A stretch of DNA of 64,000 nt, taken from the NCBI GenBank assembly GCA_036381015.1, contig DASVDR010000015.1, positions 16,675 to 80,674 on the forward strand, written 5' to 3'. Below the pieces are notes generated by a model that saw nothing but the letters and a program-made list of their open reading frames with translations, was not told the DNA's origin and made no database searches. Positions 1 through 64,000 of this stretch are shown here, in pieces; the stretch's first letter is position 1; the number at the start of each line of letters is the position of its first letter. The stretch is from Gammaproteobacteria bacterium (GTDB lineage Bacteria; Pseudomonadota; Gammaproteobacteria; Steroidobacterales; Rariloculaceae). The position numbers were made by a program, and so were the translations under genes.

Positions 1-140
1 GGCACGCTGCTCGCCGGGTGGAATCCCGGCGCCACCTACTGGCTCACCGACTGTCTCGCCGTGGCGGGGCCGCCCTCGCGCTGGGAGCGGCGGTCCTCCG
101 AGAGCGCCGACCGGCGATGGCACGTTCAAGAGGATGACCC

Positions 141-1190
141 ATGAACGACTTTCGAACGCTGGGACGCACCGGTCTCAAAGTCTCGCCCCTCGGAATGGGC
201 GTGATGACTTACGGGTGGGGCGCGGACAAGCAAGCCGCGCGCGAGATATTCGATCTCTACCGCGAGCGCGGGGGCAACTTCTTCGATACGGCGGATATGT
301 ACGCCGGCGGCGAAAGCGAGAGCTGGCTCGGCGAATTCGTTGCGGACTCGGGCGCCCGCGACGAGCTCGTGATCGCCACGAAGTTCTCGTTCAACGCGCA
401 GCCCGGGAACCCGAACGCCGGCGGCAACGGACGCAAGAACATCCTGCGTGCGATCGACGGCTCGTTGCGTCGTCTACGCACCGATTATGTCGATCTCTAC
501 ATCCTTCACGCATGGGACCGCGTGACGCGCGTGGAGGAGGTCATGCGAACGCTCGACGACCTCGTGACCGCCGGGAAGGTGCGCCACATCGGTTTGAGCG
601 ACGTGCCCGCCTGGTATGCGTCGCGAGCGCAGGCGCTTGCGGACGTGCGCGGCTACGAGCCGATCGCGGCCCTGCAGCTCGAGTACTCTCTCGTCTCGCG
701 CAGCCTCGAGCGGGAGCACGTGCCGCTCGCACAGGAGACGCAGATGTCGATCGTGCCGTGGAGCCCGCTCGCGAGCGGATTCCTGACCGGCAAGTACCAG
801 CGCGTGGACGGCAAGATCACCGGCTCGGGACGCGTCTTCGACTACAAGGACTCCGGCAACCCGGCTCTCGAGAAGTTTGCGAAGCAGGAGCGCAACTGGG
901 ACATCTTGGCGGCGGTGCTGACGGCGGCGAAAGAGCTCGGCCGCACGCCGACCGAGGTGGCGCTCGCGTGGGTAATCTCGCGGCCGCAAGTCACGAGCGT
1001 GCTGGTCGGCGCTACTCGCAAGGATCAGCTCGAGCTGAATCTCCGGGCATTGGAGCTCACGCTGCCGCCGGAGGTGGAACGCCGTCTCAACGAGGTGAGC
1101 CGGCCCGAGTCCACCGAGCTCGACCATTTCTTCGAGCCGACGATGCAAGGGATGATTCACGGCGGCGTGCCGGTCCGCCGAGGCGTGTAA
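141..1190 (+). CDS. aldo/keto reductase family oxidoreductase
   Basis: 349-aa ORF with ATG at 141. N-terminus MNDFRTLGRTGLKVSPLGMGVMTYGWG and blocks FFDTADMY, LYILHAWD, IGLSDVPAW are typical of AKR (Tas/YajO-like) enzymes. Confidence 0.9.
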   Translation: MNDFRTLGRTGLKVSPLGMGVMTYGWGADKQAAREIFDLYRERGGNFFDTADMYAGGESESWLGEFVADSGARDELVIATKFSFNAQPGNPNAGGNGRKNILRAIDGSLRRLRTDYVDLYILHAWDRVTRVEEVMRTLDDLVTAGKVRHIGLSDVPAWYASRAQALADVRGYEPIAALQLEYSLVSRSLEREHVPLAQETQMSIVPWSPLASGFLTGKYQRVDGKITGSGRVFDYKDSGNPALEKFAKQERNWDILAAVLTAAKELGRTPTEVALAWVISRPQVTSVLVGATRKDQLELNLRALELTLPPEVERRLNEVSRPESTELDHFFEPTMQGMIHGGVPVRRGV

Positions 1191-1293
1191 CGCGAAGGCG
1201 CGGGCCGGCGTCGATCGCTGCGCCGGAACCGGCCGCGAAAGCCGACGGCGAGCGCTTCCGACGGTCAGCCGGGTACGGCCGTCGGCCGGCGGC

Positions 1294-1653
1294 TCACGCC
1301 GGAGCCGTCCGCAAGATCTTCTCCATCGCTTTGCCCTTTGCGAGCTCGTCGATCAGCTTGTCCAGGTAGCGAATCTCCCGCATCGTGGGCTCCTCGATGT
1401 CTTCCACTCGGACACCGCAGACCACACCCTTGATCGAGGTTCGCGCAGGATTCGGGTGAGGCGCTTTGGCAAAGAAGGTCTCGAAATCCGTTTGCTTTTC
1501 GAGCTGGGCTTCCAGCTCCGTCTGGCTGTATCCCGTCAACCAGCGAATGACTTCATCCACTTCCGCTTTCGTGCGTCCTTTCTTCTCCGCCTTGGCGACG
1601 TAAAGACGATAGACGCTCGCGAAGCTGGTCGTATAGATTCGATGCTTTGCCAC
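1294..1653 (-). CDS. DUF2200 domain-containing protein
   Basis: 119-aa ORF starting [42 protein letters not shown], recalled as the conserved DUF2200 N-terminus. Family assigned from memory only. Confidence 0.75.
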
Positions 1654-1701
1654 GATACAAACGCTCCACTGCTTTCTTTCGGGCCCGCGCGATAGCCGCC
1701 G

Positions 1702-1739
1702 AAAGCAAAAGCGCCGGGCGTCTCCTCGACGCCCGGCGC
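1702..1739 (-). terminator. rho-independent terminator downstream of the 596-aa gene
   Basis: Perfect 12-bp stem GCGCCGGGCGTC (1711-1722) / GACGCCCGGCGC (1728-1739) with a 5-nt loop. On the minus strand it is followed by TTTTGCTTT (1702-1710). It lies about 20 nt after the stop at 1760. Confidence 0.65.
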
Positions 1740-1759
1740 CTGCCGACTGCGCGCAGGTT

Positions 1760-3550
1760 CTAGTGGCGAATCTGACTCGTGATGTCGTCGAGCTCGTAGG
1801 CCTGGCAGAAGCCGCGCTCCGAGCCGATCAATCTGGCGCGATCGGAGTCGGCACCGTCACCGCCGGTCGTCAGCAGCACCGGCGTCTGCTCCCAGGGCTG
1901 GAGGAGCACCTGAGGATCCTCCACCCTCACCTCGTAGAGCATCTGATCGCCTTTCCGCGTGAAGCGCTCGACGACTTTCATGTCCTCGGAGTGGAAGAAG
2001 CCGCCCCGCGCGAGCCACGTCGCCGGCGTGAAGCCGACCGATTCGATCACGAGCGTGTCGCCTTCCCAGTGGCCGACGGAATGACCCGTGTACTTGGTCT
2101 GGATGATGTCCCGTTCTTCGAGCTGGCGGCCGTCGGTCGGGATCACGCGGAAGTCCGAATAACCGCCTCCGCCGTCGCCGCCGCGGCCATAGAGCAAGGT
2201 AATGTCCTTCTCCGTATGGAAGATGCGCCCGGGCGCTCCTTGCCGCGGAATCCCCATCGGCTGGCAGGTCATGATCGGATCCATGCGATTCGTCCACATG
2301 TCGCGATAGATGACCTCGTCCCAGTGCTGCGGCAGGTACAGCGGGCGATTCGGGCCGAAACGCGAAGCCGCCTCGAACTCGAAATCGATCGTCTGATTCC
2401 ACTGCGTGCTGCAACCCTCGAGCTGGGTCGGTGCGCAGCGGCGGCTGCCATAGCGCCAGATGAAGAACTTGCTGGGGCCTCTCCAGCTGCCGGTGAGGTC
2501 CGGCTTGCCGTCGGCCAGACGCGGCGTCGGAGCGTCGGAATCGAGAACCGGCGGTTCCTGGTCGCTCCCGAACATCGGCAACGGCTCGGTCGGGCCCACG
2601 CCCGGCGGCACGGGCACGACGACGTAGACGCTGCCGGTTTCCGTCTGGACCGTCCTCAGCTGGCGCATGACTTCGCCGTTCTTGGTCTCCGTCATCGTGC
2701 CGGCCATGTAGACTTCGACTTTATTGAGCGGATTGTTGTAGTCGTCGTAGTCGCCGTAGGTGAACTCGTAGGTATCGCTTCCGTGTGTGACGACGACTGA
2801 TTCCGTCATGAAGCGATCGTCGAGCCGGGCAACGGCCGTCGCGCCTTCGACGCCCGGAATCGGGAACGTGACGACGGGCGTATCGCCGTCCCACGTGACG
2901 GACGTTTTGCCGATCTTCGAAGTCCCTTCCTCGAGCAGGCCGCCGGGGTTGCGAAACACTTTCAGCGGATCGATGCCGGCGCCCGCCAACGCGGCCTTCG
3001 GTGCGCCCTGAGGGCTCGCCCAAAGACGAATCAGGCGTTCGTCGCGTGTGTTCGGCATCGGCTTGGCCGTGCCTCTGCCCGGCACGAGACCGGCGCCCGG
3101 AACGTCTTCGTCCCACGCGTATTCGCCGCTGACGACCTCGATGTTGGAATACGTCTCGCCGTTCGGCAGCGTGCACTCGATCTGGGTGCGGCTGGCGAAG
3201 AATTGGTAAGCATTGCTGATGCGATATCCCGAAGTGCCGAGCTCGCCCTCCCGATCGGTGTTCTCGAACGGGGTGATCTCACAGGGTTGACCGTTTACCT
3301 GGATCGTGCCTTCACCCCGATACTCGAGCGTGACGATGAGCTCGTGCTCCTCGATGCCGCGCAGCATGCCCATGTGCCACGGCCAGTTGAACAGCACCGA
3401 CTTCAGGTCGCGGGCGTCGGGCTCGGGCGTGTAGGCCGGCTCGCGCGGTCCGCCGAACTGTGCGCTTGCCGAGAGCGATACGCCGAGAGCAAGCGGCACT
3501 GACGCGGCGATCGACTTCCTAATGATCCCCCTGTCGAAGGTCATGATCAT
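1760..3550 (-). CDS. secreted hypothetical protein (596 aa), partner of DUF6152 gene
   Basis: Long ORF with signal-peptide-like N-terminus ([18 protein letters not shown]) and a GAAGGGGA Shine-Dalgarno upstream. Natural-looking composition, unlike the overlapping Arg/Ala-rich shadow ORFs. No family recognised. Confidence 0.7.
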
Positions 3551-3580
3551 TCCCCTTCTAATTCTGTTGATGGCCCAGGC

Positions 3581-3973
3581 TTATTCCGGCTCGAACTCGA
3601 TCGTCTGCTGGTTGGGCAACGTGATGGACCGAATGAAGCCGAGAGGCTTGCCGTTGCGTGCTGGGAAATACGTGATCGTGACCGTATCGCCGGCAATGAC
3701 CGTGTTCGGGCCGCCGCGACCGAATCCGAGGCTCGACAGCGCGTTCGCCGAGCCCGTCGTCATAATCCATTCGGTGGTCTTGCCGTCGTCACTCTTCACG
3801 TCGAGGGTGATCGCCCCGTGGGGGTTCACGAACTCGACCTTCTTGACGACGCCCGTCACCTCTCCGGACTTGCGAATGTCGTAGACGCCGGAGAGAGAGT
3901 GATGGGCCAACGCTGCGCCGCTGGCCAGAATCCACGTGGAAAAGATCAGCGTTCCCAAAGTCCTCTTGATCAT
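3581..3973 (-). CDS. DUF6152-like small secreted protein
   Basis: Internal ATG at 3973 (MIKRTLGTLIFSTWILASGAALAHHS...) preceded by GGGGGA. Signal peptide ends in the AHHS motif, and the C-terminal block is GDTVTITYFPARNGKPLGF. A paralogous decayed copy lies at 45406-45789. Family name from memory. Confidence 0.7.
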   Translation of the reverse strand: MIKRTLGTLIFSTWILASGAALAHHSLSGVYDIRKSGEVTGVVKKVEFVNPHGAITLDVKSDDGKTTEWIMTTGSANALSSLGFGRGGPNTVIAGDTVTITYFPARNGKPLGFIRSITLPNQQTIEFEPE

Positions 3974-4184
3974 TTCGATCCCCCAACGAATCAAAGTAAT
4001 CGGCAACTGTCAGGCGCGGGTCGCGGGCTGCTCGGGCAATTCGCCTTTTCGCGACATTACCACCGCGCGGATTCGACGACAATTTGGCGCCGGACCGAGA
4101 CGGACAGGGGCACAGAAAACTTGACAATTCCGGGCCCGAAATAGGAAAAATTGCCGACACTGAACGCTTTGGAGCCGGCAACCG

Positions 4185-4781
4185 GTGATGCGAGCCCCGA
4201 TATTATCCGCCGTCGTGTCGGTGGGATTGGCCCTCGCAGTGTGCCCGCAGGCCGGTCGGACGCAGGCCGACCGGGACTTCGTGTTCACGGACACCGTCGG
4301 ACATCTCGTGATCAGGTTCGCCGGGACCGGCGCCACCGGCCTCAATTCCTGGCAACGGGAAGAGGTCCTCGATTCCGAGTTCTCGAGAATGGTTCACGAC
4401 CGCCTGCGCGCCGACCTGCTGTTCGAGGCCGAGCCTCCCGATCCGGAATGGGCTGCATCGATGGAGCCGCTGATCGCGGAGCACGTCGAGCACGCCGGTC
4501 CCGAGTTCTCCGGTATCTTCACCGAATGTCGCAAAGCGTCGTGCCGCGTGATCATGGAGCAGCCCGTGCACTGGACCGTGACGGCGCATCAAGCCGTGCT
4601 CGACACCGTGCAGAAATCCCTCGAGGCCTTCATCGCGGCCCACCGGCAGGACTTCGAGCCGATCTTCATGATGACGGCCTACGATAAGGAGCACGAGATA
4701 CCGCACATCAAGGCGTTCTTGCGGAGAGCCGGACGCGCGCCGGATCGGCCACGAAAAGGGGGGTTCCCACCGGACTCCTGA
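4185..4781 (+). CDS. hypothetical secreted protein
   Basis: 198-aa ORF with GTG 4185 / ATG 4188. Signal-like N-terminus APILSAVVSVGLALAVCPQAG, non-shadow composition. No family recognised. Confidence 0.55.
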   Translation: MMRAPILSAVVSVGLALAVCPQAGRTQADRDFVFTDTVGHLVIRFAGTGATGLNSWQREEVLDSEFSRMVHDRLRADLLFEAEPPDPEWAASMEPLIAEHVEHAGPEFSGIFTECRKASCRVIMEQPVHWTVTAHQAVLDTVQKSLEAFIAAHRQDFEPIFMMTAYDKEHEIPHIKAFLRRAGRAPDRPRKGGFPPDS

Positions 4782-4878
4782 CCAGCGACGGTCCCGGCGT
4801 TTCCGCGGAGGTCCGGATGCACCATCGTCGTGCGAAATCCTCCGGGAGCGTGCGAGGAGCGGCCGCGAGACCGGCCGG

Positions 4879-5765
4879 CTAGCCCGCGAGCGTTCCGCTC
4901 CGCTGCCGGTACTGCTTCGGCGTCATTCTCATCGAGCGTTTGAAGAAGCGGGTGAAGTACGACGGCTCCGAGAACCCCAAGCTGGCCGCGACGTCGGTGT
5001 CGACTTGTCCGTATAGGCGAGCTCGCGGCGCGCAGCGAGCAGCACGCGCTCGTGGATGAGACGGAGCGCGTTCGAGCCGGTGGTCTCTCGGCAGATCGCG
5101 TTCAGATGCGCCGGCGTGATGCCGAGCGCCTTCGCGTAGTCCGTGACCGCCCAGCCGGACCGGTGACGGCGCTCGAGCAGCTCGGTGAAGCGCTCGTAAT
5201 GAAGGGCCCGCCGGCTCGCGTTCTCCGTGTGCCGCGCCGGCGCGCCGTGCCTGGCAACCCAGATCGCGAGCGCCTTCACCAGGCTTTCCAGCAAGGCTTC
5301 CTTCAGCGGCCGCGCGTGAACGTACTCTTCCTGGATCCGCGAGAACAACATGTCGAGATACTCGCGATCGTTGCTTGCCGCGAGCACTTCGGGCTCCGTG
5401 AACGCGCCGGCGGGGGCGCCGATCCGGTGGCGGAGGTCGTGCACGAGCGCCGACGCGATGGAGAGCGCATAGCCGTCCGAATCTTCGGCCCACTCGAACT
5501 CGTGCACGCAAAGCTCCGGCACGACGGCCATGCAGGGCGCGGAAAGCACGTATCGCTCGCCGTCGAAGCGCGCCTCGCCGGCGCCGCGGGTGAGCCAGAA
5601 GAGCTGCGCGAGGCTGCTGTGCCGGTGCGGGCGAATCTTCCAGGCATGTAGGCGACTGCGCTCGATCAGCGGCTCGCTGTGCAGCAGCGCCGAGGTCGAC
5701 CACTCCGACGCGTCCCCATAGAAATCGACGATCGGTACGGCGGAAGCGGAGGCCCGTCGCTTCAT
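4879..5765 (-). pseudogene. AraC family transcriptional regulator (cupin + HTH), frameshifted
   Basis: Frame 1 (ORF 4929..5849, likely start MKRRASASAVPIVDFYGD at 5765) gives the cupin sensor and first HTH up to ...RRELAYTDKS. The second HTH and C-terminus (VDTDVAASLGFSEPSYFTRFFKRSMRMTPKQYRQR) are only readable in the overlapping ORF 4879..5853. The frames switch near 5005-5015. Confidence 0.75.
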
Positions 5766-5887
5766 GGCTCGCCCCCTTCGGAAAACCGAGATTCTGCGAA
5801 ATGTACCATTTCCATTGCCGATTGTCCCTGGATTCAGGCCTACGATCATCCAAAAGTATCAGCAGGCAGGCAAAGCGGACCCGAGAA

Positions 5888-6289
5888 ATGAGCTGGAGAA
5901 AGCACGCCTACGATTCGATTCCCGGCACCTATGTGTTCGACGGGAAGACCGCGCACGCCGCTTACGGCTTGAACAAGCTGCTCTTTTCGTTCAACCACGA
6001 GTCGAATCGCGCGGAGTTCGCGAGAGACAAGGCGGCCTACGCGGACAAGTTCGGCCTGAGCCCCGAGCAGAAGAAGGCTCTCCTCGAGGACGACTTCCTC
6101 ACGCTGCTTCGGCTCGGCGCGAACATCTACTACCTGGCAAAGCTCGCCGTTCCGCGCGGTTTCAGCGTGCAGGACGCGGGCGCTGCGTTCCAGGGCATCT
6201 CGACAGAGGAATTCAAGGCGGCGCTGATGGCCAAGGGGCGCGGTCTCGTCGACAAGCTCGAGCGTCGCGGAGGTTACTGGAATGGCTAG
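5888..6289 (+). CDS. ligA: protocatechuate 4,5-dioxygenase alpha subunit (LigA family)
   Basis: ATG at 5888 (MSWRKHAYDSIPGTYVFDGKTAHAAYGLNKLLFSF...). Small subunit immediately upstream of, and overlapping, the LigB-type gene. Confidence 0.8.
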   Translation: MSWRKHAYDSIPGTYVFDGKTAHAAYGLNKLLFSFNHESNRAEFARDKAAYADKFGLSPEQKKALLEDDFLTLLRLGANIYYLAKLAVPRGFSVQDAGAAFQGISTEEFKAALMAKGRGLVDKLERRGGYWNG

Positions 6290-7160
6290 AATCGTCGGCG
6301 GCGTGACCACGTCGCACATTCCCGCGATCGGCAACGCGATGACGGCGAAGCTCGAGGGCACGCCGTACTGGAAGCGGTTCTTCGACGGCTACGAGCCGGT
6401 CAAGGCGTGGCTCGCGGAGGTCGATCCCGATGTCGCCATCGTCGTCTACAACGATCACGGCCTCAATTTCTTCCTGAACAATATCCCGACGTTCGCCCTC
6501 GGGTGCGCCGATCGCTACGACAACGCGGACGAAGGCTGGGGCCTCCAGACGCTCGCGAGCTTCGAAGGCGACGCGCAGCTCTCGTGGCATATCGCCGAGG
6601 CTCTGATCGAGCAGCAGATCGACATCGCGACGTGTCAGGAGATGCTCGTCGACCACGGTTTCGTCGTGCCGATGGCGCTGATGTGGCGGCATCTGCCCCG
6701 GTGGCCGGTCAAGGTCGTCCCGCTCGCCGTCAACACCGTGCAGCATCCGATCCCCACGGCTCGGCGCTGCTACGCGCTCGGCAAAGCGCTGCGCAGCGCG
6801 ATCGAATCGTACCCGGAGGATCTCAAAGTCGTGATCTTCGGCACCGGCGGCATGTCGCACCAGTTGCAGGGCGAGCGCGCGGGTGTGATCAACGTCGACT
6901 ACGACCTGATGACGATGGACAGCGTGATCGACGATCCGGAGTGGCTTGCGTCGCAAACGATCTCGGAGATCATCGAGAACGCGGGCACGGAGGGCGTCGA
7001 GGTGATCATGTGGCTGGTGATGCGCGGGGCGCTCGACGACGACGTGAACGTCGTGCACAAGCACTACCACACGCCGATCTCGAACACGGGTGCGGGAGTG
7101 CTGGTGCTCGAGAACCGCCTCAGCGCTCTCCGGCTAGGCTCCGATAGACGACGCGCGTGA
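6282..7160 (+). CDS. ligB: protocatechuate 4,5-dioxygenase beta subunit (LigB family class III extradiol dioxygenase)
   Basis: 292-aa ORF MARIVGGVTTSHIPAIGNA...VVYNDHGLNFF...FGTGGMSHQL, LigB-type catalytic subunit blocks. The ATG at 6282 overlaps the ligA stop (6287-6289). Confidence 0.85.
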   Translation: MARIVGGVTTSHIPAIGNAMTAKLEGTPYWKRFFDGYEPVKAWLAEVDPDVAIVVYNDHGLNFFLNNIPTFALGCADRYDNADEGWGLQTLASFEGDAQLSWHIAEALIEQQIDIATCQEMLVDHGFVVPMALMWRHLPRWPVKVVPLAVNTVQHPIPTARRCYALGKALRSAIESYPEDLKVVIFGTGGMSHQLQGERAGVINVDYDLMTMDSVIDDPEWLASQTISEIIENAGTEGVEVIMWLVMRGALDDDVNVVHKHYHTPISNTGAGVLVLENRLSALRLGSDRRRA

Positions 7161-8076
7161 ATTGCTCGGGGCTCATGTAGCCTCCGCCCCACCGCTCATC
7201 GAACTCTCGCGTCGGCTCGGCCGCGACGACGGCCTCTTCGGAAAGCCCTTGCTCGATCAAGCCGCGCACACGCTCTTGGATCGTCCGCAGCATGGACACG
7301 TACTCCTCGAGGAAAGCCGTGCCGCGCTCCGGCAGATCGCCATGGCCGGGGATGAACTGCGTTTCGTCGTTCGCGAGCGACATCGCTTTTTCGACGGCGT
7401 CGATCATGCCCTGAACGGAGCCGCCGCCGGCCGCATCGGAATCGATCCGCGGATAACCGCTCGTCCAGAGCGTATCGCCCATGTGGATCACGTTGGAGTC
7501 GACAAAGTGCACGATGGAGTCGCTGTCGGTGTGTGCATTCGGAACGTGAATGACGTGAATCGTCTCTCCGTTCCAATGCAGCGTGGTGTCGCTGGAGAAG
7601 GTGACCACCGGCAGCGCGGCCGCAGGCGCGGGCGGCGTGCGGCTGTCGAACAACGGGAGATAGACCTCGCGGCTCATGCGCTCTCGAACGTTGTCGTGCG
7701 CGACGATGATGGCGCCGGCGCGGCTCAGATTCTCGTTGCCGCCCGTATGATCCCCATGCCAGTGGGTGTTGATGACGAGCCGCACGCCGCCGTCGCTCAC
7801 CTCGTCGACTGCCGCCAGGACCGCGTCCGTCGTCATCGCAAACTGATCGTCGACCAGCAGCGCACCGTCCGAGCCCACCGACAGGCCGATGTTGCCGCCG
7901 TTGCCGACCAGCATGTAAAGGCTGTCGGTGATCCGAACCGTTCGGATCGTCGGTGGCGCCAAGTCCTGCTGGGCCGCGGCGTCGGTATTGCCGAGAAATG
8001 CCGCGCAGGCCGCGAGCAGCCACATCCAAGCCGCCGCCGACCCCGGATTCGTGTATTTGTGCTTGGGACCTCTCAT
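7120..8076 (-). CDS. secreted MBL-fold metallo-hydrolase
   Basis: 318-aa ORF with a signal peptide (AAAWMWLLAACAAFLGNTDAAAQ) and the H-x-H-x-D-H motif (HWHGDHTGGN). Confidence 0.85.
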   Translation of the reverse strand: MRGPKHKYTNPGSAAAWMWLLAACAAFLGNTDAAAQQDLAPPTIRTVRITDSLYMLVGNGGNIGLSVGSDGALLVDDQFAMTTDAVLAAVDEVSDGGVRLVINTHWHGDHTGGNENLSRAGAIIVAHDNVRERMSREVYLPLFDSRTPPAPAAALPVVTFSSDTTLHWNGETIHVIHVPNAHTDSDSIVHFVDSNVIHMGDTLWTSGYPRIDSDAAGGGSVQGMIDAVEKAMSLANDETQFIPGHGDLPERGTAFLEEYVSMLRTIQERVRGLIEQGLSEEAVVAAEPTREFDERWGGGYMSPEQFTRVVYRSLAGER

Positions 8077-8175
8077 GGCGTTTCCTTCAATCCGCTCGTG
8101 AATCGTGGACGGTGATCGAACGCAAGTCGTACGATACTACGGGCTCGAGAGATTGGCGATTACGTGGGGGAAGCC

Positions 8176-9168
8176 ATGAGAATGCTCGTTTGCGCTTTAT
8201 CGGGCTTGGGTCTCTTGACGCTGATGCATCCCGCGGTTGCCGAGGTACCGGAGGGCCTTACCGGTACGCTGATCGTGCTCAACAAGGCCGACAATGACGC
8301 GAGCTTCATCGATCTCGCCACGGGCGAGACGCTCGCGACGCTGCCTACGGGCAACAACCCCCACGAGCTCATCGTCACCGACGACGGCCGGTGGGCCATC
8401 GGCACGAATTACCGCAGCGGCGACAGCCTGACCGTGTTCGACGTGCAGAGCCTCGCCGTGGCCCGCACCATCGATCTGTCCGAGCATCCGCAGCCCCACG
8501 GCGTGTTGCTTATGCCGGGGCAAGAGCAGGTCATCGTCACCTCCGAGGGCAGCAATCGACTGGTCGTCGTCGACTTCCACAGCGGTGAAATCGAGAGAAG
8601 CATCGAGACGGGCGCGCCCGGCTCCCACATGGTGGCGCTTTCGGAAGACGGCTCCATGGCTTTCACGGCCAATACGCAGGGCGACAGCGTGTCGGTCATC
8701 GACGTGGCAGCGAGCCGAATGCTGAACGTCGTGGATGTGCCGGCGGGGCCGGAAGCCATCACGGCCAACCGCTCGGGCACGGACGTCTGGGTGGGCAGCA
8801 ACGACGAAGGCGTCGTGTCCGTGATCGATCCCGAGGACGGCGCCGTTCGCCGTCGATTGACGGGCTTCAGCTGGCCGTATCGAATCCTGCTGACGAACGA
8901 CGAGCGCTACGTCGTGATCCCCGACGCGCGATCGGAGGTCGTACGCGTCTTCGACGCGGAAAGCGGCGAGGAGCTGGGCAGCCGGGAATTCTCGGGCGGC
9001 GGACCGCAAGGCGTAGCGCTGTACTCCGACGATCGAACGCTTTTCCTGTCGCTGAGCCGTCAGGGCAAGGTGGCCGTCATGGATATCGAGAGCATGGAAG
9101 TGCTCGGCGAATACGAGGTCGGAGGCGGACCGGACGGGATCGGGTATTCGGAGCTGCGTTTGCGCTGA
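8176..9168 (+). CDS. secreted YVTN/YncE-like beta-propeller repeat protein
   Basis: ATG at 8176 preceded by GGGGGAAG, with a signal peptide MRMLVCALSGLGLLTLMHPAVAE. Repeated propeller blades of the form xxVxVIDxxxxxxxxxIxxGxxPxGI. Confidence 0.7.
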   Translation: MRMLVCALSGLGLLTLMHPAVAEVPEGLTGTLIVLNKADNDASFIDLATGETLATLPTGNNPHELIVTDDGRWAIGTNYRSGDSLTVFDVQSLAVARTIDLSEHPQPHGVLLMPGQEQVIVTSEGSNRLVVVDFHSGEIERSIETGAPGSHMVALSEDGSMAFTANTQGDSVSVIDVAASRMLNVVDVPAGPEAITANRSGTDVWVGSNDEGVVSVIDPEDGAVRRRLTGFSWPYRILLTNDERYVVIPDARSEVVRVFDAESGEELGSREFSGGGPQGVALYSDDRTLFLSLSRQGKVAVMDIESMEVLGEYEVGGGPDGIGYSELRLR

Positions 9169-9309
9169 CTCGCGATCGGTCTCGGCGTACACTGGACTGA
9201 AGCGGCGCGAGTCGAGGTTCCGGTATCGACGAAGGCGCTCGGCGCCGCGCCGCTCGGCCGAAATGCCGTGGAATGCCGCGATATCGCCGGCGACTGATCG
9301 GAGTCCGCG

Positions 9310-9963
9310 ATGGTACCGTCCGACCCTATGAGTGCCGCTCGTCCGTTGGTCGTCCCGCCGGACCCCAGCACCACCGATCACTTCGTGTATCTCCGCGTCG
9401 GTTGGCAAGGCTACGAGAAGCTGCTCGAAATGCGCGGCGAGCGGTCCGTGCCTCGCATCACCTACCTCGAGGGTGTCGTCGAGCTGATGTCGCCGTCGCG
9501 CTACCACGAAAGCGACAAGAAGCGCTTCGCGCGCCTGATCGAAGCGTGGTCCGAGATCGCGGGCGTGGAGCTCGAAGGCTACGGCTCGTGGACGCTGAAA
9601 GACGAGAAGCAGGACCGCGGCGCCGAGCCGGACGAGTGCTACACGGTGCGCCGCCTCGCCGTAGACGACAATGACCGGCCCGACATTGCGATCGAGGTGA
9701 TCTGGACGTCCGGCGGGATCAACAAGCTCGAAGTGTATCGCAAGCTCGGCGTTCGAGAGGTGTGGATCTACGAGCGGGGATCCCTGCGCTTCTTCGCGCT
9801 TCGCATCACCGGCGACGATGCGCACTACACGGACATCGCGCGGAGCGAGCTGGTTCCCGAGCTGCCCACTGATCTGCTTCTCGCCTGCATGAAAGAGCCG
9901 AGCCAATCGGCGGCGGTTCGTGCGCTTCGGGCGGCCGTCTCGACGCCGAGATCGAATCAGTGA
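9310..9963 (+). CDS. Uma2 family endonuclease (DUF820)
   Basis: 217-aa ORF with blocks ITYLEGVVELMSPS, GAEPDECY, PDIAIEVIWTSG, KLEVYRKLGVREVWIY, characteristic of the Uma2/PD-(D/E)xK family. Confidence 0.8.
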   Translation: MVPSDPMSAARPLVVPPDPSTTDHFVYLRVGWQGYEKLLEMRGERSVPRITYLEGVVELMSPSRYHESDKKRFARLIEAWSEIAGVELEGYGSWTLKDEKQDRGAEPDECYTVRRLAVDDNDRPDIAIEVIWTSGGINKLEVYRKLGVREVWIYERGSLRFFALRITGDDAHYTDIARSELVPELPTDLLLACMKEPSQSAAVRALRAAVSTPRSNQ

Positions 9964-10015
9964 GCGCGCGACTCGAGGCCAAGCTCGAAGCCGCGTGCGC
10001 CACGCGACCGAGCCG

Positions 10016-10657
10016 TCAAAGCTCGGGCACTTCGTCGGGAGAGCTGATCGACACTGATCTCATCGAGATCCACACATCCGCCGATTCTTGGCAGATCGTC
10101 TCGACCTGGTAGGTCGCGCAGGGACCGGCCAGGTTCAGGTAACCGCCGTCGAGACGGGCGAGATATGTCCGCGGCTCGTTGCGGAGAGTCAACCGCTGCC
10201 GGTTCCCTTGGCGGATTTCCACAGCACGCGTCGTCTCGGGCTCGAGCGAGACGCTTCCGCTCGCGATCGAAAATCGCCCCGACTCGCGCACGTCGATGCC
10301 GGAGAGGCGCGGGTCGTTCCGAGCGCGTGTCCCCCAGTAGGCCTGGTACACGAGGTCGTATGTGCCGTCATCCCGGATCCACATCCATAGCGCATGAAAG
10401 AGCCAGGACGAGTTGCTGAAGATCGGGTCGCGGCTTGGGTCCACCTCCGTTTGCCGAAAGAACCACGCACCGCGAAGATCGGCGCCTGCAACGGGAGCAT
10501 CTCCCGGCAAGTCCTGCGAGCCGTCGAACGGGCGCGCTTCCGGAAACTGCGTGCGCGAATCGTCTCGCACGTTCCTCGACACCGGGAACGTGCAGCTGCT
10601 CAAAGTCAACGCAATGAGCAGGCATGGCAACAGTGGTTTCACGTCTGTCAGCCCCAA
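10016..10657 (-). CDS. hypothetical lipoprotein
   Basis: 213-aa ORF with a lipobox-like LIALTLSSC near the N-terminus. The start is non-ATG: TTG 10657 or GTG 10642. Confidence 0.5.
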   Translation of the reverse strand: MGLTDVKPLLPCLLIALTLSSCTFPVSRNVRDDSRTQFPEARPFDGSQDLPGDAPVAGADLRGAWFFRQTEVDPSRDPIFSNSSWLFHALWMWIRDDGTYDLVYQAYWGTRARNDPRLSGIDVRESGRFSIASGSVSLEPETTRAVEIRQGNRQRLTLRNEPRTYLARLDGGYLNLAGPCATYQVETICQESADVWISMRSVSISSPDEVPEL

Positions 10658-10994
10658 TTAGCAAAGGCGCTGTGCCACCCGTCCTCGGCCGCCATAGCAG
10701 CTCCCGTCGGTGGCCGGGCGACCCCGAACCTGCCCGGTACCCGGTTCCCGGACCGTTCATGCACGCCGGAGACGGGGAGCTCGCGCGGTGCTGTCGGTTA
10801 AGCGCGGCTGGCGGCCAAAAGGTTCACGACAAAGCGATTCCGGGCGTCACGGGCTCGGATTCCTCGTCTCGAGGCGAGCGAGGCGCATCGTGAAGAGGCT
10901 CGTCGTTCTCGCGCCCGCAGCCGACCTGCTGCGACCGAGCGGCCTGTCGTCGTCCGCGATCGCCTCGCGCGCATCGACGAGCGCGCCCCTTTTT

Positions 10995-11771
10995 TCAGTG
11001 GGTCATGCTGTAGACCAGATAGTCGACGGCGACTTCGTACGCTTGACCGGTAAATGGCTCGGGGTAGGCCGGGTTGTCGGCCTGTTCCCAGCCTTCGCCG
11101 TAGTCGACGTTGTGCGAGATCACGACCATCCATCGGCCGTCGTCGTCGCGGATGCCGCGCCAGTGCGGCGTGACGCCATCCACCCGCTCATAAGTCAGTC
11201 CCGAGTACATGTAGTTCGGTCCAGGTACCTGCAGACGCTCGCCGATCTCGTACGGTATCGTGTAAATGGGGTCGTCCTCCGAGATATTCTCGATCGGCCG
11301 GTCCGGGAAAATCTTCCGCATCCCTTCCATGAAGATCTGCCACTCGTACTCGCCGTGAAAGTCGTCGACCATCAGGAAGCCGCCCCGCAGCAAGTGCTCA
11401 CGCATTCGCCTTGCCTGGGCATCGCTGAACGCCCAGGATCCGACCTCCACGGCATACAGCCACGGGTAGTCGAACAGGTCGTCTGAATTGGGGCTGACGA
11501 CGTGCCCTTCCGGGTGCACGTCGATGAGCGTCAACCGATCGACGGCCTGCGAGAAGTGGTACTCGGCGCCGGGATAATCCACCGACCAGCCGCTGCCGCG
11601 GCCGGCGCCGTCGTACGCGAGCCGCGCGAACGTCCACTCCTTCGGCTCGCCGACCAGCGGCCCGTCGGGAGCAGGAGCGAAAAAGCGGCGAAAGCCGCGC
11701 TGCGCGAAGACGACCGAGGTCAGCGTGCCGAGCATCACCACCGCGACGATCAGGCGGATGCGTCGTTCCAT
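10995..11771 (-). CDS. DUF4159 domain-containing protein
   Basis: 258-aa ORF with an N-terminal TM/signal. Blocks WTFARLAY, DYPGAEYHF, DLFDYPWLY, GGFLMVDDFHGEYEW match my memory of DUF4159. Confidence 0.75.
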   Translation of the reverse strand: MERRIRLIVAVVMLGTLTSVVFAQRGFRRFFAPAPDGPLVGEPKEWTFARLAYDGAGRGSGWSVDYPGAEYHFSQAVDRLTLIDVHPEGHVVSPNSDDLFDYPWLYAVEVGSWAFSDAQARRMREHLLRGGFLMVDDFHGEYEWQIFMEGMRKIFPDRPIENISEDDPIYTIPYEIGERLQVPGPNYMYSGLTYERVDGVTPHWRGIRDDDGRWMVVISHNVDYGEGWEQADNPAYPEPFTGQAYEVAVDYLVYSMTH

Positions 11772-11891
11772 GCACAGCCTCCGGAAATTCGGGCGCTCTC
11801 CGAATGGTAACGCAGAGTGCCTCCAGAGGTCGCTGCTGGGAAACTTCCGGTGGCGGCGCTAGAGTGTCCCCACTGGACGAAAGACAGGGTT

Positions 11892-12137
11892 ATGGCTCCA
11901 ACGAAGAAGCGACAGCGTCGGAAGCACGAGGTAAAGGCCGAGCTGCATAACTTCGATCTAGCGAAGGCACGGTCTTCCCTGAACCTTCAGATTTACGCCA
12001 ACAAAGAAAAGATCGGCGAGCTGGAAATAGGGCGGGGCTCCCTCTACTGGTACGGGCGCGGGCGACACAAGAGCAAGCGCATAAACTGGACCAAGTTCGC
12101 CGAAATGATGGACGAGTTGGCCTACGGTCGACGATGA
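11892..12137 (+). CDS. small basic hypothetical protein (81 aa)
   Basis: ATG at 11892 (MAPTKKRQRRKHEVKAELHNFDL...GSLYWYGRGRHKSKRINWTKFAEMMDELAYGRR). Locally lower GC than the flanks. No family recognised. Confidence 0.5.
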   Translation: MAPTKKRQRRKHEVKAELHNFDLAKARSSLNLQIYANKEKIGELEIGRGSLYWYGRGRHKSKRINWTKFAEMMDELAYGRR

Positions 12138-12212
12138 CGTTGGCTCGATCCGCCTCAGTCGTCCCAATACTCGAGACCATCGGCTGCGCGGTGCAGAGCT
12201 TCGACTCGGCCG

Positions 12213-13616
12213 TCATTCCGCCCCGCCGCAACGCACGCTCGCGTCGCGGCGGCCGATCCACACCGTCTTGACGTTCACGAATTCCCGCAGCCCGAAAGTG
12301 CCGAGCTCGCGCCCGTAGCCGGACTCCTTGACCCCGCCGAACGGCAGGCGCGGGTCCGAACGCACGTAGTCGTTGACGAAGCAGTTTCCCGCGTGCAAGC
12401 GTCGCGACGCGATCTCGCGGCCGCGCTCGACGTCCTGCGTGAAGACCGCCGCGCCGAGCCCGTAGCAGGTCCGGTTCGCGAGCTCGATGGCTTGCTCGGC
12501 GTCCGCCGCTTCGACGATGGCGGCGACGGGACCGAAGACTTCCTCGTCGAATGCCGCCATGCCCGGTTGGACTCCGGTCAGCACGGTCGGCGGGTAGAAG
12601 AATCCGGGCGAGTCGGGGAGCGCGCCGCCCACGACGCACGCCGCTCCCGCGGTGACGCTCCGGCGCACCTGCTCGTGGACCTTCTCCCTGCCCTTCGCCT
12701 GCGCGAGCGGTCCGAGATCCGCGCTGGGATCGAGCGGATCCGCCGCGCGCTTCGCCCGCATCGCTTCGACGAACGCGTCGACGAAACGCTCGAGCAGCGG
12801 CGCCTCGACGATGAACCGCTTCGCGGCGATGCAGCTTTGACCGGAATTGATCAAGCGGCTCTCGACACAGCAGCGGACCGCGAGCTCGAGGTCCGCATCG
12901 CGCAGCACGACGTACGGATCGCTGCCGCCGAGCTCGAGCACGGTCTTCTTGACCGCTGCGCCCGCCGCGGACGCGACCGCGCGGCCGGCCGCGACGCTGC
13001 CGGTCAACGTCACGGCCGCGATCCGCGGATCGGCAATGATGCGCGCGACCGCGGCCTTGTCCACGAGCGCAACGCGGACGACGTCGTCCGGCGCGCCGGC
13101 CTCGACGAAGAGCTTTTCGATCGCGAGCGCCGTTCCCGCGACGTTGCTCGCATGCCGCAGCACGGCCGTGTTGCCGGCCATCAGCGCGGGCGCCGCGAAT
13201 CTGAAGAACTGCCAGAGCGGGAAGTTCCACGGCATGATCGCGAGCACGGGGCCGAGCGGCCGAAAGACGACTTCGCTGCGCTCCGCCTCCGACGCGATGA
13301 TCTCGGGCGAGAGGAGCGCCTCGGCATGCTCGGCGAAGTGCTCGCAGACCCACGCGCACTTCTCGACCTCGGCCTCGCCTTGCCGCAGCGGCTTGCCCAT
13401 TTCGGTCGCGATCAAACGCGCGAGCTCGCTCGCCCGATCGCGCAGACGCTCGGCGAGCGCCGTCAGGCACGCAGCGCGCTCGGCGAAGCCGGTTTCGCGG
13501 AAGGCGCGAAAGGCCCGGCTCGACGCGTCGAGCAGCGCATCGATCTCCAGGTCGGTGTGGGGCTCGTAGCGGGCGATGACCCGCCCCGTGGCGGGATTGA
13601 CGGTCGTGATAGTCAT
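12213..13616 (-). CDS. NAD(P)-dependent aldehyde dehydrogenase (succinate-semialdehyde dehydrogenase-like)
   Basis: ATG at 13616 (MTITTVNPATGRVIARYEPH). ALDH motifs ELGGSDP and catalytic Cys block NSGQSCIAAKRF, about 467 aa. The longer 498-aa ORF start is less likely. Confidence 0.9.
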   Translation of the reverse strand: MTITTVNPATGRVIARYEPHTDLEIDALLDASSRAFRAFRETGFAERAACLTALAERLRDRASELARLIATEMGKPLRQGEAEVEKCAWVCEHFAEHAEALLSPEIIASEAERSEVVFRPLGPVLAIMPWNFPLWQFFRFAAPALMAGNTAVLRHASNVAGTALAIEKLFVEAGAPDDVVRVALVDKAAVARIIADPRIAAVTLTGSVAAGRAVASAAGAAVKKTVLELGGSDPYVVLRDADLELAVRCCVESRLINSGQSCIAAKRFIVEAPLLERFVDAFVEAMRAKRAADPLDPSADLGPLAQAKGREKVHEQVRRSVTAGAACVVGGALPDSPGFFYPPTVLTGVQPGMAAFDEEVFGPVAAIVEAADAEQAIELANRTCYGLGAAVFTQDVERGREIASRRLHAGNCFVNDYVRSDPRLPFGGVKESGYGRELGTFGLREFVNVKTVWIGRRDASVRCGGAE

Positions 13617-13821
13617 GGCTTCTGCATCTGAATCGGCTTCGGTGCAACCGCACCGGATGCAGGATTCGGGCCGCGCCTCACCCAGACGGGTGATCGAAGG
13701 GCGATGCATTTCCGAACGGTCGAATTCGGAGTCCGATCTACCACGAGTTCCTTACGAAGTACGACATCCTGCACACGTCATTCGGCAGATGCGCGTCCGC
13801 CTCCGCGGCCCCGCCTCTCGA

Positions 13822-13950
13822 GAAAAAGGTGTCAGACACCTTTTCTGCTACCGGCAGTGGGTGAGCTCGCGGGCGGAAAAGGTGTCTGACACCTTTTTCT
13901 TGCTCGGAAAAGGTGTCTGACACCTTTTTCTTGCTCCTTTTTTCTTGCTC
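13822..13950. repeat. three tandem palindromic hairpin units (REP-like / bidirectional terminator array)
   Basis: The core palindrome AAAAGGTGTC-N-GACACCTTTT occurs at 13824-13844 and within each of the two units below. A 31-bp unit GGAAAAGGTGTCTGACACCTTTTTCTTGCTC is perfectly duplicated head-to-tail (13875-13905, 13906-13936). A partial TTTTTCTTGCTC follows. Confidence 0.85.
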
Positions 13951-13958
13951 GCGCGAGC

Positions 13959-16628
13959 TCAGAAGCGCAAGGACAAGCTCACTCCGTATTCTCTCGGCGC
14001 GTCCACGCCGCTGAAGTCGAACTGCCAGATGCTGTCCATGAACCCCGAGTTGAGATACACCTCGTCGGTGATGTTGTTGACGAAGCCCGCAAGCTCCCAA
14101 GCGCCGTCGGCGGGCGTGTAGACGGCACGCGCGTTCCATCGCCAGATATCGCCCGCTGGCGCGTTGGCGGGGCCGCCGTAGATGTCCGGCCTGAAGTTCG
14201 GGATTTCCGACCGCCAGAACTCGCCCTGGTAGTTGCCCTCCAGCCGCAGCTCCAAATTGGCGCCGTCGCCGCCCAGAGGCAAAACGTAGTCGCCCCAAAT
14301 ATGGTAGGTCTGCTCCGGCGCACCGCCGAACTCCGTGTTTTCGGTGAACTGAGCGGTCGGATTGACGTTCACGTACGCCGTGTCGAGCCAACCGAGGTCC
14401 GCGCCGAAGGAGAGTCTGTCCGTGGCGAGGAAGCCGAGCTCGAGCTCCAGGCCGTCGGCCTCCGCGTCGGCCGCATTCGCCGTGAACACCTCCGTGATCG
14501 GGTCGCCCGTCGCCCGGTCGATGACCGATTGCGCGGCCTGCACGCCGATCCAGTCCATCATGAAGTAGGTGGCGTTGAGCCTGAGGCGGCCGTCGATGAA
14601 GTCGGCACGCAGGCCGATCTCGGTGTTTTCGATGATCTCCGGGTCGAACGGCGTGATGAACGTGCCGAGAGAATCCCCGCTCAGGTCCGCGCCGCCGGCC
14701 GTGAAGCCCTCGCTGTAATTGAGGTAGACCATCGCGTTGTCCGTCACGTCGTAGCTCGTGGCGAGCCGGTAGGTCGTCTCGTCGAATTCGGCCGGAACGA
14801 GCGTGGCGGGATCGACCAGAGGACTGGTGACGGCGCCCTTCGGATCGATGAACCCGTGATCCCATTGAGTCGGGCGCTCCTCGACGAATCCGGCGGCTTC
14901 GCCGCCTGCGAGATCGAGGCCGTAAAACGTGTTCTCCTGATCGTGATAGCGGAAGCCGAACGTGACGTCCCAGCGATCGGTGATGTCGAAGGTCACATCC
15001 GTGAAGATCGCGAAGCCTTCCTGGTGATCGAACTCGCCGCGGTCGTGGGCGGGGCCGGTACCGTTGAACCCGACGACGGTCGCGAAGAGCGGCACCCACG
15101 CGTTGAAGGCGTCGCAGGGCCTCGGCCAGCCGTCGACGCTGTTCGGGTCGAGCGACGGATCGATCGTCGGGAACTGCCCGTTGCCGCTCAGGATCGAGGG
15201 GTTCAACGCCGGATCCGAGCTGCTGAAGTCGAAGCCGTAATCGGCCGGCGTCCGCTGGCAGGTCTCGCTCTCGAGCACGTCCTCGTAGCTCAGCGTCTGC
15301 GGAATGCCGGCGTCGATCGTCCGGAAGGCGCCGGGAGGCGGAGGGTTCGGCCCGGCATACGGTCCGCTGTCCGGATCCGATCCGCCCGCGCCGCCGCCCC
15401 AGCCCTCGGGGAAGCTCCAATCCGAGTGGGACCACTCCGTCTCTCGTTCTCTTTCCGTCTGGTCCCAGGTGAACGCGCCCGCGACCACGTGGACCCGATC
15501 GGAGTCGAAGTTGAGTTGCAGCTCGTGGCTGTCGAACTCTCTGAAGCCGACGTTGTAGTTCGTGAAGAAGTTGAACTCGGCTCCGGCGAAGTCGGTCCAT
15601 TGCTCGTCCAGGAGCTCCGTGTCGCCGAACGTGTATCGCAGGGACGTCCGATCGCCGATGTCGTAATCGACGATGAATGTCGTAGAGTCGACGTCGATCT
15701 CGTCGGGGCTCGTCAATGCCGTCGTGGATTGGAATTCGTCCAAGTCGCCGCCTGGGCACCCGGCCACCTGCGACTTACAGTCGAATCCCCGGCCGCCGGC
15801 CGCGAGGCTCGCGATGTGATGGGCCTCGGCAATCCCGATCTGCCAACCGAATCGGTAAGCCACGTCGAAGTTGATGAAGGTCTGCACGCCCGCCGTGGTG
15901 TTGATTTGCTCGTCCTCCTGACGAATGAGGCGGAAGCTCAGACTGTCCGTGGGGGTCCACAGCAGATCGCCGCGAAGGGCCTCGTTCTCGAGCAGGCCGT
16001 GATCTATGCCCGTCGTCACGCTTTCGACGTAGCCGTCCTTCTTGTAGGAGGCCAGCGTCCATCGGCTCAGCAGGGTTTCGGTGATGGGAACGTCGATCGA
16101 CGCGCTGACGTCGCGGCGATCGAAAGAGCCGGCGTTGAGCTTGATCGTCGCGCCGAACTCGTCCTGCGGCGGCTGCGTGTAGATCATGACCGAGCCGCCG
16201 GCGGAGTCTCGGCCGATCAAGGTGCCTTGCGGCCCGCGCAGCACTTCCACGCGATCGAGCTCGATGAACTGGCGCTGCAACAGGCCGGCGTCGGAGACTT
16301 GCCAGACGCCGTCGACATATACGCCGACGTTCGGGATGCCGCGCATCGTCAGCGTCGAGTTGGTGACGCCGCGGCCGGTCCCGTAGAAGAGCACGTTGGG
16401 CACGTTCGCGGTCAGATCCTGGGCGTTCTCGATGTTGCGCATCTCGAGATCGTCGGAGCTGATGGCCGTGATGGCGAGCGGCGTGTCTTGCAAGCTGACT
16501 TCGCGCCGTGTGGCCGTGACGATGATCTCTTCGAGCGCGCTCCCTTGCTGCGCCCAAGCCGCCGGCGACGCGGCGCCGAGCCCTGCCATTGCCGTGACGA
16601 CCGCGGCGCTGAGTGGTGTGCGTCTCAT
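13959..16628 (-). CDS. TonB-dependent receptor
   Basis: 889-aa ORF with a signal peptide, a plug region (EEIIVTATRREVSLQDTPLAITAISSDDLEMRNIENAQDL), a long beta-barrel body and a terminal aromatic residue (...SLSLRF). Confidence 0.9.
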   Translation of the reverse strand: MRRTPLSAAVVTAMAGLGAASPAAWAQQGSALEEIIVTATRREVSLQDTPLAITAISSDDLEMRNIENAQDLTANVPNVLFYGTGRGVTNSTLTMRGIPNVGVYVDGVWQVSDAGLLQRQFIELDRVEVLRGPQGTLIGRDSAGGSVMIYTQPPQDEFGATIKLNAGSFDRRDVSASIDVPITETLLSRWTLASYKKDGYVESVTTGIDHGLLENEALRGDLLWTPTDSLSFRLIRQEDEQINTTAGVQTFINFDVAYRFGWQIGIAEAHHIASLAAGGRGFDCKSQVAGCPGGDLDEFQSTTALTSPDEIDVDSTTFIVDYDIGDRTSLRYTFGDTELLDEQWTDFAGAEFNFFTNYNVGFREFDSHELQLNFDSDRVHVVAGAFTWDQTERERETEWSHSDWSFPEGWGGGAGGSDPDSGPYAGPNPPPPGAFRTIDAGIPQTLSYEDVLESETCQRTPADYGFDFSSSDPALNPSILSGNGQFPTIDPSLDPNSVDGWPRPCDAFNAWVPLFATVVGFNGTGPAHDRGEFDHQEGFAIFTDVTFDITDRWDVTFGFRYHDQENTFYGLDLAGGEAAGFVEERPTQWDHGFIDPKGAVTSPLVDPATLVPAEFDETTYRLATSYDVTDNAMVYLNYSEGFTAGGADLSGDSLGTFITPFDPEIIENTEIGLRADFIDGRLRLNATYFMMDWIGVQAAQSVIDRATGDPITEVFTANAADAEADGLELELGFLATDRLSFGADLGWLDTAYVNVNPTAQFTENTEFGGAPEQTYHIWGDYVLPLGGDGANLELRLEGNYQGEFWRSEIPNFRPDIYGGPANAPAGDIWRWNARAVYTPADGAWELAGFVNNITDEVYLNSGFMDSIWQFDFSGVDAPREYGVSLSLRF

Positions 16629-16955
16629 TCCCCCGTCCCCCTATACTGGATTGGTGTGGCCGACAAACAACATCGCTGAGGCGAGTCTCGTCCGTCCAGT
16701 ATCGTCGCAAAAGTGAGAGAAAAACAACAGGTGCCGGGAGCTGCGACTTGCTCGCTGCGGCAGCTTGGAGGCGCAAGCGACGCCTGTTCCGCCTGGCCGA
16801 TCGACTGCCGCGGCCGATCACACGGGTCTTTTCCCGTGCGGAAACGGCCCGCGAGCAGGCACGCGAGCAATGCGCCATCATTGCCTATGCCGCGCCTCCG
16901 CGGTGGCGGCCGGCCGACGAGCGGCCAGAGTGCGAGAACGAGAAGGAGGATTTCC

Positions 16956-19604
16956 GTGCCGCAAGATTCGAGACGTTTCCTTCGCGCAATCTGCGGCCTG
17001 ATTCTCTCGGCCGCAGCCGGCGCCGGCTTCGCGCAGGCGCCGATCGTCCAGCCGGGCGCCCCGGGCGATCAGAGCCGATTGCTCGGCGCCGAAGAAGCCA
17101 TCGAGCTGGCAAACACGAGCTATACGCGGGCCGACGTGCAGTTCATGCAGGACATGATCCCGCACCATCAGCAGGCCATCGAGATGGCCGCGCTCGTGGC
17201 GGACCGCACGAACCGGCAGGAGCTGCTCGACGCGGCCGCGCGCATCGACGCCTCGCAGGCCGACGAGATCGAGTTCATGCAGAACTGGCTTCGACAGCGC
17301 GGCGAGGACGTGCCGGAGCCGGCCGAGCATCACGCGATGCACACGAGCCGCAAGATGGCCGGCATGGCGTCGCCGGAGCAGATGGCCGCGCTCGCCGCGG
17401 CGCGCGGGACCGAGTTCGACCGCTTGTTCCTCGAGCTGATGATCAAGCACCACGAGGGCGCGGTGACGATGGTCGAGGATCTGCTCGACCAGCCCGGCTC
17501 GGCGTACGAGCCCGCGCTCTTCGAGTTCACGACGGACGTGACGAACGACCAGACCGCGGAGATCGAGCGCATGAGCGCGCTGCTCGCGAGCATTTCCACG
17601 GACCCGCGCGCCGGCTTGGAGGCCGGATTCGAGGATGCGGCCCAGGCGATGCTCAACATGGACCTCGTCGCGTCGCTGCCGAAGCCGCCCGGTTTCTACG
17701 ATCCGGAGAATCCGGCGGGGCTGCCGCCGAAACGTCTGGCGGAGCTCGCCGGCGACGCCGCCCCGAAAGAGACGGGCCGGGAGCGCGCGGCCGGCGGCGA
17801 GGCCCGGGCCGCCGAAGAATCCGCCGCGGCAGCCGTCGCCGACGAGGACGGCGGTGCCGACGAGAACGCCGCCGCGGGCGAGGAAACTGCCGCCGGCGAG
17901 AACGCCGCCGCGGGCGAGAACGCGGCCGCGGGTGACGAAGCCGTCGCCGACACGGAAGCCGATGCCGACACGGAAGCCGATGCCGATGCGGAAGCCGATG
18001 ACGACGAGGAAGACGACGACCGCGGCAACGACCGCCGTCCGCTCCTCACTTTCGCCAATACCGACATCGCGTTCCGCGGCGACGTGATGGTCGTCGGCAA
18101 CTACCACGGCTTCAACATCTATCGCCTCGGCGACGACGGCGTGCCGAAGCTCCTCTCATCCGTCGTTTGCCCGGGCGGGCAGGGCGACGTCTCGATCGTC
18201 GGCGACCTCCTGCTGATGTCCGTCGAGCAGACCCGCGGCCGGATCGACTGCGGGCTCGAAGGCGCCGGCGGCGACGTGAACCCGGAGCGTTTCAGGGGGC
18301 TGCGCATCTTCGACATCAGCGACTTGACCCGGCCCGTGCAAGTGGGCCAGGTGCAGACCTGCCGGGGATCTCATACGCACTCGGTGGTATCGGCCGACGA
18401 CCGCAGAATCGTCGTCTACAACTCCGGCACGTCGAGCGTGCGCGACGAGGAGGAGCTCGAGGGCTGCATCGGAGAGGTGCCGGGCGATACGCGCACGGCC
18501 CTCTTCCGTATCGACGTGATCGAGATCCCGGTCGACGATCCTTCGAAGGCGCGGATCGTCGACAGCCCGGCCGTGTTCGCCGACCCCGAAACGGGCATCC
18601 TCGCCGGTCTCTGGCGCGGCGGCGACCATGGCGAAGACACGCAGGAGACCAATGCAACGGATCAATGTCACGACATCACGGTGTTTCCGGACCTCGACAT
18701 CGCGGCCGGCGCGTGCTCGGGCAACGGGATCGTCTTCGACATCGCCGATCCGCTCCATCCGGAGCGTATCGACGCGGTGATCGACACGGGCTTCGCCTAC
18801 TGGCACTCGGCGACGTTCAACAACGACGGAACCAAGGTGCTCTTCACGGACGAATGGGGCGGCGGCAGCCGGCCGCGCTGCCGTGCGCACGACCCGCTGA
18901 GCTGGGGCGCGGATGCGATCTACGACATCGTCGACGGCAAGCTCGAATACCGCAGCCACTACAAGCTCTCGGCGCCGCAGGCCGACACCGAGAACTGCGT
19001 GGCCCACAACGGCTCGATCGTTCCCGTGCCGGGCCGGGACATCATGGTCCAGGCGTGGTATCAGGGCGGCATCTCGGTGATCGACTTCACCGACTCGGCC
19101 CACCCCGTCGAGATCGCCTTCTTCGACCGCGGCCCGATCGACGAAGAAGAGCTGGTCGTCGGCGGGTTCTGGTCGGCCTACTGGTACAACGGCAGGATCT
19201 ACGCCACCGAGATCGTGCGCGGCATCGACGTGCTTGCGCTTCTGCCGAGCGAATTCCTGACCGAGAACGAGATCGCCGCCGCGGCCGTCGCGGATCAGGG
19301 CCCGGTCTTCAACCCGCAGCAGCAGTTCCGCGTGACCTGGCCGGCCGAGCCGGTCGTGGCGCGCGCCTACATCGACCAGCTTCGGCGGAGCGACGCGCTC
19401 GCGCCGCCGGCGATCGAGGAGCTGATGCGGGCGCTCGACCTTGCCGAATCGCGCATCGAGAGCGGTGCGCGCGACGACGCGCTGGCCGCGAGCCTCGAGT
19501 CCCTGGCGGACGGCCTGGAAGCGGATGACGGCGACGCCGCGGTCGCAAAACGGAAGGCGGGGCTCGCGGAGACGTTGAGCGGCCTGGCCGCGCGGCTCCG
19601 CTGA
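16956..19604 (+). CDS. Tat-exported DUF305 domain / acidic linker / beta-propeller (LVIVD-repeat-like) fusion protein
   Basis: GTG at 16956, 5 nt after AGGAGGA, with twin-arginine signal SRRFLRAICGLILSAAAGAGFAQA. DUF305 blocks FMQDMIPHHQQAIEMA and LMIKHHEGAVTM. Ala/Glu/Asp low-complexity linker. C-terminal ~560 aa with propeller-like repeats. The upstream part of the 963-aa ORF looks non-coding. Confidence 0.75.
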   Translation: MPQDSRRFLRAICGLILSAAAGAGFAQAPIVQPGAPGDQSRLLGAEEAIELANTSYTRADVQFMQDMIPHHQQAIEMAALVADRTNRQELLDAAARIDASQADEIEFMQNWLRQRGEDVPEPAEHHAMHTSRKMAGMASPEQMAALAAARGTEFDRLFLELMIKHHEGAVTMVEDLLDQPGSAYEPALFEFTTDVTNDQTAEIERMSALLASISTDPRAGLEAGFEDAAQAMLNMDLVASLPKPPGFYDPENPAGLPPKRLAELAGDAAPKETGRERAAGGEARAAEESAAAAVADEDGGADENAAAGEETAAGENAAAGENAAAGDEAVADTEADADTEADADAEADDDEEDDDRGNDRRPLLTFANTDIAFRGDVMVVGNYHGFNIYRLGDDGVPKLLSSVVCPGGQGDVSIVGDLLLMSVEQTRGRIDCGLEGAGGDVNPERFRGLRIFDISDLTRPVQVGQVQTCRGSHTHSVVSADDRRIVVYNSGTSSVRDEEELEGCIGEVPGDTRTALFRIDVIEIPVDDPSKARIVDSPAVFADPETGILAGLWRGGDHGEDTQETNATDQCHDITVFPDLDIAAGACSGNGIVFDIADPLHPERIDAVIDTGFAYWHSATFNNDGTKVLFTDEWGGGSRPRCRAHDPLSWGADAIYDIVDGKLEYRSHYKLSAPQADTENCVAHNGSIVPVPGRDIMVQAWYQGGISVIDFTDSAHPVEIAFFDRGPIDEEELVVGGFWSAYWYNGRIYATEIVRGIDVLALLPSEFLTENEIAAAAVADQGPVFNPQQQFRVTWPAEPVVARAYIDQLRRSDALAPPAIEELMRALDLAESRIESGARDDALAASLESLADGLEADDGDAAVAKRKAGLAETLSGLAARLR
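17810..18030 (+). repeat. in-frame acidic low-complexity tandem repeats
   Basis: Encodes ...ENAAAGEETAAGENAAAGENAAAGDEAVADTEADADTEADADAEADDDEEDDD. Short 12-18 bp units are visibly reiterated, e.g. gccgacacggaagccgat twice. Confidence 0.8.
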
Positions 19605-19633
19605 AACCGCTCACGGGCGCGGGGGCCGGAGGG

Positions 19634-20608
19634 TTACTCTCGCACCCGCAGCCGCGCGAGCAGCGCCGGCTCGAGCGGGCGATCGCCGTCGGCGACGACG
19701 TCGAACTCGCCCAACGTCCCGGGCCGGCTCTCGATGCCCTCGAGCTTGAGAGGCTCGCGGCCGCATTCCCGAACCGGGGCCGTGCGCAACTCGCCGCCGG
19801 GCTCGAGCCAGCCGAAGCGGCAGCCGAGCACGGGCCCGTCCGTCAGCGCATCCGGGGAGTCCTCGGCGCAGGCGATGACGGCGATGCGCCCGTCCGCCGT
19901 CGCGGCGGCGTCGGTGAAGCCGAGCGGCGATCCGTCGATTTCACCGAGATCGAAGGGCGTGACGTCGAGCAACGGCGGCGGCGGCCCTCGGCCGTCCAGC
20001 CAACGAACGAAGCCTTCGAGGGCGAGCGCACCGACGGCGTTGACCGGCTCGCGCCCTCCGCGCAGAGCGCCATTACCGCGTTGGAAGAGCAGGAGCCGAT
20101 CGCCGGCCACGACCGCTCCTTCGATGTTCAGCTGCGCGCCCGCGAAGGCGCGCTCTTCGCGAAGGGAACGATAGAGCGCCCCTCCGTCGCGCACGGAAGG
20201 CGGATGTCGGCGCGATACGACGGCAAGCCGCTCGCGCGTGGCGCTTGCACCGGAACCGAACGCCACGAGGCGCTCGTCGGGCAGCAACGCGAGCGCCTCG
20301 AGGTCCATCTTGAGGTGCTTGTTGCCGATGACGTCGTCGAACCTGCGACGCTCGCCGGGGCCTCGCGGCAGCATGATCGGGAAGAGATAGCCGTCCTCGC
20401 GGTCGTAGATCGCGAAAGCGTTCACGTCGTCCTGCACGATCACGAGGTGCCGCGTCAGGCGGCGAACGGCCGATGCCGAGCGCACGTAGGCCGGCAGGTC
20501 GTAATGCGGATCGGGAGGCTTCGTGTACGCGAGCGGTACCACTTCGTCGATGGCGACGTGCATCGACGGATCGAGCCGGGCCGTGACGCGCGGGCGAACG
20601 GCGGTCAC
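19634..20608 (-). CDS. hypothetical protein with propeller-like repeats (324 aa)
   Basis: Full-length ORF with natural composition. Recurring x-[DN]-x-E-[GA] blocks (KMDLEALALL, LNIEGAVV, LKLEGIES) are reminiscent of phytase-like/DUF3616-type propellers. Lies 43 nt downstream of the small peptide gene, same strand. Confidence 0.65.
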   Translation of the reverse strand: MTAVRPRVTARLDPSMHVAIDEVVPLAYTKPPDPHYDLPAYVRSASAVRRLTRHLVIVQDDVNAFAIYDREDGYLFPIMLPRGPGERRRFDDVIGNKHLKMDLEALALLPDERLVAFGSGASATRERLAVVSRRHPPSVRDGGALYRSLREERAFAGAQLNIEGAVVAGDRLLLFQRGNGALRGGREPVNAVGALALEGFVRWLDGRGPPPPLLDVTPFDLGEIDGSPLGFTDAAATADGRIAVIACAEDSPDALTDGPVLGCRFGWLEPGGELRTAPVRECGREPLKLEGIESRPGTLGEFDVVADGDRPLEPALLARLRVRE

Positions 20609-20650
20609 GGCATCGTGCTCGCGCGCGTCATGCCGAGCTCCGGGCCGGCT

Positions 20651-20815
20651 TCAACACCACGCATAGTAGATGAGCGCGGCGGATCCGACGGCCAGCACGA
20701 GCGGCGTCGGGCACAGCGCCATCAATGATAATGTCATGAGCCCGACGTCCGCCTCCGCCTCGGTAAGCTCTCCTCCCGACACGAACTGAAGCTCGGAACA
20801 TGTAAGCTCGCGCAT
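20651..20815 (-). CDS. 54-aa double-glycine-leader peptide (class II microcin/bacteriocin-like precursor)
   Basis: ATG at 20815 with GGAGGAG 5 nt upstream. Peptide MRELTCSELQFVSGG|ELTEAEADVGLMTLSLMALCPTPLVLAVGSAALIYYAWC. The leader matches the MRELxxxELxxVSGG double-glycine consensus. The gene is hidden in the tail of a 130-aa shadow ORF (20651..21043). Confidence 0.55.
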   Translation of the reverse strand: MRELTCSELQFVSGGELTEAEADVGLMTLSLMALCPTPLVLAVGSAALIYYAWC

Positions 20816-21110
20816 CTCGGCTCCTCCATGGATTTGATTCGAGCGCAGCGGGATCGGCCTCGGCAGATGCCCCTCGATCGGCCTCGGGACCGCCGCCGGC
20901 CGACGCCCCGCGCTCGGCCTCCTGATTCGAAGAGCTTGCGCGCTCGTCCGGGGCGGAGTCACCGCTTCATTATCGTCAAAACGCAAGGATTCGGCGCGCG
21001 ATACGCCGTTCATCGGGGCACCGAGATCGTCGCGGCACTTCACACGGCCCCCTTCTCGGGGTAGGTTGGGGCTCTATGAGCGCCGATCCCGATCGGAGAG
21101 TGTGAACCCG

Positions 21111-22670
21111 ATGGCCATGACCAATTCCGCCGCCGTCGAGAAGACCTTCCTCGGTCATCCCCGCGGCCTGTTCGTCCTGTTCTTCGCCGAGATGTGGGAG
21201 CGCTTTTCCTACTACGGGATGCGCGCCTTGCTCATCTTCTACCTGACGCAGCACTGGCTTTTCTCGGACGAGCGCTCGTCGGTCATCTACGGCGCGTACA
21301 CGGCGCTCGTCTACATCACGCCCGTCCTCGGCGGCTACCTCGCCGACCGCTATCTCGGCCAGCGCAAGGCGGTGCTGTTCGGCGCCGTGCTGCTGACCTG
21401 CGGCCATTTCTTGATGGCGGTGGAAGGCTCCGGCGGGCAGACGGACCCGGCGATCAACGTCTTCTGGCTCGCGCTCTCGTTCATCATCGTCGGATCCGGC
21501 TTCCTCAAGGCGAATATTTCGGTGATCGTCGGGCAGCTCTACCCGCGTACCGACGTGCGCCGCGACGGGGCGTACACCATTTTCTATATGGGCATCAACC
21601 TGGGCGCGGCCATCGGCACGATCATCGCGGGATACCTGGGGCAGACGTACGGCTGGCGCTACGGCTTCGGCGCCGCGGGCGTCGGCATGCTCCTCGGCCT
21701 CATCGTCTTCATGTGGGGCAAGCCGCTGCTGATGGGCCAGGGCGAGCCGCGCGATCCGGCCCGCCTCCAATCGCGCGTCGGCGGCATCAAGTTCGAGTGG
21801 CTGCTCTATTTGGTCAGCGTCGGCGCCGTCGGCGGCATTTGGGCGCTCATCCAGTTCCAGGAGGTGGTCGGCTGGCTGCTCGGCATTTTCGGCGTGCTGC
21901 TCGTGATCTACGTCCTCGGATATGCGGTTCTGAAGCTGCCGCACGACGACCGCGACCGGATCTTCGCGGCCATGTTCCTGATCCTGGGCTCGATCCTGTT
22001 CTGGGCGCTGTTCGAGCAGGCGGGATCGTCGCTGAACCTGTTCACCGACCGGTACGTGGATCGCGCCGGCGTTCCCGCGGCCGTGTTCCAGTCGATCAAT
22101 CCGATCTACATCATCCTGTTCGCGCCGGTGTTCGCATGGCTCTGGACGTGGCTCGGGCGGCGAGGCCTCGAGCCCTCCGCGCCGGCGAAGTTCGGGCTGG
22201 CGATGGTGCAGCTCGGCGGCGGATTCCTCGTTCTCGTGGCCGGCGCGTACGCGGTCGGCATCGAGAACGTCACGCCGGTGATCTTCATCTTCCTCATCTA
22301 TCTACTGCACACGACCGGCGAGCTTTGCCTCTCCCCCGTGGGCCTGTCCGCGATGAACCGGCTTGCGCCGGCGCACATGGCAAGCCTGATCATGGGCACC
22401 TGGTTCTTCGCCTCGGCCACCGGTAACTTTGCCGCCGGCTTGATCGCGGCGGCGACAGGCGCCGAGAAGGCGGGCGAGGGCGCCGCCAAGGAAGTCGTGC
22501 TCGACGTCTATACGACGGTGGGCTGGGTGGCCGTCGCGACCGGCATCGGCGTCATGCTCGTCGCGCCGTTCATCCGGCGGCTGATGCACCTCGAGACGCT
22601 CCGCGACCACGAGCCCGAGGAAGCGATCGCCGGCCGGCGCGAGCTGGCGGCGCCGGGCGCCCAAGCCTGA
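21111..22670 (+). CDS. POT/PTR2 family proton-dependent oligopeptide transporter
   Basis: About 519 aa. PTR2 signature region ERFSYYGMRALLIFYL and GGYLADRYLGQRKAV, with about 14 hydrophobic segments. The start at 21111 (MAMTNS) is preferred over 21066. Confidence 0.9.
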   Translation: MAMTNSAAVEKTFLGHPRGLFVLFFAEMWERFSYYGMRALLIFYLTQHWLFSDERSSVIYGAYTALVYITPVLGGYLADRYLGQRKAVLFGAVLLTCGHFLMAVEGSGGQTDPAINVFWLALSFIIVGSGFLKANISVIVGQLYPRTDVRRDGAYTIFYMGINLGAAIGTIIAGYLGQTYGWRYGFGAAGVGMLLGLIVFMWGKPLLMGQGEPRDPARLQSRVGGIKFEWLLYLVSVGAVGGIWALIQFQEVVGWLLGIFGVLLVIYVLGYAVLKLPHDDRDRIFAAMFLILGSILFWALFEQAGSSLNLFTDRYVDRAGVPAAVFQSINPIYIILFAPVFAWLWTWLGRRGLEPSAPAKFGLAMVQLGGGFLVLVAGAYAVGIENVTPVIFIFLIYLLHTTGELCLSPVGLSAMNRLAPAHMASLIMGTWFFASATGNFAAGLIAAATGAEKAGEGAAKEVVLDVYTTVGWVAVATGIGVMLVAPFIRRLMHLETLRDHEPEEAIAGRRELAAPGAQA

Positions 22671-22843
22671 TCTGAAGCACTGCCGGCCCGGCGCCCGGAC
22701 CTGACAACGCGCGCCGGGCGCGCGTGCGCGCCCACGCCCACCCACACAGCCCTCTACGCGCGGGCCGCGGCGAAGCGCGATCGACCGCCGCCCACACGAT
22801 GCGGCTTTCGGTTCTGTGTGCCGCTGCCGCTCCGACGCTTCCG

Positions 22844-23860
22844 CTATTGCTGCCCCTGCCCCTGCCCCTGCTCGGGCGACGGCTGCGCTTGGGCCGGGCC
22901 TCCCGGGCTCGACAGGTCGGACCGCATCGTCAGCACGATCGTCTCGCTGTGCTCGACCATCGAATCGCCGCGGTTCAGCAGCTCCTCCGCGGCCTGTTGA
23001 CCCATCGAGGTATAGAGCGGCATCGGCTCATCGAGCGCCGCCCAGCCCCCCTCGAGCGGAACGGCGAAGACCCACGTGCGATCCTCGGCGCCGAACATCA
23101 TCTCGTTGGCGACGACACCGAGCAGATCCGCTTCGCGAAGCGCCGGCATGAGCTCGTCACGCAGCCACGTCTGGTATTCCTGGCGTTTGCCGGGCAACAA
23201 GGTCTGCGTCACGAGAATCATCAGCTGCGGCGTCTCGGTGCTCGGCTGGCCTTGCGGCATGATCGACAGGTCGGGATGCACCTGCGCGACGGCCACCTCG
23301 TGAGAATCGATCGTGGCTTGGATTCGGTTGATCCAGGCGGCCCACTCCTCCGGCGGCATCGGCGGGTTCTCGGCCATCTCGGCCAGCTCCGCGAACGACG
23401 GAATCTGCGAGACGATGTGGTACGTGTCCTGGTCGCCGATCGCCACCTGCCATACCGTGAACCCGGGCGCACCCTGCTCGCGAAGCGCCTCGCCGAGCTC
23501 CTTCAAGAGATCCTCGAATTCCTGCATCCGCTCGCCCTTGACGCGAATGACTCTGACCTCGTTCAGCATCATCGGTGCAGCCTGCCCCGGCGTTTCGCCC
23601 GGCGCCGCGGCGAGCGCCACGTCTTCCTCTTGCTGACTCTGCTGCCCTTGCTGCTGTTGCTGCCCTTGCTGTGGCTGGCCTTGCTGTTGTTGCCCCTGCT
23701 GTTGCTGCTGCGCTTGCTGCTCTTGCTCCTGCTGTTGCTGCAGCGCTTGCTGCTCTTGCCCCTCTTGCTGGCTCGACGCGACAAGCGGAATCGACAGCAT
23801 GGCCAGGCTGATCACGGAGGGTACGAAAGCCCGTTGCACGCCCGTTCGTTGGAGTTCCAT
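22844..23860 (-). CDS. secreted Gln-rich protein of unknown function
   Basis: ATG at 23860 (MELQRTGVQRAFVPSVISLAMLSIPLVASS) with AGGGGA upstream. A ~50-aa Q/E/G low-complexity tract is followed by two similar ~100-aa alpha/beta-looking halves. The C-terminus is QGQGQGQQ. Confidence 0.65.
   Translation of the reverse strand: MELQRTGVQRAFVPSVISLAMLSIPLVASSQQEGQEQQALQQQQEQEQQAQQQQQGQQQQGQPQQGQQQQQGQQSQQEEDVALAAAPGETPGQAAPMMLNEVRVIRVKGERMQEFEDLLKELGEALREQGAPGFTVWQVAIGDQDTYHIVSQIPSFAELAEMAENPPMPPEEWAAWINRIQATIDSHEVAVAQVHPDLSIMPQGQPSTETPQLMILVTQTLLPGKRQEYQTWLRDELMPALREADLLGVVANEMMFGAEDRTWVFAVPLEGGWAALDEPMPLYTSMGQQAAEELLNRGDSMVEHSETIVLTMRSDLSSPGGPAQAQPSPEQGQGQGQQ
23621..23775 (-). repeat. CAG/CAA-rich in-frame low-complexity repeat
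   Basis: Plus strand shows reiterated ctgctgttgctgc / cttgctgc units. They encode QQEGQEQQALQQQQEQEQQAQQQQQGQQQQGQPQQGQQQQQGQQSQQ. Confidence 0.8.
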
Positions 23861-24129
23861 CGCGCTGTCCCCTATGAAGACGCCGCTGCCGTCTTGCGAA
23901 GCTCGAAGCAGACGGCGACAAGGATGAATGGATAGTGAGAAGAGCTTCGGCAACCCGGCCGTCTCGGGCCCTTCGAGCAGGCCGAACGGTCACTCGAAGG
24001 AACGAGGACCCGTGGGCTTTCCGCCCCCGCCTTTCGACGGGTTTGGCTTTATCGTCGATGCAGATTACGCCGGTTCAGAGCAGCGAACAACATATCGCGA
24101 GTGCGACGTTCACCTAATCAATAGCAATT

Positions 24130-24330
24130 TTTTCGATCGTGATTCCATGCGATGCAAGCTGGCGCCCGGCATCCTGATCTCCGAAACGCATTTCCGATGT
24201 GTCGACGGAAGCGGTATGAATCTTGCCGGCGGCACGGCATGCAATGGGTAGAGCTCGCATGGCTGCGATGACGCGCGACGTCGAGCGCGATTGCATCGTC
24301 GGCGGCGTCCCAGCAAAGCCGCTCGCCGGA
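24130..24330 (+). pseudogene. remnant of a hexapeptide-repeat (LbH) acetyltransferase C-terminus
   Basis: Two frames together read ...GMNLAGGTACNG / GRARMAAMTRDVERDCIVGGVPAKPLAGR. This resembles the ...GAGSVVTRDVPxxxIVGGVPAKxI end of LbH acyltransferases. There is no intact N-terminal part, and stops are present. An AT-rich patch lies at about 24110-24140. Confidence 0.3.
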
Positions 24331-24373
24331 CGCCGCGACCTCGCGAAAGCGCGCGGTCTATCTCAGGTCACTG

Positions 24374-25267
24374 TCAATTCACGGTCAGGATGTCATAGCC
24401 GACCGCGAGGCTGATCAGCGGATTGCGGCCCGGGCTCGGCCGATACTCCTGGGCGACGAAGCCCTCGTAGCCCATGTCGACGATCTCGCGCGCGATATAG
24501 CGATAGTCCAATTCGCTGTTGTCGAGCTCGGCCCGCGACGGAACGCCGGCGACGTGGACGTGGCACACGAGATCCAGGTTGTCGCGCATCGTGCGCACGA
24601 CGTCCCCGTTGGCGATCTGGACGTGGTAGATGTCGTAGACGATCTTGATGTTCGGGGAGCCCGTCCGGCGGCAAACGTCGAAGCCCCAGTTGATGTCGTC
24701 GAAGACCTGGTCAGTGCGATTGTCCGCGGCGACTTTCGAGTTCGTGATCTCCATGCAGACGATGACGCCTTTCTCTTCCGCGTACGGCGCGACGCGCGAC
24801 AGGATCTCGACTGCGTGATCGGCTCCCTCCTCGCGCGACATGCCGCGCCGCTCGCCGGGCAGCGCGATCAGGTTCGGGCAGCCGACCTTGGCGCACATGT
24901 CGATGCCGGCGTGCGTGGCCTCCTCGATCCGATCGTGCAACTCGCGCCGAATGAGGCCGTCCTGAAACGTCGTGCCCGTGCCCGTCATCAAGGCGGGCGT
25001 CAGGCCGTAATCCTGGAGCACGGGAATATCGTCCGGCTGCGGCAGATCCATGCCGGCGAAGCCGAGCGCGGCAAGCACCTCGCAGCGTTCCTCGATGCTC
25101 AAGTCGAGGTCCCCCCAAACCTGCGGCATGACGCTCTGCTTGATCTTCCCCTGGCGGATTCCCGGCTCGAGCGCGCGGGCGGCTTGGGCCGCGAGCAACG
25201 GCGAGGCCGCCAGGGCGGCGAGCAGCCGTCTTCTGCCGAGTGTTTTTTTTGCAATGATCGCGTGCAT
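24374..25267 (-). CDS. Tat-signal xylose isomerase-like TIM-barrel protein (hydroxypyruvate isomerase family-like)
   Basis: ATG at 25267 (MHAIIAKKTLGRRRLLAALAASPLLAAQAARA) after GGGGGAAG, 297 aa. Blocks VCMEITNSKV, NIKIVYDIYHVQI, HVHVAGVP, GFVAQEY. The N-terminal 260 aa of the 557-aa ORF are shadow sequence. Confidence 0.8.
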   Translation of the reverse strand: MHAIIAKKTLGRRRLLAALAASPLLAAQAARALEPGIRQGKIKQSVMPQVWGDLDLSIEERCEVLAALGFAGMDLPQPDDIPVLQDYGLTPALMTGTGTTFQDGLIRRELHDRIEEATHAGIDMCAKVGCPNLIALPGERRGMSREEGADHAVEILSRVAPYAEEKGVIVCMEITNSKVAADNRTDQVFDDINWGFDVCRRTGSPNIKIVYDIYHVQIANGDVVRTMRDNLDLVCHVHVAGVPSRAELDNSELDYRYIAREIVDMGYEGFVAQEYRPSPGRNPLISLAVGYDILTVN

Positions 25268-25471
25268 CGTTCTTCCCCCTAAACGTCGGTGCCGCTCGAG
25301 GAGCGCCGCAACCGGTGCCGATCGGGGCCGAGGGTACAGCAGGCGCTGCGTGCCGCAAAGCGGGCGTCTGCGATGGGGCCGCGACGAGCGCGCTTCGCCT
25401 CCGGGAACATGTCTCGCTGGGCATCGCCCCGGGTTGGGAAAGACCCGCTCCGGTTTGCTACATTGGCGCTC

Positions 25472-26566
25472 ATGTCGGCTCGGCTCGTCCGTTGCGGAAT
25501 CCTCGCGTGCTCGACGCTCGCCGGGCTCGTGCTCGCACGCGGTGCGAGCGCGCAGACGCTGAGGCTCGATCGGCTGCCGGTCGAGCGACTCGCCGTCACG
25601 GCGCCGTCCGAGCGCGTGACGGGCGAGCCCGGCCGAATGCAGATCGCCGCCGCAGCATGCCCGAGCTACGACGAAGCGAGCCTCCGCCGGCGCATCGTCG
25701 ACATCGCCGTGCAGGAATGGGGGTTCTTCGGTTTCAACGTCGTGAACGAAACCGTCGTCGACGACGATGGCGAGCGGGATCGCCGCTGGTCGTGGCGCCG
25801 CCTCTCGCGGCTCGATCCGGCGGAATCGGCCCGCGTCGCCGGCTCGATCGCCGGCTACTGGTCGGCGACGCCCGACGGCAGCTGGATTTTGAGCAGACAG
25901 AACGAGATCTGGAACGATGCCGGCATCGGGGCCCGGTGGCGGGATCCGTGGTCCGCGGCATTCATCTCGTGGGTGATGTGCGAAAGCGGGCTCGGGAGCG
26001 AGGATCGGTTTCGCCGCCACATTGCGCACCATGTCTACATCGATCAAGCCATCGAAGCGCGCGACGATCCTGATTCGCTCGCGGCATTCGTCGCGTACGA
26101 CGTCGGCGAGCTTGTGCTCGAGCCGGGCGACATGGTCTGTCGCGCGCGCCGCGGCGCTTATCGGTCGATCGCCGAGCGGCGCGCCGATATCGGCGTCGGC
26201 GTGCGTTCACACTGCGACATCGTCGTCGAGGTCGATGCCGACCGGAATCGCATCCTCGCAATCGGCGGCAACGTGCGCGGCCGGGTGAGCTTGAAGCTGC
26301 TGCCGGCGACGTTCGAGCGCCGCGGAGGGGGACCGCTCGCGACATCGATCGGGCGCGGTCGCCGCGCCATCTTCGCGCACCTGAAGCTGCGCGCTCCTCC
26401 GATCGAGGCCGACGCGTTCGAGAGCACGCCGACGATGGCAGCACTGTCCGAACGCACCGCTCAATTCGCCGCTCTCGAGCAGCGGTTGGACGGGGAGACG
26501 CCGCTCCGGGCAGGTGCGCCGGTAGAAACCTCCTTGTCGGGAGGCTCCGCTCCGGCATCTCCTTGA
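25472..26566 (+). CDS. DUF2272 domain-containing secreted protein
   Basis: ATG at 25472 (MSARLVRCGILACSTLAGLVLARGASAQ). Blocks VQEWGFFG, PWSAAFISWVM, HCDIVVEV, ILAIGGNV fit my memory of DUF2272. Confidence 0.7.
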   Translation: MSARLVRCGILACSTLAGLVLARGASAQTLRLDRLPVERLAVTAPSERVTGEPGRMQIAAAACPSYDEASLRRRIVDIAVQEWGFFGFNVVNETVVDDDGERDRRWSWRRLSRLDPAESARVAGSIAGYWSATPDGSWILSRQNEIWNDAGIGARWRDPWSAAFISWVMCESGLGSEDRFRRHIAHHVYIDQAIEARDDPDSLAAFVAYDVGELVLEPGDMVCRARRGAYRSIAERRADIGVGVRSHCDIVVEVDADRNRILAIGGNVRGRVSLKLLPATFERRGGGPLATSIGRGRRAIFAHLKLRAPPIEADAFESTPTMAALSERTAQFAALEQRLDGETPLRAGAPVETSLSGGSAPASP

Positions 26567-26600
26567 AGAACGCCGTACGCGATGCCCTTACGCTCGAAAG

Positions 26601-29600
26601 CTACTGCGCGGCTTTGCGGGCCCAAAGCCCGCCGTGCGCGAAGCTCCGCCACGCCCAAGGCAGCCAGCGCAGCAACGCGAAGCTGAGCCACAGCGCCCAC
26701 GCGAGCATCGCCGCTTTGTAGAACCACTGCGACACGGAGAGGGCGCCGGCGTCCGGCGTGAGCCCGGCCGTGCGGTCGACGAACCAGCTGAGCCCGCCCG
26801 CAACCGGCGACACGATGTGCATGTCCGGCGCGCCGAGCAGGCCTACCGGAATAGCGCCGACGAGCGCGACGAGGGCGGCGACGGTGAGCACGCCGAGCGC
26901 GACCTGCATCGCGTTGAAGCGGCCGCGCGAGCGCGGGCCTTCCACGCGGCCGCGCGCGCTCATCGCGAACGCCCAGATCGCGAAGAGCAGGAGCACCGGC
27001 CACGCGAACGTGGAGAGACCGACGCCGAGCAGCAGCCATTCATGAGTGCGCAGCGGGCTCGCCGCGAGCCGCCCCAGCACGAGCGCGCCGAGCACGAGCG
27101 CGACGAGCTCCGGCCAGTAAAGGATCGCCGGGCCGAGCCGCGGCCCGAGCGCGAGGAGCACCCACCGGTCCTGCGGCAAATCGAGCCGCGTCTCGATGTT
27201 GCTCGCGCCGCCGCCGAGATCGACGACCGGCACGCTCGTCCACACGCCGACGCCCGTCGGCTCGCGCCATTCGATTTCGGCGTCGTGCTCGCCGGGCGTG
27301 ACCGGGATGCCGAGCATGCGCCCTTCGAGCTCGAGCGGCACCGGGTCGCCGTCGATCCAAACGCTGTCGAGCTCGCTGCCTTCCGGCAACGTGATCACGT
27401 GCTGGCCGCCGCGCGTCGTGCGATACGTGATCTCGAGCGTGGAATTCGAGACGCGCGCACCCACGTCGCGCTCGTAGTTGACGGTGTCGATCGCGATCGT
27501 GTCGCCGCTCGCGGGCTCGGGGCGCCGGAGCGCGACGGTCAGCGTCTCGCCCGGCCGCGGGTCGTATTCCGGCGTGTAGAGCGAAGGGTCCGGATCGAGA
27601 GGTGCGGCCGACGGCAGCCCCATGTACTCCGCGTGCCAGATCGGCCCGACCTCGAAGAGCCACCGCTCGGTCCACGGCGCATCGGCGCCGGCCGCGGTCA
27701 GCGTCAACGTCTGCGCCGTCGGCAGCCGCGATTCCCAAACCACCGTGTCCTCGCCGTCGGCGAAAGCGACCGTCGCGCGGCCGCCGGCCGCTTCGATCCC
27801 CGGTGTCAGCACGGCCTCGTTCGGAAGCAGCGCGACCGAAAGCGTGAAGGCGCCGGACTCCGGCGCGACGCGCGTGACGGTCGTCCTGACCCGCCAGTCG
27901 AGATCGAACACGAGGCGCCGCTCGACGTCGACGTACGGCGCGATGATCGTGCCGCCGAGCTCGCCTTCGTCGCCGTCGCCGTCTTCGGGTTGGCGGGTCA
28001 GCTCGAGCGCGCCGGAGAGCAGGCGTCCGTCGGCGACGCCGGCGACGTTCCAGTCGGGAGCGTCCACGGCGATGCGGCGCGGCCGCAGCGGGAACGGCAG
28101 CGTGACGCCGTTCCCGGGCGGCACGGGACCGCGGAGCGTCACGCGGTGCACGCCGGCCGGCGCGGAGAGCCACGCGGTTTGGCCGCGGTCGCGGTAGAGG
28201 GAGCCGACGGGATCGCCGTCGACGGCGATCTCGAACGGGCGCCAGCCGCCGGGCGCGCCCGGCACGGGCACGGCCGAGGGCGCTTGCAGCGCGAGATCGA
28301 GCTCGACCGTCAGCACGTCGTCGACGACCGCGACGCGCGCGGCCGTCGCGTCGGCGCAAGCCGGGCGGCACGCCGCGGGCGCGGTCAGCCGCTGCTTCAG
28401 CTCCTCGAGCAGCGCCGGCGCCGGGAACTCGCCGGGCGCGATCTGCGCGGGAGAAGGCGAAGGCAGCGCGAGCGCGGCGACGGCGAGCAAGGCCGCGCTC
28501 GACGTGCCGCGCAGCCATCGACGCGGCACCGGGCCCGGTCGGCCGGAGAGGAGCCACAGCAGCGCGAGCGCGAGAGCGACGCTCGCGACGCGCCACAGCG
28601 CGACGAGCCATGGGCCGATCGTCACGAGGCGAAACGTCTGCCCGGCGTCGACCGGGCCGCCGAACGAGAGCGTATGGCGGGTCCACGCCCAGTCCGGAAG
28701 GCCGGGGCCGGTCTGCACGAGCGCGCCGGGCTGATAGCGCGTGAGCTCGCCGCGGATGATGCGGCTGGCGGTGACGGTTATCTCGTCGACCGCCGACGGC
28801 GCGGCCGCCGATCCCGCCGCGGCCCGCTCTCGAGCCAGGGACAACGCGTCGCCGCCGACGGCGGCGATGTCCTCGGCCGTCGTCAGGCCGCGCTCGAGCC
28901 TCGTCCGCTCGAGCTGCGGATACAGCGCGTTGCGCAGCTGCACGGTCGTGAACGGAATCAGCAGCAGCACGACGGCCGCGACGCTGAGCCGGCGATACCA
29001 GCGCGCGGCGGAGCCGAGACGGCCTTCCGAGGGTGCGACGCGCACGAGCGCGATCGCGACGAGCAGGTTCAGCCACGTCCACCGCGGCGCGTTCGGCTCG
29101 TGAAACGCGATCACGAGCGCGAGCAGCGCGACGATCCCCGCGGCGGGTCCGAAGAGTCTCCAGGCCGCGGCGCCGACGATCAGCAGGAGGAAAACGTCGA
29201 GAAGGCGCCAGCGCTCGAGCCATACGGTCGGCGCACGATCGGCGCCGAGCGCCGCGAGCACGCGGTAGCCGGGCGGGACGTGCACGGTCGTCGTGACGTC
29301 GTCGAACGCGGAGCGATAGCCGGTGACCGGCAGCCGTCCCGCGTTCGGCAAGCGGGCCGTCGCCGTGAGGTCGATCGCCTGCGAGCGAAGCTCGACGCCC
29401 TGGAGCCCCGGCTCCGTGCCGAGCGTCACGAGCAAGGGCTCGTCGTCGACGGACGCCATCGTCATCGTGTACGGCGCGGCCATGTCGAGCCGCCACTCGC
29501 TCCACATTCGGCCGTCGATCCGGTCGCGGGCGGTGAAGCCGCCGCCGTCGAAGTCGAGCCACAGGTCGCGCCGCAAGACGAGCCGATTCGCCTGCGCCGC

Positions 29601-30620
29601 ATCGGTGCGGCTGCGCTCGACGACGGCGATCGGCTGCTCGGCGGCGACGCGGTAGCTCGCGAGATCGCGCCATTCGGGCGGCACGCCGCTGCGCTCGGCG
29701 TCGACCGGTTCCGCGCCTTCGAGCGCGGCGACGCGCAAGCGCGGCTCGGGCCTGAAGCTCCAGATCTCGTCCGGGGGCCAGGGCGCGACGACGGCCTCTC
29801 GCGTCACGGATTCGACGGGCGCGGGCGCCCGCGCCCGCAACGTGATCTCCCACCGGCCCGGCCGAATCTGCACGCGCAGCACGCCGTCCGCGTTCCATTG
29901 CACGGGCAGCTCGGACTCGACGTGCTCCGGGACGAAGCCCGCGACGGCCGCGCCGGTGAGCGCGAGCTCGCGCCGCTGCCCGGCGATGTCGAGCTCGATG
30001 CGCGTCGTGAGACGCATCGGCAGCGTGTCGCTCAAGAGGCGATGGACGATGACGTCGAGCCTGTCTTCCTCGGCTTCCGCATCCGGGCGAAGGCCGAGCC
30101 ACAGCGTACCGCCGTCGATCTCCGGCCGCGCGACCTCCTCGCCGTCGAGCGTGAGGGTCACGAGCCCCGTCTCGGGAGGAATCGCGAGCGACGCCGGGCG
30201 CACGGCGAACCCGATCTCGCCCTCGATGCGATAGGTGCCCGCGGGGAGCCGCAGGGCGGGCCGGCCGTCGCGCGCGACGACGGGCCGAGCGCTGCCGTCG
30301 ACCGTGACGCCGCTCGGCCAATGCTCCGCGTCGCCCGGCAGCGGCACCCACTCCTCTGAATAGAGCGTCCACGTTTGCGAGAAGCGCGCGCTTTCCGTGT
30401 CGACGGTGAGGCTCAGCGGGCCGGGCCAAGCGCAGATGTGGCTCGCCGTCTCGCCGGGCATGCGACCGTTGAGCACGGGGCAGTCGCGGAACTCTTCGCC
30501 GTAGAGGACCCAGTCGCGCCATGGCGCGAGCGGCTCGGGCACGTCGACATCCTGGCCTCTAGCCGCGGAAAGCACGCCGAGCAATGCAATGAGCGCGGCG
30601 ACGGTTGGCGATCGGCGCAT
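26601..30620 (-). CDS. very large membrane protein of unknown function (1339 aa)
   Basis: ATG at 30620 (MRRSPTVAALIALLGVLSAARGQ). Long soluble beta-rich regions are interrupted by hydrophobic clusters near aa 520-600 and 690-740, plus a C-terminal bundle. Both antisense and offset ORFs here are Arg-rich shadows. Confidence 0.75.
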   Translation of the reverse strand: MRRSPTVAALIALLGVLSAARGQDVDVPEPLAPWRDWVLYGEEFRDCPVLNGRMPGETASHICAWPGPLSLTVDTESARFSQTWTLYSEEWVPLPGDAEHWPSGVTVDGSARPVVARDGRPALRLPAGTYRIEGEIGFAVRPASLAIPPETGLVTLTLDGEEVARPEIDGGTLWLGLRPDAEAEEDRLDVIVHRLLSDTLPMRLTTRIELDIAGQRRELALTGAAVAGFVPEHVESELPVQWNADGVLRVQIRPGRWEITLRARAPAPVESVTREAVVAPWPPDEIWSFRPEPRLRVAALEGAEPVDAERSGVPPEWRDLASYRVAAEQPIAVVERSRTDAAQANRLVLRRDLWLDFDGGGFTARDRIDGRMWSEWRLDMAAPYTMTMASVDDEPLLVTLGTEPGLQGVELRSQAIDLTATARLPNAGRLPVTGYRSAFDDVTTTVHVPPGYRVLAALGADRAPTVWLERWRLLDVFLLLIVGAAAWRLFGPAAGIVALLALVIAFHEPNAPRWTWLNLLVAIALVRVAPSEGRLGSAARWYRRLSVAAVVLLLIPFTTVQLRNALYPQLERTRLERGLTTAEDIAAVGGDALSLARERAAAGSAAAPSAVDEITVTASRIIRGELTRYQPGALVQTGPGLPDWAWTRHTLSFGGPVDAGQTFRLVTIGPWLVALWRVASVALALALLWLLSGRPGPVPRRWLRGTSSAALLAVAALALPSPSPAQIAPGEFPAPALLEELKQRLTAPAACRPACADATAARVAVVDDVLTVELDLALQAPSAVPVPGAPGGWRPFEIAVDGDPVGSLYRDRGQTAWLSAPAGVHRVTLRGPVPPGNGVTLPFPLRPRRIAVDAPDWNVAGVADGRLLSGALELTRQPEDGDGDEGELGGTIIAPYVDVERRLVFDLDWRVRTTVTRVAPESGAFTLSVALLPNEAVLTPGIEAAGGRATVAFADGEDTVVWESRLPTAQTLTLTAAGADAPWTERWLFEVGPIWHAEYMGLPSAAPLDPDPSLYTPEYDPRPGETLTVALRRPEPASGDTIAIDTVNYERDVGARVSNSTLEITYRTTRGGQHVITLPEGSELDSVWIDGDPVPLELEGRMLGIPVTPGEHDAEIEWREPTGVGVWTSVPVVDLGGGASNIETRLDLPQDRWVLLALGPRLGPAILYWPELVALVLGALVLGRLAASPLRTHEWLLLGVGLSTFAWPVLLLFAIWAFAMSARGRVEGPRSRGRFNAMQVALGVLTVAALVALVGAIPVGLLGAPDMHIVSPVAGGLSWFVDRTAGLTPDAGALSVSQWFYKAAMLAWALWLSFALLRWLPWAWRSFAHGGLWARKAAQ

Positions 30621-30851
30621 GGTCGGCCCTCTGTTGGTCGTCGAGGCCAGGCGCGTTCGGCCGCCTGATCGCTCGTTCGTTCCCGGTTGCGGCAGGATGC
30701 TAAGGCGCGTGCGGGAGGCGCACAACCGCGGCCGTCGCGGTCTCGCGCCCGCCCGCAAGCGCGCTCGGGAACGTTCGCTCCCTCGTCCGGCTCTTCAAAG
30801 GCCGGCGCCCGCTCCTTATGATCGGCAGCGGGAGACACTCGAGGTACCGCT

Positions 30852-31664
30852 GTGAACGTGGCGCTTTCCCGCGGCACGCCGGCGAAACGAGCACCGTGGC
30901 TCGCGGCCCTGGCCTGGCTTGCGCTGATCGCCGGCGTGGCCGTCGGTGCCGTCGCGCTCGCGGCGCCGGTCGGCGTGTGGCTCGGGCTGTGGGATTTCCG
31001 GACCGGTTTCCAGCTCCTTTTCAATGTCGCGAACGCATGGGGCGACGCGGTCGCGCTCGCGGCCGCTGCGGTCGGCGTGGCGCTGCTCGTCCTCGCAAGG
31101 GCGCTCGGCACGGGGAACGGCGCGAGGCTCGCCGCGCTCGCGTTCGCCGGCGCGGTCGTTGCGTGGGTCGGTTACGCCGTGCCGCAGTCGTACCGCCCCG
31201 ACGAGAGCGTCCCCCCGATCCACGACATCTCCACCGATACCGAGGATCCGCCGCAGTTCGAAGCCGTGCTTCCGCTGCGCGCCGGCGCGGCGAACACCGC
31301 CGAGTACGGCCGCTCTCAGAACATGACTCCCGAGCGTCTCGCCGCTCTCACGCGCGAAGCGTATCCGGATCTCACGACCGTCACGCTCGCAGTGCCGCCC
31401 GCGGAGGCTTTCAAGCGAGCGCGCGCCGCGGTCGACGAGCTCGGCTGGGACCTCGTCGCGGCCGTGCCGGAGGAAGGGCGAATCGAGGCGACCGACACGA
31501 CGTTCTGGTTTCGCTTCAAGGACGACATCGTGATTCGGATCCGTCCGGCGGACGGCGGCTCGGAGATCGACGCGCGCTCCGTTTCGCGCGTCGGCGTCGG
31601 CGATGCCGGGACGAATGCCGCGCGACTGCGGCGATTCTTCGCGGTGCTCCAAGAGACGGGTTGA
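30852..31664 (+). CDS. DUF1499 domain-containing membrane protein
   Basis: 270 aa with a non-ATG (GTG) start. N-terminal TM helices, then the C-terminal block FKDDIVIRIRP...IDARSVSRVGVGDAGTNAARLRRFF typical of DUF1499. Confidence 0.7.
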   Translation: MNVALSRGTPAKRAPWLAALAWLALIAGVAVGAVALAAPVGVWLGLWDFRTGFQLLFNVANAWGDAVALAAAAVGVALLVLARALGTGNGARLAALAFAGAVVAWVGYAVPQSYRPDESVPPIHDISTDTEDPPQFEAVLPLRAGAANTAEYGRSQNMTPERLAALTREAYPDLTTVTLAVPPAEAFKRARAAVDELGWDLVAAVPEEGRIEATDTTFWFRFKDDIVIRIRPADGGSEIDARSVSRVGVGDAGTNAARLRRFFAVLQETG

Positions 31665-32134
31665 CGCCGCCGCGCGTTCGCGTCGTCGCACGTTGACGCC
31701 GCCGCACGGCTCGACCGCGGCTTCGATCCTTCTCCGTCCTGGAAGCTTGCGGTCGACGGGCTGCTGCTGATTCTCGGATCTTTCGCGATCACGCGGTCGG
31801 CGTTTAGCAACAGTTTGCGCTATACCGTGCAACGAGTAGGCTCGGTTTCGCTGTTTTACACGGCAAGCCGATCCCTTCGCTTTACCGCGACGATCAGCTG
31901 CATCTGGGTGCGGGCCGGCTACGCCGTGCTAGCCGCGTCCCGACATAACGCCTCGATTCGGCGCACCCGTCCGCAGAGCGGCCGCAATTTTCTTCCTATG
32001 CCTCCGCGTCGACGTGAGCCGAGCTAGGTGTCGTCACTTATTGGAGCTCGAGACGTTGCAGCTTCAGAATCAGGCGCAATGGAGAAGCATTTCTCCCGCG
32101 CCGAGCCGCGCTCGGAGAGCGCAATAAAAGTGAT

Positions 32135-34099
32135 ATGAGCGCGCCGCGACCCAGCCATTTGGAGTATCGGCCCGACATCGACGGCCTTCGCGCAGTCGCC
32201 GTGTCGTCCGTGCTCGTGTACCACGCATTCCCCGCGGCCCTGCCCGGCGGCTTCGTCGGCGTCGATATCTTCTTCGTGATCTCGGGCTTCTTGATCTCGC
32301 GCATCATTTTGCGCCAGCTCGAGGACCACACGTTCACGTTCGCAAACTTCTACGAGCGGCGCATTCGGCGCATTTTTCCGGCTTTGGCGCTCGTGCTGCT
32401 CGCGACGCTCGTGTTCGGCTGGTGGGTTCTGCTGCCGATGGCATTCGAGGATCTCGGCATACAGGTCGCGGCCGGCGCGGGCTTCGCCTCGAACTTACTG
32501 CTGTGGGCGCAGTCCGGGGACTATTTCGACTCGGCCGCGGAGCTGAAGCCCCTGCTGCACCTGTGGTCGCTCGGCGTGGAGGAGCAGTATTACCTTCTCT
32601 GGCCGCTGCTGCTCTTTCTCTTCCGTGGAGATCGGCAGCATCGCATCTTCTGGCTCATTCTCGGCCTCGCGGTCGCCTCCTTTGCCATCAACGTGCATTC
32701 TGTCGCCCGGGCGCCGTCGGCCGCGTTCTATTTGCCCCAGAGCCGCTTCTGGGAGCTCATGCTGGGCGGCATCATCGCCTATGCGGACGTGCACGATCCT
32801 GCCTGGGTCGCAGCCGTCCGCCGGCGGCGCCCCGCATGGCTCCCGGGCTTGGCGGCGGCGGCCGGCGCCGCGCTCCTCTTGGCCGGTCTCGTGCTCATCG
32901 AAGAGAACCACGGCTTCCCGGGCGCACGGGCCCTTCTGCCGACTAGCGGTACGGCCCTCCTCATCGCCGCCGGACCGGAGCCTTGGCTTCAGCGTCGCGT
33001 GCTCGCGTCGCGTGTCTTCGTCTTCGTCGGCCTCATCAGCTACCCGCTCTATCTGTGGCATTGGCCGTTGCTCGTCTATGCGCGCGTCCTGCACGGCGGC
33101 GCGCCGCCGGCGTCCACCCGGATCGCGTTATTGACCGGGGCCGTAGCGCTCGCGTCGGCGACCTATGCGCTCGTCGAGCGCCGAATCAGGCATCTTCGTC
33201 CCCTTCGGCTCCCGCGCAGCGTCGTCGTCGGACTCGCCTCGAGCGTTGGCGCGCTCGCCGTCTGCGGCGCAGTGATCTACGGCAGCCACGCCGGATCGCG
33301 CTCCTCGCATGTGCCATTCCTGCCCGAGATCGCGGCCGCCTATGACGATTGGGCGTTTCGGGGAAACCGGACGATCGTCGGTGATACGGAGCGCGCCGTG
33401 CTCTTCGTCGGCGATAGTCACATGCAGCAGTATCTGCCGCGCATCGACAAGCTCGCGCGGCAGCATCGAGCGCCGCTTCGGACGCTTATCTTCGACACCG
33501 AGGGCGGCTGTGCGCCCGTGCCCGGCCTCGAACGAATCGGACACGAGTGCAACGCCTTCGTGGAGCATGCGTTCGCGACGGCGCGACATCCGGAGGTCGA
33601 GATCGTAATTTTCGCCGCGTCGTGGCCGGGGTTCATCGCACGCGACGACTATTACGCGGTCGGCGATCCTGATCGCCGTCTGCTGGACTTGCACGGGCCC
33701 GCCGGGCGCCGTGCATTGCAGCGTTTCGAAGCGGCCCTTGCCGACCTCGTCGCCCCCGGCAAACGCGTGTATCTCGTGCTCTCCTCACCGCGCGGCAAGC
33801 CATTCGATCCGCGCAGCATGGTGAAGCGGGTCGGCTTGAATTTCGAAGTGCACATCGGCGCTCCCGTGCCGAGGAAGGAAGTGGCCGCCGCCACGGCCGC
33901 CATCGACGCGCGGCTCGCGGACATCGCCGCCCGCGTGGGAGCGCAAGTCATCGACCCGAAGGACTATCTGTGCGACGCGTTCGTCTGCCAGGTAGCGGAC
34001 GAGACCGGGCGACCGCTCTACAAGGACGAGTCTCATGTGCGGGCTTCGACGGCGCGGGAGCGGTTCACCGCGTTCGACCGCTTCGTCTATGCCGAGTAG
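32135..34099 (+). CDS. acyltransferase family 3 protein with C-terminal SGNH domain (OafA/YrhL-like)
   Basis: 654 aa. N-terminus YRPDIDGLRAVAVSSVLVYHAF, about 10 TM segments (LWSLGVEEQYYLLWP), and a C-terminal SGNH-like part (VLFVGDSHMQQY). Confidence 0.9.
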   Translation: MSAPRPSHLEYRPDIDGLRAVAVSSVLVYHAFPAALPGGFVGVDIFFVISGFLISRIILRQLEDHTFTFANFYERRIRRIFPALALVLLATLVFGWWVLLPMAFEDLGIQVAAGAGFASNLLLWAQSGDYFDSAAELKPLLHLWSLGVEEQYYLLWPLLLFLFRGDRQHRIFWLILGLAVASFAINVHSVARAPSAAFYLPQSRFWELMLGGIIAYADVHDPAWVAAVRRRRPAWLPGLAAAAGAALLLAGLVLIEENHGFPGARALLPTSGTALLIAAGPEPWLQRRVLASRVFVFVGLISYPLYLWHWPLLVYARVLHGGAPPASTRIALLTGAVALASATYALVERRIRHLRPLRLPRSVVVGLASSVGALAVCGAVIYGSHAGSRSSHVPFLPEIAAAYDDWAFRGNRTIVGDTERAVLFVGDSHMQQYLPRIDKLARQHRAPLRTLIFDTEGGCAPVPGLERIGHECNAFVEHAFATARHPEVEIVIFAASWPGFIARDDYYAVGDPDRRLLDLHGPAGRRALQRFEAALADLVAPGKRVYLVLSSPRGKPFDPRSMVKRVGLNFEVHIGAPVPRKEVAAATAAIDARLADIAARVGAQVIDPKDYLCDAFVCQVADETGRPLYKDESHVRASTARERFTAFDRFVYAE

Positions 34100-34199
34100 C
34101 GCATGGCACGCACTCGGGGGTAGACGCGGTCGAAGTTGTCGCGGTTCGGTGGCAAGCCGGACTTCTGCGGCAGGACGCGTGCCCGTCACTGCGGGGCGC

Positions 34200-35050
34200 G
34201 CGATGCACCCGTCGAGGGGCAGCGAGTTCATCGTGCGCGAGCTCATGCTGCCGCACCTTCGGAAGGCCTACGACGAGCTCCGGAGCGCGGCGCGGGGCGC
34301 AGACTTGCTGGTCAGCCACCCGGTCACCTACGCCGCGCCGGTGCTCGCGGAGCGCGAAGGGCTGCCGTGGGTGTCCACGGTGCTCGCTCCCATGCTGTTC
34401 TTCTCCGTCACCGACCTGCCGGCATTTCCGAACGCCCCGTGGCTCGTGCACGCGAACAAGCTCGGCCCCTCCGTGGCGCGCGCGATCGTGAACTTGAGCC
34501 GGCGCGCGACGCGTGGCTGGACGCTCCCCGTGCAGAGGCTGCGGGCCGATCTCGGCTTGCCCCCCGGGCGCCATCCGCTGTTCGAGGGGCTGTTCTCGCC
34601 GCTGCTCACGCTCGCCTTGTTCTCCAAGGTGCTCGCCGAGCCGCAACCGGACTGGCCGTCCAACGTCGCCGTTACGGGCTTCTCGTTCTACAACGGCCCC
34701 GACGGGCCAGCGCGATCGTTCATCACGGCGGCGTGGGCACGACGGGGCAGGCGCTGCGAAGCGGCCGGCCGATGCTGGTCGTGCCGCACAGCCACGATCA
34801 GCCCGACAACGCCTTGCGCGTGTGCCGCTTGGGCGTCGCACGAAAGCTGCCGCCCAGGCAGTACCGCGCGGAGCGCGTGGCCCGAGAGCTCGAGCGGCTG
34901 CTCGACGGGACCTATCGCGCGCGGGCGGAGGCGATTGCGGCCGTCGTGCGAGGCGAGGGCGGCGCGGACGCCGCCGCCGAGGCCATCGAGCGGCTGCTGC
35001 GCGCGGAGCACCGCTTGCCGTCCGCGGACGCCACGCCTGCCTTGACGTAG
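34200..35050 (+). pseudogene. GT1 (MGT/UDP-glycosyltransferase-like) glycosyltransferase remnant
   Basis: Frame a (ORF 34035..35045) reads ...ADLLVSHPVTYAAPVLAEREGLPWVSTVLAP...VAVTGFSFYNGPDG. Frame b (ORF 34136..35050) continues AIVHHGGVGTTGQALRSGRPMLVVPHSHDQPDNA.... The N-terminal ~90 aa and the ~85 aa normally lying between the GF and HHGG blocks are missing. The frames switch near 34705-34712. Confidence 0.65.
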
Positions 35051-35283
35051 CGGTCCGTTCAGCGAACTCTCTCTGGCCGAAGGTAATCGCTCGGCGACGA
35101 TCGGTTCACTCCGCTGCGCGAGACGCGGCATGCGAATCCGGCCTCGCAAGGGCCGCTGAGCGGCGGCAGAGGAAACACGGGAGCCGGCCGTCCCGTGGGG
35201 TCCGCGCGGTTCCACGGGCCGTGGAACCCCGCCTTCGTGTGATCGCCCGCATCGATATTTAGCGTCCCACGCGCGCGTTGCTA

Positions 35284-35300
35284 CTAGATGTTGTATCTAG
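35284..35300. promoter_or_regulatory. palindrome CTAGAT-N5-ATCTAG upstream of parA-like gene (possible operator)
   Basis: Perfect 6-bp inverted arms at 35284-35289 and 35295-35300, about 90 nt upstream of the ATG at 35391, in a locally AT-richer stretch. Confidence 0.3.
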
Positions 35301-35390
35301 AGCGTGCTCGGAGTATTCTCGACTACAAGAGCGCGTCTTCGTGCCGGCGGCAATCGATGGGTTGCCTCGACGTGGGAGGTCGGACGAACG

Positions 35391-36194
35391 ATGAGCAGCG
35401 CAACGGGTCCCACCAGTCTGCACAGGGTCGTCGTACTCAATCCGAAGGGCGGTAGCGGCAAAACGACGCTCGCGACCAACCTGGCCAGCTACTACGCGCT
35501 GCGCGGCGCCGCGCCGACGCTCGTCGATTGCGACCCTCAGGGCTTCGGTCTCCGCTGGCTCGAGAAGCGTCCGGCCGACCGCCCGGTCATCCACGGCATG
35601 CGAGGCTACGATGAAGGCGTCTACGCGTCGGCGCTGCTGACCCTGAAGGGGCATCCCGACTCGAGCGTCATGATCATCGACCTCCCGGCGGCGATCTCCT
35701 ACGAGCGGCTCCACGCCTATACGTACGTGGCCGACAGCATCCTGCTGCCGATTCAGCCTTCCGCGATCGATGTTCACGCCGGCACGCGATTCATCGCCGA
35801 GCTGCTACTCGATGCACGGGTGGATCGAAACGAGCGGCGACTCGCGATCGTCGCGAACCGCGTCCGGGAGCGAACGAAGAGCTTCTCCATGCTCATGCGC
35901 TTTCTGACGAGCTTGAGGATTCCGATGATCGCGGCTCTACGGGACAGCCAGAATTTCGTGCACGCCGCCGACCAGGGCCTCGGCATTTGCGAGATGCCGG
36001 CTCACAAAGTGAAGAACGACCTCGCGCAGCTGAGCGCGATCGTGAGCTGGCTGGACAAGCGGCAGCTCGCCCTGATCGCGAGGGCCGCGTCTCGGGACGC
36101 CTCGAGTCCCGGTGTTCTGGAAGGCGGTCCCGTCGACGACTCGCCCGACGCGGAAGAGGAAGTCGGCGCGGGCGTCGGCCTGGAAGCACGCTGA
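35391..36194 (+). CDS. ParA/MinD-family P-loop ATPase (orphan)
   Basis: ATG at 35391 after GGGAGG. Deviant Walker A NPKGGSGKTTLATNLA, then DCDPQG and IIDLP blocks, about 267 aa. No parB-like gene is adjacent. Confidence 0.85.
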   Translation: MSSATGPTSLHRVVVLNPKGGSGKTTLATNLASYYALRGAAPTLVDCDPQGFGLRWLEKRPADRPVIHGMRGYDEGVYASALLTLKGHPDSSVMIIDLPAAISYERLHAYTYVADSILLPIQPSAIDVHAGTRFIAELLLDARVDRNERRLAIVANRVRERTKSFSMLMRFLTSLRIPMIAALRDSQNFVHAADQGLGICEMPAHKVKNDLAQLSAIVSWLDKRQLALIARAASRDASSPGVLEGGPVDDSPDAEEEVGAGVGLEAR

Positions 36195-36357
36195 CCGGCT
36201 TCGACCGCTCATGCCGGTGCCGGAGACGCTCCTCGCGGAGCTTCGAGCTTTGCCGCTCGTGAGCTACGCGAAGGTGCTGCGCTTCTAGCCTGCAGGCATC
36301 GAGCGGTTCCCTCGCGCTGCCCGCGGCGAGGCTTTCGTGGACGCGCGGCGAGCGTCC

Positions 36358-37659
36358 TCACTCGTAGCCGAGCCGCACGACGCCCCGTTCCATGCCGTCG
36401 ACGGTTCCGCGGTCGAGCCACTCGAGCGACGCGCGGAAGAGTAGCCCGTGCACGCGCTCCCACATCGCGTTGTGCGACGCGCAGCCGAGGTCGAGAAGCA
36501 CCTTGCTCGGCGAGCCGAGGTGCTCGTAGAGCAGGCGCACGCGATCCGGGTTGACCTGTCCGTCGTGCACGCCGGCGACCAACAGCATCGGCGTCTGCGT
36601 GCGGCTCACGACGTCGCGGTTCCAGCCCCACACCGGCACGCGCGGCGCCCGCCGCACACCGGGTCCCCAGGTCGCTCCGACCGGGTCGGACGCGAGCATC
36701 TCCGACCAGACGGCCGCCGCGACCGCCGGGTCGTACTGGTCGGCGCAGCCGACCTGACGGTCCCAGTTCGCGACGAAGTCGGCCTGCGACTGCGAGGTCA
36801 TCACGGCGGGCGCGTCCGCGGGACGCGCGGACGCGGAGACGTCGGTGGCCGGCTCGCTCGCTGCCCGACCCGCGGCCCGAGCGGCGCCGCCCGCCGCGGC
36901 CGCGTCGAGGCCCGCGCCGGCGGCCACCCAGGTCGGAGGATCCGCTGGCGAATTCGCGGTGTACGCCGGCGCCAGCAGCACGATCCTCGCGACCTTCTCG
37001 GGATGGCGAGCGGCGTAGCCGCCCGCGCGGGGCCCGCCCTGCGACCAGCCGATGAGGCTGATGCGCTCGACGCCGCGCAGCGCGCGCAGATACTCGACGA
37101 CCGCGTCGATGTCGTCCCAGTCGGAAGCGATCGTCGTGAGCGAACGCGAACGGCTCGGCTCGCACTCGGCGTCGAGCGTGCGCGGGATCAACGCCCGCTG
37201 CGCTTCCGGCGCGAGGTTGCACGGATCGTTCATCGCGAGGGGGCGCGTCGAGCGGCCGTAGCCCGTCATGTCCATCGAGAACACGTCGTAGCCGGCCGCG
37301 GCGAGGTACGCCATCCAGCTGTAGTCCTCGTGCGGCACGTCGAACGCGACCTCGGCCGGCGTGCCGGCGCCGTGCACGAACAGCACGACGCGCTCGCCGA
37401 AGCCGGCGGTGCGCGCGAGCACGCCGGCGGCCACGCGCTCGCGGACGTACAGCTGCGCGATCTCGCTCTCGAGGGCCGGTGCCGTCGACACGTGCCGGAC
37501 GTAGTGGTCGATCGTCAGCAGCTCGGTGCCGTCTGCGCCGGAGGACGGCTGCCCGGAGGCGCTCGGCGTGAAGCACGGCCCAGCGGCGAGCAGCAGCGCG
37601 ACGACGAATGCGCGGCAGCCGCGCGGCGGTACCGCGACACGTGCGCGGGTTCTTTTCAT
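36358..37659 (-). CDS. secreted alpha/beta hydrolase
   Basis: ATG at 37659 (MKRTRARVAVPPRGCRAFVVALLLAAGP). Blocks VVLFVHGAG, nucleophile elbow LIGWSQGG and late HNAMWE. There is an Ala-rich insertion around aa 240-290. Confidence 0.8.
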   Translation of the reverse strand: MKRTRARVAVPPRGCRAFVVALLLAAGPCFTPSASGQPSSGADGTELLTIDHYVRHVSTAPALESEIAQLYVRERVAAGVLARTAGFGERVVLFVHGAGTPAEVAFDVPHEDYSWMAYLAAAGYDVFSMDMTGYGRSTRPLAMNDPCNLAPEAQRALIPRTLDAECEPSRSRSLTTIASDWDDIDAVVEYLRALRGVERISLIGWSQGGPRAGGYAARHPEKVARIVLLAPAYTANSPADPPTWVAAGAGLDAAAAGGAARAAGRAASEPATDVSASARPADAPAVMTSQSQADFVANWDRQVGCADQYDPAVAAAVWSEMLASDPVGATWGPGVRRAPRVPVWGWNRDVVSRTQTPMLLVAGVHDGQVNPDRVRLLYEHLGSPSKVLLDLGCASHNAMWERVHGLLFRASLEWLDRGTVDGMERGVVRLGYE

Positions 37660-37753
37660 CGTGCATTCCTCGAAGAGGACCACGGAATCCTAGCGGTAAG
37701 CCCGTGGCGAGACAAAGGTCTGTTCGGACCGATCGGCGCCAGGGCGGGAGGAA

Positions 37754-38449
37754 TCAGCCTCCCTCCGGGCCTCCGCGCAGCCGCTGCTTGACGGCTGCCG
37801 CGATCTCGTCGAAGTCGGGCGCGCGAACGTCGTTCTCGCCGGGCCCCGCGCCGATCATGGCCCTGAGCTCGTCGCGCGAGTTCGTGCGCGGGAACGGCGC
37901 GTCCGGCACGTCGAGCGCGAGAAACTCGCAGAGCGGCTCCCAGCCCTGCTTGACTTCGTAGACGAGCAGGCGTTCGGGCGCGATCGTTCGCTTGACCTCG
38001 TCCACGTGGCGCTCGAACGCCTCGACCATGAAGTCGCGGTCGTCGAGCCGGCCGTCGAGACTCGGCCAAACGACGGCGTCGAAGAAGCTCGCCAGCGGCG
38101 AATTCTCTATGTGCCGGCGCATGGTGGGCGAGAAGATCGTGGCCTGGGTCGACTCGAACCAGTCGTGCGGATCGCGCACGGAGAGTACGACTTTGGCGCT
38201 CGGATAGAACTCGGCGAGCTCGCGCCAGAATCGGCAGCTCGGGTAGTCGACCGTCGCGGCGTAGCCCTCGAAGACGCGGTCCCAATCGGCGCGACCTTCG
38301 GCCGCGGCGATCCAGTCGGCGCAGCGCCGCGGCTCCACGATGATCTCGGACATGTGATAGCAAGCGCGAAAGCCGAGCTGCTCGAGCGCGAGCTTGAGCG
38401 ACATCGTGCCCGTCCGGCCGAGGCCTGCGCCGATGACTTGAAGCGGCAT
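37754..38449 (-). CDS. sulfotransferase family protein
   Basis: ATG at 38449 (MPLQVIGAGLGRTGTMSLKLALEQLG), a PAPS 5'-phosphosulfate-binding-loop-like GxGRTGTxS. About 231 aa. Confidence 0.75.
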   Translation of the reverse strand: MPLQVIGAGLGRTGTMSLKLALEQLGFRACYHMSEIIVEPRRCADWIAAAEGRADWDRVFEGYAATVDYPSCRFWRELAEFYPSAKVVLSVRDPHDWFESTQATIFSPTMRRHIENSPLASFFDAVVWPSLDGRLDDRDFMVEAFERHVDEVKRTIAPERLLVYEVKQGWEPLCEFLALDVPDAPFPRTNSRDELRAMIGAGPGENDVRAPDFDEIAAAVKQRLRGGPEGG

Positions 38450-38639
38450 CTGGTTCTCCTTGCGCAGCAGGCGTCCTCGAGTCCCGGCCACCGACGCTCA
38501 GTGCGTCATCGCGTAGACAAATGTAGTTGATCGCATACGGGTAAGCGAGCGCCGCCACCTTCTGCGGGTATTCGGGAAGCTGCGGCTGATGGGGCGCAGC
38601 GGGCGGGCGCGCTCGACGGCTTGCTCGAGCGTGCGCATG

Positions 38640-39240
38640 AATCCGGGCGGCGCATCGACGAACGCGGCGATGTTCTCGGCCCGGAACCCCGGCTCGACGC
38701 GACCGAGCTCGATCAAGCTCATGACGAGCGCCAATGCCGTGACGACTGCGACCGCCGACAAGCCGATGCCGATTGCCGGAAGAGCCGCAATGCGCCGGCT
38801 TCCCCGCACCTCGCGACTCATCTCGCCGCGCAGGCTCTGCAGCGGGCCTCCGCGCAGGGCGCGCACCAAAGGCGAAACGCCCGCGAGCAGGATGCTCGCG
38901 ACGGCCGCGACCGCCGCGAACGTCAGCGTCGCGCCGTCGATCGCGATGTCTTCTGCGCGCGGCAGGCTGCCGGCCGCAAGCGGGCGGGCGATCGCGACGA
39001 AAAACCGCGCGAGCAGAACACCAGCGGCCGTCGCGAGCGCGGCGAGCAACGACAGCTCGACGGCCACGTCGACCGCGATGCGTCCGTGAGTGGCGCCCAA
39101 CGTGCGTCGCACTGCGAGCTCGGCCTGCCGTTGCTCGAGCCGTATCGATACGAGGCACGCCGCGGTGGCGCACGCGACGAAGAGCACGAGCAGCGTCACC
39201 GCGAACAACGCGTAGAGAATCTCGCGCACGTTGCCGAGGC
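38640..39240 (-). pseudogene. internal fragment of an FtsX/MacB-type (ADOP-like) ABC transporter permease
   Basis: ORF 38498..39286 reads ...LGNVREILYALFAVTLLVLFVACATAACLVSIRLEQRQAELAVRRTLGATHGRI...LLAGVSPLVRALRG...RIAALPAIGIGLSAVAVV...GRVEPGFRAENI. That is FtsX TM2-4 plus the next TM. The 5' end is cut by the IS91 fragment at 39241, and there is no proper C-terminus. Confidence 0.6.
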
Positions 39241-39360
39241 GCGATAAAGTCCTCGGGCTCGAAGATGACGTGCGTCGTACCGTCACGATAAGGTGTCTTC
39301 AATGCACAGCACACATTCCCGCCCTCGGTCAGTGACAGCCGCTCGGTGGCCACCGGTGGC
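39241..39360 (-). mobile_element. ~120-bp internal fragment of an IS91-family transposase gene (copy A)
   Basis: Encodes PPVATERLSLTEGGNVCCALKTPYRDGTTHVIFEPEDFIA (in ORF 37656..39377). It is nearly identical at DNA level, with a handful of mismatches by eye, to 51076-51195 in the same orientation. Confidence 0.75.
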
Positions 39361-40669
39361 GACGGCCGCGCCGGCACAGAAGCTGCCGCGCCATCTGATC
39401 GTGTTCATTGGCGCGCTGATCGCGCTCGGAGCGCTTTCGCTCGACGCGTATCTGCCCGCCATGCCCGCCATGGCCCAGAGCTTCGGGGTCGGCATCGTGG
39501 CCATGAACAACACGATCAGCCTGTACCTCGTCGGCTACGGGCTCGGCCAGTTCTTCGGCGGCTCGTTCTCGGACCAGATCGGCCGCAAGCGCATCGGGCT
39601 CATCGGCCTCGGCGTTTTCGCGGCCGCGTCGATCGCGATCGGCCTCTCCACGAGCGCCGAGCAAGTTGAGTGGCTGCGGCTCGTGCAGGCGATCGGCGGC
39701 GGCTTCTCGACCGTGATCTGCATGGCGATCGTCCGCGACGTCTATCCCGTCGAAGAGCTCGGCAAGCGCATGGCGATGGTGCTGCTCACGATGCTCGCTT
39801 CGCCCGTCATCGCGCCGTCGCTCGGCGCGGCGCTGCTGCGCTTCGGCTGGCCGTCGATCTTCTTCTTCAAGGCCGCGTATGCCGGCGCCCTCGGCACCTA
39901 CTACCTCGTCGCGGTCCCCGAGACGCGGCCCGGCCGCTGGAGCCAGCTCTCGGTGCTGCGCACGCTCAAGCAATGCGCGCACGTCCTCAAGCAGAAGGAC
40001 GACGGCGGCCGGCGGCCGATCGTCTACGCGATCGCGATGGCGTTCGGCGCAAGCTGCTTCATGACGTTTCTCACGAACGCGTCGTTCGCCTACATCCAGT
40101 ACTTCGGCGTCTCGGAGACGGCCTTTCCGTTCTACTTCGGCATCGGCGTCGTCGGCATGGTCGCGACGCAGCTCTACAACATGCGCTACCTCACGCAGGC
40201 GAAGGCGCCCGGGCAGTTCCGCCTCGGGCTCGCCGTTCAGCTCGGCGCGGCGCTGTTTCTCGCGCTCGCCGTCGCGCTAGGCGCGCATTCGATCTGGGTC
40301 GTCGTCGTCTCGGTCGCCGTGATTGTCGGCAGCTTCGGGCTCGCAGGCCCGGCCGGCTCCTCGCAATACATCCGGCACTTCGGCGCGCTCGCGGGCAGCG
40401 CCTCGTCGCTCTACACGACCTTGATGTTTTCGATGGCGTCCGTGTTCGGCGCGATCTCCGGATTCTTCTTCGACGGCACGCTGCGGCCCATGGCCTTCAC
40501 GATGTTCGCGGCCTCCGTCGCGGCGAACCTTTGCGCGCTCCTGACGGGTATTCGGTTCCGGACGCGCGCGCCGAAGCAGAGCGCCCCGGCCGTCGGCGCG
40601 AAGAGCCGGTGCGATGCTGCTCAGTCCTCGACGAACACCTCTTCGGTCAATTCGAAGCTCGGCGTGTGA
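39293..40669 (+). CDS. MFS transporter, Bcr/CflA drug-resistance subfamily
   Basis: 458-aa ORF. Blocks LSLDAYLPAMPAMAQSF, GQFFGGSFSDQIGRKR, LVQAIGGG, with 12 hydrophobic segments. The annotated 5' end overlaps the IS91 fragment, so the true start may be the in-frame GTG at 39356. Confidence 0.85.
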   Translation: MSSMHSTHSRPRSVTAARWPPVATAAPAQKLPRHLIVFIGALIALGALSLDAYLPAMPAMAQSFGVGIVAMNNTISLYLVGYGLGQFFGGSFSDQIGRKRIGLIGLGVFAAASIAIGLSTSAEQVEWLRLVQAIGGGFSTVICMAIVRDVYPVEELGKRMAMVLLTMLASPVIAPSLGAALLRFGWPSIFFFKAAYAGALGTYYLVAVPETRPGRWSQLSVLRTLKQCAHVLKQKDDGGRRPIVYAIAMAFGASCFMTFLTNASFAYIQYFGVSETAFPFYFGIGVVGMVATQLYNMRYLTQAKAPGQFRLGLAVQLGAALFLALAVALGAHSIWVVVVSVAVIVGSFGLAGPAGSSQYIRHFGALAGSASSLYTTLMFSMASVFGAISGFFFDGTLRPMAFTMFAASVAANLCALLTGIRFRTRAPKQSAPAVGAKSRCDAAQSSTNTSSVNSKLGV

Positions 40670-40971
40670 ACGAGCAAGAGCGTCGCGAGACCGTCACCCT
40701 CGTTGGCATAGCTGAACCGTCGGCCGCGTTTCACGAGGCAGAAATCGCCGGCGCGCATCACGTGCGCGGTTCCGTCCAGAACGAAAGTAATCTGCCCGGC
40801 CGCGACGACGTAGTATTTGTCCGATCGGCGGGACCATGCTTGCGGGTGCCGAACGCCGGGCGGCACTTCGATCAGCGCGACGGAGGAGCTTTCGGTGCGG
40901 CCTGCAGTGTAGTCGAAGATGCGCAGGCCTCCGAAGTCCAACGGCGTCATCGAGCTGCGTGAAAGATACAT
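40621..40971 (-). CDS. cupin domain protein
   Basis: Start MYLSRSSMTPLDFGGLRIFDY at 40971. Cupin-like core ALIEVPPGVRHPQAWSRRSDKYYVVAAGQITFVLDG...VMRAGDFCLV. Confidence 0.65.
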   Translation of the reverse strand: MYLSRSSMTPLDFGGLRIFDYTAGRTESSSVALIEVPPGVRHPQAWSRRSDKYYVVAAGQITFVLDGTAHVMRAGDFCLVKRGRRFSYANEGDGLATLLLVHTPSFELTEEVFVED

Positions 40972-40988
40972 GGCGACCTCAGGAAATC

Positions 40989-41156
40989 TCACGGCGGAAT
41001 AGCGAGCCGAGTTCGAGTCCACTCGACGTCCGACGTCTCGGGCGATCGGTTGACGAGCACTCTACCCTTCGCGCCGACGTAAATCTTGCCGTCTTCGTTC
41101 TTGCTGCATCCGAAAACAAGAACAGGCGCGAACCGCCGAAGCGCAACTCGGCGCAT
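40989..41156 (-). CDS. possible small lipoprotein (55 aa)
   Basis: ATG at 41156. MRRVALRRFAPVLVFGCSKNEDGKIYVGAKGRVLVNRSPETSDVEWTRTRLAIPP with lipobox LVFGC. Immediately upstream of the cupin gene. Confidence 0.4.
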   Translation of the reverse strand: MRRVALRRFAPVLVFGCSKNEDGKIYVGAKGRVLVNRSPETSDVEWTRTRLAIPP

Positions 41157-41257
41157 CCCGTCGTCTTCGCCGCGAGCGGGCAGGTTTGCAGGTGGCATAC
41201 GGATATAGTAGATCCTGCTATATCTGTAGGAAGCAGCGCCTAAACGGAGAGACCCTG

Positions 41258-41822
41258 ATGCGCGAAGCCCAGGGAAGACCCGGGAGTGCGGCTCGCACCA
41301 TTCACTTCCTGTCGATTTCGGCGCTCCTGGTTCTCTGCGATCCGGTCTCGGCCCAACGATGGACCGAGCCGCTCTCGCAAGCCGAAGAGGTCTCGGCAAC
41401 GCAGACCCTGATCCGCGCGATTCGCGCCGAGAACTGGCTCGAAGCGGTAGGAACGGCCGATCGCTTTCGCGGCTCGCCGACGTCCGCCTTTTCTCAATAC
41501 CAAGCGTTCGCTTATGCGATGACCGGACGCCTGGATCTCGTCGCCGAGCTTCAGCGTGAAGGCCGAATTCCGAGCGCTGTGGTTTGCGAAGATACGGGCG
41601 GCCTCGAATTTCGCGATGCCGTGGAGACGATAGTCGAAGCCGCGACGCGGCATCGTGCGGTCATCCTGCAGGAAATGCATTGGGAGCCGCAGCATCGATC
41701 ATTGCTCCACGCCCTGCTGCGCCGCCTGCGCGAGCAAGGCTTCACCTATTTCGCAGCCGAGGACTTCGAAGGCACGCCGGAAGCCTACCTGACCGCGAGC
41801 TATCCCGGAGAGGTGTCCGGCG
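41258..41822 (+). pseudogene. 3'-truncated secreted protein gene (possibly ChaN/Tiki-like)
   Basis: ATG at 41258 (MREAQGRPGSAARTIHFLSISALLVLCDPVSAQ...AVILQEMHWEPQHRSLLHALLRRLREQGFTYFAAEDF...). Natural sequence stops abruptly about 41820, where the permease tail begins in another frame. The family guess is weak. Confidence 0.35.
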
Positions 41823-41970
41823 CGGGCTCCTGTTCGAGACGGCGCCCGCCGATCCGCTCATGCTCGCGGGGGTTGCGCTCGCGCTCGTCGGCGGCGGCGT
41901 GCTCGGCTGTCTCGGGCCGGCGCTTCGTGCTACCGCCATCAATCCGATCGTGGCGCTGCGAGCCGACTAG
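41822..41970 (+). pseudogene. C-terminal ~48-aa fragment of an FtsX/ADOP-type permease
   Basis: ORF 41584..41970 ends GLLFETAPADPLMLAGVALALVGGGVLGCLGPALRATAINPIVALRAD*. This is the canonical last TM plus xxPxxALRxx tail of FtsX-family permeases. It is on the opposite strand to the fragment at 38640-39240. Confidence 0.6.
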
Positions 41971-42262
41971 CGTTCGGCGCCGGGGCGTGTCTCACTTTGG
42001 CCGTGTGGGTGTCGCGGTGGGCGGCGGCCGCGCCTCGAAGGCCTCTCCCGAGACAACGCCGAAAGAGTGTCCATGCGGCTCGGCGCCGCACATCCATGTG
42101 CGGCGACGGTCCGCTAGGTGCGAGGATGCGCGTGAGCCGGTCTGGCGGCGCCCGATCGAGCCGTTCGACATCATGACGCTCGCGCACAAAGGTTCGTTGT
42201 TCACGACGTGGCCGCTGCTGCCCGATCATCTCGCGAAGCGAGAGGACGTTCTCGCCGTTTGC

Positions 42263-44935
42263 TTATCGTCGTACCACAATGCTGGTTTGAGTGACCAACG
42301 GGCCAAACTCGTCCCTGCCAACGCCCTTGGGGGCGGTCGGGATTACCAGTTTCACCCAGACGGCATCCGGACCCTTGAAATACGAAGTCTCGGTCGCCTT
42401 GCGCAGGGCGTCGAGGCTGTCCTGCTGCTTCCCGGAGGTCGCGCTGGTGAAACCCGGCAGCTCGAACACGACCCATGAGCCTTCGGCCATTTCAGTCAAA
42501 CTGATGGCAACTTCCGGTCTCTCGGTCTTCACGCGGATCTCGGTGCCGGCGCGCACAGTGCTCTGGTTGGCCGTGATCTGGAAGTCCTTGCCATTGCGGC
42601 TCAGGGTAATTGGCTGTTGAGGAGCAGCCGCCCGCGCAGGACCGGCCCCCCGCGCAGGAGCGCCCCCCCGCGCAGCCGCAGCTGACCGCACAGGAACATC
42701 GGGCAGCGCAAGAACGGCCCCCCTCGTGGGTCCGGGCCTCGGCATGCTGAACCGAATGCGTCCTATATCACCCGTGCACACAGAGGCGTTCCAGCTGGGA
42801 TGAATCTCGCAGGTGTCGTCCGTGGCGACGCTGTCGTTCTCGCCGTCGTGGAGCAGGATATAGGAGTCAGGGATGCCGGTCGTCGAACCGTCCAGGTCGT
42901 GGATCGCCAGGCTCCGGTAGGCCACGGCATTCCGGTTGTCACTATCGAACCTCGGGTCGATTTTCGGAAAGTACACGGGCTTGGCATTGACGAACTTCGC
43001 ACCCTTGACGGTGTTTTCGGTGGTAACCCCGGCGCCCGTATACAACAGCCATGTAAGCGCGCCTGATCCGCGCAGCTCGTTGCCCTGGAAATTCACGAAG
43101 GTCGTGTTAACAACGTCATGACGATAGTCGTAGTACTCATAGGCGTGGATCGGGTAATCCGGAATCAGAGGCTTCGGCAGGCTGCGGCCGTAGGCCTTTT
43201 CCTCCGGCGTCCCGGGGTTGCCGACGTTCTCGGTTTCGCCCACGAACAGCGAATCGACCACCCGTGACGTAAACAAGTCATCGCCGAAGGAACCGCTTGA
43301 ATGCGTAAAACCTATGGCATTGTCCGCCGACTTCAGGTTCCTGAAGACGTGCAGTTCGCCTCGGCCCCAGACGCCGCCATTGCGGTTCTTGTAGGTGGTG
43401 AGGTTCTCGAAGTGCGCCTCCACGCCTTTGCTGTTCGGGTCGGCAGGGTTTTCCTTGGGCATGTACGAGGGACCGGCCAAGCCGAAGGTGTTTTCCGCAT
43501 TGATGTTCCGGTCGAACATGAACCCGTCGTAGTTGGAGTGGGCCACGTTGCCCCGGAACTCGCGCAGCGGCGTGCGGCGCGGCCAGATCGCTTGCGCGAT
43601 CGCCGCGCCCTCGAACTGACCGATTGGGTGCTCGGGCAGCGACATCCAGAAGCCGTTCGCATCGGAACCGGCGGCCACATTGTCGATGAAGGTGTTGTCC
43701 GGATTCGTGATCCAGTAAGACGCGACCGTGTTGTCCGAAGGCAGCAGGGTGTCCCCGCCAAAAAAGCTGGCCTCCCTGTAAGCCTGGCGATTCTCGTTCG
43801 CAAAGCTTCTCTCTCCGTTTGGGGCGAGATTGACCGGCTGGCAGGGCTTGGCCGGATGGCACTTGGTCTGGATGGCCAGGTTCCTGACGAACTCGTTGCC
43901 ATGCTCGATGCCGTCCTCGAGGAAGAAGCAGTGACCGACGTTGTTGTAGGTCACGTTGTTCTCGATTCTCACGTTGTGCGTGCCGTGCACCGTCACGCAG
44001 CGGTTGAAGGTGTCATGGATGGCCGAGTTCTTGATGTACTGGCCCTTCGCATCCCCGACGAGGTGCCAGTGAATCGGATATCGGGCAAGGGTCAGGTGCT
44101 GGCCCATGAGATTGAGCTCGACGCCCGAGACGTACATCTCGCTGCCCGGCATCGCCATGATGTGGCCGCCGAAGTACGACTCCTCGGCGTCCTCCGATGC
44201 CTGGATCTTGATGTTGCGCGTGAGCAGGCCCACTTCGCCGCGCTCGTCCACGTCGAAGGTAATCTTGCCGAAATGCATGTACTCGAGCGGCTTGTCGAGC
44301 GTGATCGTGTTGCCGCGGATCGCCGTGATCTTGCGGACCTCGGCCTGGCGCGGATCGTAGTCCGTCGACGCGAGCACGATCTCGTCGCCGACGCGCCAGC
44401 CCGAGGCATCGAGAACCTGAATCTGCGTGGCGCCCTTCTCGGCCGTCGCCGAGAGCTTCGTCCAGGCGTTCGTCCGATCGCCGTGCAGGCTCAGCGTGCC
44501 GCCCGCGATCATGATGCCGCGATCGTTCATGCCGCCCATCACGGCTTCATTGGGGACGTTGTTGACGAAGGTGATGGTCGCGTTGCGGGTGTGTGGACGG
44601 GCTTCGGTGCCGATCTCCAACTCGCCGTGCAGCATGATCCACTCCGTGGTCAGCTCCAGATCGGCGTCGTTCGAGAAGGTGAGCTTGCCGTCGATGGAGA
44701 GACCGCCCAGAGCCGGGGGGCTGACATCGAGGATCACGTGCTGGTCCTTGGCGATGATGACCTTGTCGCCGGCGGCCGGAACCTTGTGATTTGGCCAAGT
44801 GGCAGGATCGGACCATTTTGTCGCCTGGACTGCTGGCGCTCTTGCGTTCTGGGCCTGGACGACGCCGAATGCGCCGCCGAGCAGGACCACCGGAACCAGC
44901 GATGCAAGCAGGACCGAGCGAGACCTTCGACTCAT
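42263..44935 (-). CDS. secreted G8-domain / parallel beta-helix protein (CEMIP/TMEM2-like architecture)
   Basis: ATG at 44935 (MSRRSRSVLLASLVPVVLLGGAFGVVQA). G8-type opening KWSDPATWPNHKVPAAGDKVIIAKDQHVILDV...LSIDGKLTF. Followed by beta-helix repeats (HWHLVGD, HDTFNRCVTVHGTHNVRIENNV, NVGHCFFLEDG). 890 aa. Confidence 0.8.
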   Translation of the reverse strand: MSRRSRSVLLASLVPVVLLGGAFGVVQAQNARAPAVQATKWSDPATWPNHKVPAAGDKVIIAKDQHVILDVSPPALGGLSIDGKLTFSNDADLELTTEWIMLHGELEIGTEARPHTRNATITFVNNVPNEAVMGGMNDRGIMIAGGTLSLHGDRTNAWTKLSATAEKGATQIQVLDASGWRVGDEIVLASTDYDPRQAEVRKITAIRGNTITLDKPLEYMHFGKITFDVDERGEVGLLTRNIKIQASEDAEESYFGGHIMAMPGSEMYVSGVELNLMGQHLTLARYPIHWHLVGDAKGQYIKNSAIHDTFNRCVTVHGTHNVRIENNVTYNNVGHCFFLEDGIEHGNEFVRNLAIQTKCHPAKPCQPVNLAPNGERSFANENRQAYREASFFGGDTLLPSDNTVASYWITNPDNTFIDNVAAGSDANGFWMSLPEHPIGQFEGAAIAQAIWPRRTPLREFRGNVAHSNYDGFMFDRNINAENTFGLAGPSYMPKENPADPNSKGVEAHFENLTTYKNRNGGVWGRGELHVFRNLKSADNAIGFTHSSGSFGDDLFTSRVVDSLFVGETENVGNPGTPEEKAYGRSLPKPLIPDYPIHAYEYYDYRHDVVNTTFVNFQGNELRGSGALTWLLYTGAGVTTENTVKGAKFVNAKPVYFPKIDPRFDSDNRNAVAYRSLAIHDLDGSTTGIPDSYILLHDGENDSVATDDTCEIHPSWNASVCTGDIGRIRFSMPRPGPTRGAVLALPDVPVRSAAAARGGAPARGAGPARAAAPQQPITLSRNGKDFQITANQSTVRAGTEIRVKTERPEVAISLTEMAEGSWVVFELPGFTSATSGKQQDSLDALRKATETSYFKGPDAVWVKLVIPTAPKGVGRDEFGPLVTQTSIVVRR

Positions 44936-45405
44936 GGCGATACCCCTCCCCCCGCGATGGTCTGAATCGAGCCCAACATCCGTGAGTGGGAGATTAGCGC
45001 GGCTGTCCAGCTTTCGGCCAGCCACAGGGCGCGACGAAGCTCCACTCGCGCAAGACGATTACCTTTCGGGTCGGCAACAAACCGGTCACGATGTCGCTCG
45101 AGGCTACGATGCGGATAGTGTGTATAAGGGCCCTTATGTGAGCTGGCACGGAGCGAGCGAGCCTGCAAGGGGCGTCCGCCGAGCCCGGGCGGGAGGTGCG
45201 TACCGCAACAACGGGGCGATGCACTCGGTCGTGATCTCGACGGCCGGGGGCGTGAGCGCCGAAGCCGCCACGCGTGATCTTCCGTCACCCCGAGGGCGAG
45301 CGCTGGGCGTTCTTCGCGCCGGCGATCGCCGCACGCTGATCGCAGCCTCGCGCCGGAGCCGGCGAGCTCCGCCGCTGCACCGAGCGCTCGCTTGCCGCGA
45401 GCGGC

Positions 45406-45789
45406 TCAGCAGTTCTGCGGGCGGGCCGAAACGACCGTGCCGTCGCCGAGCGTGACCTGTCAGATCTAGCCCGACATCGAACCGTTGCGAGCGCGGCTCG
45501 CTTCGACGGTGAGGTGCTGGCCGATAGGCCCCTCGAATGCGGGCTGTCGACGTTGCGGTTTCGAAAGAAGCCGGCGGCGGCCCTTCGAACGACCAGGGTT
45601 CGACCGCGCCGTCCTCGTCGACATCGACATAGATGTAGATGTGCGGGTTGCGCCAATCGAGCTCCGCAAGCGTGCCGATTTGCGTGACGACTTGGTTGAA
45701 GTCGAACATCGCCGATATGTTGTGATGCGCGAAGGCGGATCCGGCCGAGAGGAGAACGAGATCGAGGGACCGAAGGCAGGCGGGCTTCA
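45406..45789 (-). pseudogene. decayed DUF6152-like gene
   Basis: ATG at 45789 after AAGGAA. MKPACLRSLDLVLLSAGSAFAHHNISAMFDF...WRNPHIYIYVDVDEDGAVEPWSFEG parallels the gene at 3581-3973. The frame changes about 45560-45600. The tail reads GQHLTVEASRARNGSMSG*I*QVTLGDGTVV, with in-frame TAG (45466-45468) and TGA (45460-45462). Confidence 0.65.
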
Positions 45790-46064
45790 TCTGACGTTCC
45801 TTGAGGTTAGAGGCGACATTCTCGGTCGCGATAACATTAGGAGCATCATGGGCCGGTTGTCCGATGCGGCTTGCTTCGGCGCAATTTGCTCTTCCGAAGC
45901 AACGTTTCAGATCAACGGCGGCCTGACGCAGGCGGACAGAAGGCACGAATCCCGTTTGGGAAGGGCACCGACGCTCCCGCCTGCGCACTATTCGCTTCCG
46001 GAGTACCGAATACCGCCTGTCGACTACTTCTTACTCTTGCCTGCCGTCGAGGACGCCACTGGTG

Positions 46065-46803
46065 TCAGAAGATCGTGGAGCACACCATGCCCACTCCAGC
46101 TCGCCTTGGCCGTTGCACGCTCGGCCCGCGGCCACGTCCGCGATGAGTAGAAAATCGCAGCTTGGATGTAGTTGCTGACTTGTCGTCGTCGACTTCGCTC
46201 GCCACCTCATCAAAGGCATCGGAAAACAGCTGCTCGAGATCGGGCTCCTCTGTCACGAGTGCTGCCTTCGGCATGATCGATGACTTGGCCTCGTTGAGGA
46301 CAAGGTCGTAGCTGCGCAAGGCCGGAATGATCGCGCGAAGCACCTTCTCGCCCTCATCGACGTTCCTACATATATGTCATCCACGTAGCGAGCCGAGGGC
46401 ACATTAAGTTCCTTCAGCATAAGATCGATAGGCGCGAGGTAATAGTTTCCGAACAGATCTGAGGGAAACATTCCCTGCAAAATACCGCGTGAATTGCGCT
46501 CACCCGTGTAGCGGGCAAGAACAGCTTCAAGCCTTGATGCCAACCCGTGAGGGTACCCGGCATCCTCGAGCACGTTGATGAGTTTGTGCTGATTGAGCGA
46601 GCCGAAGCAATTCGCCACGTCGAGCTTCAAAACGTAGCGAATGGCCGATGTTGGGACTTGCGGTAGATGAAGTTGATGTGCGGTGCGTAGATGAAATCCG
46701 ATCGTAGGTCGTGAACGATGCGCGCAAGCGCTAGTTTCCAATTGATCTGCTTCAGCAGAGCAGCATCAAGACCGAACTGGGCGCCGACTTCCTGAGGGGA
46801 CAT
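46065..46803 (-). pseudogene. decayed reverse transcriptase (defence/Abi-type RT remnant)
   Basis: Three frames join. (1) MSPQEVGAQFGLDAALLKQINWKLALARIVHDLRSDFIYAPHINFIYRKS (from ATG 46803). (2) IRYVLKLDVANCFGSLNQHKLINVLE...GILQGMFPSDLFGNYYLAPID...SARYVDDIY, carrying the RT motifs and the YVDD catalytic box. (3) NVDEGEKVLRAIIPALRSYDLVLNEAKSSIMPK. Shifts lie near 46630-46660 and 46365-46375. The C-terminal part appears lost. Low GC. Confidence 0.7.
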
Positions 46804-46972
46804 AGAGCTAGCGGTGCTAGTGCTACTAACGGCAGCAAAACCTCCCTACCGCCGTTCGCCGATCGCGGCTCGAGCTGACAACAAAAGGTGCCAGCCCGTT
46901 TTGAGCGCGGAGGCGACACGGAGGATGAGCGAAGCGTAGTACGTACTCTCGTTCAACACCACCTTGAGCCGT

Positions 46973-48901
46973 TCACGTTCCTCGTGGACGAACGCGAACC
47001 CCGAGCCGCTGACGAACTTCTTCGCGCACGTCGAACTCCACCTCAGCCTCGATCTCGAGGGTCACGACGATCGCGAAACGAATGTCGAGATCCGGGTCCA
47101 AATTTCCCGTTCCATCCTTGCACTGCACTCTTATCGGCATGGTCGCGTGCTCGTCATACGTCGGCGTTGTCCTACTATCTGCAACAAGTCTGCGCGACCA
47201 AACGGTTCCATGACCGATCATGTTGTTGCCTGGCCCAACAGACTTAAGTTTGAGGTACCAGCCGTCATCGCGTTCTTCATCTACTTCGCCGTCGTGTCCA
47301 GCTGCCACGGCTTCGAGTGCAGCCATCCGATACCGCGCGCGCGTTAGGGTGACTGGCGAAAACCAGGCGATCGTAACGCGCAGCGACCTAGGTACTTTGC
47401 GCGCCGACAGCGACGGCGGGAGCGGTACGTCGAATATCTTCGCTTGATCGAGCCTCACGTCACCCAATCCCACAAGCGTCACGCCGGTTTTAGGGGCCTC
47501 TATCATCATTTCAGGAGCTAGGACGCCGTACCCGTAACGGCGAGCGACTTCCGCTTTCGCGCGGCGGTGCTGATGAAGGCCTAGCCTCGCGTACTCGGCG
47601 GCATAAAGGCGCTCCGCACTTTCTGGCCACTTCGATGCATTCACGGCCAACGCGCGTGTTAGAAGGGCGACGTCGCGTCGCGACAACTCAATGCCCTCAT
47701 ACGGGCCACCCTCTTCGGTGAGAGCCTCCGCGCATTGGAGAAGGGCGCGCGTAGTCAAAGCTGCCGCACAGCTTGTGCCGCAAGTCCTTTGAAAGGGAAC
47801 GCGCAACGCCAGGTTTGGCGAAGCCACGTGCAACCCCGTGCGCTGTGAGGGGGACAATACGCGCAAACGGGTGCTCTGCCGCGAGGGATACACGCGGACT
47901 TCATGCACTCCCCCAACAGTCAAGAAGTCGGGTTTGATTGCTCCGAACGGTCCGAGCCCCATAGCGCTGGACACGGCAGGTAGATCGTCGTCGTCCGTAT
48001 CGATGCGCAGGATTCCGGCAACCATTGGTGGATTACCGGGAGCCAGATCACACGAGACCGCACCAACGGTTAGGGCATTTAGGGCCTCGCCTGGCGCAAG
48101 AAGAGACCTTTCATAGACAGTTTCGCGCAAAAAGGCGTCGACGACCGCCCTCCGTTCTTCTACGGTTGCGGTTTCGAAATCGGCGTGGTGGTATGCGAGA
48201 AGAAGTTCTTCGCTGACGTTGCCCGCGGAAATAACAAACAGCACGCCTTCTTTTGCCGACCACCAGTCTATTAGACGCGCCAGCGAGCTAATGCGCCCGG
48301 CGAACCGTGACTGGAAAACGCCAATTGCTAGATTTACAACAAAAACATCTGGCGCATATGCCTCCGCACCGGAGAAGATCCGAACCAACGCGACGTGGAT
48401 CAAATCGACGAGCAGCCGGTCCCGAGGTGACCGCTCGTCACCATCAGCGTGGACCAGCAACGGCACGCTCACGATCCGCGACTCACGCAAGGGCGCTCCA
48501 TCCGCCACTAGATCACCCCTCAGGATCAGCGACGCCATGCTCGTGGCGTGGTAGCGCTGTTCAACTGGGGTCATTGGAACCAGTCCGTGCACGTCCTCGA
48601 TTACGACGCCGCCGGCCAAACTAGGGTGAGCTGCCACAGGGGTACCGTCGAACAGCGCGGCCCGCAGAGGCCCATCGGGATTCGGTAGCAGCTCAGTCGC
48701 GTATTCGTTGGGCGGTCCATCGTCTGCTCGCGGAGCGAGGCCGATTGTCTGGGGCAGAATGAACTGAATCCCGTCTAGGATGGCAAGGCCACTGACGTCA
48801 AACGGGTCGTCGATGAGCGCACGAGTCACCCGAGCGCTCAGCCCAACGAGCAATGCGTCATACACAAAGTCATCGGCAACGATAGAGCTACGATCCACCA
48901 C
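46973..48901 (-). CDS. S8 family (subtilase) serine peptidase domain, IetS-like; 3' segment of a split gene
   Basis: 642-aa ORF. Asp block AALFDGTPVAAHPSL, His block YHATSMASLIL, oxyanion/Asn blocks VVNLAIG and FVISAGN, Ser block CGTSCAAALTT. The long C-terminal extension ends WFSPVTLTRARYRMAALE.... Confidence 0.85.
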   Translation of the reverse strand: MVDRSSIVADDFVYDALLVGLSARVTRALIDDPFDVSGLAILDGIQFILPQTIGLAPRADDGPPNEYATELLPNPDGPLRAALFDGTPVAAHPSLAGGVVIEDVHGLVPMTPVEQRYHATSMASLILRGDLVADGAPLRESRIVSVPLLVHADGDERSPRDRLLVDLIHVALVRIFSGAEAYAPDVFVVNLAIGVFQSRFAGRISSLARLIDWWSAKEGVLFVISAGNVSEELLLAYHHADFETATVEERRAVVDAFLRETVYERSLLAPGEALNALTVGAVSCDLAPGNPPMVAGILRIDTDDDDLPAVSSAMGLGPFGAIKPDFLTVGGVHEVRVYPSRQSTRLRVLSPSQRTGLHVASPNLALRVPFQRTCGTSCAAALTTRALLQCAEALTEEGGPYEGIELSRRDVALLTRALAVNASKWPESAERLYAAEYARLGLHQHRRAKAEVARRYGYGVLAPEMMIEAPKTGVTLVGLGDVRLDQAKIFDVPLPPSLSARKVPRSLRVTIAWFSPVTLTRARYRMAALEAVAAGHDGEVDEERDDGWYLKLKSVGPGNNMIGHGTVWSRRLVADSRTTPTYDEHATMPIRVQCKDGTGNLDPDLDIRFAIVVTLEIEAEVEFDVREEVRQRLGVRVRPRGT

Positions 48902-49581
48902 GCGCCCGCCCAGCTGGCGTACTCTCTCCTCCGTCTCTGCTCGCCATGCCGCTCTCTTTTGTGGGCTGTGCGGGGAACCACTTCTAGCTCGAGAAGTACT
49001 TCCTCATCGTCGTCTAGAGGGAGTCGATCGCGCAGCGCCGCTCGCACTCCTTCAGGAAATCGATCTTGCGGACCCCACGGTCGCAATTCGATCAGAAGAT
49101 CGAAGAGATTCCACCACGGCGTCAAACCGTGCGGCGCGTCGTCACCACGCTGGTATGCGCGCCACATGCCGAGCATGTCTCTGAAAGCCTCGATTGTCGG
49201 GATGGTCGCGTATAGAGTTGGCGTCAGCGTCTCAGTACCCTTGGCTGGTAAGAAATCTTCGCTCGGTCCAATCGGGTCGCGCTCCATCTCCAAGACAATT
49301 TCGAGCCCGGCGGCGCGGGCGACTCGAGCGAAGTTCTGAATTGCGGCCGCCGTGACGAATACGAGTGCTCGCTCTGGCGCAATGCCGTTAGGGTCTCGAC
49401 GAAGCTCGACCGCTGGATCGTCTGTCGTCAGTGCCTGAGCTAGCCGGTCGAACGCTCGTCGGAAGCGCTGTCCCTGCCTTTCCCTCCCCGGACCCTTTGC
49501 ACGGGGGATTTTCCGTGGTGCCCCGGTCTGCCGCTGCGCATTACGTGGATTGGCTAGTCGAAGGATCGATCGCTCGGGCAT
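48838..49581 (-). CDS. N-terminal non-protease domain of the IetS-like peptidase (5' segment of split gene)
   Basis: ATG at 49581 (MPERSILRLANPR...ERALVFVTAAAIQNFARVARAAGLEIVLEME...LIELRPWGPQDRF...LLELEVVPRTAHK). The S8 frame is open upstream to 49003 and reads ...QKRAAWRAETEERVRQLGGRVVDRSSIVADDFVYDALL. One indel between 48841 and 49003 (A4 run at 48957-48960) would therefore fuse both ORFs. Confidence 0.6.
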   Translation of the reverse strand: MPERSILRLANPRNAQRQTGAPRKIPRAKGPGRERQGQRFRRAFDRLAQALTTDDPAVELRRDPNGIAPERALVFVTAAAIQNFARVARAAGLEIVLEMERDPIGPSEDFLPAKGTETLTPTLYATIPTIEAFRDMLGMWRAYQRGDDAPHGLTPWWNLFDLLIELRPWGPQDRFPEGVRAALRDRLPLDDDEEVLLELEVVPRTAHKRERHGEQRRRREYASWAGAWWIVALSLPMTLCMTHCSLG

Positions 49582-50563
49582 CGTCGGTTGTGCTCTCAGG
49601 GCTGCTGGGCCGTTGGCGCCACACGCGCACACGATCGTCGATTACGGTGCGCAGTGAAACTGCTCCCTGATTCAACACCCAGCGCCGGTGAAGGTCCGAG
49701 AAGAAATTCTCAGCTTCGGAAAAACTTGTGAGACGCAGTACCGAACAAAGGCGCTTAGCGGTGTAACCGGGAGGTTCGGAAAACTCCTTTAGCCGCCCTG
49801 CGAAATAGGCTTGCAGCTGCTCGTTCGACGGACGATCGAGCTCAAGATGCAGTTGGAACCGCCGCCATGTGGCGCGATCGAGAAGCTCGGGATGGTTCGT
49901 TGCCGCTACAACGACACAGTACGAAGGCAGATCATCAAGCTGGAGCAGAAACGTAGTGACAACTCGCTTTATCTCTCCGGTCTCGTGGATGTCACCTCTT
50001 TCCTTCGCGATCGCGTCGAATTCATCGAAAAATAGAACGCATGGCTGCATTTGAACGAAATCGAACAACTTCCGAAGGCGTTGCGCGGTCTCGCCCAGAT
50101 AACTGGTCACGACGGCGTCATACCGCACGACGAAGAATGGCAACGACAGTTCATATGCCAGGCATTCGGCGAGGGACGTCTTTCCGTTCCCAGGAGGACC
50201 CGACAGAAGCACCCGATGACGAGGCTCCAGGCCGTGTGCCCGAAGAACATCGGCGCGCCTCTGTTCTTCAATTAGTTCATCGCAGGCTGAACGAACTTGT
50301 GTCGCGAGGTGCAGCAATGCTAGTGGCCTACACGGCTCGCGGCGAACGATTCCCGTGCTGCCGTCACTGCGTGGCACGCGACGCAAGGCGTTCCCGTTCG
50401 ATGTGGATGCCGATTCAAGAGCCCGCGCAATTCGATCCGCTACACCATCATGCTTCTTTGCCCTCTCATCGGCGGCGATCGCGGCGGCTACCGTGCGCAG
50501 TCGGTCCGTGTCGCCTTTGACGCCAGCGCGCACGAGGTCGATCAAAAGGTCACTTCTCGTCAT
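49541..50563 (-). CDS. AAA+ ATPase, IetA-like
   Basis: 340 aa. Walker A LSGPPGNGKTS, Walker B CVLFFDEFDAI, sensor-1 VVVAATNHPELLD. Classical-clade AAA features with a ~110-aa N-terminal helical region. The 3' end overlaps the start of the peptidase gene. Confidence 0.85.
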   Translation of the reverse strand: MTRSDLLIDLVRAGVKGDTDRLRTVAAAIAADERAKKHDGVADRIARALESASTSNGNALRRVPRSDGSTGIVRREPCRPLALLHLATQVRSACDELIEEQRRADVLRAHGLEPRHRVLLSGPPGNGKTSLAECLAYELSLPFFVVRYDAVVTSYLGETAQRLRKLFDFVQMQPCVLFFDEFDAIAKERGDIHETGEIKRVVTTFLLQLDDLPSYCVVVAATNHPELLDRATWRRFQLHLELDRPSNEQLQAYFAGRLKEFSEPPGYTAKRLCSVLRLTSFSEAENFFSDLHRRWVLNQGAVSLRTVIDDRVRVWRQRPSSPESTTDDARAIDPSTSQST

Positions 50564-51359
50564 GCCGTCGATCCACCGGGGGCAGCCATCCTATCCCACG
50601 GCATAGTACGCGGATTACCGTTTTTTTGCGCGGCAAACCGGAAATTCGGCACGGATGCGTGGTTCCGGCGCACGGTTTCTCGGAATTGGCCAGGGCCGCC
50701 GCGCCGACTCGGCCGCGCGCGCTCGTCGGCTCTCGGCTGGGACTAGAGTGCAACCCCAGGCTGGCGGGCTCCGCGCCCCGGCCGAGGTGCTCGAGAATCC
50801 GCTCGATCGTCGTGAGCTCCTCGATGCTGGCAATCACACGAAGGCGGCCGCCGCAGCGCCGGCACGTCTCGATCTCGATGGCGAATACCCGCTTGAGGCG
50901 CTGCGCCCAAGTCAGGGCCCGTAGCCGGTCGGTGACGGATGCCTCGCCGCACTCACTGGCGAGGGCGGCGCGCGTTCTGGGCACAACCAGGGCCCGATCC
51001 GGGCTCGCCGGCGCAAACACCCCGTGATAGCGGATCAGGTGCGCGCGGGGCTTCGGCACGAGTGCGGCAAGGCGCGCGATAAAGTCCTCGGGCTCGAAGA
51101 TGACGTGCGTCGTACCGTCACGATAGGGCGTCTTCAATGCAGAGCGCACATTTCCGCCCTCGGTCAGCGACAGCCGCTCGGTGGCCACCGGTGGCCTTGC
51201 AACGTAGCACGCCAGGCGCTCGAGCTTGTCACGTTGCGAGGCCTTCGCGGCGATGCCCGTTCGCAATCCGTTGACGCGAATGTCCTCGTACCCCGTGCCC
51301 GGAACGTCAAACCGATCCCGGCGAGCGTGAAGCCGGACGCTCGTGCTCGTTTCACGCAA
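50550..51359 (-). mobile_element. 5'-truncated IS91-family (rolling-circle Y1/HUH) transposase gene remnant (contains repeat copy B at 51076-51195)
   Basis: Reads ...NGLRTGIAAKASQRDKLERLACYVARPPVATERLSLTEGGNVRSALKTPYRDGTTHVIFEPEDFIARLAALVPKPRAHLIRYHGVFAPAS...LTWAQRLKRVFAIEIETCRRCGGRLRVIASIEE...ILEHLG. This is the conserved C-terminal third of IS91/ISCR transposases. The catalytic N-terminal two thirds are absent. Confidence 0.75.
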
Positions 51360-51454
51360 TCGTCACGAACAATTAACGCGCTCTTCATGCATCGCCGCGG
51401 CGTGGCCCGTAGCGTATCGGCCGCTCGATCCCATCACCGCGCTGGAGAACCACC

Positions 51455-51832
51455 ATGAACGCTCGCCTCGATGCATCGAAACTCGTCTTCGGCTTCTTCG
51501 CATTCGCCGTGCTCGCAATCGCTCCGCGCTACGCGTTGACCGACGCGCCGCCCCCGCGCGGTCCGCAGATCGCGGTCTCCTACGCCGACCTGAACATGGC
51601 CTCCGCATCCGGTGTGCAGGCCTTGTACCGGCGCATCCAGCGGGCAGGCGACAGAGTGTGCGGGCCGCGGCCCGCGAACGCCGATCTCAGGCGGTTTGCC
51701 GCGTGGAACGGCTGCCGCGACGACGCGATCGCAGGCGCCGTCGGAGCCGTGAATCATCCGATGTTGACCGCCCTTCACCAGGGCAGGTCACCGGCCGCCG
51801 TGCTGGCCGGTGCGAGCGTGCCGCCGAAGTAG
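51455..51832 (+). CDS. UrcA family protein
   Basis: 125 aa with a signal/TM, then QIAVSYADLNMASASGVQALYRRIQRAGDRVCG, matching the UrcA signature as I recall it. Confidence 0.65.
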   Translation: MNARLDASKLVFGFFAFAVLAIAPRYALTDAPPPRGPQIAVSYADLNMASASGVQALYRRIQRAGDRVCGPRPANADLRRFAAWNGCRDDAIAGAVGAVNHPMLTALHQGRSPAAVLAGASVPPK

Positions 51833-52018
51833 GCTTCCGTTCGAGCGCCGCCCGGCGCACGATGCCGGGCGGCTGCCCGCCTCGGCGCTGCGTGCGTCGC
51901 AGCGATCTGCGGAGCTCACACGCCCGTAGTCACCGCCGCTTTTCTTTTGCGCACCTCGTCGTAACATCGTGGGTCCCTCCGCCTCCGAACTTCAGCGCCG
52001 AGCGAGGCGGCGCTGGGC

Positions 52019-53950
52019 ATGGCACCCGAGGACGCAGGCCGAAGCAGACCGGAAGTGTCAGGCTACCGGGTCGCCGATCTGGTAATCGATGTCGGCCGGC
52101 AATCGGTCGCCCGGGGCGACACCGAGATCAAGCTCTCCCCGCGCTCGTTCGCGTTGCTGCTGGCGCTCGTGCGCGCCGCGCCGGATGTGCTGTCGGTCGA
52201 GCAACTGATGGAGCGCGCCTGGCCGGGTGTCGTCGTCGGCCCGGAGACCGTGAGCCAGCGCGTCAGAATCATCCGCGAGGCGCTGGGCGATTCGGCCCGA
52301 GCGCCGCGCTACATCGCCGGAGTCCGGGGGCGCGGCTATCGTCTGGCGGCTCCGGTTGTCGCTTGCGCGCCGCGCCGGCCGCGAGGCGACGCGAGCGCGG
52401 CCGGCGTTTCCCGATGGCCGAGTCGGTCGGCTTGGATCGCAGGCGCGGCGATCGTTCTCCTCGTCGCGGGAGCGGCCGGGTGGTGGAACGTCAGAACGGC
52501 CGGCGTTCCCGCCGGATCGGCGCCCGAAGCGGCCGCGGTGCGTGCGTCGATCGCCGTGCTGCCGTTCACCGACCTGAGCCGGGAGCACGACCAGGAATAC
52601 TTCTCCGACGGCCTCGCCGAAGAGCTCGTCAACCTGCTGGCCCAATCGCCGGGGCTGCGGGTGATCGCGCGCACGTCGTCGTTCTCCTTCAAGTCAAAGG
52701 ACTTGGATGTCGCGACGATCGCCCGGCTGCTGAACGTGACGCACGTGCTCGAGGGGAGCGTGCGCAAGTCGGGGCATCAGATCCGCGTCACCGTCCAGCT
52801 CGTCGACGCGTCCAACAGCGCGCAGGTCTGGGCGGATACCTACGAGGGCGGGCTCGACGACATCTTCGCCGTCCAGGAACGCGTCGCCGCGTCGGTGGCG
52901 AACGCGTTGCAGGTGAGGCTCGACCTCGAACGGCCCCGCGCTGCGACGCCGGCCGAGGCGCACGCGTACGAGCGCTATCTCAAAGCGCGCTTCTTTTACT
53001 ATCGGCGCGCGTCGGGCGACGTCGAGAGAGCGAAGAAATACTACCTTCGAGCGCTCGAGCTCGCGCCCGGCGACGCGAGAGCGTGGGCGGGCCTCGCCGC
53101 AGTTTACGGGCTCGAGTTCGCGCGGGGCGGCCCCGGAAGGGCGCAAGCGCTCGCGAAGCAACGAGAAGCCGCGCAGAAGGCGCTGGCGCTCGACCCGGAG
53201 CTGCCGGAAGCGCATTCGCGGCTCGGCGACTATTTCGAAAACGCGGGAGATTCGAGCGCCGCCAAGCGTGAGCACCACCGCGCTCTGGCGCTCGATCCGA
53301 ACGATCCGCTGGCGTTGTCCGTTGCGGCCGGCAATGCCGCCCAGGAGGGCCGACTCGCGGAGGCCATCGAGCTGCAGGAGCGTGCGGTGGCGCTCGATCC
53401 GGCCGCCTATGTCTATCAGTCCAATCTCGGCGCCTATCTGGCGGCCGCAGGACGCTTCGAAGAGGCTAGGGCAGCGCTACTGGAGGCGCTGGAATTGAAT
53501 CCGGCGCCGACCGCGACGGATGCCGCCGGCGGCATCGGCCTCGAAGCCACGTTCGCTCAGGTTCTGCTTCTGCTCGGGCAGGTGGACGAGGCCGAGGCCG
53601 TGGTCGAGCACACCCCGCCGGGGCCGGACCGGGAACAAGGCCTGGCGCTGATCGAGCATGCCCGCGGGCGGCACCAGAGCGCGCGCGCCGCTCTCCGAAG
53701 GCTCGCCGCCGATTACGACGAGATCGACGCGATTCGGCTCGCCGAGGTGTACGCCTACTGGGGAGAGGTCGACAGGGCCTTCGATTGGCTCGAGGCGGGA
53801 CAGGAGCGGATTCGCAGCGACGCGGCGTCATCGGCGGACTACGCCCACATACGGTGGGGCGATTACCGGATTTCGATGCTGCTTTCGCCGTTGCTTCGAC
53901 CGCTGCGCGGCAATCCGCGCTGGGAAAGGTTGGTCGAGAACGCCGCGTAG
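52019..53950 (+). CDS. CadC/OmpR-type winged-helix transcriptional regulator with TM, TolB-like and TPR domains
   Basis: N-terminal trans_reg_C block (IKLSPRSFALLLALV...VLSVEQLMERAWPGVVVGPETVSQRVRIIREAL...YIAGVRGRGYRL). One TM (WIAGAAIVLLVAGAAGWW). Block SIAVLPFTDLS. C-terminal TPR repeats. Confidence 0.8.
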   Translation: MAPEDAGRSRPEVSGYRVADLVIDVGRQSVARGDTEIKLSPRSFALLLALVRAAPDVLSVEQLMERAWPGVVVGPETVSQRVRIIREALGDSARAPRYIAGVRGRGYRLAAPVVACAPRRPRGDASAAGVSRWPSRSAWIAGAAIVLLVAGAAGWWNVRTAGVPAGSAPEAAAVRASIAVLPFTDLSREHDQEYFSDGLAEELVNLLAQSPGLRVIARTSSFSFKSKDLDVATIARLLNVTHVLEGSVRKSGHQIRVTVQLVDASNSAQVWADTYEGGLDDIFAVQERVAASVANALQVRLDLERPRAATPAEAHAYERYLKARFFYYRRASGDVERAKKYYLRALELAPGDARAWAGLAAVYGLEFARGGPGRAQALAKQREAAQKALALDPELPEAHSRLGDYFENAGDSSAAKREHHRALALDPNDPLALSVAAGNAAQEGRLAEAIELQERAVALDPAAYVYQSNLGAYLAAAGRFEEARAALLEALELNPAPTATDAAGGIGLEATFAQVLLLLGQVDEAEAVVEHTPPGPDREQGLALIEHARGRHQSARAALRRLAADYDEIDAIRLAEVYAYWGEVDRAFDWLEAGQERIRSDAASSADYAHIRWGDYRISMLLSPLLRPLRGNPRWERLVENAA

Positions 53951-54007
53951 CTCCGCAAGCCCACGCCGCGGCCGGCCGAGCATAAGCTTGCGGCGTTGGT
54001 CCTCCGA

Positions 54008-55696
54008 TTACTCGCAGCGGAAGCTCGCCGCGGACTCGAGATCGCCCGTGCCGTCGTAGCGCGCGACCTGGGGCCAGTCGCAAAGCGGCCGCGAGCGCGT
54101 CGGGCTCCAGCCTTCGGGCAGCTCCGGGTTGTCGGCGCGGACGACGGCGGTCACGTTCTCGGGCGCCTCACCTTGCTCGACCCAGTCGACTAGCACGCTG
54201 AACAGGTCGAATCGGTCCGTGGCCGGGCCGCCGCTGCAATGCCCCATGCCCGGCACGGGATAAAAGCGCGCGAAGTCGCTGACGTCGCCGCCGTTGTTGG
54301 CGCGCAGCTTTTCGTACCAGTCGATCGTCGCCTTGATCGAAAACGCGCCGTCGCTCGCGCCGTGATAGACGATGAGCTTGCCGCCTTCGGCCTGGAGCTC
54401 CGCGAGCTTCGGATCGCGCCAGTCGGTCGGCGCCATCAGGTCCATCGCGGAAACGGGGAACGCGTCCGTCGTTGCCAAGATCTTCGGCGCGTCGCGCCCG
54501 AAATCGAACGCCCGAAGGTAGCCGAGCAGGCTCGCGGCGGTGCCCTCGAGCCGCGTCGGCGGAGTCGTGAAGACGTGCGCGAGCGAGCCGGCGCCGAGCG
54601 TGGCGATGAGCGGCAGGCCGCCGAGGTCGGAGATCGGGCTTTCGAGCTTCCACGCGCGCCAGCCTTCGGAGCCCAGCCCGCCGTCGTACCACCAGGAGGC
54701 GTAAAGCTCGCGGCCGTCCGCGTCGTGCGGCCCGCCGAACGAGCGCCGGAGCGCCTCGACCTGCTTCGCGTCGAGACAGCTGTCGGGGCCGCCGTCGCGG
54801 CAAACGAGCCGCTCGACGTCGAACTGCCGTTGGCATTCGGCGAGTGCGCCGACGATGCCGTCCGCGGCGCCGTCGAGCGCATCGCATTGCGCGAGGACCG
54901 ATTCGCTCACGATTCGCATGTCTTCGCGGGAGAACGCGCGGCGGATGTCGTCGCCGACGAGCTCGAAGCTCTGCACGTCCCACGGGTGTTGCAGCGCCGC
55001 CATCGGCAGGTTGAAGCCCGGCGCGCCGGCGAGGAACCCGTCGAACTCGTCTGCAAGCCGCGTGGCACCGACGAACGCATGACGGCCGCCGTTCGAGCAG
55101 CCCACCATGTAGGAGTACTGCGGTCGCCGGCCGTAGTAGCGCTCGATGATCGTCTTCGCGATCGGAGTCAGCGTGACGTTCGCCGCGTACCCGTAGTCGG
55201 CGCGGGCTTGGGGGTCGAAACCGAACAGGTTGCCGCCGACGAGACCGGCCTCGGGGTTGGCTTGCCCGTCGTGCCCGGAATCGGAGCTCAGCACCGCGTA
55301 GCCGCGCGCGAGGGCGTTGTCCGGCTGATTGCCGAGCAAGTTGCCGTAGGCCGGGACGACGGCGCCGTCGTTGCCGCCGTTCACCTGATGAAAGTAGCGG
55401 CCGTTCCATTGCTCGGGCAGGCGCATCTCGAAGCCGATCGCGTAACGCTTGCCGTCGGTGCCCGTGCGCTCGTTGACGACGGCGCGCACGACGCAGTGCG
55501 GCCCGGCGCGCGGATCGTCGCGCACCGTCGTCGCGGAGAGGATCCGTGTGCCGGCGAGGCCGAGCCGCGCAAAGGCCTCGGCATCGCATGACATGGGCGC
55601 CTGCGCCGGTGCGGGCGGCGCAAACGCGGAAGCGGCGAGTGCTGCGATCGCACCGGAGATGGCCCTCCGTCGGACGGTGTATCGGCGTGTCGTCAT
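54008..55696 (-). CDS. tannase/feruloyl esterase family alpha/beta hydrolase
   Basis: ATG at 55696 (MTTRRYTVRRRAISGAIAALAASAFAPPAPAQA). Blocks LPEQWNGRYFHQVNGG, nucleophile VGCSNGGRH, PGMGHCSGG, and a terminal Cys-rich pattern. 562 aa. Confidence 0.85.
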   Translation of the reverse strand: MTTRRYTVRRRAISGAIAALAASAFAPPAPAQAPMSCDAEAFARLGLAGTRILSATTVRDDPRAGPHCVVRAVVNERTGTDGKRYAIGFEMRLPEQWNGRYFHQVNGGNDGAVVPAYGNLLGNQPDNALARGYAVLSSDSGHDGQANPEAGLVGGNLFGFDPQARADYGYAANVTLTPIAKTIIERYYGRRPQYSYMVGCSNGGRHAFVGATRLADEFDGFLAGAPGFNLPMAALQHPWDVQSFELVGDDIRRAFSREDMRIVSESVLAQCDALDGAADGIVGALAECQRQFDVERLVCRDGGPDSCLDAKQVEALRRSFGGPHDADGRELYASWWYDGGLGSEGWRAWKLESPISDLGGLPLIATLGAGSLAHVFTTPPTRLEGTAASLLGYLRAFDFGRDAPKILATTDAFPVSAMDLMAPTDWRDPKLAELQAEGGKLIVYHGASDGAFSIKATIDWYEKLRANNGGDVSDFARFYPVPGMGHCSGGPATDRFDLFSVLVDWVEQGEAPENVTAVVRADNPELPEGWSPTRSRPLCDWPQVARYDGTGDLESAASFRCE

Positions 55697-55829
55697 GGAT
55701 TCGCCCTCTCGCGTGATGGCGGGGAGCGTAGCCGCAGGATGCGCAATCGCGCAACTTGCGCGTCGTTGACGCCCAATCCCGATCATGCTGTAGTTGAAAC
55801 AGCGACATAGTTGCAGTGAGGCGGCGAAA

Positions 55830-56243
55830 ATGCACCCCACGACTCCTCCGCCGTCTCGCACCGCCTCCTGTAGCTGCGGCCAGTTGCAGGCGCAGGTCTC
55901 GGGCGAGCCGGTGCGCATATCCGTTTGCCACTGCCTGGCCTGTCAGCGCCGTACGGGGAGCGTTTTCGCCGTCCAAGCGCGTTTCCCACGCGAGGCCGTC
56001 ACCGTCACAGGCGCGAGCGCGGAGTACGAGCGTGTCGGAGACGAAGGGACGAAGGCCACATTCAGATTCTGTCCCAAGTGCGGCGCCATCGTGTACTACA
56101 CCGCGGACGCCTTTCCGGAGGCAGTCACGATACCGGTGGGCGCATTTGCCGATCCGTCGTTTCCGGCGCCGCGCGTTTCGGTCTACGAGGAACGAATGCA
56201 CTCATGGGTCAGCATGCCCAGTGACATCGAGCACTTCGCATGA
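55830..56243 (+). CDS. GFA (glutathione-dependent formaldehyde-activating / CENP-V) family protein
   Basis: Start MHPTTPPP at 55830. Zn-binding Cys pattern CSCGQL...CHCLACQRRTG...FCPKCG. Confidence 0.8.
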   Translation: MHPTTPPPSRTASCSCGQLQAQVSGEPVRISVCHCLACQRRTGSVFAVQARFPREAVTVTGASAEYERVGDEGTKATFRFCPKCGAIVYYTADAFPEAVTIPVGAFADPSFPAPRVSVYEERMHSWVSMPSDIEHFA

Positions 56244-56313
56244 GGCCGAAGCGGTCGATGAGGTGCTGCAGCGGGCCGCCCGCTTCCTGACCCGCGCCTG
56301 CAAGCTTGTGGCT

Positions 56314-56889
56314 ATGCCGCCGTTCACCCCTCCGACCCTGGCGGTCGGTGAATACGTTCTGCGACCCTTCAGGAGTACTGACGCGGCCGCTTGGTATGCG
56401 TACTTGGCGGACCCGCGCGTGACCGAGCACACGAGCTGGCCGCCTATCACGTCCGAGCTCGTCACTACCGTGGTCGCAAAAATAATCGCTGACTATGACG
56501 AGCCGAAGTCGCTGCGCTGGGCGCTCGCGCGCACGCAGGACGACGAGGCCATCGGGTCGTGTGGATTCACGCGCTGGCAACGTGAGCAGCGCGTTGCAGA
56601 GCTCGTTTACGATCTCGCTCCCGCGTACTGGGGCCTAGGCTTGATGAGCGCCGCCGTACGCGCGGCGATGGCTTGGGCATTCGGTCCCGGCTCCTTCAGT
56701 CGTGCGGAGGCGTTCGTGATGACGACGAACGAGCGGTCCATCGCGCTATTGGAGCGTACCGGTTTTCGGAGAGAGAGAATGCTCGGAGGGCATCGCTTGG
56801 CGCGCGGCGTCCCCCGGGACTTCTATCTCTATTCGGTGGTCTGCCGGAGCTGCGACGTTCGACACGGTCTCGTCCGCTCCGATCTGTGA
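56314..56889 (+). CDS. GNAT family N-acetyltransferase (RimJ/RimL-like)
   Basis: ATG at 56314. YVLRPFRSTDAAAWYAYLADPRV...IGSCGF...ELVYDLAPAYWGLGLMSAAVRA...AFVMTTNERSIALLERTGFRRE. Confidence 0.85.
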   Translation: MPPFTPPTLAVGEYVLRPFRSTDAAAWYAYLADPRVTEHTSWPPITSELVTTVVAKIIADYDEPKSLRWALARTQDDEAIGSCGFTRWQREQRVAELVYDLAPAYWGLGLMSAAVRAAMAWAFGPGSFSRAEAFVMTTNERSIALLERTGFRRERMLGGHRLARGVPRDFYLYSVVCRSCDVRHGLVRSDL

Positions 56890-56961
56890 AATTTCGCCCC
56901 GACTTCCGTATCCTGCGGCGCGGCTCGTCGTGAGCTGCACCGCCGGACGGAGGCGCCTCGA

Positions 56962-57654
56962 TTGCTGCTCGATACGACGTACGACATCGCGACGCCGGAG
57001 GGCGTCGAGCTGCGGCTGCCGCTTGCGGGCCTCGCGCCTCGGGCGCTCGCTTGGCTCGTCGACGCCGGGATCAAAACCGGGGTGCTGTTGTTTGCCTCGA
57101 TGTTTCTCCGTGTGCTCGGCGTATTCGGCCTCGGCGTCTACTTCGTCGTCACCTTCGTGCTGCTGTGGTTCTACAACGTCCTTTTCGAAGTGCTGGGGCA
57201 CGGCGCGACGCCCGGTAAACGCTCCTTCGGCATCGCCGTCGTGAACCGGAACGGCACACCCGTCGGCTGGTCCGCATCGATCATCAGGAACCTGATCCGC
57301 GCAGTCGACGTGCTGCCCGGGTGCTACGCGTTCGGATGCATCAGCGTCTTGATCAGCGGCAGGTTTCAGCGCCTCGGCGACCTTGCCGCCGGCACCGTCG
57401 TCGTGCATCGACCGAGAGCCTCGGCGACGCCGCCGCGGCCGCGAGCCGACGACGTCGACCCGCTCCCGGTAGTCGTTCCGCTTTCGCGGGAGGAGCAGCA
57501 GGCGATCGTCGATTTCGGGGAGCGGTTCGGCCGACTCAACGTCGAGCGTGCGGAGGAGCTCGCGGCGGTCCTGAGACCCGTGTTCAGCGACGTGAACGCG
57601 GCGCGCCTCCGCGCCTACGCGGGCTGGCTCGCGGGCCGGGATCGACGATCATGA
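56962..57654 (+). CDS. RDD family membrane protein
   Basis: TTG start at 56962, 8 nt after GGAGG. RDD-type core RALAWLVDAGIK...PGKRSFGIAVV...IIRNLIRAVD...QRLGDLAAGTVVV. Confidence 0.85.
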   Translation: MLLDTTYDIATPEGVELRLPLAGLAPRALAWLVDAGIKTGVLLFASMFLRVLGVFGLGVYFVVTFVLLWFYNVLFEVLGHGATPGKRSFGIAVVNRNGTPVGWSASIIRNLIRAVDVLPGCYAFGCISVLISGRFQRLGDLAAGTVVVHRPRASATPPRPRADDVDPLPVVVPLSREEQQAIVDFGERFGRLNVERAEELAAVLRPVFSDVNAARLRAYAGWLAGRDRRS

Positions 57655-58628
57655 ATCAGCACGCGTTCGAAGCCCGGTACGAGCCGAGCTGGGCCGAGCT
57701 CGAGGAGGCGATTCGCGCGCTTTCGAGCCGGCGCAGGAAGTCGCGACGCGATGCGAGGCGGATCGGCCGCGAGTTCCCGGGGCTCTATCGTCGGCTCTGC
57801 CACCATCTCGCGCTCGCACGCGCGCGGCGGTACAGCCTCGGATTGCAGCAGCACCTGAACCGCCTGGCCCTCGAGGGCCATCGGCATCTCTATCGCACGC
57901 GAACCGTCGGGCTCGCCGCGCTCGTGCAGTTCGTGCTTCACGATTTTCCCGCCGCGTTCCGCAGGCACGGACGGTACGTCGCCGTGTCTGTCTTGCTGTT
58001 CGGCGGATCCGGCCTCGGGATGGGCCTCGCCGTGCAGATACAGCCCGATCTCGTCTACTCGCTGCTCGAGCCGCACGAAGTTTCGGCCGTGGAGGCGATG
58101 TACGACCCGGAGAATCGGGTGCTCGGCCGCGAGCGCGAATCCGCGACCGACGTCGCGATGTTCGGCTTCTACATCTACAACAACGTCGGCATCGGCTTCC
58201 AGACGTTCGCCAGCGGCCTGCTCTTCGGCATCGGCAGCATCTTCTTTCTTTGCTTCAACGGATTGTTCATCGGCGCGCTCGCGAGCCATCTCACTTCCGC
58301 GGGGTTCACGGAGACGTTCTGGCCGTTCGTCGTCGGTCACAGCTCGCTCGAGCTCACGGCGATCGTCATCTTCGGCGCCGTCGGCCTCATGATCGGCTTC
58401 GCGGCGGCGGCGCCGGGCAGAAAGAAGCGCTGGCACGCGATCCGCGACCGCGCCGCCGACGCGATGCCGCTCGTCTACGGGGGCAGCGCGATGCTCGTCG
58501 GCGCCGCATTCGTGGAAGCCTTCTGGTCGTCGACCACCTGGCCGCCGATCGGGGTGAAATACCTCGTCGGCGGGATCCTGTGGCTCGCGCTGATCGTCTA
58601 TTTCGGGCTGCTCGGCCGTGGATCTTGA
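57651..58628 (+). CDS. stage II sporulation protein M-like (DUF95) membrane protein
   Basis: The ATG at 57651 overlaps the RDD stop (ATGA). Multi-TM protein with IYNNVGIGFQTFASGLLFGIGSIFFLCFNGLFIGA and VGHSSLELTAIVIFG blocks typical of SpoIIM/DUF95. Confidence 0.8.
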   Translation: MNQHAFEARYEPSWAELEEAIRALSSRRRKSRRDARRIGREFPGLYRRLCHHLALARARRYSLGLQQHLNRLALEGHRHLYRTRTVGLAALVQFVLHDFPAAFRRHGRYVAVSVLLFGGSGLGMGLAVQIQPDLVYSLLEPHEVSAVEAMYDPENRVLGRERESATDVAMFGFYIYNNVGIGFQTFASGLLFGIGSIFFLCFNGLFIGALASHLTSAGFTETFWPFVVGHSSLELTAIVIFGAVGLMIGFAAAAPGRKKRWHAIRDRAADAMPLVYGGSAMLVGAAFVEAFWSSTTWPPIGVKYLVGGILWLALIVYFGLLGRGS

Positions 58629-60153
58629 GCATGTGACGGCGGAGCTCCGGCCCCGCAGCGCGTGGGAGGCAGCGGACTTCGGTGCGCGGCTGATTCGGCG
58701 CGATGCCGCCGCGATCTATCGCGTCTGGTTCGCCGTCACGCTGCCTCTCGTCGGGCTCGCCGCGCTCGCGGTCGCGTATACCCCGTATCCCACGCTCGCC
58801 GCCCTCGCGTATTGGTGGCTCGAGCCGCTCGCCGACGGGCCGATGCTGCACATCGTCTCGCGCCGGCTCTTCGGCGAGAAGCCGAGCGCTCGGGCCGCAT
58901 TGAAGGCGCTTCCCGCGCTTGCGTGGCGCAATCGCATCTTTCTGCTTTCGCCGTATCGCTTCCACTTCGCGCGCTCGATCGCGATGCCGTTGACGCAGCT
59001 CGAGGGGATGAGCGGAAAGCGGAGGCACGCTCGAGCCAAGGTGTTGAACCCGAGGATCATGCGATACGGCACGGGTGTGACGGTCGCGTATCAGCATCTC
59101 GTCCTGTCGCTGTACGTCGGCGTCATTCTGATCGGCTTCGTGTTGGTGCCCGCGCAGTATCAGGAGACGATCGGGGTAGGCTGGGTCAGCCAGTTTTTTA
59201 CCGGCGACACGCGAGTCGGCGCATTGCTCGGGCTCCTCATCGGCTATCTCGCGCAATCCGCGCTCGAGCCGTGGTTCGTCGGGTGCGGTTTCGGCTTGTA
59301 CGTCAACTGTCGCACCGAGCTCGAGGCGTGGGATCTCGAGATCGCGTTCCGGCGAATGGTCCAGCGGCGCGCGGGCCGTGCGGCCGCCGCGGTGCTCGTC
59401 GCGGCCGTCGTGCTCGCACCGATGATCGCTCTGCCGCAGTCGGCGCGCGCGCAAGCGCCGGAGCCGGCACAGGCCGAGATGCTCGAGAATCCGGGGTTTC
59501 CGTTCTGGGGCGACGAGGCCGTTCGTCCGGCGGTCGACGAGGTCATGGCGAGCGACGCGCTCGACGTGACGCGCGAGATCGAGCGCTGGCAAAGAATCGA
59601 TCGGCGGGACGCGAATGTTTCGGAGCCGGGGGCCGCCGAGGGCCTGCTCACGGCCATGCTCCAAACCTTGACCCGCGCGTTGTCGGCGGTCGTCGAGCTC
59701 GCGTTGTGGATTCTGATCGGCGTGCTGCTTCTGGCCGGGGCCGTCCTCGTCGTGCGGCGGCGACGAAGCCTCCGGGCGCGCGTCTCCGCGCCTCCGTCCG
59801 CGCAGAGGGTCGTCCTCGCCGGCGGCGAGATTAGCGCCGAGACGCTGCCGGGCGACGTTCCGGCCGAGGTGCTGAAGCTCTGGCGCGCCGGCGAGCGGCG
59901 CGGCGCAATGAGCCTCCTTTATCGAGGCAGCGTCTTCGCCGCGGTCGAGCACCTCGGCGTGCGTTTGCCGCCGAGCGCGACGGAAGGCATGTGCGTCGCG
60001 GCGGTAGAGCGGCAGGCCGAGGCGGCAAAGGCCGAGTTCTTTCGCAAGGTCGTGACGGCGTGGACGTGGTACGCCTACGGCGCACGCGATCCGAGCGACG
60101 ACTTCGTATCGTCCATCTGCGCCGAGTGGCCGCGGCATTACGGGACGGCGTGA
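58618..60153 (+). CDS. membrane protein with C-terminal DUF4129-like domain
   Basis: 511 aa, starting at GTG 58618 or 58633 and overlapping or abutting the upstream stop. N-terminal TM region, a signal-like internal segment and a late TM. The C-terminal block RGAMSLLYRGSVFAAVEHLGVRLPPSATEGMC resembles DUF4129. Confidence 0.6.
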   Translation: MDLEHVTAELRPRSAWEAADFGARLIRRDAAAIYRVWFAVTLPLVGLAALAVAYTPYPTLAALAYWWLEPLADGPMLHIVSRRLFGEKPSARAALKALPALAWRNRIFLLSPYRFHFARSIAMPLTQLEGMSGKRRHARAKVLNPRIMRYGTGVTVAYQHLVLSLYVGVILIGFVLVPAQYQETIGVGWVSQFFTGDTRVGALLGLLIGYLAQSALEPWFVGCGFGLYVNCRTELEAWDLEIAFRRMVQRRAGRAAAAVLVAAVVLAPMIALPQSARAQAPEPAQAEMLENPGFPFWGDEAVRPAVDEVMASDALDVTREIERWQRIDRRDANVSEPGAAEGLLTAMLQTLTRALSAVVELALWILIGVLLLAGAVLVVRRRRSLRARVSAPPSAQRVVLAGGEISAETLPGDVPAEVLKLWRAGERRGAMSLLYRGSVFAAVEHLGVRLPPSATEGMCVAAVERQAEAAKAEFFRKVVTAWTWYAYGARDPSDDFVSSICAEWPRHYGTA

Positions 60154-61495
60154 TGAGAACGTGGCTTGTCACGCTGGCCGTGGTCGCCGCGTGCGCGCTG
60201 CTCGCTGCGTGGTTCTTCATGACGCACGAGAGAGTCGTCGTGGAGATACCGGCGACGTATCGGGGCGAGGCGAGATTCAACGAGTTTCTCGCCGCGGAGA
60301 TGCTGCTGCGAGAGCTGGAGATCGAGGCCGATTCCCGGGCATCGCTCGAGCCGAGCGAGTGGCTGCCCGAGCCGGCCGACACGCTGGTCGCGCGCTCCTC
60401 GGCGACGTTCGCCGCACCCGAGGAGCTCGGGCGCCTCGACGCCTGGGTGGCGAGCGGCGGCCATCTGGTGCTCCTGCCGCCCGAGCAGCCGACGCGCGAC
60501 ACGGACGCCGTGTTCGAGCATTTCGGATTTCGGCTCGTGGAGGCCGATCCCGCGCTGGAAGCCGATCCCGCCGCGGAGGCGGGCCCGGCCGTGGAGGCGA
60601 ACCCGGCCGTGGAGGCGGGCCCGGCCGTGGAAGCGAACCCGGCCGCCGAGCCCGATGCGGCCTCGGAGCCGGACGCAACCGCGGAGCCGGACGCAACCGC
60701 GGAGCCCGAGGCCGGCGCGCGCGTGATCGTCGCCGGCGGGCACGTGTTTGTCGTCGGCGAGCGAGTGCTCGTCGCCGGCGGGAGCGGCGAGTCGGAAACC
60801 GCGGCCTATCGGGTCGTCGGCGGCATCGTTCGACGTCTCGAGCTCGCCGCGGAAGGTCCCGACGGCGCCGGGCTCGGATTCGACGGCGCGACGCTCGCGG
60901 ACGAGCACGGCCTCGTTGCCGTCCGCCGCCGGCACGGCGGCGGCTTCGTCACGGTGATCGCCGGATCGTCGTGGTTCGAGAATCCGTTCCTTGCCCAATA
61001 CGATCACGCCCGCCTGCTGCTCGACGCCGTGGCCGGACGCATCCAGCCGGGCAAGGTGTGGTTCGTCTACGGCGCCGAATTCCCGCCGCTTTGGCAGCTG
61101 ATCTGGACGCGCTTCCCGTACGCCGTCATCGCGATCGTGTCGGCGATTCTCCTTTGGCTGTGGTCGGTGATGCCGCGGTTCGGGCCCGCGATCGCACCGG
61201 CCGCTCCCGCGCGTCGATCGATCGTCGAGCACGTCGCGGCGGCCGGACGCTTCGTCTGGCGGCACGACGGCGCCGGCACGCTGGTCGCGGCCTCGACGGC
61301 CGCCATGCTCCGCCGCGCAGAGGCGATGCACCCCGGCATCGGTCGAATGCCGGCCCGCGAGCAAGCCGCGGCGATCGCGAGGATGACCGGACTCTCGGCC
61401 GAAGCCGTGCTGGCGGCGCTCGGGCCGCGCGCCGAGATGCGGCCGCGGGAATTCACTCACCGGATCCGAGCATTGCAGACGATGAGGAACGAGCT

Positions 61496-61499
<4 letters not shown>
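60153..61499 (+). CDS. DUF4350-like domain protein
   Basis: The ATG at 60153 overlaps the previous TGA (TGATG). N-terminal TM, then LDAWVASGGHLVLLPP, an Ala/Glu/Pro repeat insert, a second TM (AVIAIVSAILLWLW) and a C-terminal helical part. Family assigned from memory and from conserved synteny with MoxR/DUF58. Confidence 0.65.
60543..60715 (+). repeat. in-frame tandem repeats (36-bp and 18-bp units)
   Basis: gaggcgggcccggccgtggaRgcgaacccggccg occurs twice in tandem, and gagccggacgcaaccgcg twice in tandem. They encode ADPALEADPAAEAGPAVEANPAVEAGPAVEANPAAEPDAASEPDATAEPDATAEPEA. Confidence 0.8.
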
Positions 61500-62466
<967 letters not shown>

Positions 62467-62470
<4 letters not shown>

Positions 62471-63774
62471 TACCCCGCCGCCCGCTGCTTCTGGCCGCCG
62501 GAGCGCTTGCGCTCGCCGGCATCTTCGCCGGGCTCGACCCGCGCGTCGCCGCCATCTGGCCGTTCGCGGCGCTGGTGCTGCTCGCCGCGGCCTCGGCCGA
62601 CGCGGCCGTGCACGCGCGCGTGCGCGCGCCGGCCGTGGAACGCGATCTTCCGCGCTCGATGGCGCTCGGCACGTGGATCGACGTCAAGATCACGGTTCGC
62701 AACGATACGGCGCGCCGGCCGCTGCGCCTGCAAATCTTCGATCACTATCCGCAGACCTTCGCCGCTCGCGACCTGCCGCAACAGACGACCGTCGCGCCGG
62801 GCCGTTTTCAGGACGTCGGGTATTCGCTGCGCGCGACCGAGCGCGGCTTCTTCACGTTTCCCGGCGTCGAGCTCCGCATCGCGTCGCCGCTCGGCCTGTG
62901 GTGGCGCAGGCGATTCGTGCCGAATGCGCAATCGGTGCGCGTCTACCCCAACTACTCGACGATCTCGAAGCTCCTGGCGTACGAGGTCGACAGCCGGCTG
63001 CAGCTCGCGGGCATGCGCTTGCGGCAGCGACGCGGCGAAGGCACGGAATTCCATCAGCTTCGCGACTACCGCGAAGGGGACAGCGTGCGGGCGATCGACT
63101 GGAAGGCGACCGCCCGAACATCGCGTCTTATCGCGCGCGAGTACCAGGACGAGCGCGATCAGCAGGTGCTGTTCATGATCGACGCGGGAAGGCGCATGCT
63201 GGCCAAGGACGCCGAGCTCAGCCATTTCGACCATACATTGAACGCGATGCTTCTGCTGAGCTACATCGCGCTCCGCCGCGGCGATTCCGTGGGCGTCATG
63301 ATTCTCGGCGCGGATCGAAGCTGGTATCCCCCGCGCAAGGGCTTGCAGGCGATCAACGGCCTGCTGAACCACGTTTACGACGTCCAGCCGGCGCCGCACG
63401 AAGTAGATTACCTGGCGGCGGCTACGGAGCTCGCCGTGAAGCAGCGAAGACGCTCGCTGGTCGTGTTGCTCACGAACGTTCGCGAGGAGGACACGGACGA
63501 TCTCGTCGCGGCGATCGGCCTCCTGAAGCGGCGGCATTTGGTGATTCTCGCGAGCTTGAGGGAGGCGGCGTTGGACGAGGCGCTCGCGCGCCGCGTGCTC
63601 GGATTCGAGGACGCGCTGCTGCACGCGAGCACGGCCCAATACCTCGAGAAGCGGCGCGGGGCGCACGATCTGCTGCGCGCCCGGGGAGTCTACGTGGACG
63701 ACTGCGTTTGGAGCGAGCTGCCCGCGGCCATCGCGAATCGGTATCTCTCGATCAAGCGGGCCGGGCTGCTCTGA
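62467..63774 (+). CDS. DUF58 domain-containing protein (MoxR partner, VWA-like)
   Basis: The GTG at 62467 overlaps the moxR TGA (GTGA). N-terminal TM pair. Hallmark block GEGTEFHQLRDYREGDSVRAIDWKATARTSRLIAREY, followed by LFMIDAGRRM. Confidence 0.85.
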
Positions 63775-63895
63775 CGCGGCCGTGACGCTCCCGCTCGGCC
63801 GACACGAGTCACAATATTCTCATCCGCTGCTAACGATTCGAGACGGATTTTGCTACTTTCCCGGGGAATTTTGCTCACCGGGAGGATATGAGCGC

Positions 63896-64000
63896 ATGGT
63901 CCAAGCCAATCCCTATGCGGCGCCGAGCAGCAGCTTGACCGTCGAAAGCACCGACGAGGTCGGCGATTCGCCCGTGTTCTCGTTCAGCGGCCGCGCCGGG
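63896..64000 (+). CDS. 5' end of an unidentified gene (possibly DUF805-like), runs off the window
   Basis: ATG at 63896, 9 nt after GGAGGA. MVQANPYAAPSSSLTVESTDEVGDSPVFSFSGRAG... The NPYAAP opening and FSFSGR motif resemble small DUF805/RDD-type membrane proteins. Only 35 codons are visible. Confidence 0.35.
   Translation, partial: MVQANPYAAPSSSLTVESTDEVGDSPVFSFSGRAG

Follow-up and report, generated by a model that had tools for sequence, protein, structure and literature searches.

A small open reading frame on the minus strand of the 64-kb stretch of DNA analyzed here (the window, at its full length) is, as judged from sequence evidence, a true gene whose product is a ribosomally made precursor peptide, a member of a conserved, unnamed family of double-glycine (GG)-leader peptides of uncultured Gammaproteobacteria. 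The gene (20651..20815, minus strand, 54 codons plus TGA) belongs to a satellite clade of this family, separate from the canonical copies that are encoded beside a C39-peptidase ABC transporter (PCAT). We consider it probable that the window peptide is a satellite-clade GG-leader precursor that is served in trans by a PCAT and gives rise to a microcin-like, membrane-active product.

The Precursor Peptide Gene

Translation of 20651-20815 (minus strand) gives the 54-residue sequence MRELTCSELQFVSGGELTEAEADVGLMTLSLMALCPTPLVLAVGSAALIYYAWC, and a Shine-Dalgarno sequence, GGAGGAG (20821..20827, minus strand), lies 5 nt 5′ of the ATG. A check of the sequence bore out the preliminary description on each of these elements, including a 130-aa "shadow" ORF said to mask the gene, which is present in the same frame and begins at a GTG upstream of the ATG. 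The upstream extension of this longer ORF has a GC content of 0.70/0.59/0.71 at codon positions 1/2/3 and no coding signature. The 54-aa part is coding-like, with a GC3 of 0.76 (0.82 for the core alone) and a codon log-likelihood that is positive against all five other frames. That the gene is real is supported both by the strength of its Shine-Dalgarno sequence and by the coding signature, which sets in at the ATG. It is not as hidden or easily missed as had been supposed, being found already in public gene calls as a 54-aa protein.

Codons 1-15 (20771..20815, minus strand) specify the leader, MRELTCSELQFVSGG, with a predicted cleavage site after Gly15. The strict pattern used to define such leaders called for hydrophobic residues at positions −15, −12, −7, and −4, Glu at −8, and G[GAS] (GG, GA, or GS) at −2/−1, with the start codon no more than 10 residues away and another 25-80 residues to follow. 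The window peptide carries every one of the leader residues, as M(−15), L(−12), E(−8), L(−7), V(−4), G(−2), and G(−1). This was the one match in the six-frame translation of the window, where 0.015 would be expected from 200 third-order Markov simulations, and neither the leader-pattern scan nor a sequence search turned up a second GG-leader paralogue within the 64 kb.

The predicted core spans codons 16-54 (20654..20770, minus strand) and consists of 39 residues with a mass of 4100.8 Da, a GRAVY of 1.12, and a computed pI of about 4. Its head, ELTEAEADVGLM, is acidic and variable, and its tail, TLSLMALCPTPLVLAVGSAALIYYAWC, is hydrophobic and conserved. In terms of structure, the AF2 model places a leader helix at residues 6-13, a break at the GG, a first core helix at residues 19-34, a kink at CPT, and a second core helix at residues 38-53. 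The two Cys residues of the core, C35 and C54, could form a disulfide, although the family alignment shows that the second Cys is not conserved.

A Conserved Family of GG-Leader Peptides

A profile search of Gammaproteobacteria MAGs and metagenomes recovered homologues that fall into approximately 40 clusters, with peptides of 51-57 aa, so the small ORF is conserved, which the preliminary description had named as one of the points on which its reading could fail. A word-indexed search with the peptide as query returned the window's own sequence alone; the homologues came from an exhaustive search and a DNA-pattern scan. With a threshold of E ≤ 0.001, the exhaustive HMMER search gave seven matches, of which five are full-length homologous peptides (51-71 aa), one is a truncated homologue, and one is a protein of 1614 aa, and a metagenome scan with a narrower alignment gave three loci. 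One candidate homologue, from a Logan contig, was set aside because it is identical to window positions 18987-21205 and is not independent evidence. An identical copy of the locus is present in sample SRR25158368. A profile search of PDB sequences produced no match below E = 1.

Family members have in common the leader and an invariant Pro in the hydrophobic tail, and they usually end in YYAWC. In the alignment, the leader positions are conserved in 39 relatives, T28, P38, G44, A47, L48, and Y51 are invariant, and the tails carry small-xxx-small motifs. The cores have GRAVY values of 1.1-1.4. All homologues are in the same ATG register, and every inspected locus has GGAGG, GAAGGGA, or AAGGAG 5-9 nt upstream of the corresponding ATG.

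Family leaders show an identity of 0.65-0.76. The satellite clade has an identity of 0.65 in the leader versus 0.20 in the adjacent head and 0.75 in the tail, with M1, L4, E8, a hydrophobic residue at 9, V12, G14, and G/S15 kept throughout. The preservation of the leader while the satellite head diverged to 20% identity points to continued selection on the leader.

Curated models recognize this family faintly at best. The best and only curated-HMM match of the window peptide is NF033772 (VP1), at E = 0.11 and 12.7 bits versus a cutoff of 85, and it covers the leader alone. The signal-sequence model recommended in the preliminary description, TIGR01847 (bacteriocin_sig), does not match the window peptide and matches 12 of 39 relatives weakly (best E 0.011). 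Likewise, TIGR03949 (bact_IIb_cerein) does not match the window peptide and weakly matches 20 of 39 relatives (best E 2e-5). At E ≤ 1, the window peptide matches neither Pfam MccV (PF17508) nor Bacteriocin_IIc (PF10439); the relatives do so weakly, 21 of 39 for MccV (best E 7e-4) and 15 of 39 for Bacteriocin_IIc (best E 2e-3), and in this test the peptide of canonical locus L004 scored 18.3 bits versus a cutoff of 27, below the Pfam gathering threshold. One family member, P0137, bears the JGI name lactobin A/cerein 7B family.

Canonical Loci Pair the Peptide with an Exporter and a Rhomboid

Eight distinct canonical loci were counted (L004, L005, L008, L010, L012, L014, L015, and L016), and all eight have a PCAT gene upstream of the peptide and a rhomboid protease gene directly downstream. 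The PCAT, with Peptidase_C39, ABC_membrane, and ABC_tran domains, is encoded immediately upstream or is parted from the peptide by ACP and DsbA-NhaA genes alone. For example, the L004 PCAT matches these three models at E = 1e-35, 3e-39, and 1e-29, respectively, and contains the motifs QTEAAECGLACLAMI and HFVVL. An HlyD-type adaptor is encoded nearby in L004, L005, L008, and L014, where the contig reaches far enough. The linkage of the family to a PCAT in 8/8 canonical loci supports the GG-leader reading of the window peptide. The leader of the C39-peptidase type first proposed for this ORF is thus upheld by the residue pattern, by the approximately 40 clusters that share it, and by the exporter beside the canonical copies.

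The canonical rhomboid (~335 aa) has intact catalytic motifs, with WR, HxxxN, GxSxG, and GH invariant. Its best model is rhombosortase (TIGR03902), at 47.3 bits versus a cutoff of 84. We considered whether the peptide might be a GlyGly-CTERM substrate of such an enzyme, a class in which a larger secreted protein bears a C-terminal sorting signal whose GG runs directly into a transmembrane helix and then a basic tail, with a TIGR03902 partner. This assignment was rejected: the peptide is 54 aa in all, its C-terminal YYAWC is without basic residues, and its GG is parted from the hydrophobic helix by a ~12-residue acidic head.

The canonical cluster lies among core genes (sdhCD, ygfZ ... lysS, prfB, recJ) and is conserved across species, with a PCAT identity of about 78%. 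The PCAT gene overlaps, by start/stop codons, with genes for a beta-lactamase-fold protein, an acyl-CoA-synthetase-like protein, and an MFS protein. The canonical cluster showed no receptor kinase or regulator.

The Satellite Clade and the Setting of the Window Copy

In an NJ tree, the window peptide groups away from the canonical copies, in one clade with L013, L017, L018, L019/20, and L021/22. None of these six context-checked satellites has an adjacent PCAT or rhomboid gene. For the window, tblastn found no C39/ABC exporter, HlyD adaptor, or rhomboid in the 64 kb, and no small immunity-like ORF adjoins the peptide gene; the preliminary description had likewise listed no exporter, HlyD-type partner, or small immunity gene. 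A cognate PCAT is predicted to be encoded elsewhere in the genome of the window organism. Two MAGs hold both kinds of copy, GCA_964518995.1 (L004 and L017) and GCA_035760685.1 (L012 and L013), a co-occurrence that rests on MAG binning, in which contigs of different organisms could be co-binned. Assignment of the window itself to a canonical-locus MAG by composition was attempted and did not discriminate, with tetranucleotide correlations that are all 0.95-0.99 and a GC content of 0.665 for the window versus 0.705 for the two canonical contigs from the same sample.

Some synteny remains among the satellite loci. The window DUF2272 gene has a match in L019/L020, and the window genes for a 596-aa and a 141-aa protein have matches in L017, which points to old vertical inheritance. 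Repeats around the peptide gene are short, chance-level matches and give no sign of a mobile element.

The gene that follows the peptide gene on the minus strand (19634..20608) encodes a 324-aa protein of Pfam DUF6929/DUF6910 (E = 1.8e-51 and 1.1e-50) with more than 1100 homologues. The propeller-like character first ascribed to it agrees with its AF2 model (pLDDT 94.6), a predicted, cytoplasmic-looking beta-propeller whose structural matches, at TM 0.4-0.5, are to NHL/Kelch/lactonase propellers in a generic way. The spacer between the two genes (20609..20650, minus strand) is 42 nt rather than 43 nt as previously given. A terminator scan detected no terminator-like hairpin in this spacer, and its fold is no more stable than that of shuffled sequences (z = 0.89). 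Without such a hairpin, the peptide gene and the unrelated DUF6929 gene probably share a transcript. We regard the latter as context and not as a conserved partner of the peptide. The proposed recurrence of the pair was not found, either in the two closest DUF6929 homologues or at the other satellite loci: the nearest DUF6929 genes (75-77% identity) are without an upstream GG-leader ORF, that position being taken by a gene for a zinc-finger-like protein of 305 aa or for a glyoxalase, and no other satellite locus has a DUF6929 gene. On the other side, the divergent POT peptide transporter gene is where it had been placed (21066-22670, plus strand). The intergenic region between it and the peptide gene (20816..21065) presumably holds the promoter or promoters, and it contains no sigma-70 consensus match and no Rfam family.

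Proposed Function and Alternatives

The peptide is most likely microcin-like and membrane-active, and its processing would fall to an exporter that acts in trans from another place in the genome. The 15-residue leader would form a short amphipathic helix recognized by the C39 domain of this distant PCAT, which would cut after Gly15. As with microcin V, the 39-residue core of ~4.1 kDa would leave the cell by type I secretion, using the PCAT, an adaptor, and an outer-membrane channel. Once released, the peptide, whose acidic head is variable and whose conserved hydrophobic tail is kinked at Pro and ends in YYAWC, would act in membranes. An antagonistic peptide similar to the class II microcins is the most likely role, with a putative antibacterial activity. 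In the canonical loci the rhomboid may replace the usual small immunity protein, where it would either protect the producer by cutting mis-inserted peptide in the conserved tail or aid maturation.

A more far-reaching reading, which we hold tentatively and think would have to overcome unfavorable odds, is that the canonical locus represents a lineage-wide core-genome system in which the rhomboid, and not a small immunity protein, is the obligate partner of PCAT-exported peptides, providing immunity by cleavage or maturation, and that the satellites, including the window gene, split off anciently and are served in trans. In such a system, the rhomboid may act on the conserved Pro-kinked tail while the satellite heads are acidic and hypervariable, and the system is possibly connected with the acyl-activating, ACP, and serine-hydrolase genes of its operon.

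The most serious competitor to a microcin-like function is a non-antagonistic role, in which the peptides would be exported or membrane-inserted rhomboid substrates (a processed membrane peptide or a signal) with a lineage-wide physiological function, and the satellite an extra substrate with a different head. Bacteriocins are usually accessory and fast to diversify, so the core-gene setting of the canonical cluster, its cross-species conservation (PCAT identity of about 78%), and the strongly conserved tail are unusual for bacteriocins and hint at such a role. Rhomboids cut helix-destabilized transmembrane segments, and here a rhomboid with intact catalytic motifs is encoded immediately downstream in 8/8 canonical loci, the tail has an invariant Pro flanked by small residues, and the beta-lactamase-fold, acyl-CoA-synthetase-like, and MFS genes overlap the PCAT gene. 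However, the canonical cluster offers no receptor kinase or regulator, the cores are very hydrophobic and poor candidates for a diffusible signal, the similarity that does exist, though weak, is to bacteriocin models, and cleavage of the peptide by the rhomboid is itself putative. We judge this role unlikely.

It is a good deal harder to favor the idea of a two-peptide (class IIb-like) bacteriocin in which the satellite would be the second component, active only with the canonical peptide of the same genome. Two MAGs with exactly one canonical and one satellite copy each would fit, as would the small-xxx-small motifs in the tails and the weak matches of half of the family to the two-peptide model TIGR03949. 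Yet two-peptide bacteriocin genes are normally adjacent and co-transcribed, and the canonical and satellite copies lie on different contigs; the copy numbers per genome come from two MAGs only, and the TIGR03949 matches are weak and do not extend to the window peptide.

We find it very improbable that the product is a non-exported small inner-membrane protein whose GG motif is a disused relic of ancestry. With no exporter nearby, a hydrophobic tail that could be a membrane anchor, and possible co-transcription with an unrelated cytoplasmic propeller protein, the window copy by itself would suit this description, but the leader positions are kept across the satellite clade even as the adjacent head has diverged to 20% identity. 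Finally, a chance ORF or decaying pseudogene is barely credible and is effectively refuted by the homologue searches and the alignment: high-GC genomes do yield many spurious ORFs, and the strict motif should occur by chance about once per roughly 4 Mb (extrapolated from the window simulation), but approximately 40 homologous clusters agree in length, start, and Shine-Dalgarno sequence, and the window peptide has coding-like codon usage and keeps all family-invariant residues.

The microcin-like reading adds to a field in which class II microcin-type peptides have been documented almost only in Enterobacteriaceae (PMC10233263). The family is a conserved, unnamed one from uncultured environmental Gammaproteobacteria, and it illustrates how a lone GG-leader ORF can be validated through relatives found beside their exporter. 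It is also an actual instance in which substrate genes lie at a distance from the exporter gene, an arrangement that adjacency-based genome mining would miss. Through the rhomboid that invariably accompanies the canonical peptides, it becomes possible to test what the PCAT-rhomboid pairing does, a pairing that has been noted but never explained in Xanthomonas.

Comparison with Known Systems

One of the closest known systems is microcin V (CvaC, with CvaA/CvaB/TolC and Cvi), with which the family shares a precursor leader of 15-18 aa ending in GG, a hydrophobic, anionic, Gly/Ala-rich core, and members located beside a C39-peptidase ABC transporter with an HlyD-type adaptor nearby. A class II microcin IIa locus is made up of the pre-microcin, an adjacent small immunity protein, a PCAT, an MFP, and TolC (PMC10233263). 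Of these five parts, the window has the peptide alone, and the canonical loci have the PCAT and adaptor, with a rhomboid replacing the small immunity protein. Mature class II microcins are about 5-10 kDa (PMC10233263) and carry no modification other than disulfides; the predicted window core is smaller, at 4.1 kDa. Further differences from microcin V are that the position of the immunity gene is occupied by a ~335-aa rhomboid in the canonical loci and by nothing in the window, that the hosts are uncultured environmental Gammaproteobacteria and not Enterobacteriaceae, that the canonical locus sits among chromosomal core genes while the window copy is unlinked to an exporter, and that the window peptide reaches no curated model. 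The lactobin A/cerein 7B class IIb peptides (TIGR03949) also combine a GG leader with a Gly-rich hydrophobic core. In contrast to the window peptide, which does not match TIGR03949, these peptides come from Firmicutes and normally have adjacent partner genes.

Other systems speak to the distance between substrate and exporter. Streptococcus pneumoniae encodes the small GG-leader peptides BriC and VP1 away from ComAB and BlpAB, the PCATs that export them. The likeness to the window peptide is limited to the leader, as BriC and VP1 are hydrophilic signals with regulators, in Gram-positive hosts without an adaptor or an outer-membrane step. ComAB and BlpAB are reported to share substrate pools (PMC6016807), a precedent for service in trans by unlinked PCATs. 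A further system is the pctA-pctP-pctB locus of Xanthomonas oryzae, also a gammaproteobacterium, which encodes an HlyD-type adaptor (PctA), a rhomboid-family protease (PctP), and a PCAT (PctB), with putative GG-leader peptides near these genes (bioRxiv 10.1101/442517). The arrangement differs in that the Xoo rhomboid gene is upstream of the PCAT gene whereas the canonical rhomboid gene of our family directly follows the peptide, and the Xoo candidate peptides, at 75 and 92 aa versus 51-57 aa for the family peptides, have the longer leaders. PctB can partly substitute for RaxB on the unlinked GG-leader peptide RaxX (bioRxiv 10.1101/442517), a precedent for the service in trans by an unlinked PCAT that we propose for the window peptide.

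The Peptide Gene and Its Surroundings

The ORF at 20651-20815 (minus strand) encodes a 54-aa product, MRELTCSELQFVSGGELTEAEADVGLMTLSLMALCPTPLVLAVGSAALIYYAWC, and a Shine-Dalgarno sequence, GGAGGAG (20821-20827, minus strand), lies 5 nt upstream of its ATG; translation and coordinates thus confirm the gene reported in the preliminary description. The 130-aa "shadow" ORF said to mask it does exist and is the peptide frame prolonged upstream as far as a GTG. The codon-position GC pattern missing from this upstream extension (0.70/0.59/0.71) is present in the 54-aa part, where GC3 reaches 0.76 (0.82 for the core alone) and the codon log-likelihood is positive relative to each of the five other frames. 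One match, versus 0.015 expected per simulated window, was obtained when the six-frame translation of the window was scanned with a strict leader pattern that required hydrophobic residues at -15/-12/-7/-4, Glu at -8, G[GAS] at -2/-1, a start codon close by, and another 25-80 residues. The gene is less hidden than had been claimed because public gene calls already contain the 54-aa product.

As previously described, a POT transporter gene (21066-22670, plus strand) is divergent and upstream, and a 324-aa gene (19634-20608, minus strand) follows downstream, although the spacer is 42 nt rather than 43. No terminator was found in this spacer, so the two genes are probably cotranscribed, which we regard as incidental. 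The 324-aa product is a DUF6929/DUF6910 protein with more than 1100 homologues. The propeller-like repeats ascribed to it are confirmed by a high-confidence beta-propeller model (pLDDT 94.6), which resembles NHL, Kelch, and lactonase propellers only generically (TM 0.4-0.5). Its synteny with the peptide does not recur: the peptide gene is absent upstream of the nearest DUF6929 relatives (75-77% identity), and a DUF6929 gene is absent from the other loci where the peptide lies away from an exporter. On this evidence, the DUF6929 protein and the window peptide are not partners.

Several other features of the window were recorded. A c-di-GMP-I-GGC riboswitch aptamer (23945-24056, minus strand; RF03167, 64.1 bits versus a gathering score of 59, E 7.7e-13) immediately precedes a Gln-rich ORF of 369 aa without a Pfam match (22844-23953, minus strand), which suggests that c-di-GMP controls this probably secreted or low-complexity protein. 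A 1385-aa ORF (26601-30758, minus strand), located where the GC content of the window peaks (0.71-0.75), has a strong coding signature (GC3 0.91) and no Pfam match at E ≤ 1e-5. In a 963-aa ORF (16713-19604, plus strand), an acidic low-complexity linker (AAGENAAAGENAAAGDE..., DTEADADTEADADAEADDDEEDDD) connects an N-terminal DUF305 domain (E 1.3e-45) with a large C-terminal region that weakly matches LVIVD repeats. The GC content of 46001-50000 is 0.58-0.59 versus approximately 0.66 window-wide, and this segment may be horizontally acquired.

Relatives and Canonical Loci

A word-indexed search with the window peptide alone returned only the self-match. When GTDB genomes were scanned with a back-translated pattern, a 58%-identical homologue (locus L004) emerged from an uncultured Gammaproteobacteria MAG. 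Exhaustive HMMER searching across 1.84 billion representatives (E ≤ 0.001) gave seven matches, of which five are homologous peptides of full length, one is a truncated homologue, and one is a protein of 1614 aa. Profile searching expanded the family to approximately 40 clusters of 51-57 aa with the consensus MRELTxxELxAVSGG-xLSxxEAAxxTxGLMALxxTPLVIGVGxAALLYYAWC. Invariant positions include M1, E8, V12, T28, P38, G44, A47, L48, and Y51, most members have a C-terminal Cys, and a strong Shine-Dalgarno lies 5-9 nt ahead of the equivalent ATG at every locus inspected. Because the relatives share this consensus, these residues, and the same ATG with its Shine-Dalgarno, the window peptide gene is, judged by comparative sequence, real and under selection.

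At eight distinct canonical loci (L004, L005 (=L006, L007), L008 (=L009), L010 (=L011), L012, L014, L015, and L016), the peptide lies just downstream of a C39-peptidase ABC exporter (PCAT) with Peptidase_C39, ABC_membrane, and ABC_tran domains (1e-35, 3e-39, and 1e-29, respectively, in L004, where the C-motif QTEAAECGLACLAMI and H-motif HFVVL are seen). Directly downstream is a rhomboid-family protein of approximately 335 aa; these rhomboids look catalytically competent because WR, HxxxN, GxSxG, and GH are kept invariant. Where the contig extends far enough (L004, L005, L008, L014), an HlyD-type adaptor gene (TIGR01843, E 2e-41) is transcribed divergently a few kb upstream. The family is thereby linked to an apparently active PCAT, an HlyD adaptor, and an apparently active rhomboid. 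In several species the cluster is flanked by sdhCD/ygfZ and eamA-lysS-prfB-recJ.

The start and stop codons of the PCAT gene overlap those of genes for a class-C-beta-lactamase-fold serine hydrolase, a FadD-like AMP-binding acyl-CoA synthetase, and an MFS transporter, a run seen upstream of the PCAT at L008 3263-9913 and also in L004, L005, L014, and L015. Between PCAT and peptide, a small PP-binding (ACP-like) protein is encoded in L010, L012, and L016, joined in L012 by a thioredoxin/DsbA-NhaA fusion. Together these genes hint that the peptide, or lipids, may be acylated or otherwise modified. A conserved element, TCCGTCGA(A)ACCAAGGAGGGT, occurs approximately 15-35 nt upstream of the canonical ATG (L004, L005, L008, L010, L012, L014-L016) and could serve regulation or processing within the PCAT-peptide spacer; satellite loci lack it and share (A)TGGAAGGGA-type ribosome-binding sites.

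The Satellite Clade

The window itself has no PCAT, ABC ATPase, HlyD adaptor, or rhomboid by tblastn and a Pfam survey of neighboring genes, in agreement with the earlier statement that a cognate exporter and HlyD-type partner are missing. Five more loci lack an adjoining exporter and rhomboid, each with different neighbors: L013 (peptide cluster P0156), L017 (P0153), L018 (P0152), L019/L020 (P0124), and L021/L022 (P0151). In a neighbor-joining tree based on only approximately 52 columns, the six context-checked satellites, including the window copy, form one clade with P0148, P0149, P0150, and P0154, and all context-checked canonical peptides fall outside it. Two MAGs hold both kinds of copy: GCA_964518995.1 (canonical L004 on contig 21, satellite L017 on contig 82) and GCA_035760685.1 (canonical L012, satellite L013).

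The satellite loci keep traces of common ancestry. The window DUF2272 gene (25289-26566, plus strand) and the gene transcribed divergently from the peptide in L019/L020 are homologues, and the 596-aa and 141-aa genes at 1760-4006 (minus strand) match genes beside the peptide in L017. The clade therefore looks old and vertically inherited rather than a recent mobile insertion, and no repeats or mobile-element marks were found flanking the window peptide gene. The conserved pair (L017 3560-5780, minus strand) encodes a 583-596-aa protein without a Pfam match and an approximately 131-141-aa protein that is DUF6152 in L017; it adjoins the peptide there and lies approximately 17 kb from it in the window. 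At L019, a 77-aa TM2-domain membrane protein (889-1122, plus strand) is encoded 266 nt after the P0124 peptide. This is the only small membrane-protein gene seen beside a satellite copy and a possible immunity candidate at that locus; the window has no counterpart.

Mean pairwise identity (within satellites/within canonical/between) is 0.65/0.76/0.68 for the leader (residues 1-15), 0.20/0.53/0.13 for the head after GG (16-27), and 0.75/0.71/0.65 for the hydrophobic tail (28-54). Retention of the leader without an adjoining exporter, while the neighboring head varies, argues that it is still in use in satellites. An AF2 model of the window peptide (pLDDT 74, moderate confidence) places helices at 6-13 in the leader, 19-34, and 38-53, with a break at GG and a kink at C35-P36-T37. 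The predicted core has 39 aa, 4100.8 Da, four acidic and no basic residues, and a GRAVY of 1.12.

Proposed Processing and Role

We infer that the window precursor is processed after Gly15 and that its core is exported in trans by a PCAT, adaptor, and outer-membrane channel whose genes lie elsewhere in the genome. Precedent for service in trans comes from Xanthomonas oryzae, where PctB partly replaces RaxB on unlinked RaxX (bioRxiv 10.1101/442517), and from pneumococcal PCATs, which are reported to draw on common substrate pools (PMC6016807). The product would be a membrane-active, microcin-like peptide. An immunity gene usually occupies the position held here by the rhomboid (PMC10233263), which might either mature the peptide or cleave its conserved Pro-containing tail and so protect the producer.

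Comparison with Known Systems

Assignment to GlyGly-CTERM/rhombosortase was rejected because the rhomboid, at 47.3 bits, falls short of the cutoff of 84 and the peptide is built differently from such substrates. No Pfam or NCBIfam model is reached by the window peptide; VP1 pheromone comes nearest, with a match confined to the leader (E 0.11). The suggested bacteriocin signal-sequence model, TIGR01847, leaves it unmatched and weakly matches 12 of 39 relatives; other weak matches among these are to MccV (21), TIGR03949 (20), and Bacteriocin_IIc (15). Unlike class II microcins, the window peptide has a core below 5 kDa and, as noted earlier, no small immunity gene in the window. By these tests it does not belong to the named families. 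The proposal of a double-glycine leader of the type cut by C39-peptidase ABC exporters is supported by the relatives that adjoin such a PCAT, and the window peptide is best read from sequence as a GG-leader peptide served by a PCAT in an unnamed family. Two features merit follow-up: the rhomboid that invariably accompanies canonical copies, and the old clade of satellites, whose genes lie apart from the exporter. By analogy, the system would operate in the manner of a class II microcin or a Gram-negative GG-peptide type I secretion system, and the closest described locus, likened by its described gene content, is pctA-pctP-pctB of Xanthomonas oryzae, with its PCAT, rhomboid, and adaptor.

Follow-up and report, generated by a model that had tools for sequence, protein, structure and literature searches.

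A diverged IetAS-family module with a frameshifted ietS gene in a gammaproteobacterial metagenome-assembled genome

The 64,000-nucleotide stretch of DNA analysed here (the window) carries on its minus strand an IetAS-family module, assigned by profile matches and gene order to a clade that has diverged from the tested systems but has been catalogued before. Its ATPase gene, ietA, is intact, and its subtilase gene, ietS, is interrupted by a 1-nt deletion. We consider it likely that the module was acquired horizontally within a lower-GC patch, that the deletion inactivated IetS, and that the pair is now decaying toxin first. The locus is probably an ordinary, inactive relic, still recognisable as a copy of a known module. 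Its significance beyond correct annotation is small, and the right label for it is an IetAS-family module with a pseudogenised ietS.

The first gene, ietA (49541..50563, minus strand), encodes a 340-aa AAA+ ATPase of the classic clade, the putative antitoxin/regulator partner of the pair. The protein matches the PADLOC IetA profile PDLC04232 with E = 8.1e-134 (residues 1-323 on profile positions 1-324 of 330) and Pfam AAA (PF00004) with E = 7.5e-31, its 107.7 bits lying above the gathering threshold of 21.2. An earlier note on this DNA had described an AAA+ protein of this length from three motifs, and all three are present: Walker A GPPGNGKT (50177-50200, aa 122-129), Walker B VLFFDEFD (50015-50038, aa 176-183), and sensor-1 VVAATN (49895-49912, aa 218-223), all on the minus strand. 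The same strand also encodes a pore-loop-1 motif, SYLGE (50090-50104), and an Arg-finger motif, WRRF (49856-49867). Across 70 homologs, residues Y155/L156/G157, K128, D180/E181, N223, and R234/R235 are at least 97% conserved, and the Walker A Lys, the Walker B Asp-Glu, sensor-1, and the Arg fingers are all kept in the window. The nearest solved structures in the PDB are the D2 domains of p97, NVL, and Cdc48 (E ~4e-45). Judged by these residues, IetA, its Tyr-Leu-Gly pore loop and Arg fingers intact, is most likely an unfoldase-type AAA+ that works as a hexamer.

The second gene, ietS, starts at the ATG at 49581 and is preserved as two collinear parts, both on the minus strand. The 5' part (48976..49581) holds codons 1-203 in the original frame, encodes an N-terminal alpha/beta region collinear with residues 1-203 of the intact homologs P0001 and P0002, and matches positions 1-220 of the 855-position PADLOC IetS profile PDLC04233 (E = 3.9e-50). 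The 3' part (46973..48971, in the -1 frame) encodes the rest of a prodomain-like unit, the S8 domain, a helical linker, a C-terminal beta-sandwich, and a terminal helix; it matches positions 232-850 of the same profile (E = 2.1e-156), so that the two pieces are collinear on a single model. Its listed open reading frame spans 46973-48901, from a GTG start at 48901. Pfam Peptidase_S8 (PF00082) is also reached (E = 1.5e-11; 44.6 bits against a gathering threshold of 21.8), over profile positions 107-288 only. The non-protease N-terminal domain, previously put at ~240 aa, is actually about 300 aa long. The NCBI annotation of the gene consists solely of a 533-aa "S8 family serine peptidase" (HEX7080602.1), without the catalytic Asp.

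The catalytic blocks that the earlier note had read from the translation hold up: Asp in LFDGTP (codon 48647-48649), His in YHATSMAS (48548-48550), the oxyanion Asn in VVNLAIG and ISAGN (48218-48220), and Ser in CGTSCAAA (47771-47773). The corresponding residues D312, H345, N455, and S604 are invariant across 109-117 homologs and all retained in the window, leaving the S8 catalytic set intact; the DSG/HGT/SAGN/TS motifs of the pTi IetS line up with them. More broadly, all 156 positions with at least 98% conservation across 117 homologs are unchanged in the window. Intact IetS homologs form one uninterrupted protein of 864-878 aa. In the AlphaFold model of P0001 (pLDDT 90.5), the D/H/N/S residues sit at canonical subtilase secondary-structure positions, and the best Foldseek matches are pro-subtilases that carry both a propeptide and a C-terminal beta domain (3afg_B, E = 1.9e-21; also PCSK9). 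IetS is most likely a cytoplasmic S8 subtilase, and its predicted fold has a pro-subtilase-like build.

The two genes are co-directional, with ietA first, and overlap by 41 nt (49541..49581, from the ietA stop at 49541 to the ietS ATG at 49581), close to the 40 nt or so noted earlier and consistent with translational coupling. Among relatives, IetS is immediately preceded by IetA in all 75 testable loci, that is, those whose 5' flank exists; 53 of them have an overlap of exactly 32 nt, and others one of 35 or 41 nt. These loci span Alpha- and Gammaproteobacteria, Bryobacterales, Rhodothermales, Spirochaetia, and other groups, and no conserved neighbours were found in them beyond the IetA/IetS pair, neither a helicase nor any other third gene. 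All parts of the PADLOC definition of IetAS (IetA and IetS as co-directional neighbours, ietA first) are present. The NCBIfam equivalog cut-offs were missed, at 218.9 of 510 bits for NF042959 (IteA) and 43 of 900 bits for NF042956 (IteS); the intact homolog P0001 also falls below the latter (35.6 bits). Since the PADLOC matches run end to end and the pairing holds at every testable locus in otherwise unrelated genomes, the IetAS assignment proposed in the earlier note is right.

What this clade does must be extrapolated from clades whose IetS and IetA proteins share 23% and 38% identity with it, respectively. On pTiC58, IetS is described as a toxin and IetA as its antitoxin (Yamamoto 2009, as relayed in PMC13069673 and PMC5006074), and SgiAT of SGI1 is likewise a toxin-antitoxin pair (PMC5006074). 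In Mycoplasma, deletion of the antitoxin alone is lethal, and deletion of the toxin or of both genes is viable (PMC8562856). IetS toxicity and its neutralisation by IetA are known for the pTiC58, SGI1, Mycoplasma, and E. coli variants only (PMC5006074, PMC8562856, PMC13069673). Bacillus cereus IetAS acts by abortive infection triggered by SPbeta YosG (bioRxiv 10.1101/2022.08.27.505566), and defence in other clades needs protease activity (PMC13069673). The earlier description of the mechanism as unresolved holds only in part: toxin and antitoxin roles, abortive infection, and a trigger have been described in other clades, and the protease substrate and molecular mechanism were called unknown as late as 2026 (PMC13069673). 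By analogy, IetA would be made just before IetS from the overlapping frames and would restrain it, probably by physical engagement; free IetS protease activity is toxic according to experiments on other clades. Loss or inhibition of IetA, which could come about when the element is lost or a phage acts as trigger, would then free IetS to cleave host proteins and stop growth before phage maturation.

The surroundings of the module agree with what had been noted of them. GC content is 0.595 across 46973-50563 versus 0.672 for the remainder of the window, which bears out the A/T-richer patch, and horizontal acquisition would have involved roughly 5.4 kb (about 46.0-51.4 kb). On one side lies a dead reverse transcriptase (RT; 46065..46803, minus strand), C-terminally truncated and broken over three reading frames, with YVDD present. 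The stitched protein matches PADLOC RT_UG20 (E = 6.3e-81, up to about position 300 of 511) and gives weak Drt/group II matches in NCBIfam, which identifies it as a UG20-class defence-associated remnant and makes the suggested defence-island context real. A neighbouring DUF6152 gene carries a frameshift and in-frame stops. On the other side is the C-terminal third of an ISCR/IS91-family (Y2) rolling-circle transposase (50777..51359, minus strand), its N-terminal two thirds missing; it matches NCBIfam ISCR_clade_Ia only over positions 316-489 of 509 (E = 1.4e-51) and Pfam Y2_Tnp over positions 101-179 of 183. The window and an independent Logan contig (L003) show 33 differences, 31 of them clustered in this fragment, which suggests that the transposase is present in several copies in the genome.

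This setting also bears on whether the module served chiefly as an addiction cassette that stabilised a mobile element, with its adjacency to a defence RT being incidental, a possibility that we take seriously but lean against. Founding members of the family stabilise the Ti plasmid (PMC13069673) and the SGI1 island (PMC5006074), a close homolog resides on the conjugative plasmid pMaD6, another adjoins a relaxase, and in the window the ISCR fragment abuts the module. However, other family members give phage protection in experiments (PMC13069673; bioRxiv 10.1101/2022.08.27.505566), relatives adjoin TIR-domain genes, and the window copy adjoins the UG20 DRT remnant. The two roles are, moreover, not exclusive.

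The lesion in ietS maps to 48972..48975 (minus strand), where the coding strand reads CCCC and one base is missing, and the window holds no uninterrupted ietS frame of ~870 codons. Three-frame translation, protein comparison with P0001 and P0002, and DNA alignment place the 1-nt deletion in the Pro203/Thr204 codon pair, which reads GTT CC- CCG CAC in the window and GTT CCG ACG CAC in the nearest relative. The ~870-aa protein is thereby split into frames of 247 and 642 aa, the 5' frame continuing out of frame past the lesion until a stop at 48838, and in the P0001 model the break falls within the first strand/loop of the prodomain-like unit. The earlier note had presented the subtilase as one open gene, hinting otherwise only through the phrase "frame-repaired", when in fact its first 203 codons lie in another frame than the protease part. 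Contig L003 is 100% identical to the window across ietAS, frameshift site included. It may come from the same reads as the window assembly.

It is unlikely, in our judgement, that this frameshift is an assembly or sequencing artefact and that the organism carries an intact, working IetAS. A lone 1-nt indel in a short C4 homopolymer would fit such an error, as would the intact ietA and the retention of every conserved and catalytic IetS residue (0 of 156 changed), with no sign of relaxed selection; the source is also a third-party-assembled metagenome-assembled genome (MAG), and an error common to two assemblies of the same reads is conceivable. Yet the Logan contig agrees at the site, whatever its reads, and three neighbouring genes are broken too, partly by substitutions to stop codons, which indel errors cannot make. 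Long genes elsewhere in the window are uninterrupted, with host genes open over up to 4.1 kb. No intact allele more than 82% identical was found among 5.8 billion clustered proteins, and other genomes also carry broken IetS copies. Because the same sequence recurs in an independent Logan assembly and the neighbouring genes are dead as well, we conclude that the lesion is probably real; the unchanged conserved and catalytic residues suggest that it is recent. With IetS frameshifted, most likely no full-length protease can be made, the toxin arm is dead, and so is the module as it stands.

A 1-base deletion that parts codons 1-203 from the remainder of IetS and leaves the antitoxin gene open fits the toxin-first decay of a toxin-antitoxin pair, the expected order because a cell survives losing the toxin unharmed but dies if the antitoxin goes first. 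Across the 75 loci, IetS alone is disrupted in eight (including by point nonsense mutations), both genes in two, and IetA alone in one. Statistically this 8:1 bias is not strong, as IetS is 2.6 times the length of IetA, and several broken copies come from MAGs with possible assembly errors. It seems decidedly improbable that the intact ietA is instead retained as an orphan, anti-addiction antitoxin against IetS toxins of incoming plasmids or islands with related IetAS; were it so, the recurrent IetS-only loss (8/75 versus one IetA-only) would reflect selection and not just a tolerated order of decay. Scarcely credible is an active split system, in which the 247-aa fragment cooperates with the 642-aa product from GTG 48901 or the ribosome shifts frame: the frames do overlap by 64 nt (48838-48901) with the GTG inside the overlap, and both parts keep all conserved residues, but a natural split here occurs in none of the 117 full-length homologs. 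The break interrupts a predicted beta-alpha-beta-beta-alpha-beta prodomain-like unit (model residues 194-277) rather than marking a domain boundary, and residues from about 204 to 227 would be lost or garbled. The -1 shift needed on "U CCC C" would have to happen without an X XXY YYZ slippery heptamer, and GTG 48901 is not preceded by a strong Shine-Dalgarno sequence.

For mechanistic studies of IetAS, the survey of the clade, and not the broken copy, could be of help, through the clade's strict, self-contained pairing, conserved 32-nt overlap, pro-subtilase-like IetS build, and unfoldase-type IetA pore loop. Intact relatives, for instance P0001 or the pMaD6 genes, would be better experimental subjects than the window locus.

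Set beside known systems, the module shares with the founding pTiC58 IetAS of Agrobacterium tumefaciens (Yamamoto et al. 2009) the order and co-direction of an AAA+ ATPase followed by an S8 subtilase; the pTiC58 IetS, like that of the clade, is about 840-870 aa long with N- and C-terminal extensions and D/H/N/S motifs that align. Identity is 38% for IetA (aligned over residues 1-261) and 23% for IetS, and the pTiC58 proteins find their best PADLOC profiles in PDLC02196 and PDLC02198, other than those of the window. The pTiC58 genes abut, whereas those of the window clade overlap by 32-41 nt, and only the window IetS is frameshifted. The two-domain architecture is also common to the tested anti-phage systems (Gao et al. 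2020 and later; B. cereus m1293, E. coli ECOR52), from which the window copy differs in being broken; its best specific NCBIfam families are NF042959 (IteA, 1.1e-64) and NF042956 (IteS, 1.9e-11), with scores far under the equivalog cut-offs. SgiAT of Salmonella genomic island 1 and TA132/133 of Mycoplasma mycoides, which belong to other clades and are likened here by description and not by sequence, pair an AAA+ antitoxin with a subtilase toxin on chromosomal islands, and their toxin is expendable when the antitoxin alone is not (PMC5006074, PMC8562856), which matches the state of the window. The ietHAS system (Liu-DS4; PMC13069673) shares the IetA/IetS core but adds an SNF2 helicase that the window clade does not have. 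The closest likeness is to the PDLC04232/PDLC04233 clade, including MALG_04621/04622 of Marinovum algicola pMaD6, with full-length, very strong matches, 66% IetA identity to the pMaD6 gene, and the same overlap and domain layout. Its nearest members, P0001 and P0002, are intact and share 81-82% (IetS) and 90% (IetA) identity with the window, whose frameshift is its sole difference from this clade.

Profile searches bore out the assignment to IetAS that the earlier note had made from sequence alone, and the overlapping minus-strand gene pair it described is present. The ietA ORF (49541-50563, minus strand) encodes the expected 340-aa AAA+ ATPase, with the quoted motifs read directly at residues 122-129 (GPPGNGKT), 176-183 (VLFFDEFD), and 218-223 (VVAATN). 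This protein reaches the Pfam AAA threshold (7.5e-31) and aligns over its whole length with the PADLOC IetA profile PDLC04232 (E = 8.1e-134). Among solved structures it is closest to the D2 domains of p97, NVL, and Cdc48 (~4e-45), and the Tyr-Leu-Gly pore loop, Walker A and B motifs, sensor-1, and Arg fingers typical of substrate-threading AAA+ unfoldases are all kept.

The subtilase blocks quoted in the earlier note could all be located, but the gene carrying them is interrupted and forms two ORFs in different frames downstream of ietA rather than one. The 5′ ORF (48838-49632, minus strand) has its true ATG at 49581, 41 nt ahead of the ietA stop where an overlap of about 40 nt had been noted, and encodes 247 aa. 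The 3′ ORF (46973-48901, minus strand; 642 aa) holds the protease blocks, with the codons for the catalytic Asp of LFDGTP at 48647-48649, the catalytic His of YHATSMAS at 48548-48550, the Asn of VVNLAIG and ISAGN at 48218-48220, and the catalytic Ser of CGTSCAAA at 47771-47773, all on the minus strand. It scores 44.6 bits against Pfam Peptidase_S8 (cut-off 21.8), and the two ORFs match the 855-position PADLOC IetS profile PDLC04233 collinearly, at positions 1-220 (3.9e-50) and 232-850 (2.1e-156). Searching 5.8 billion clustered proteins recovered IetS homologs by the hundreds, each a single chain of 864-878 aa, the nearest being two intact proteins (P0001 and P0002) with 81-82% identity. An exact match to part of the window protein, NCBI HEX7080602.1 ([quoted passage not shown]), is a 533-aa call (window 46973-48574, minus strand) that lacks the catalytic Asp because it starts from an internal Met. 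The 5′ fragment has no protein annotation at NCBI, where accessions HEX7080602 and HEX7080603 are consecutive.

Protein alignment places the break precisely. Across the site, the two intact homologs read LELEVVP-THSAP(K/R)RA(A/V)WREETE, whereas in the window LELEVVP lies in one frame and HSPQKRAAWRAETE follows in the −1 frame; the corresponding DNA is GTG GTT CC- CCG CAC AGC in the window and GTG GTT CCG ACG CAC AGC in the closest relative. Alignment with intact relatives therefore indicates that one base is missing at the C-run 48972-48975 of ietS. An independently assembled Logan contig, L003 (SRR25158368), spans window positions 44683-51020, and assembly-level comparison found ietA and ietS identical in the two sequences, with the same split gene calls.

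The locus lies in a ~5.4-kb horizontally acquired patch in which four genes in succession are either dead or truncated. As had been remarked from the sequence, GC content is lower at 46973-50563 than in the remaining window (0.595 vs. 0.672), and the pair is flanked by a dead reverse transcriptase and a truncated IS91 transposase. The former, just downstream of ietS, is a UG20-class defence reverse transcriptase remnant (46065-46803, minus strand) spread over three frames, whose stitched protein matches PADLOC RT_UG20 (6.3e-81) with the C-terminal ~200 profile positions missing. Its stop codon (46065-46067) is polymorphic: L003 has C for T at 46067, leaving ~50 further codons open. Next to it, a DUF6152 pseudogene (45134-45790, minus strand) switches frame near 45570 and then carries two in-frame stops; once its frames are joined, the Pfam match grows from profile positions 4-64 to 4-96 of 98. 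On the other side of the pair, upstream of ietA, lies an ISCR clade Ia/IS91-family transposase reduced to its C-terminal third (50777-51359, minus strand). Most differences between the window and L003 (31 of 33) fall within this transposase, at 50811-51015, close to where L003 ends (51020), and this cluster suggests several diverged transposase copies in the genome or population. Since no tRNA was found in the 64-kb window and no convincing direct or inverted repeats flank the island, its borders, set by GC3 and gene content only, are approximate. Scans of 46000-51500 detected no sigma-70-like promoter site and fewer terminator-like hits than the chance level.

Whether the ietS lesion is real can be weighed against this background. 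The window IetS has no change at any of the 156 positions for which 117 homologs show at least 98% conservation, and the lesion is therefore recent or, less likely, artefactual. An artefact, such as an error common to the window and L003 assemblies, is in keeping with this lack of altered positions; however, the same split gene was assembled independently in L003, the reverse transcriptase, DUF6152 gene, and transposase fragment nearby are also dead, and host genes in the rest of the window stay open over up to 4.1 kb. The surroundings of ietS thus argue for true decay. A second alternative, that the two pieces work together as an enzyme, was considered on a model of an intact IetS (pLDDT 90.5, pTM 0.93). 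This model comprises alpha/beta units (residues 1-190), a beta-alpha-beta-beta-alpha-beta unit (194-277), and a subtilase core (~300-650) with D/H/N/S at canonical positions. Beyond the core, a helical linker leads to a beta-sandwich (700-850), and the chain ends in a helix. Because the break sits within the prodomain-like unit, away from a domain boundary, a working two-piece IetS is unlikely. Programmed frameshifting or transcriptional slippage was rejected, as the site lacks a slippery heptamer, its C-run is just four bases long, and every relative has a single ORF.

Fold comparison matched the IetS model to subtilase pro-forms that carry both a propeptide and a C-terminal beta domain, with ProN-Tk-SP (3afg_B, 1.9e-21) and PCSK9 at the top, while PDB sequence searches with an intact homolog or the family profile gave no match; neither approach found a solved IetS structure. 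Direct reading of the basic, conserved IetS N-terminus revealed no signal peptide.

We surveyed one genome per species, yielding 80 IetS loci across Alpha- and Gammaproteobacteria, Bryobacterales, Rhodothermales, Spirochaetia, Puniceicoccaceae, Bacteroidota, Dadabacteria, and Nitrospira. ATPase-protease synteny extends to these unrelated genomes: an IetA homolog lies directly upstream of ietS in all 75 loci having a 5′ flank. In 53 of these 75, the overlap between ietA stop and ietS start is exactly 32 nt, and it is 41 nt in the window (49541-49581) and in two related loci (L004 and L059); this constancy may reflect translational coupling or a conserved element within the overlap. Other neighbours differ, being TIR-domain genes, a relaxase, or housekeeping genes. 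The TIR-domain genes of two contigs from separate genomes (L004 10735-12024 and L006 10714-11922, both minus strand) are convergent and just downstream of intact IetAS modules. A conserved third gene was nonetheless rejected, as these TIR proteins are mutually unrelated and missing from all 80 genome loci; they are defence-island context and no conserved partner. Strict pairing without a conserved third partner therefore makes the IetAS pair a self-contained mobile unit.

Decay is also seen elsewhere, with IetS disrupted in ~10 of the 75 loci by four point nonsense mutations and six frameshifts or truncations; two nonsense copies come from Bryobacterales and Actibacterium TPA MAGs with contig names indicating SPAdes assembly (L024 and L057). 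IetA is still open in 8 of these 10 and broken along with IetS in two (L042 and L046), while IetA alone is broken in one of 75 (L087). This suggests that IetS is lost before IetA, which fits toxin-antitoxin logic, although numbers are small and some genomes are MAGs. In the window, IetA differs from its 90%-identical L004 relative by T172M (50048-50050) and L205F (49949-49951), at sites at least 97% conserved among 70 homologs. These changes may be early antitoxin drift after toxin loss, but 2 of ~98 such sites are too few for interpretation, and IetA decay inferred from them was set aside. A role for the surviving ietA as an orphan anti-addiction antitoxin seems very improbable.

In passages of PMC13069673 and PMC5006074 that cite Yamamoto 2009, the pTiC58 toxin is IetS, with IetA as its antitoxin, and the SGI1 homolog SgiAT follows this pattern (PMC5006074). 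Mycoplasma does not survive deletion of the ATPase alone, whereas protease or double deletions are viable (PMC8562856). Abortive infection is the mode of action of the B. cereus system, which the SPbeta protein YosG switches on (bioRxiv 10.1101/2022.08.27.505566). We infer that IetS would be a cytoplasmic zymogen-like protease restrained through physical engagement by a co-translated IetA hexamer. Loss, titration, or inhibition of IetA would free IetS, which could then cleave host proteins and arrest the cell. For this question, intact relatives are better suited than the window copy, and nothing at the locus would surprise a specialist.

Judged from sequence, the locus is best filed as a broken member of the known, already catalogued IetAS family: both PADLOC profiles, gene order, adjacency, and catalytic residues are all present, and an intact ietS is lacking. 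Both proteins fall below the NCBIfam equivalog thresholds that define the Gao-type clade, at 218.9 vs. 510 bits for IetA against IteA and 43 vs. 900 for IetS against IteS. Identity to the founder pair on a pTiC58-type Ti plasmid is 38% for IetA and 23% for IetS, with the D/H/N/S motifs of the window IetS aligning with the DSG/HGT/SAGN/TS motifs of the pTi protein. By these comparisons, the clade of the window pair is distant from the experimentally studied IetAS systems.
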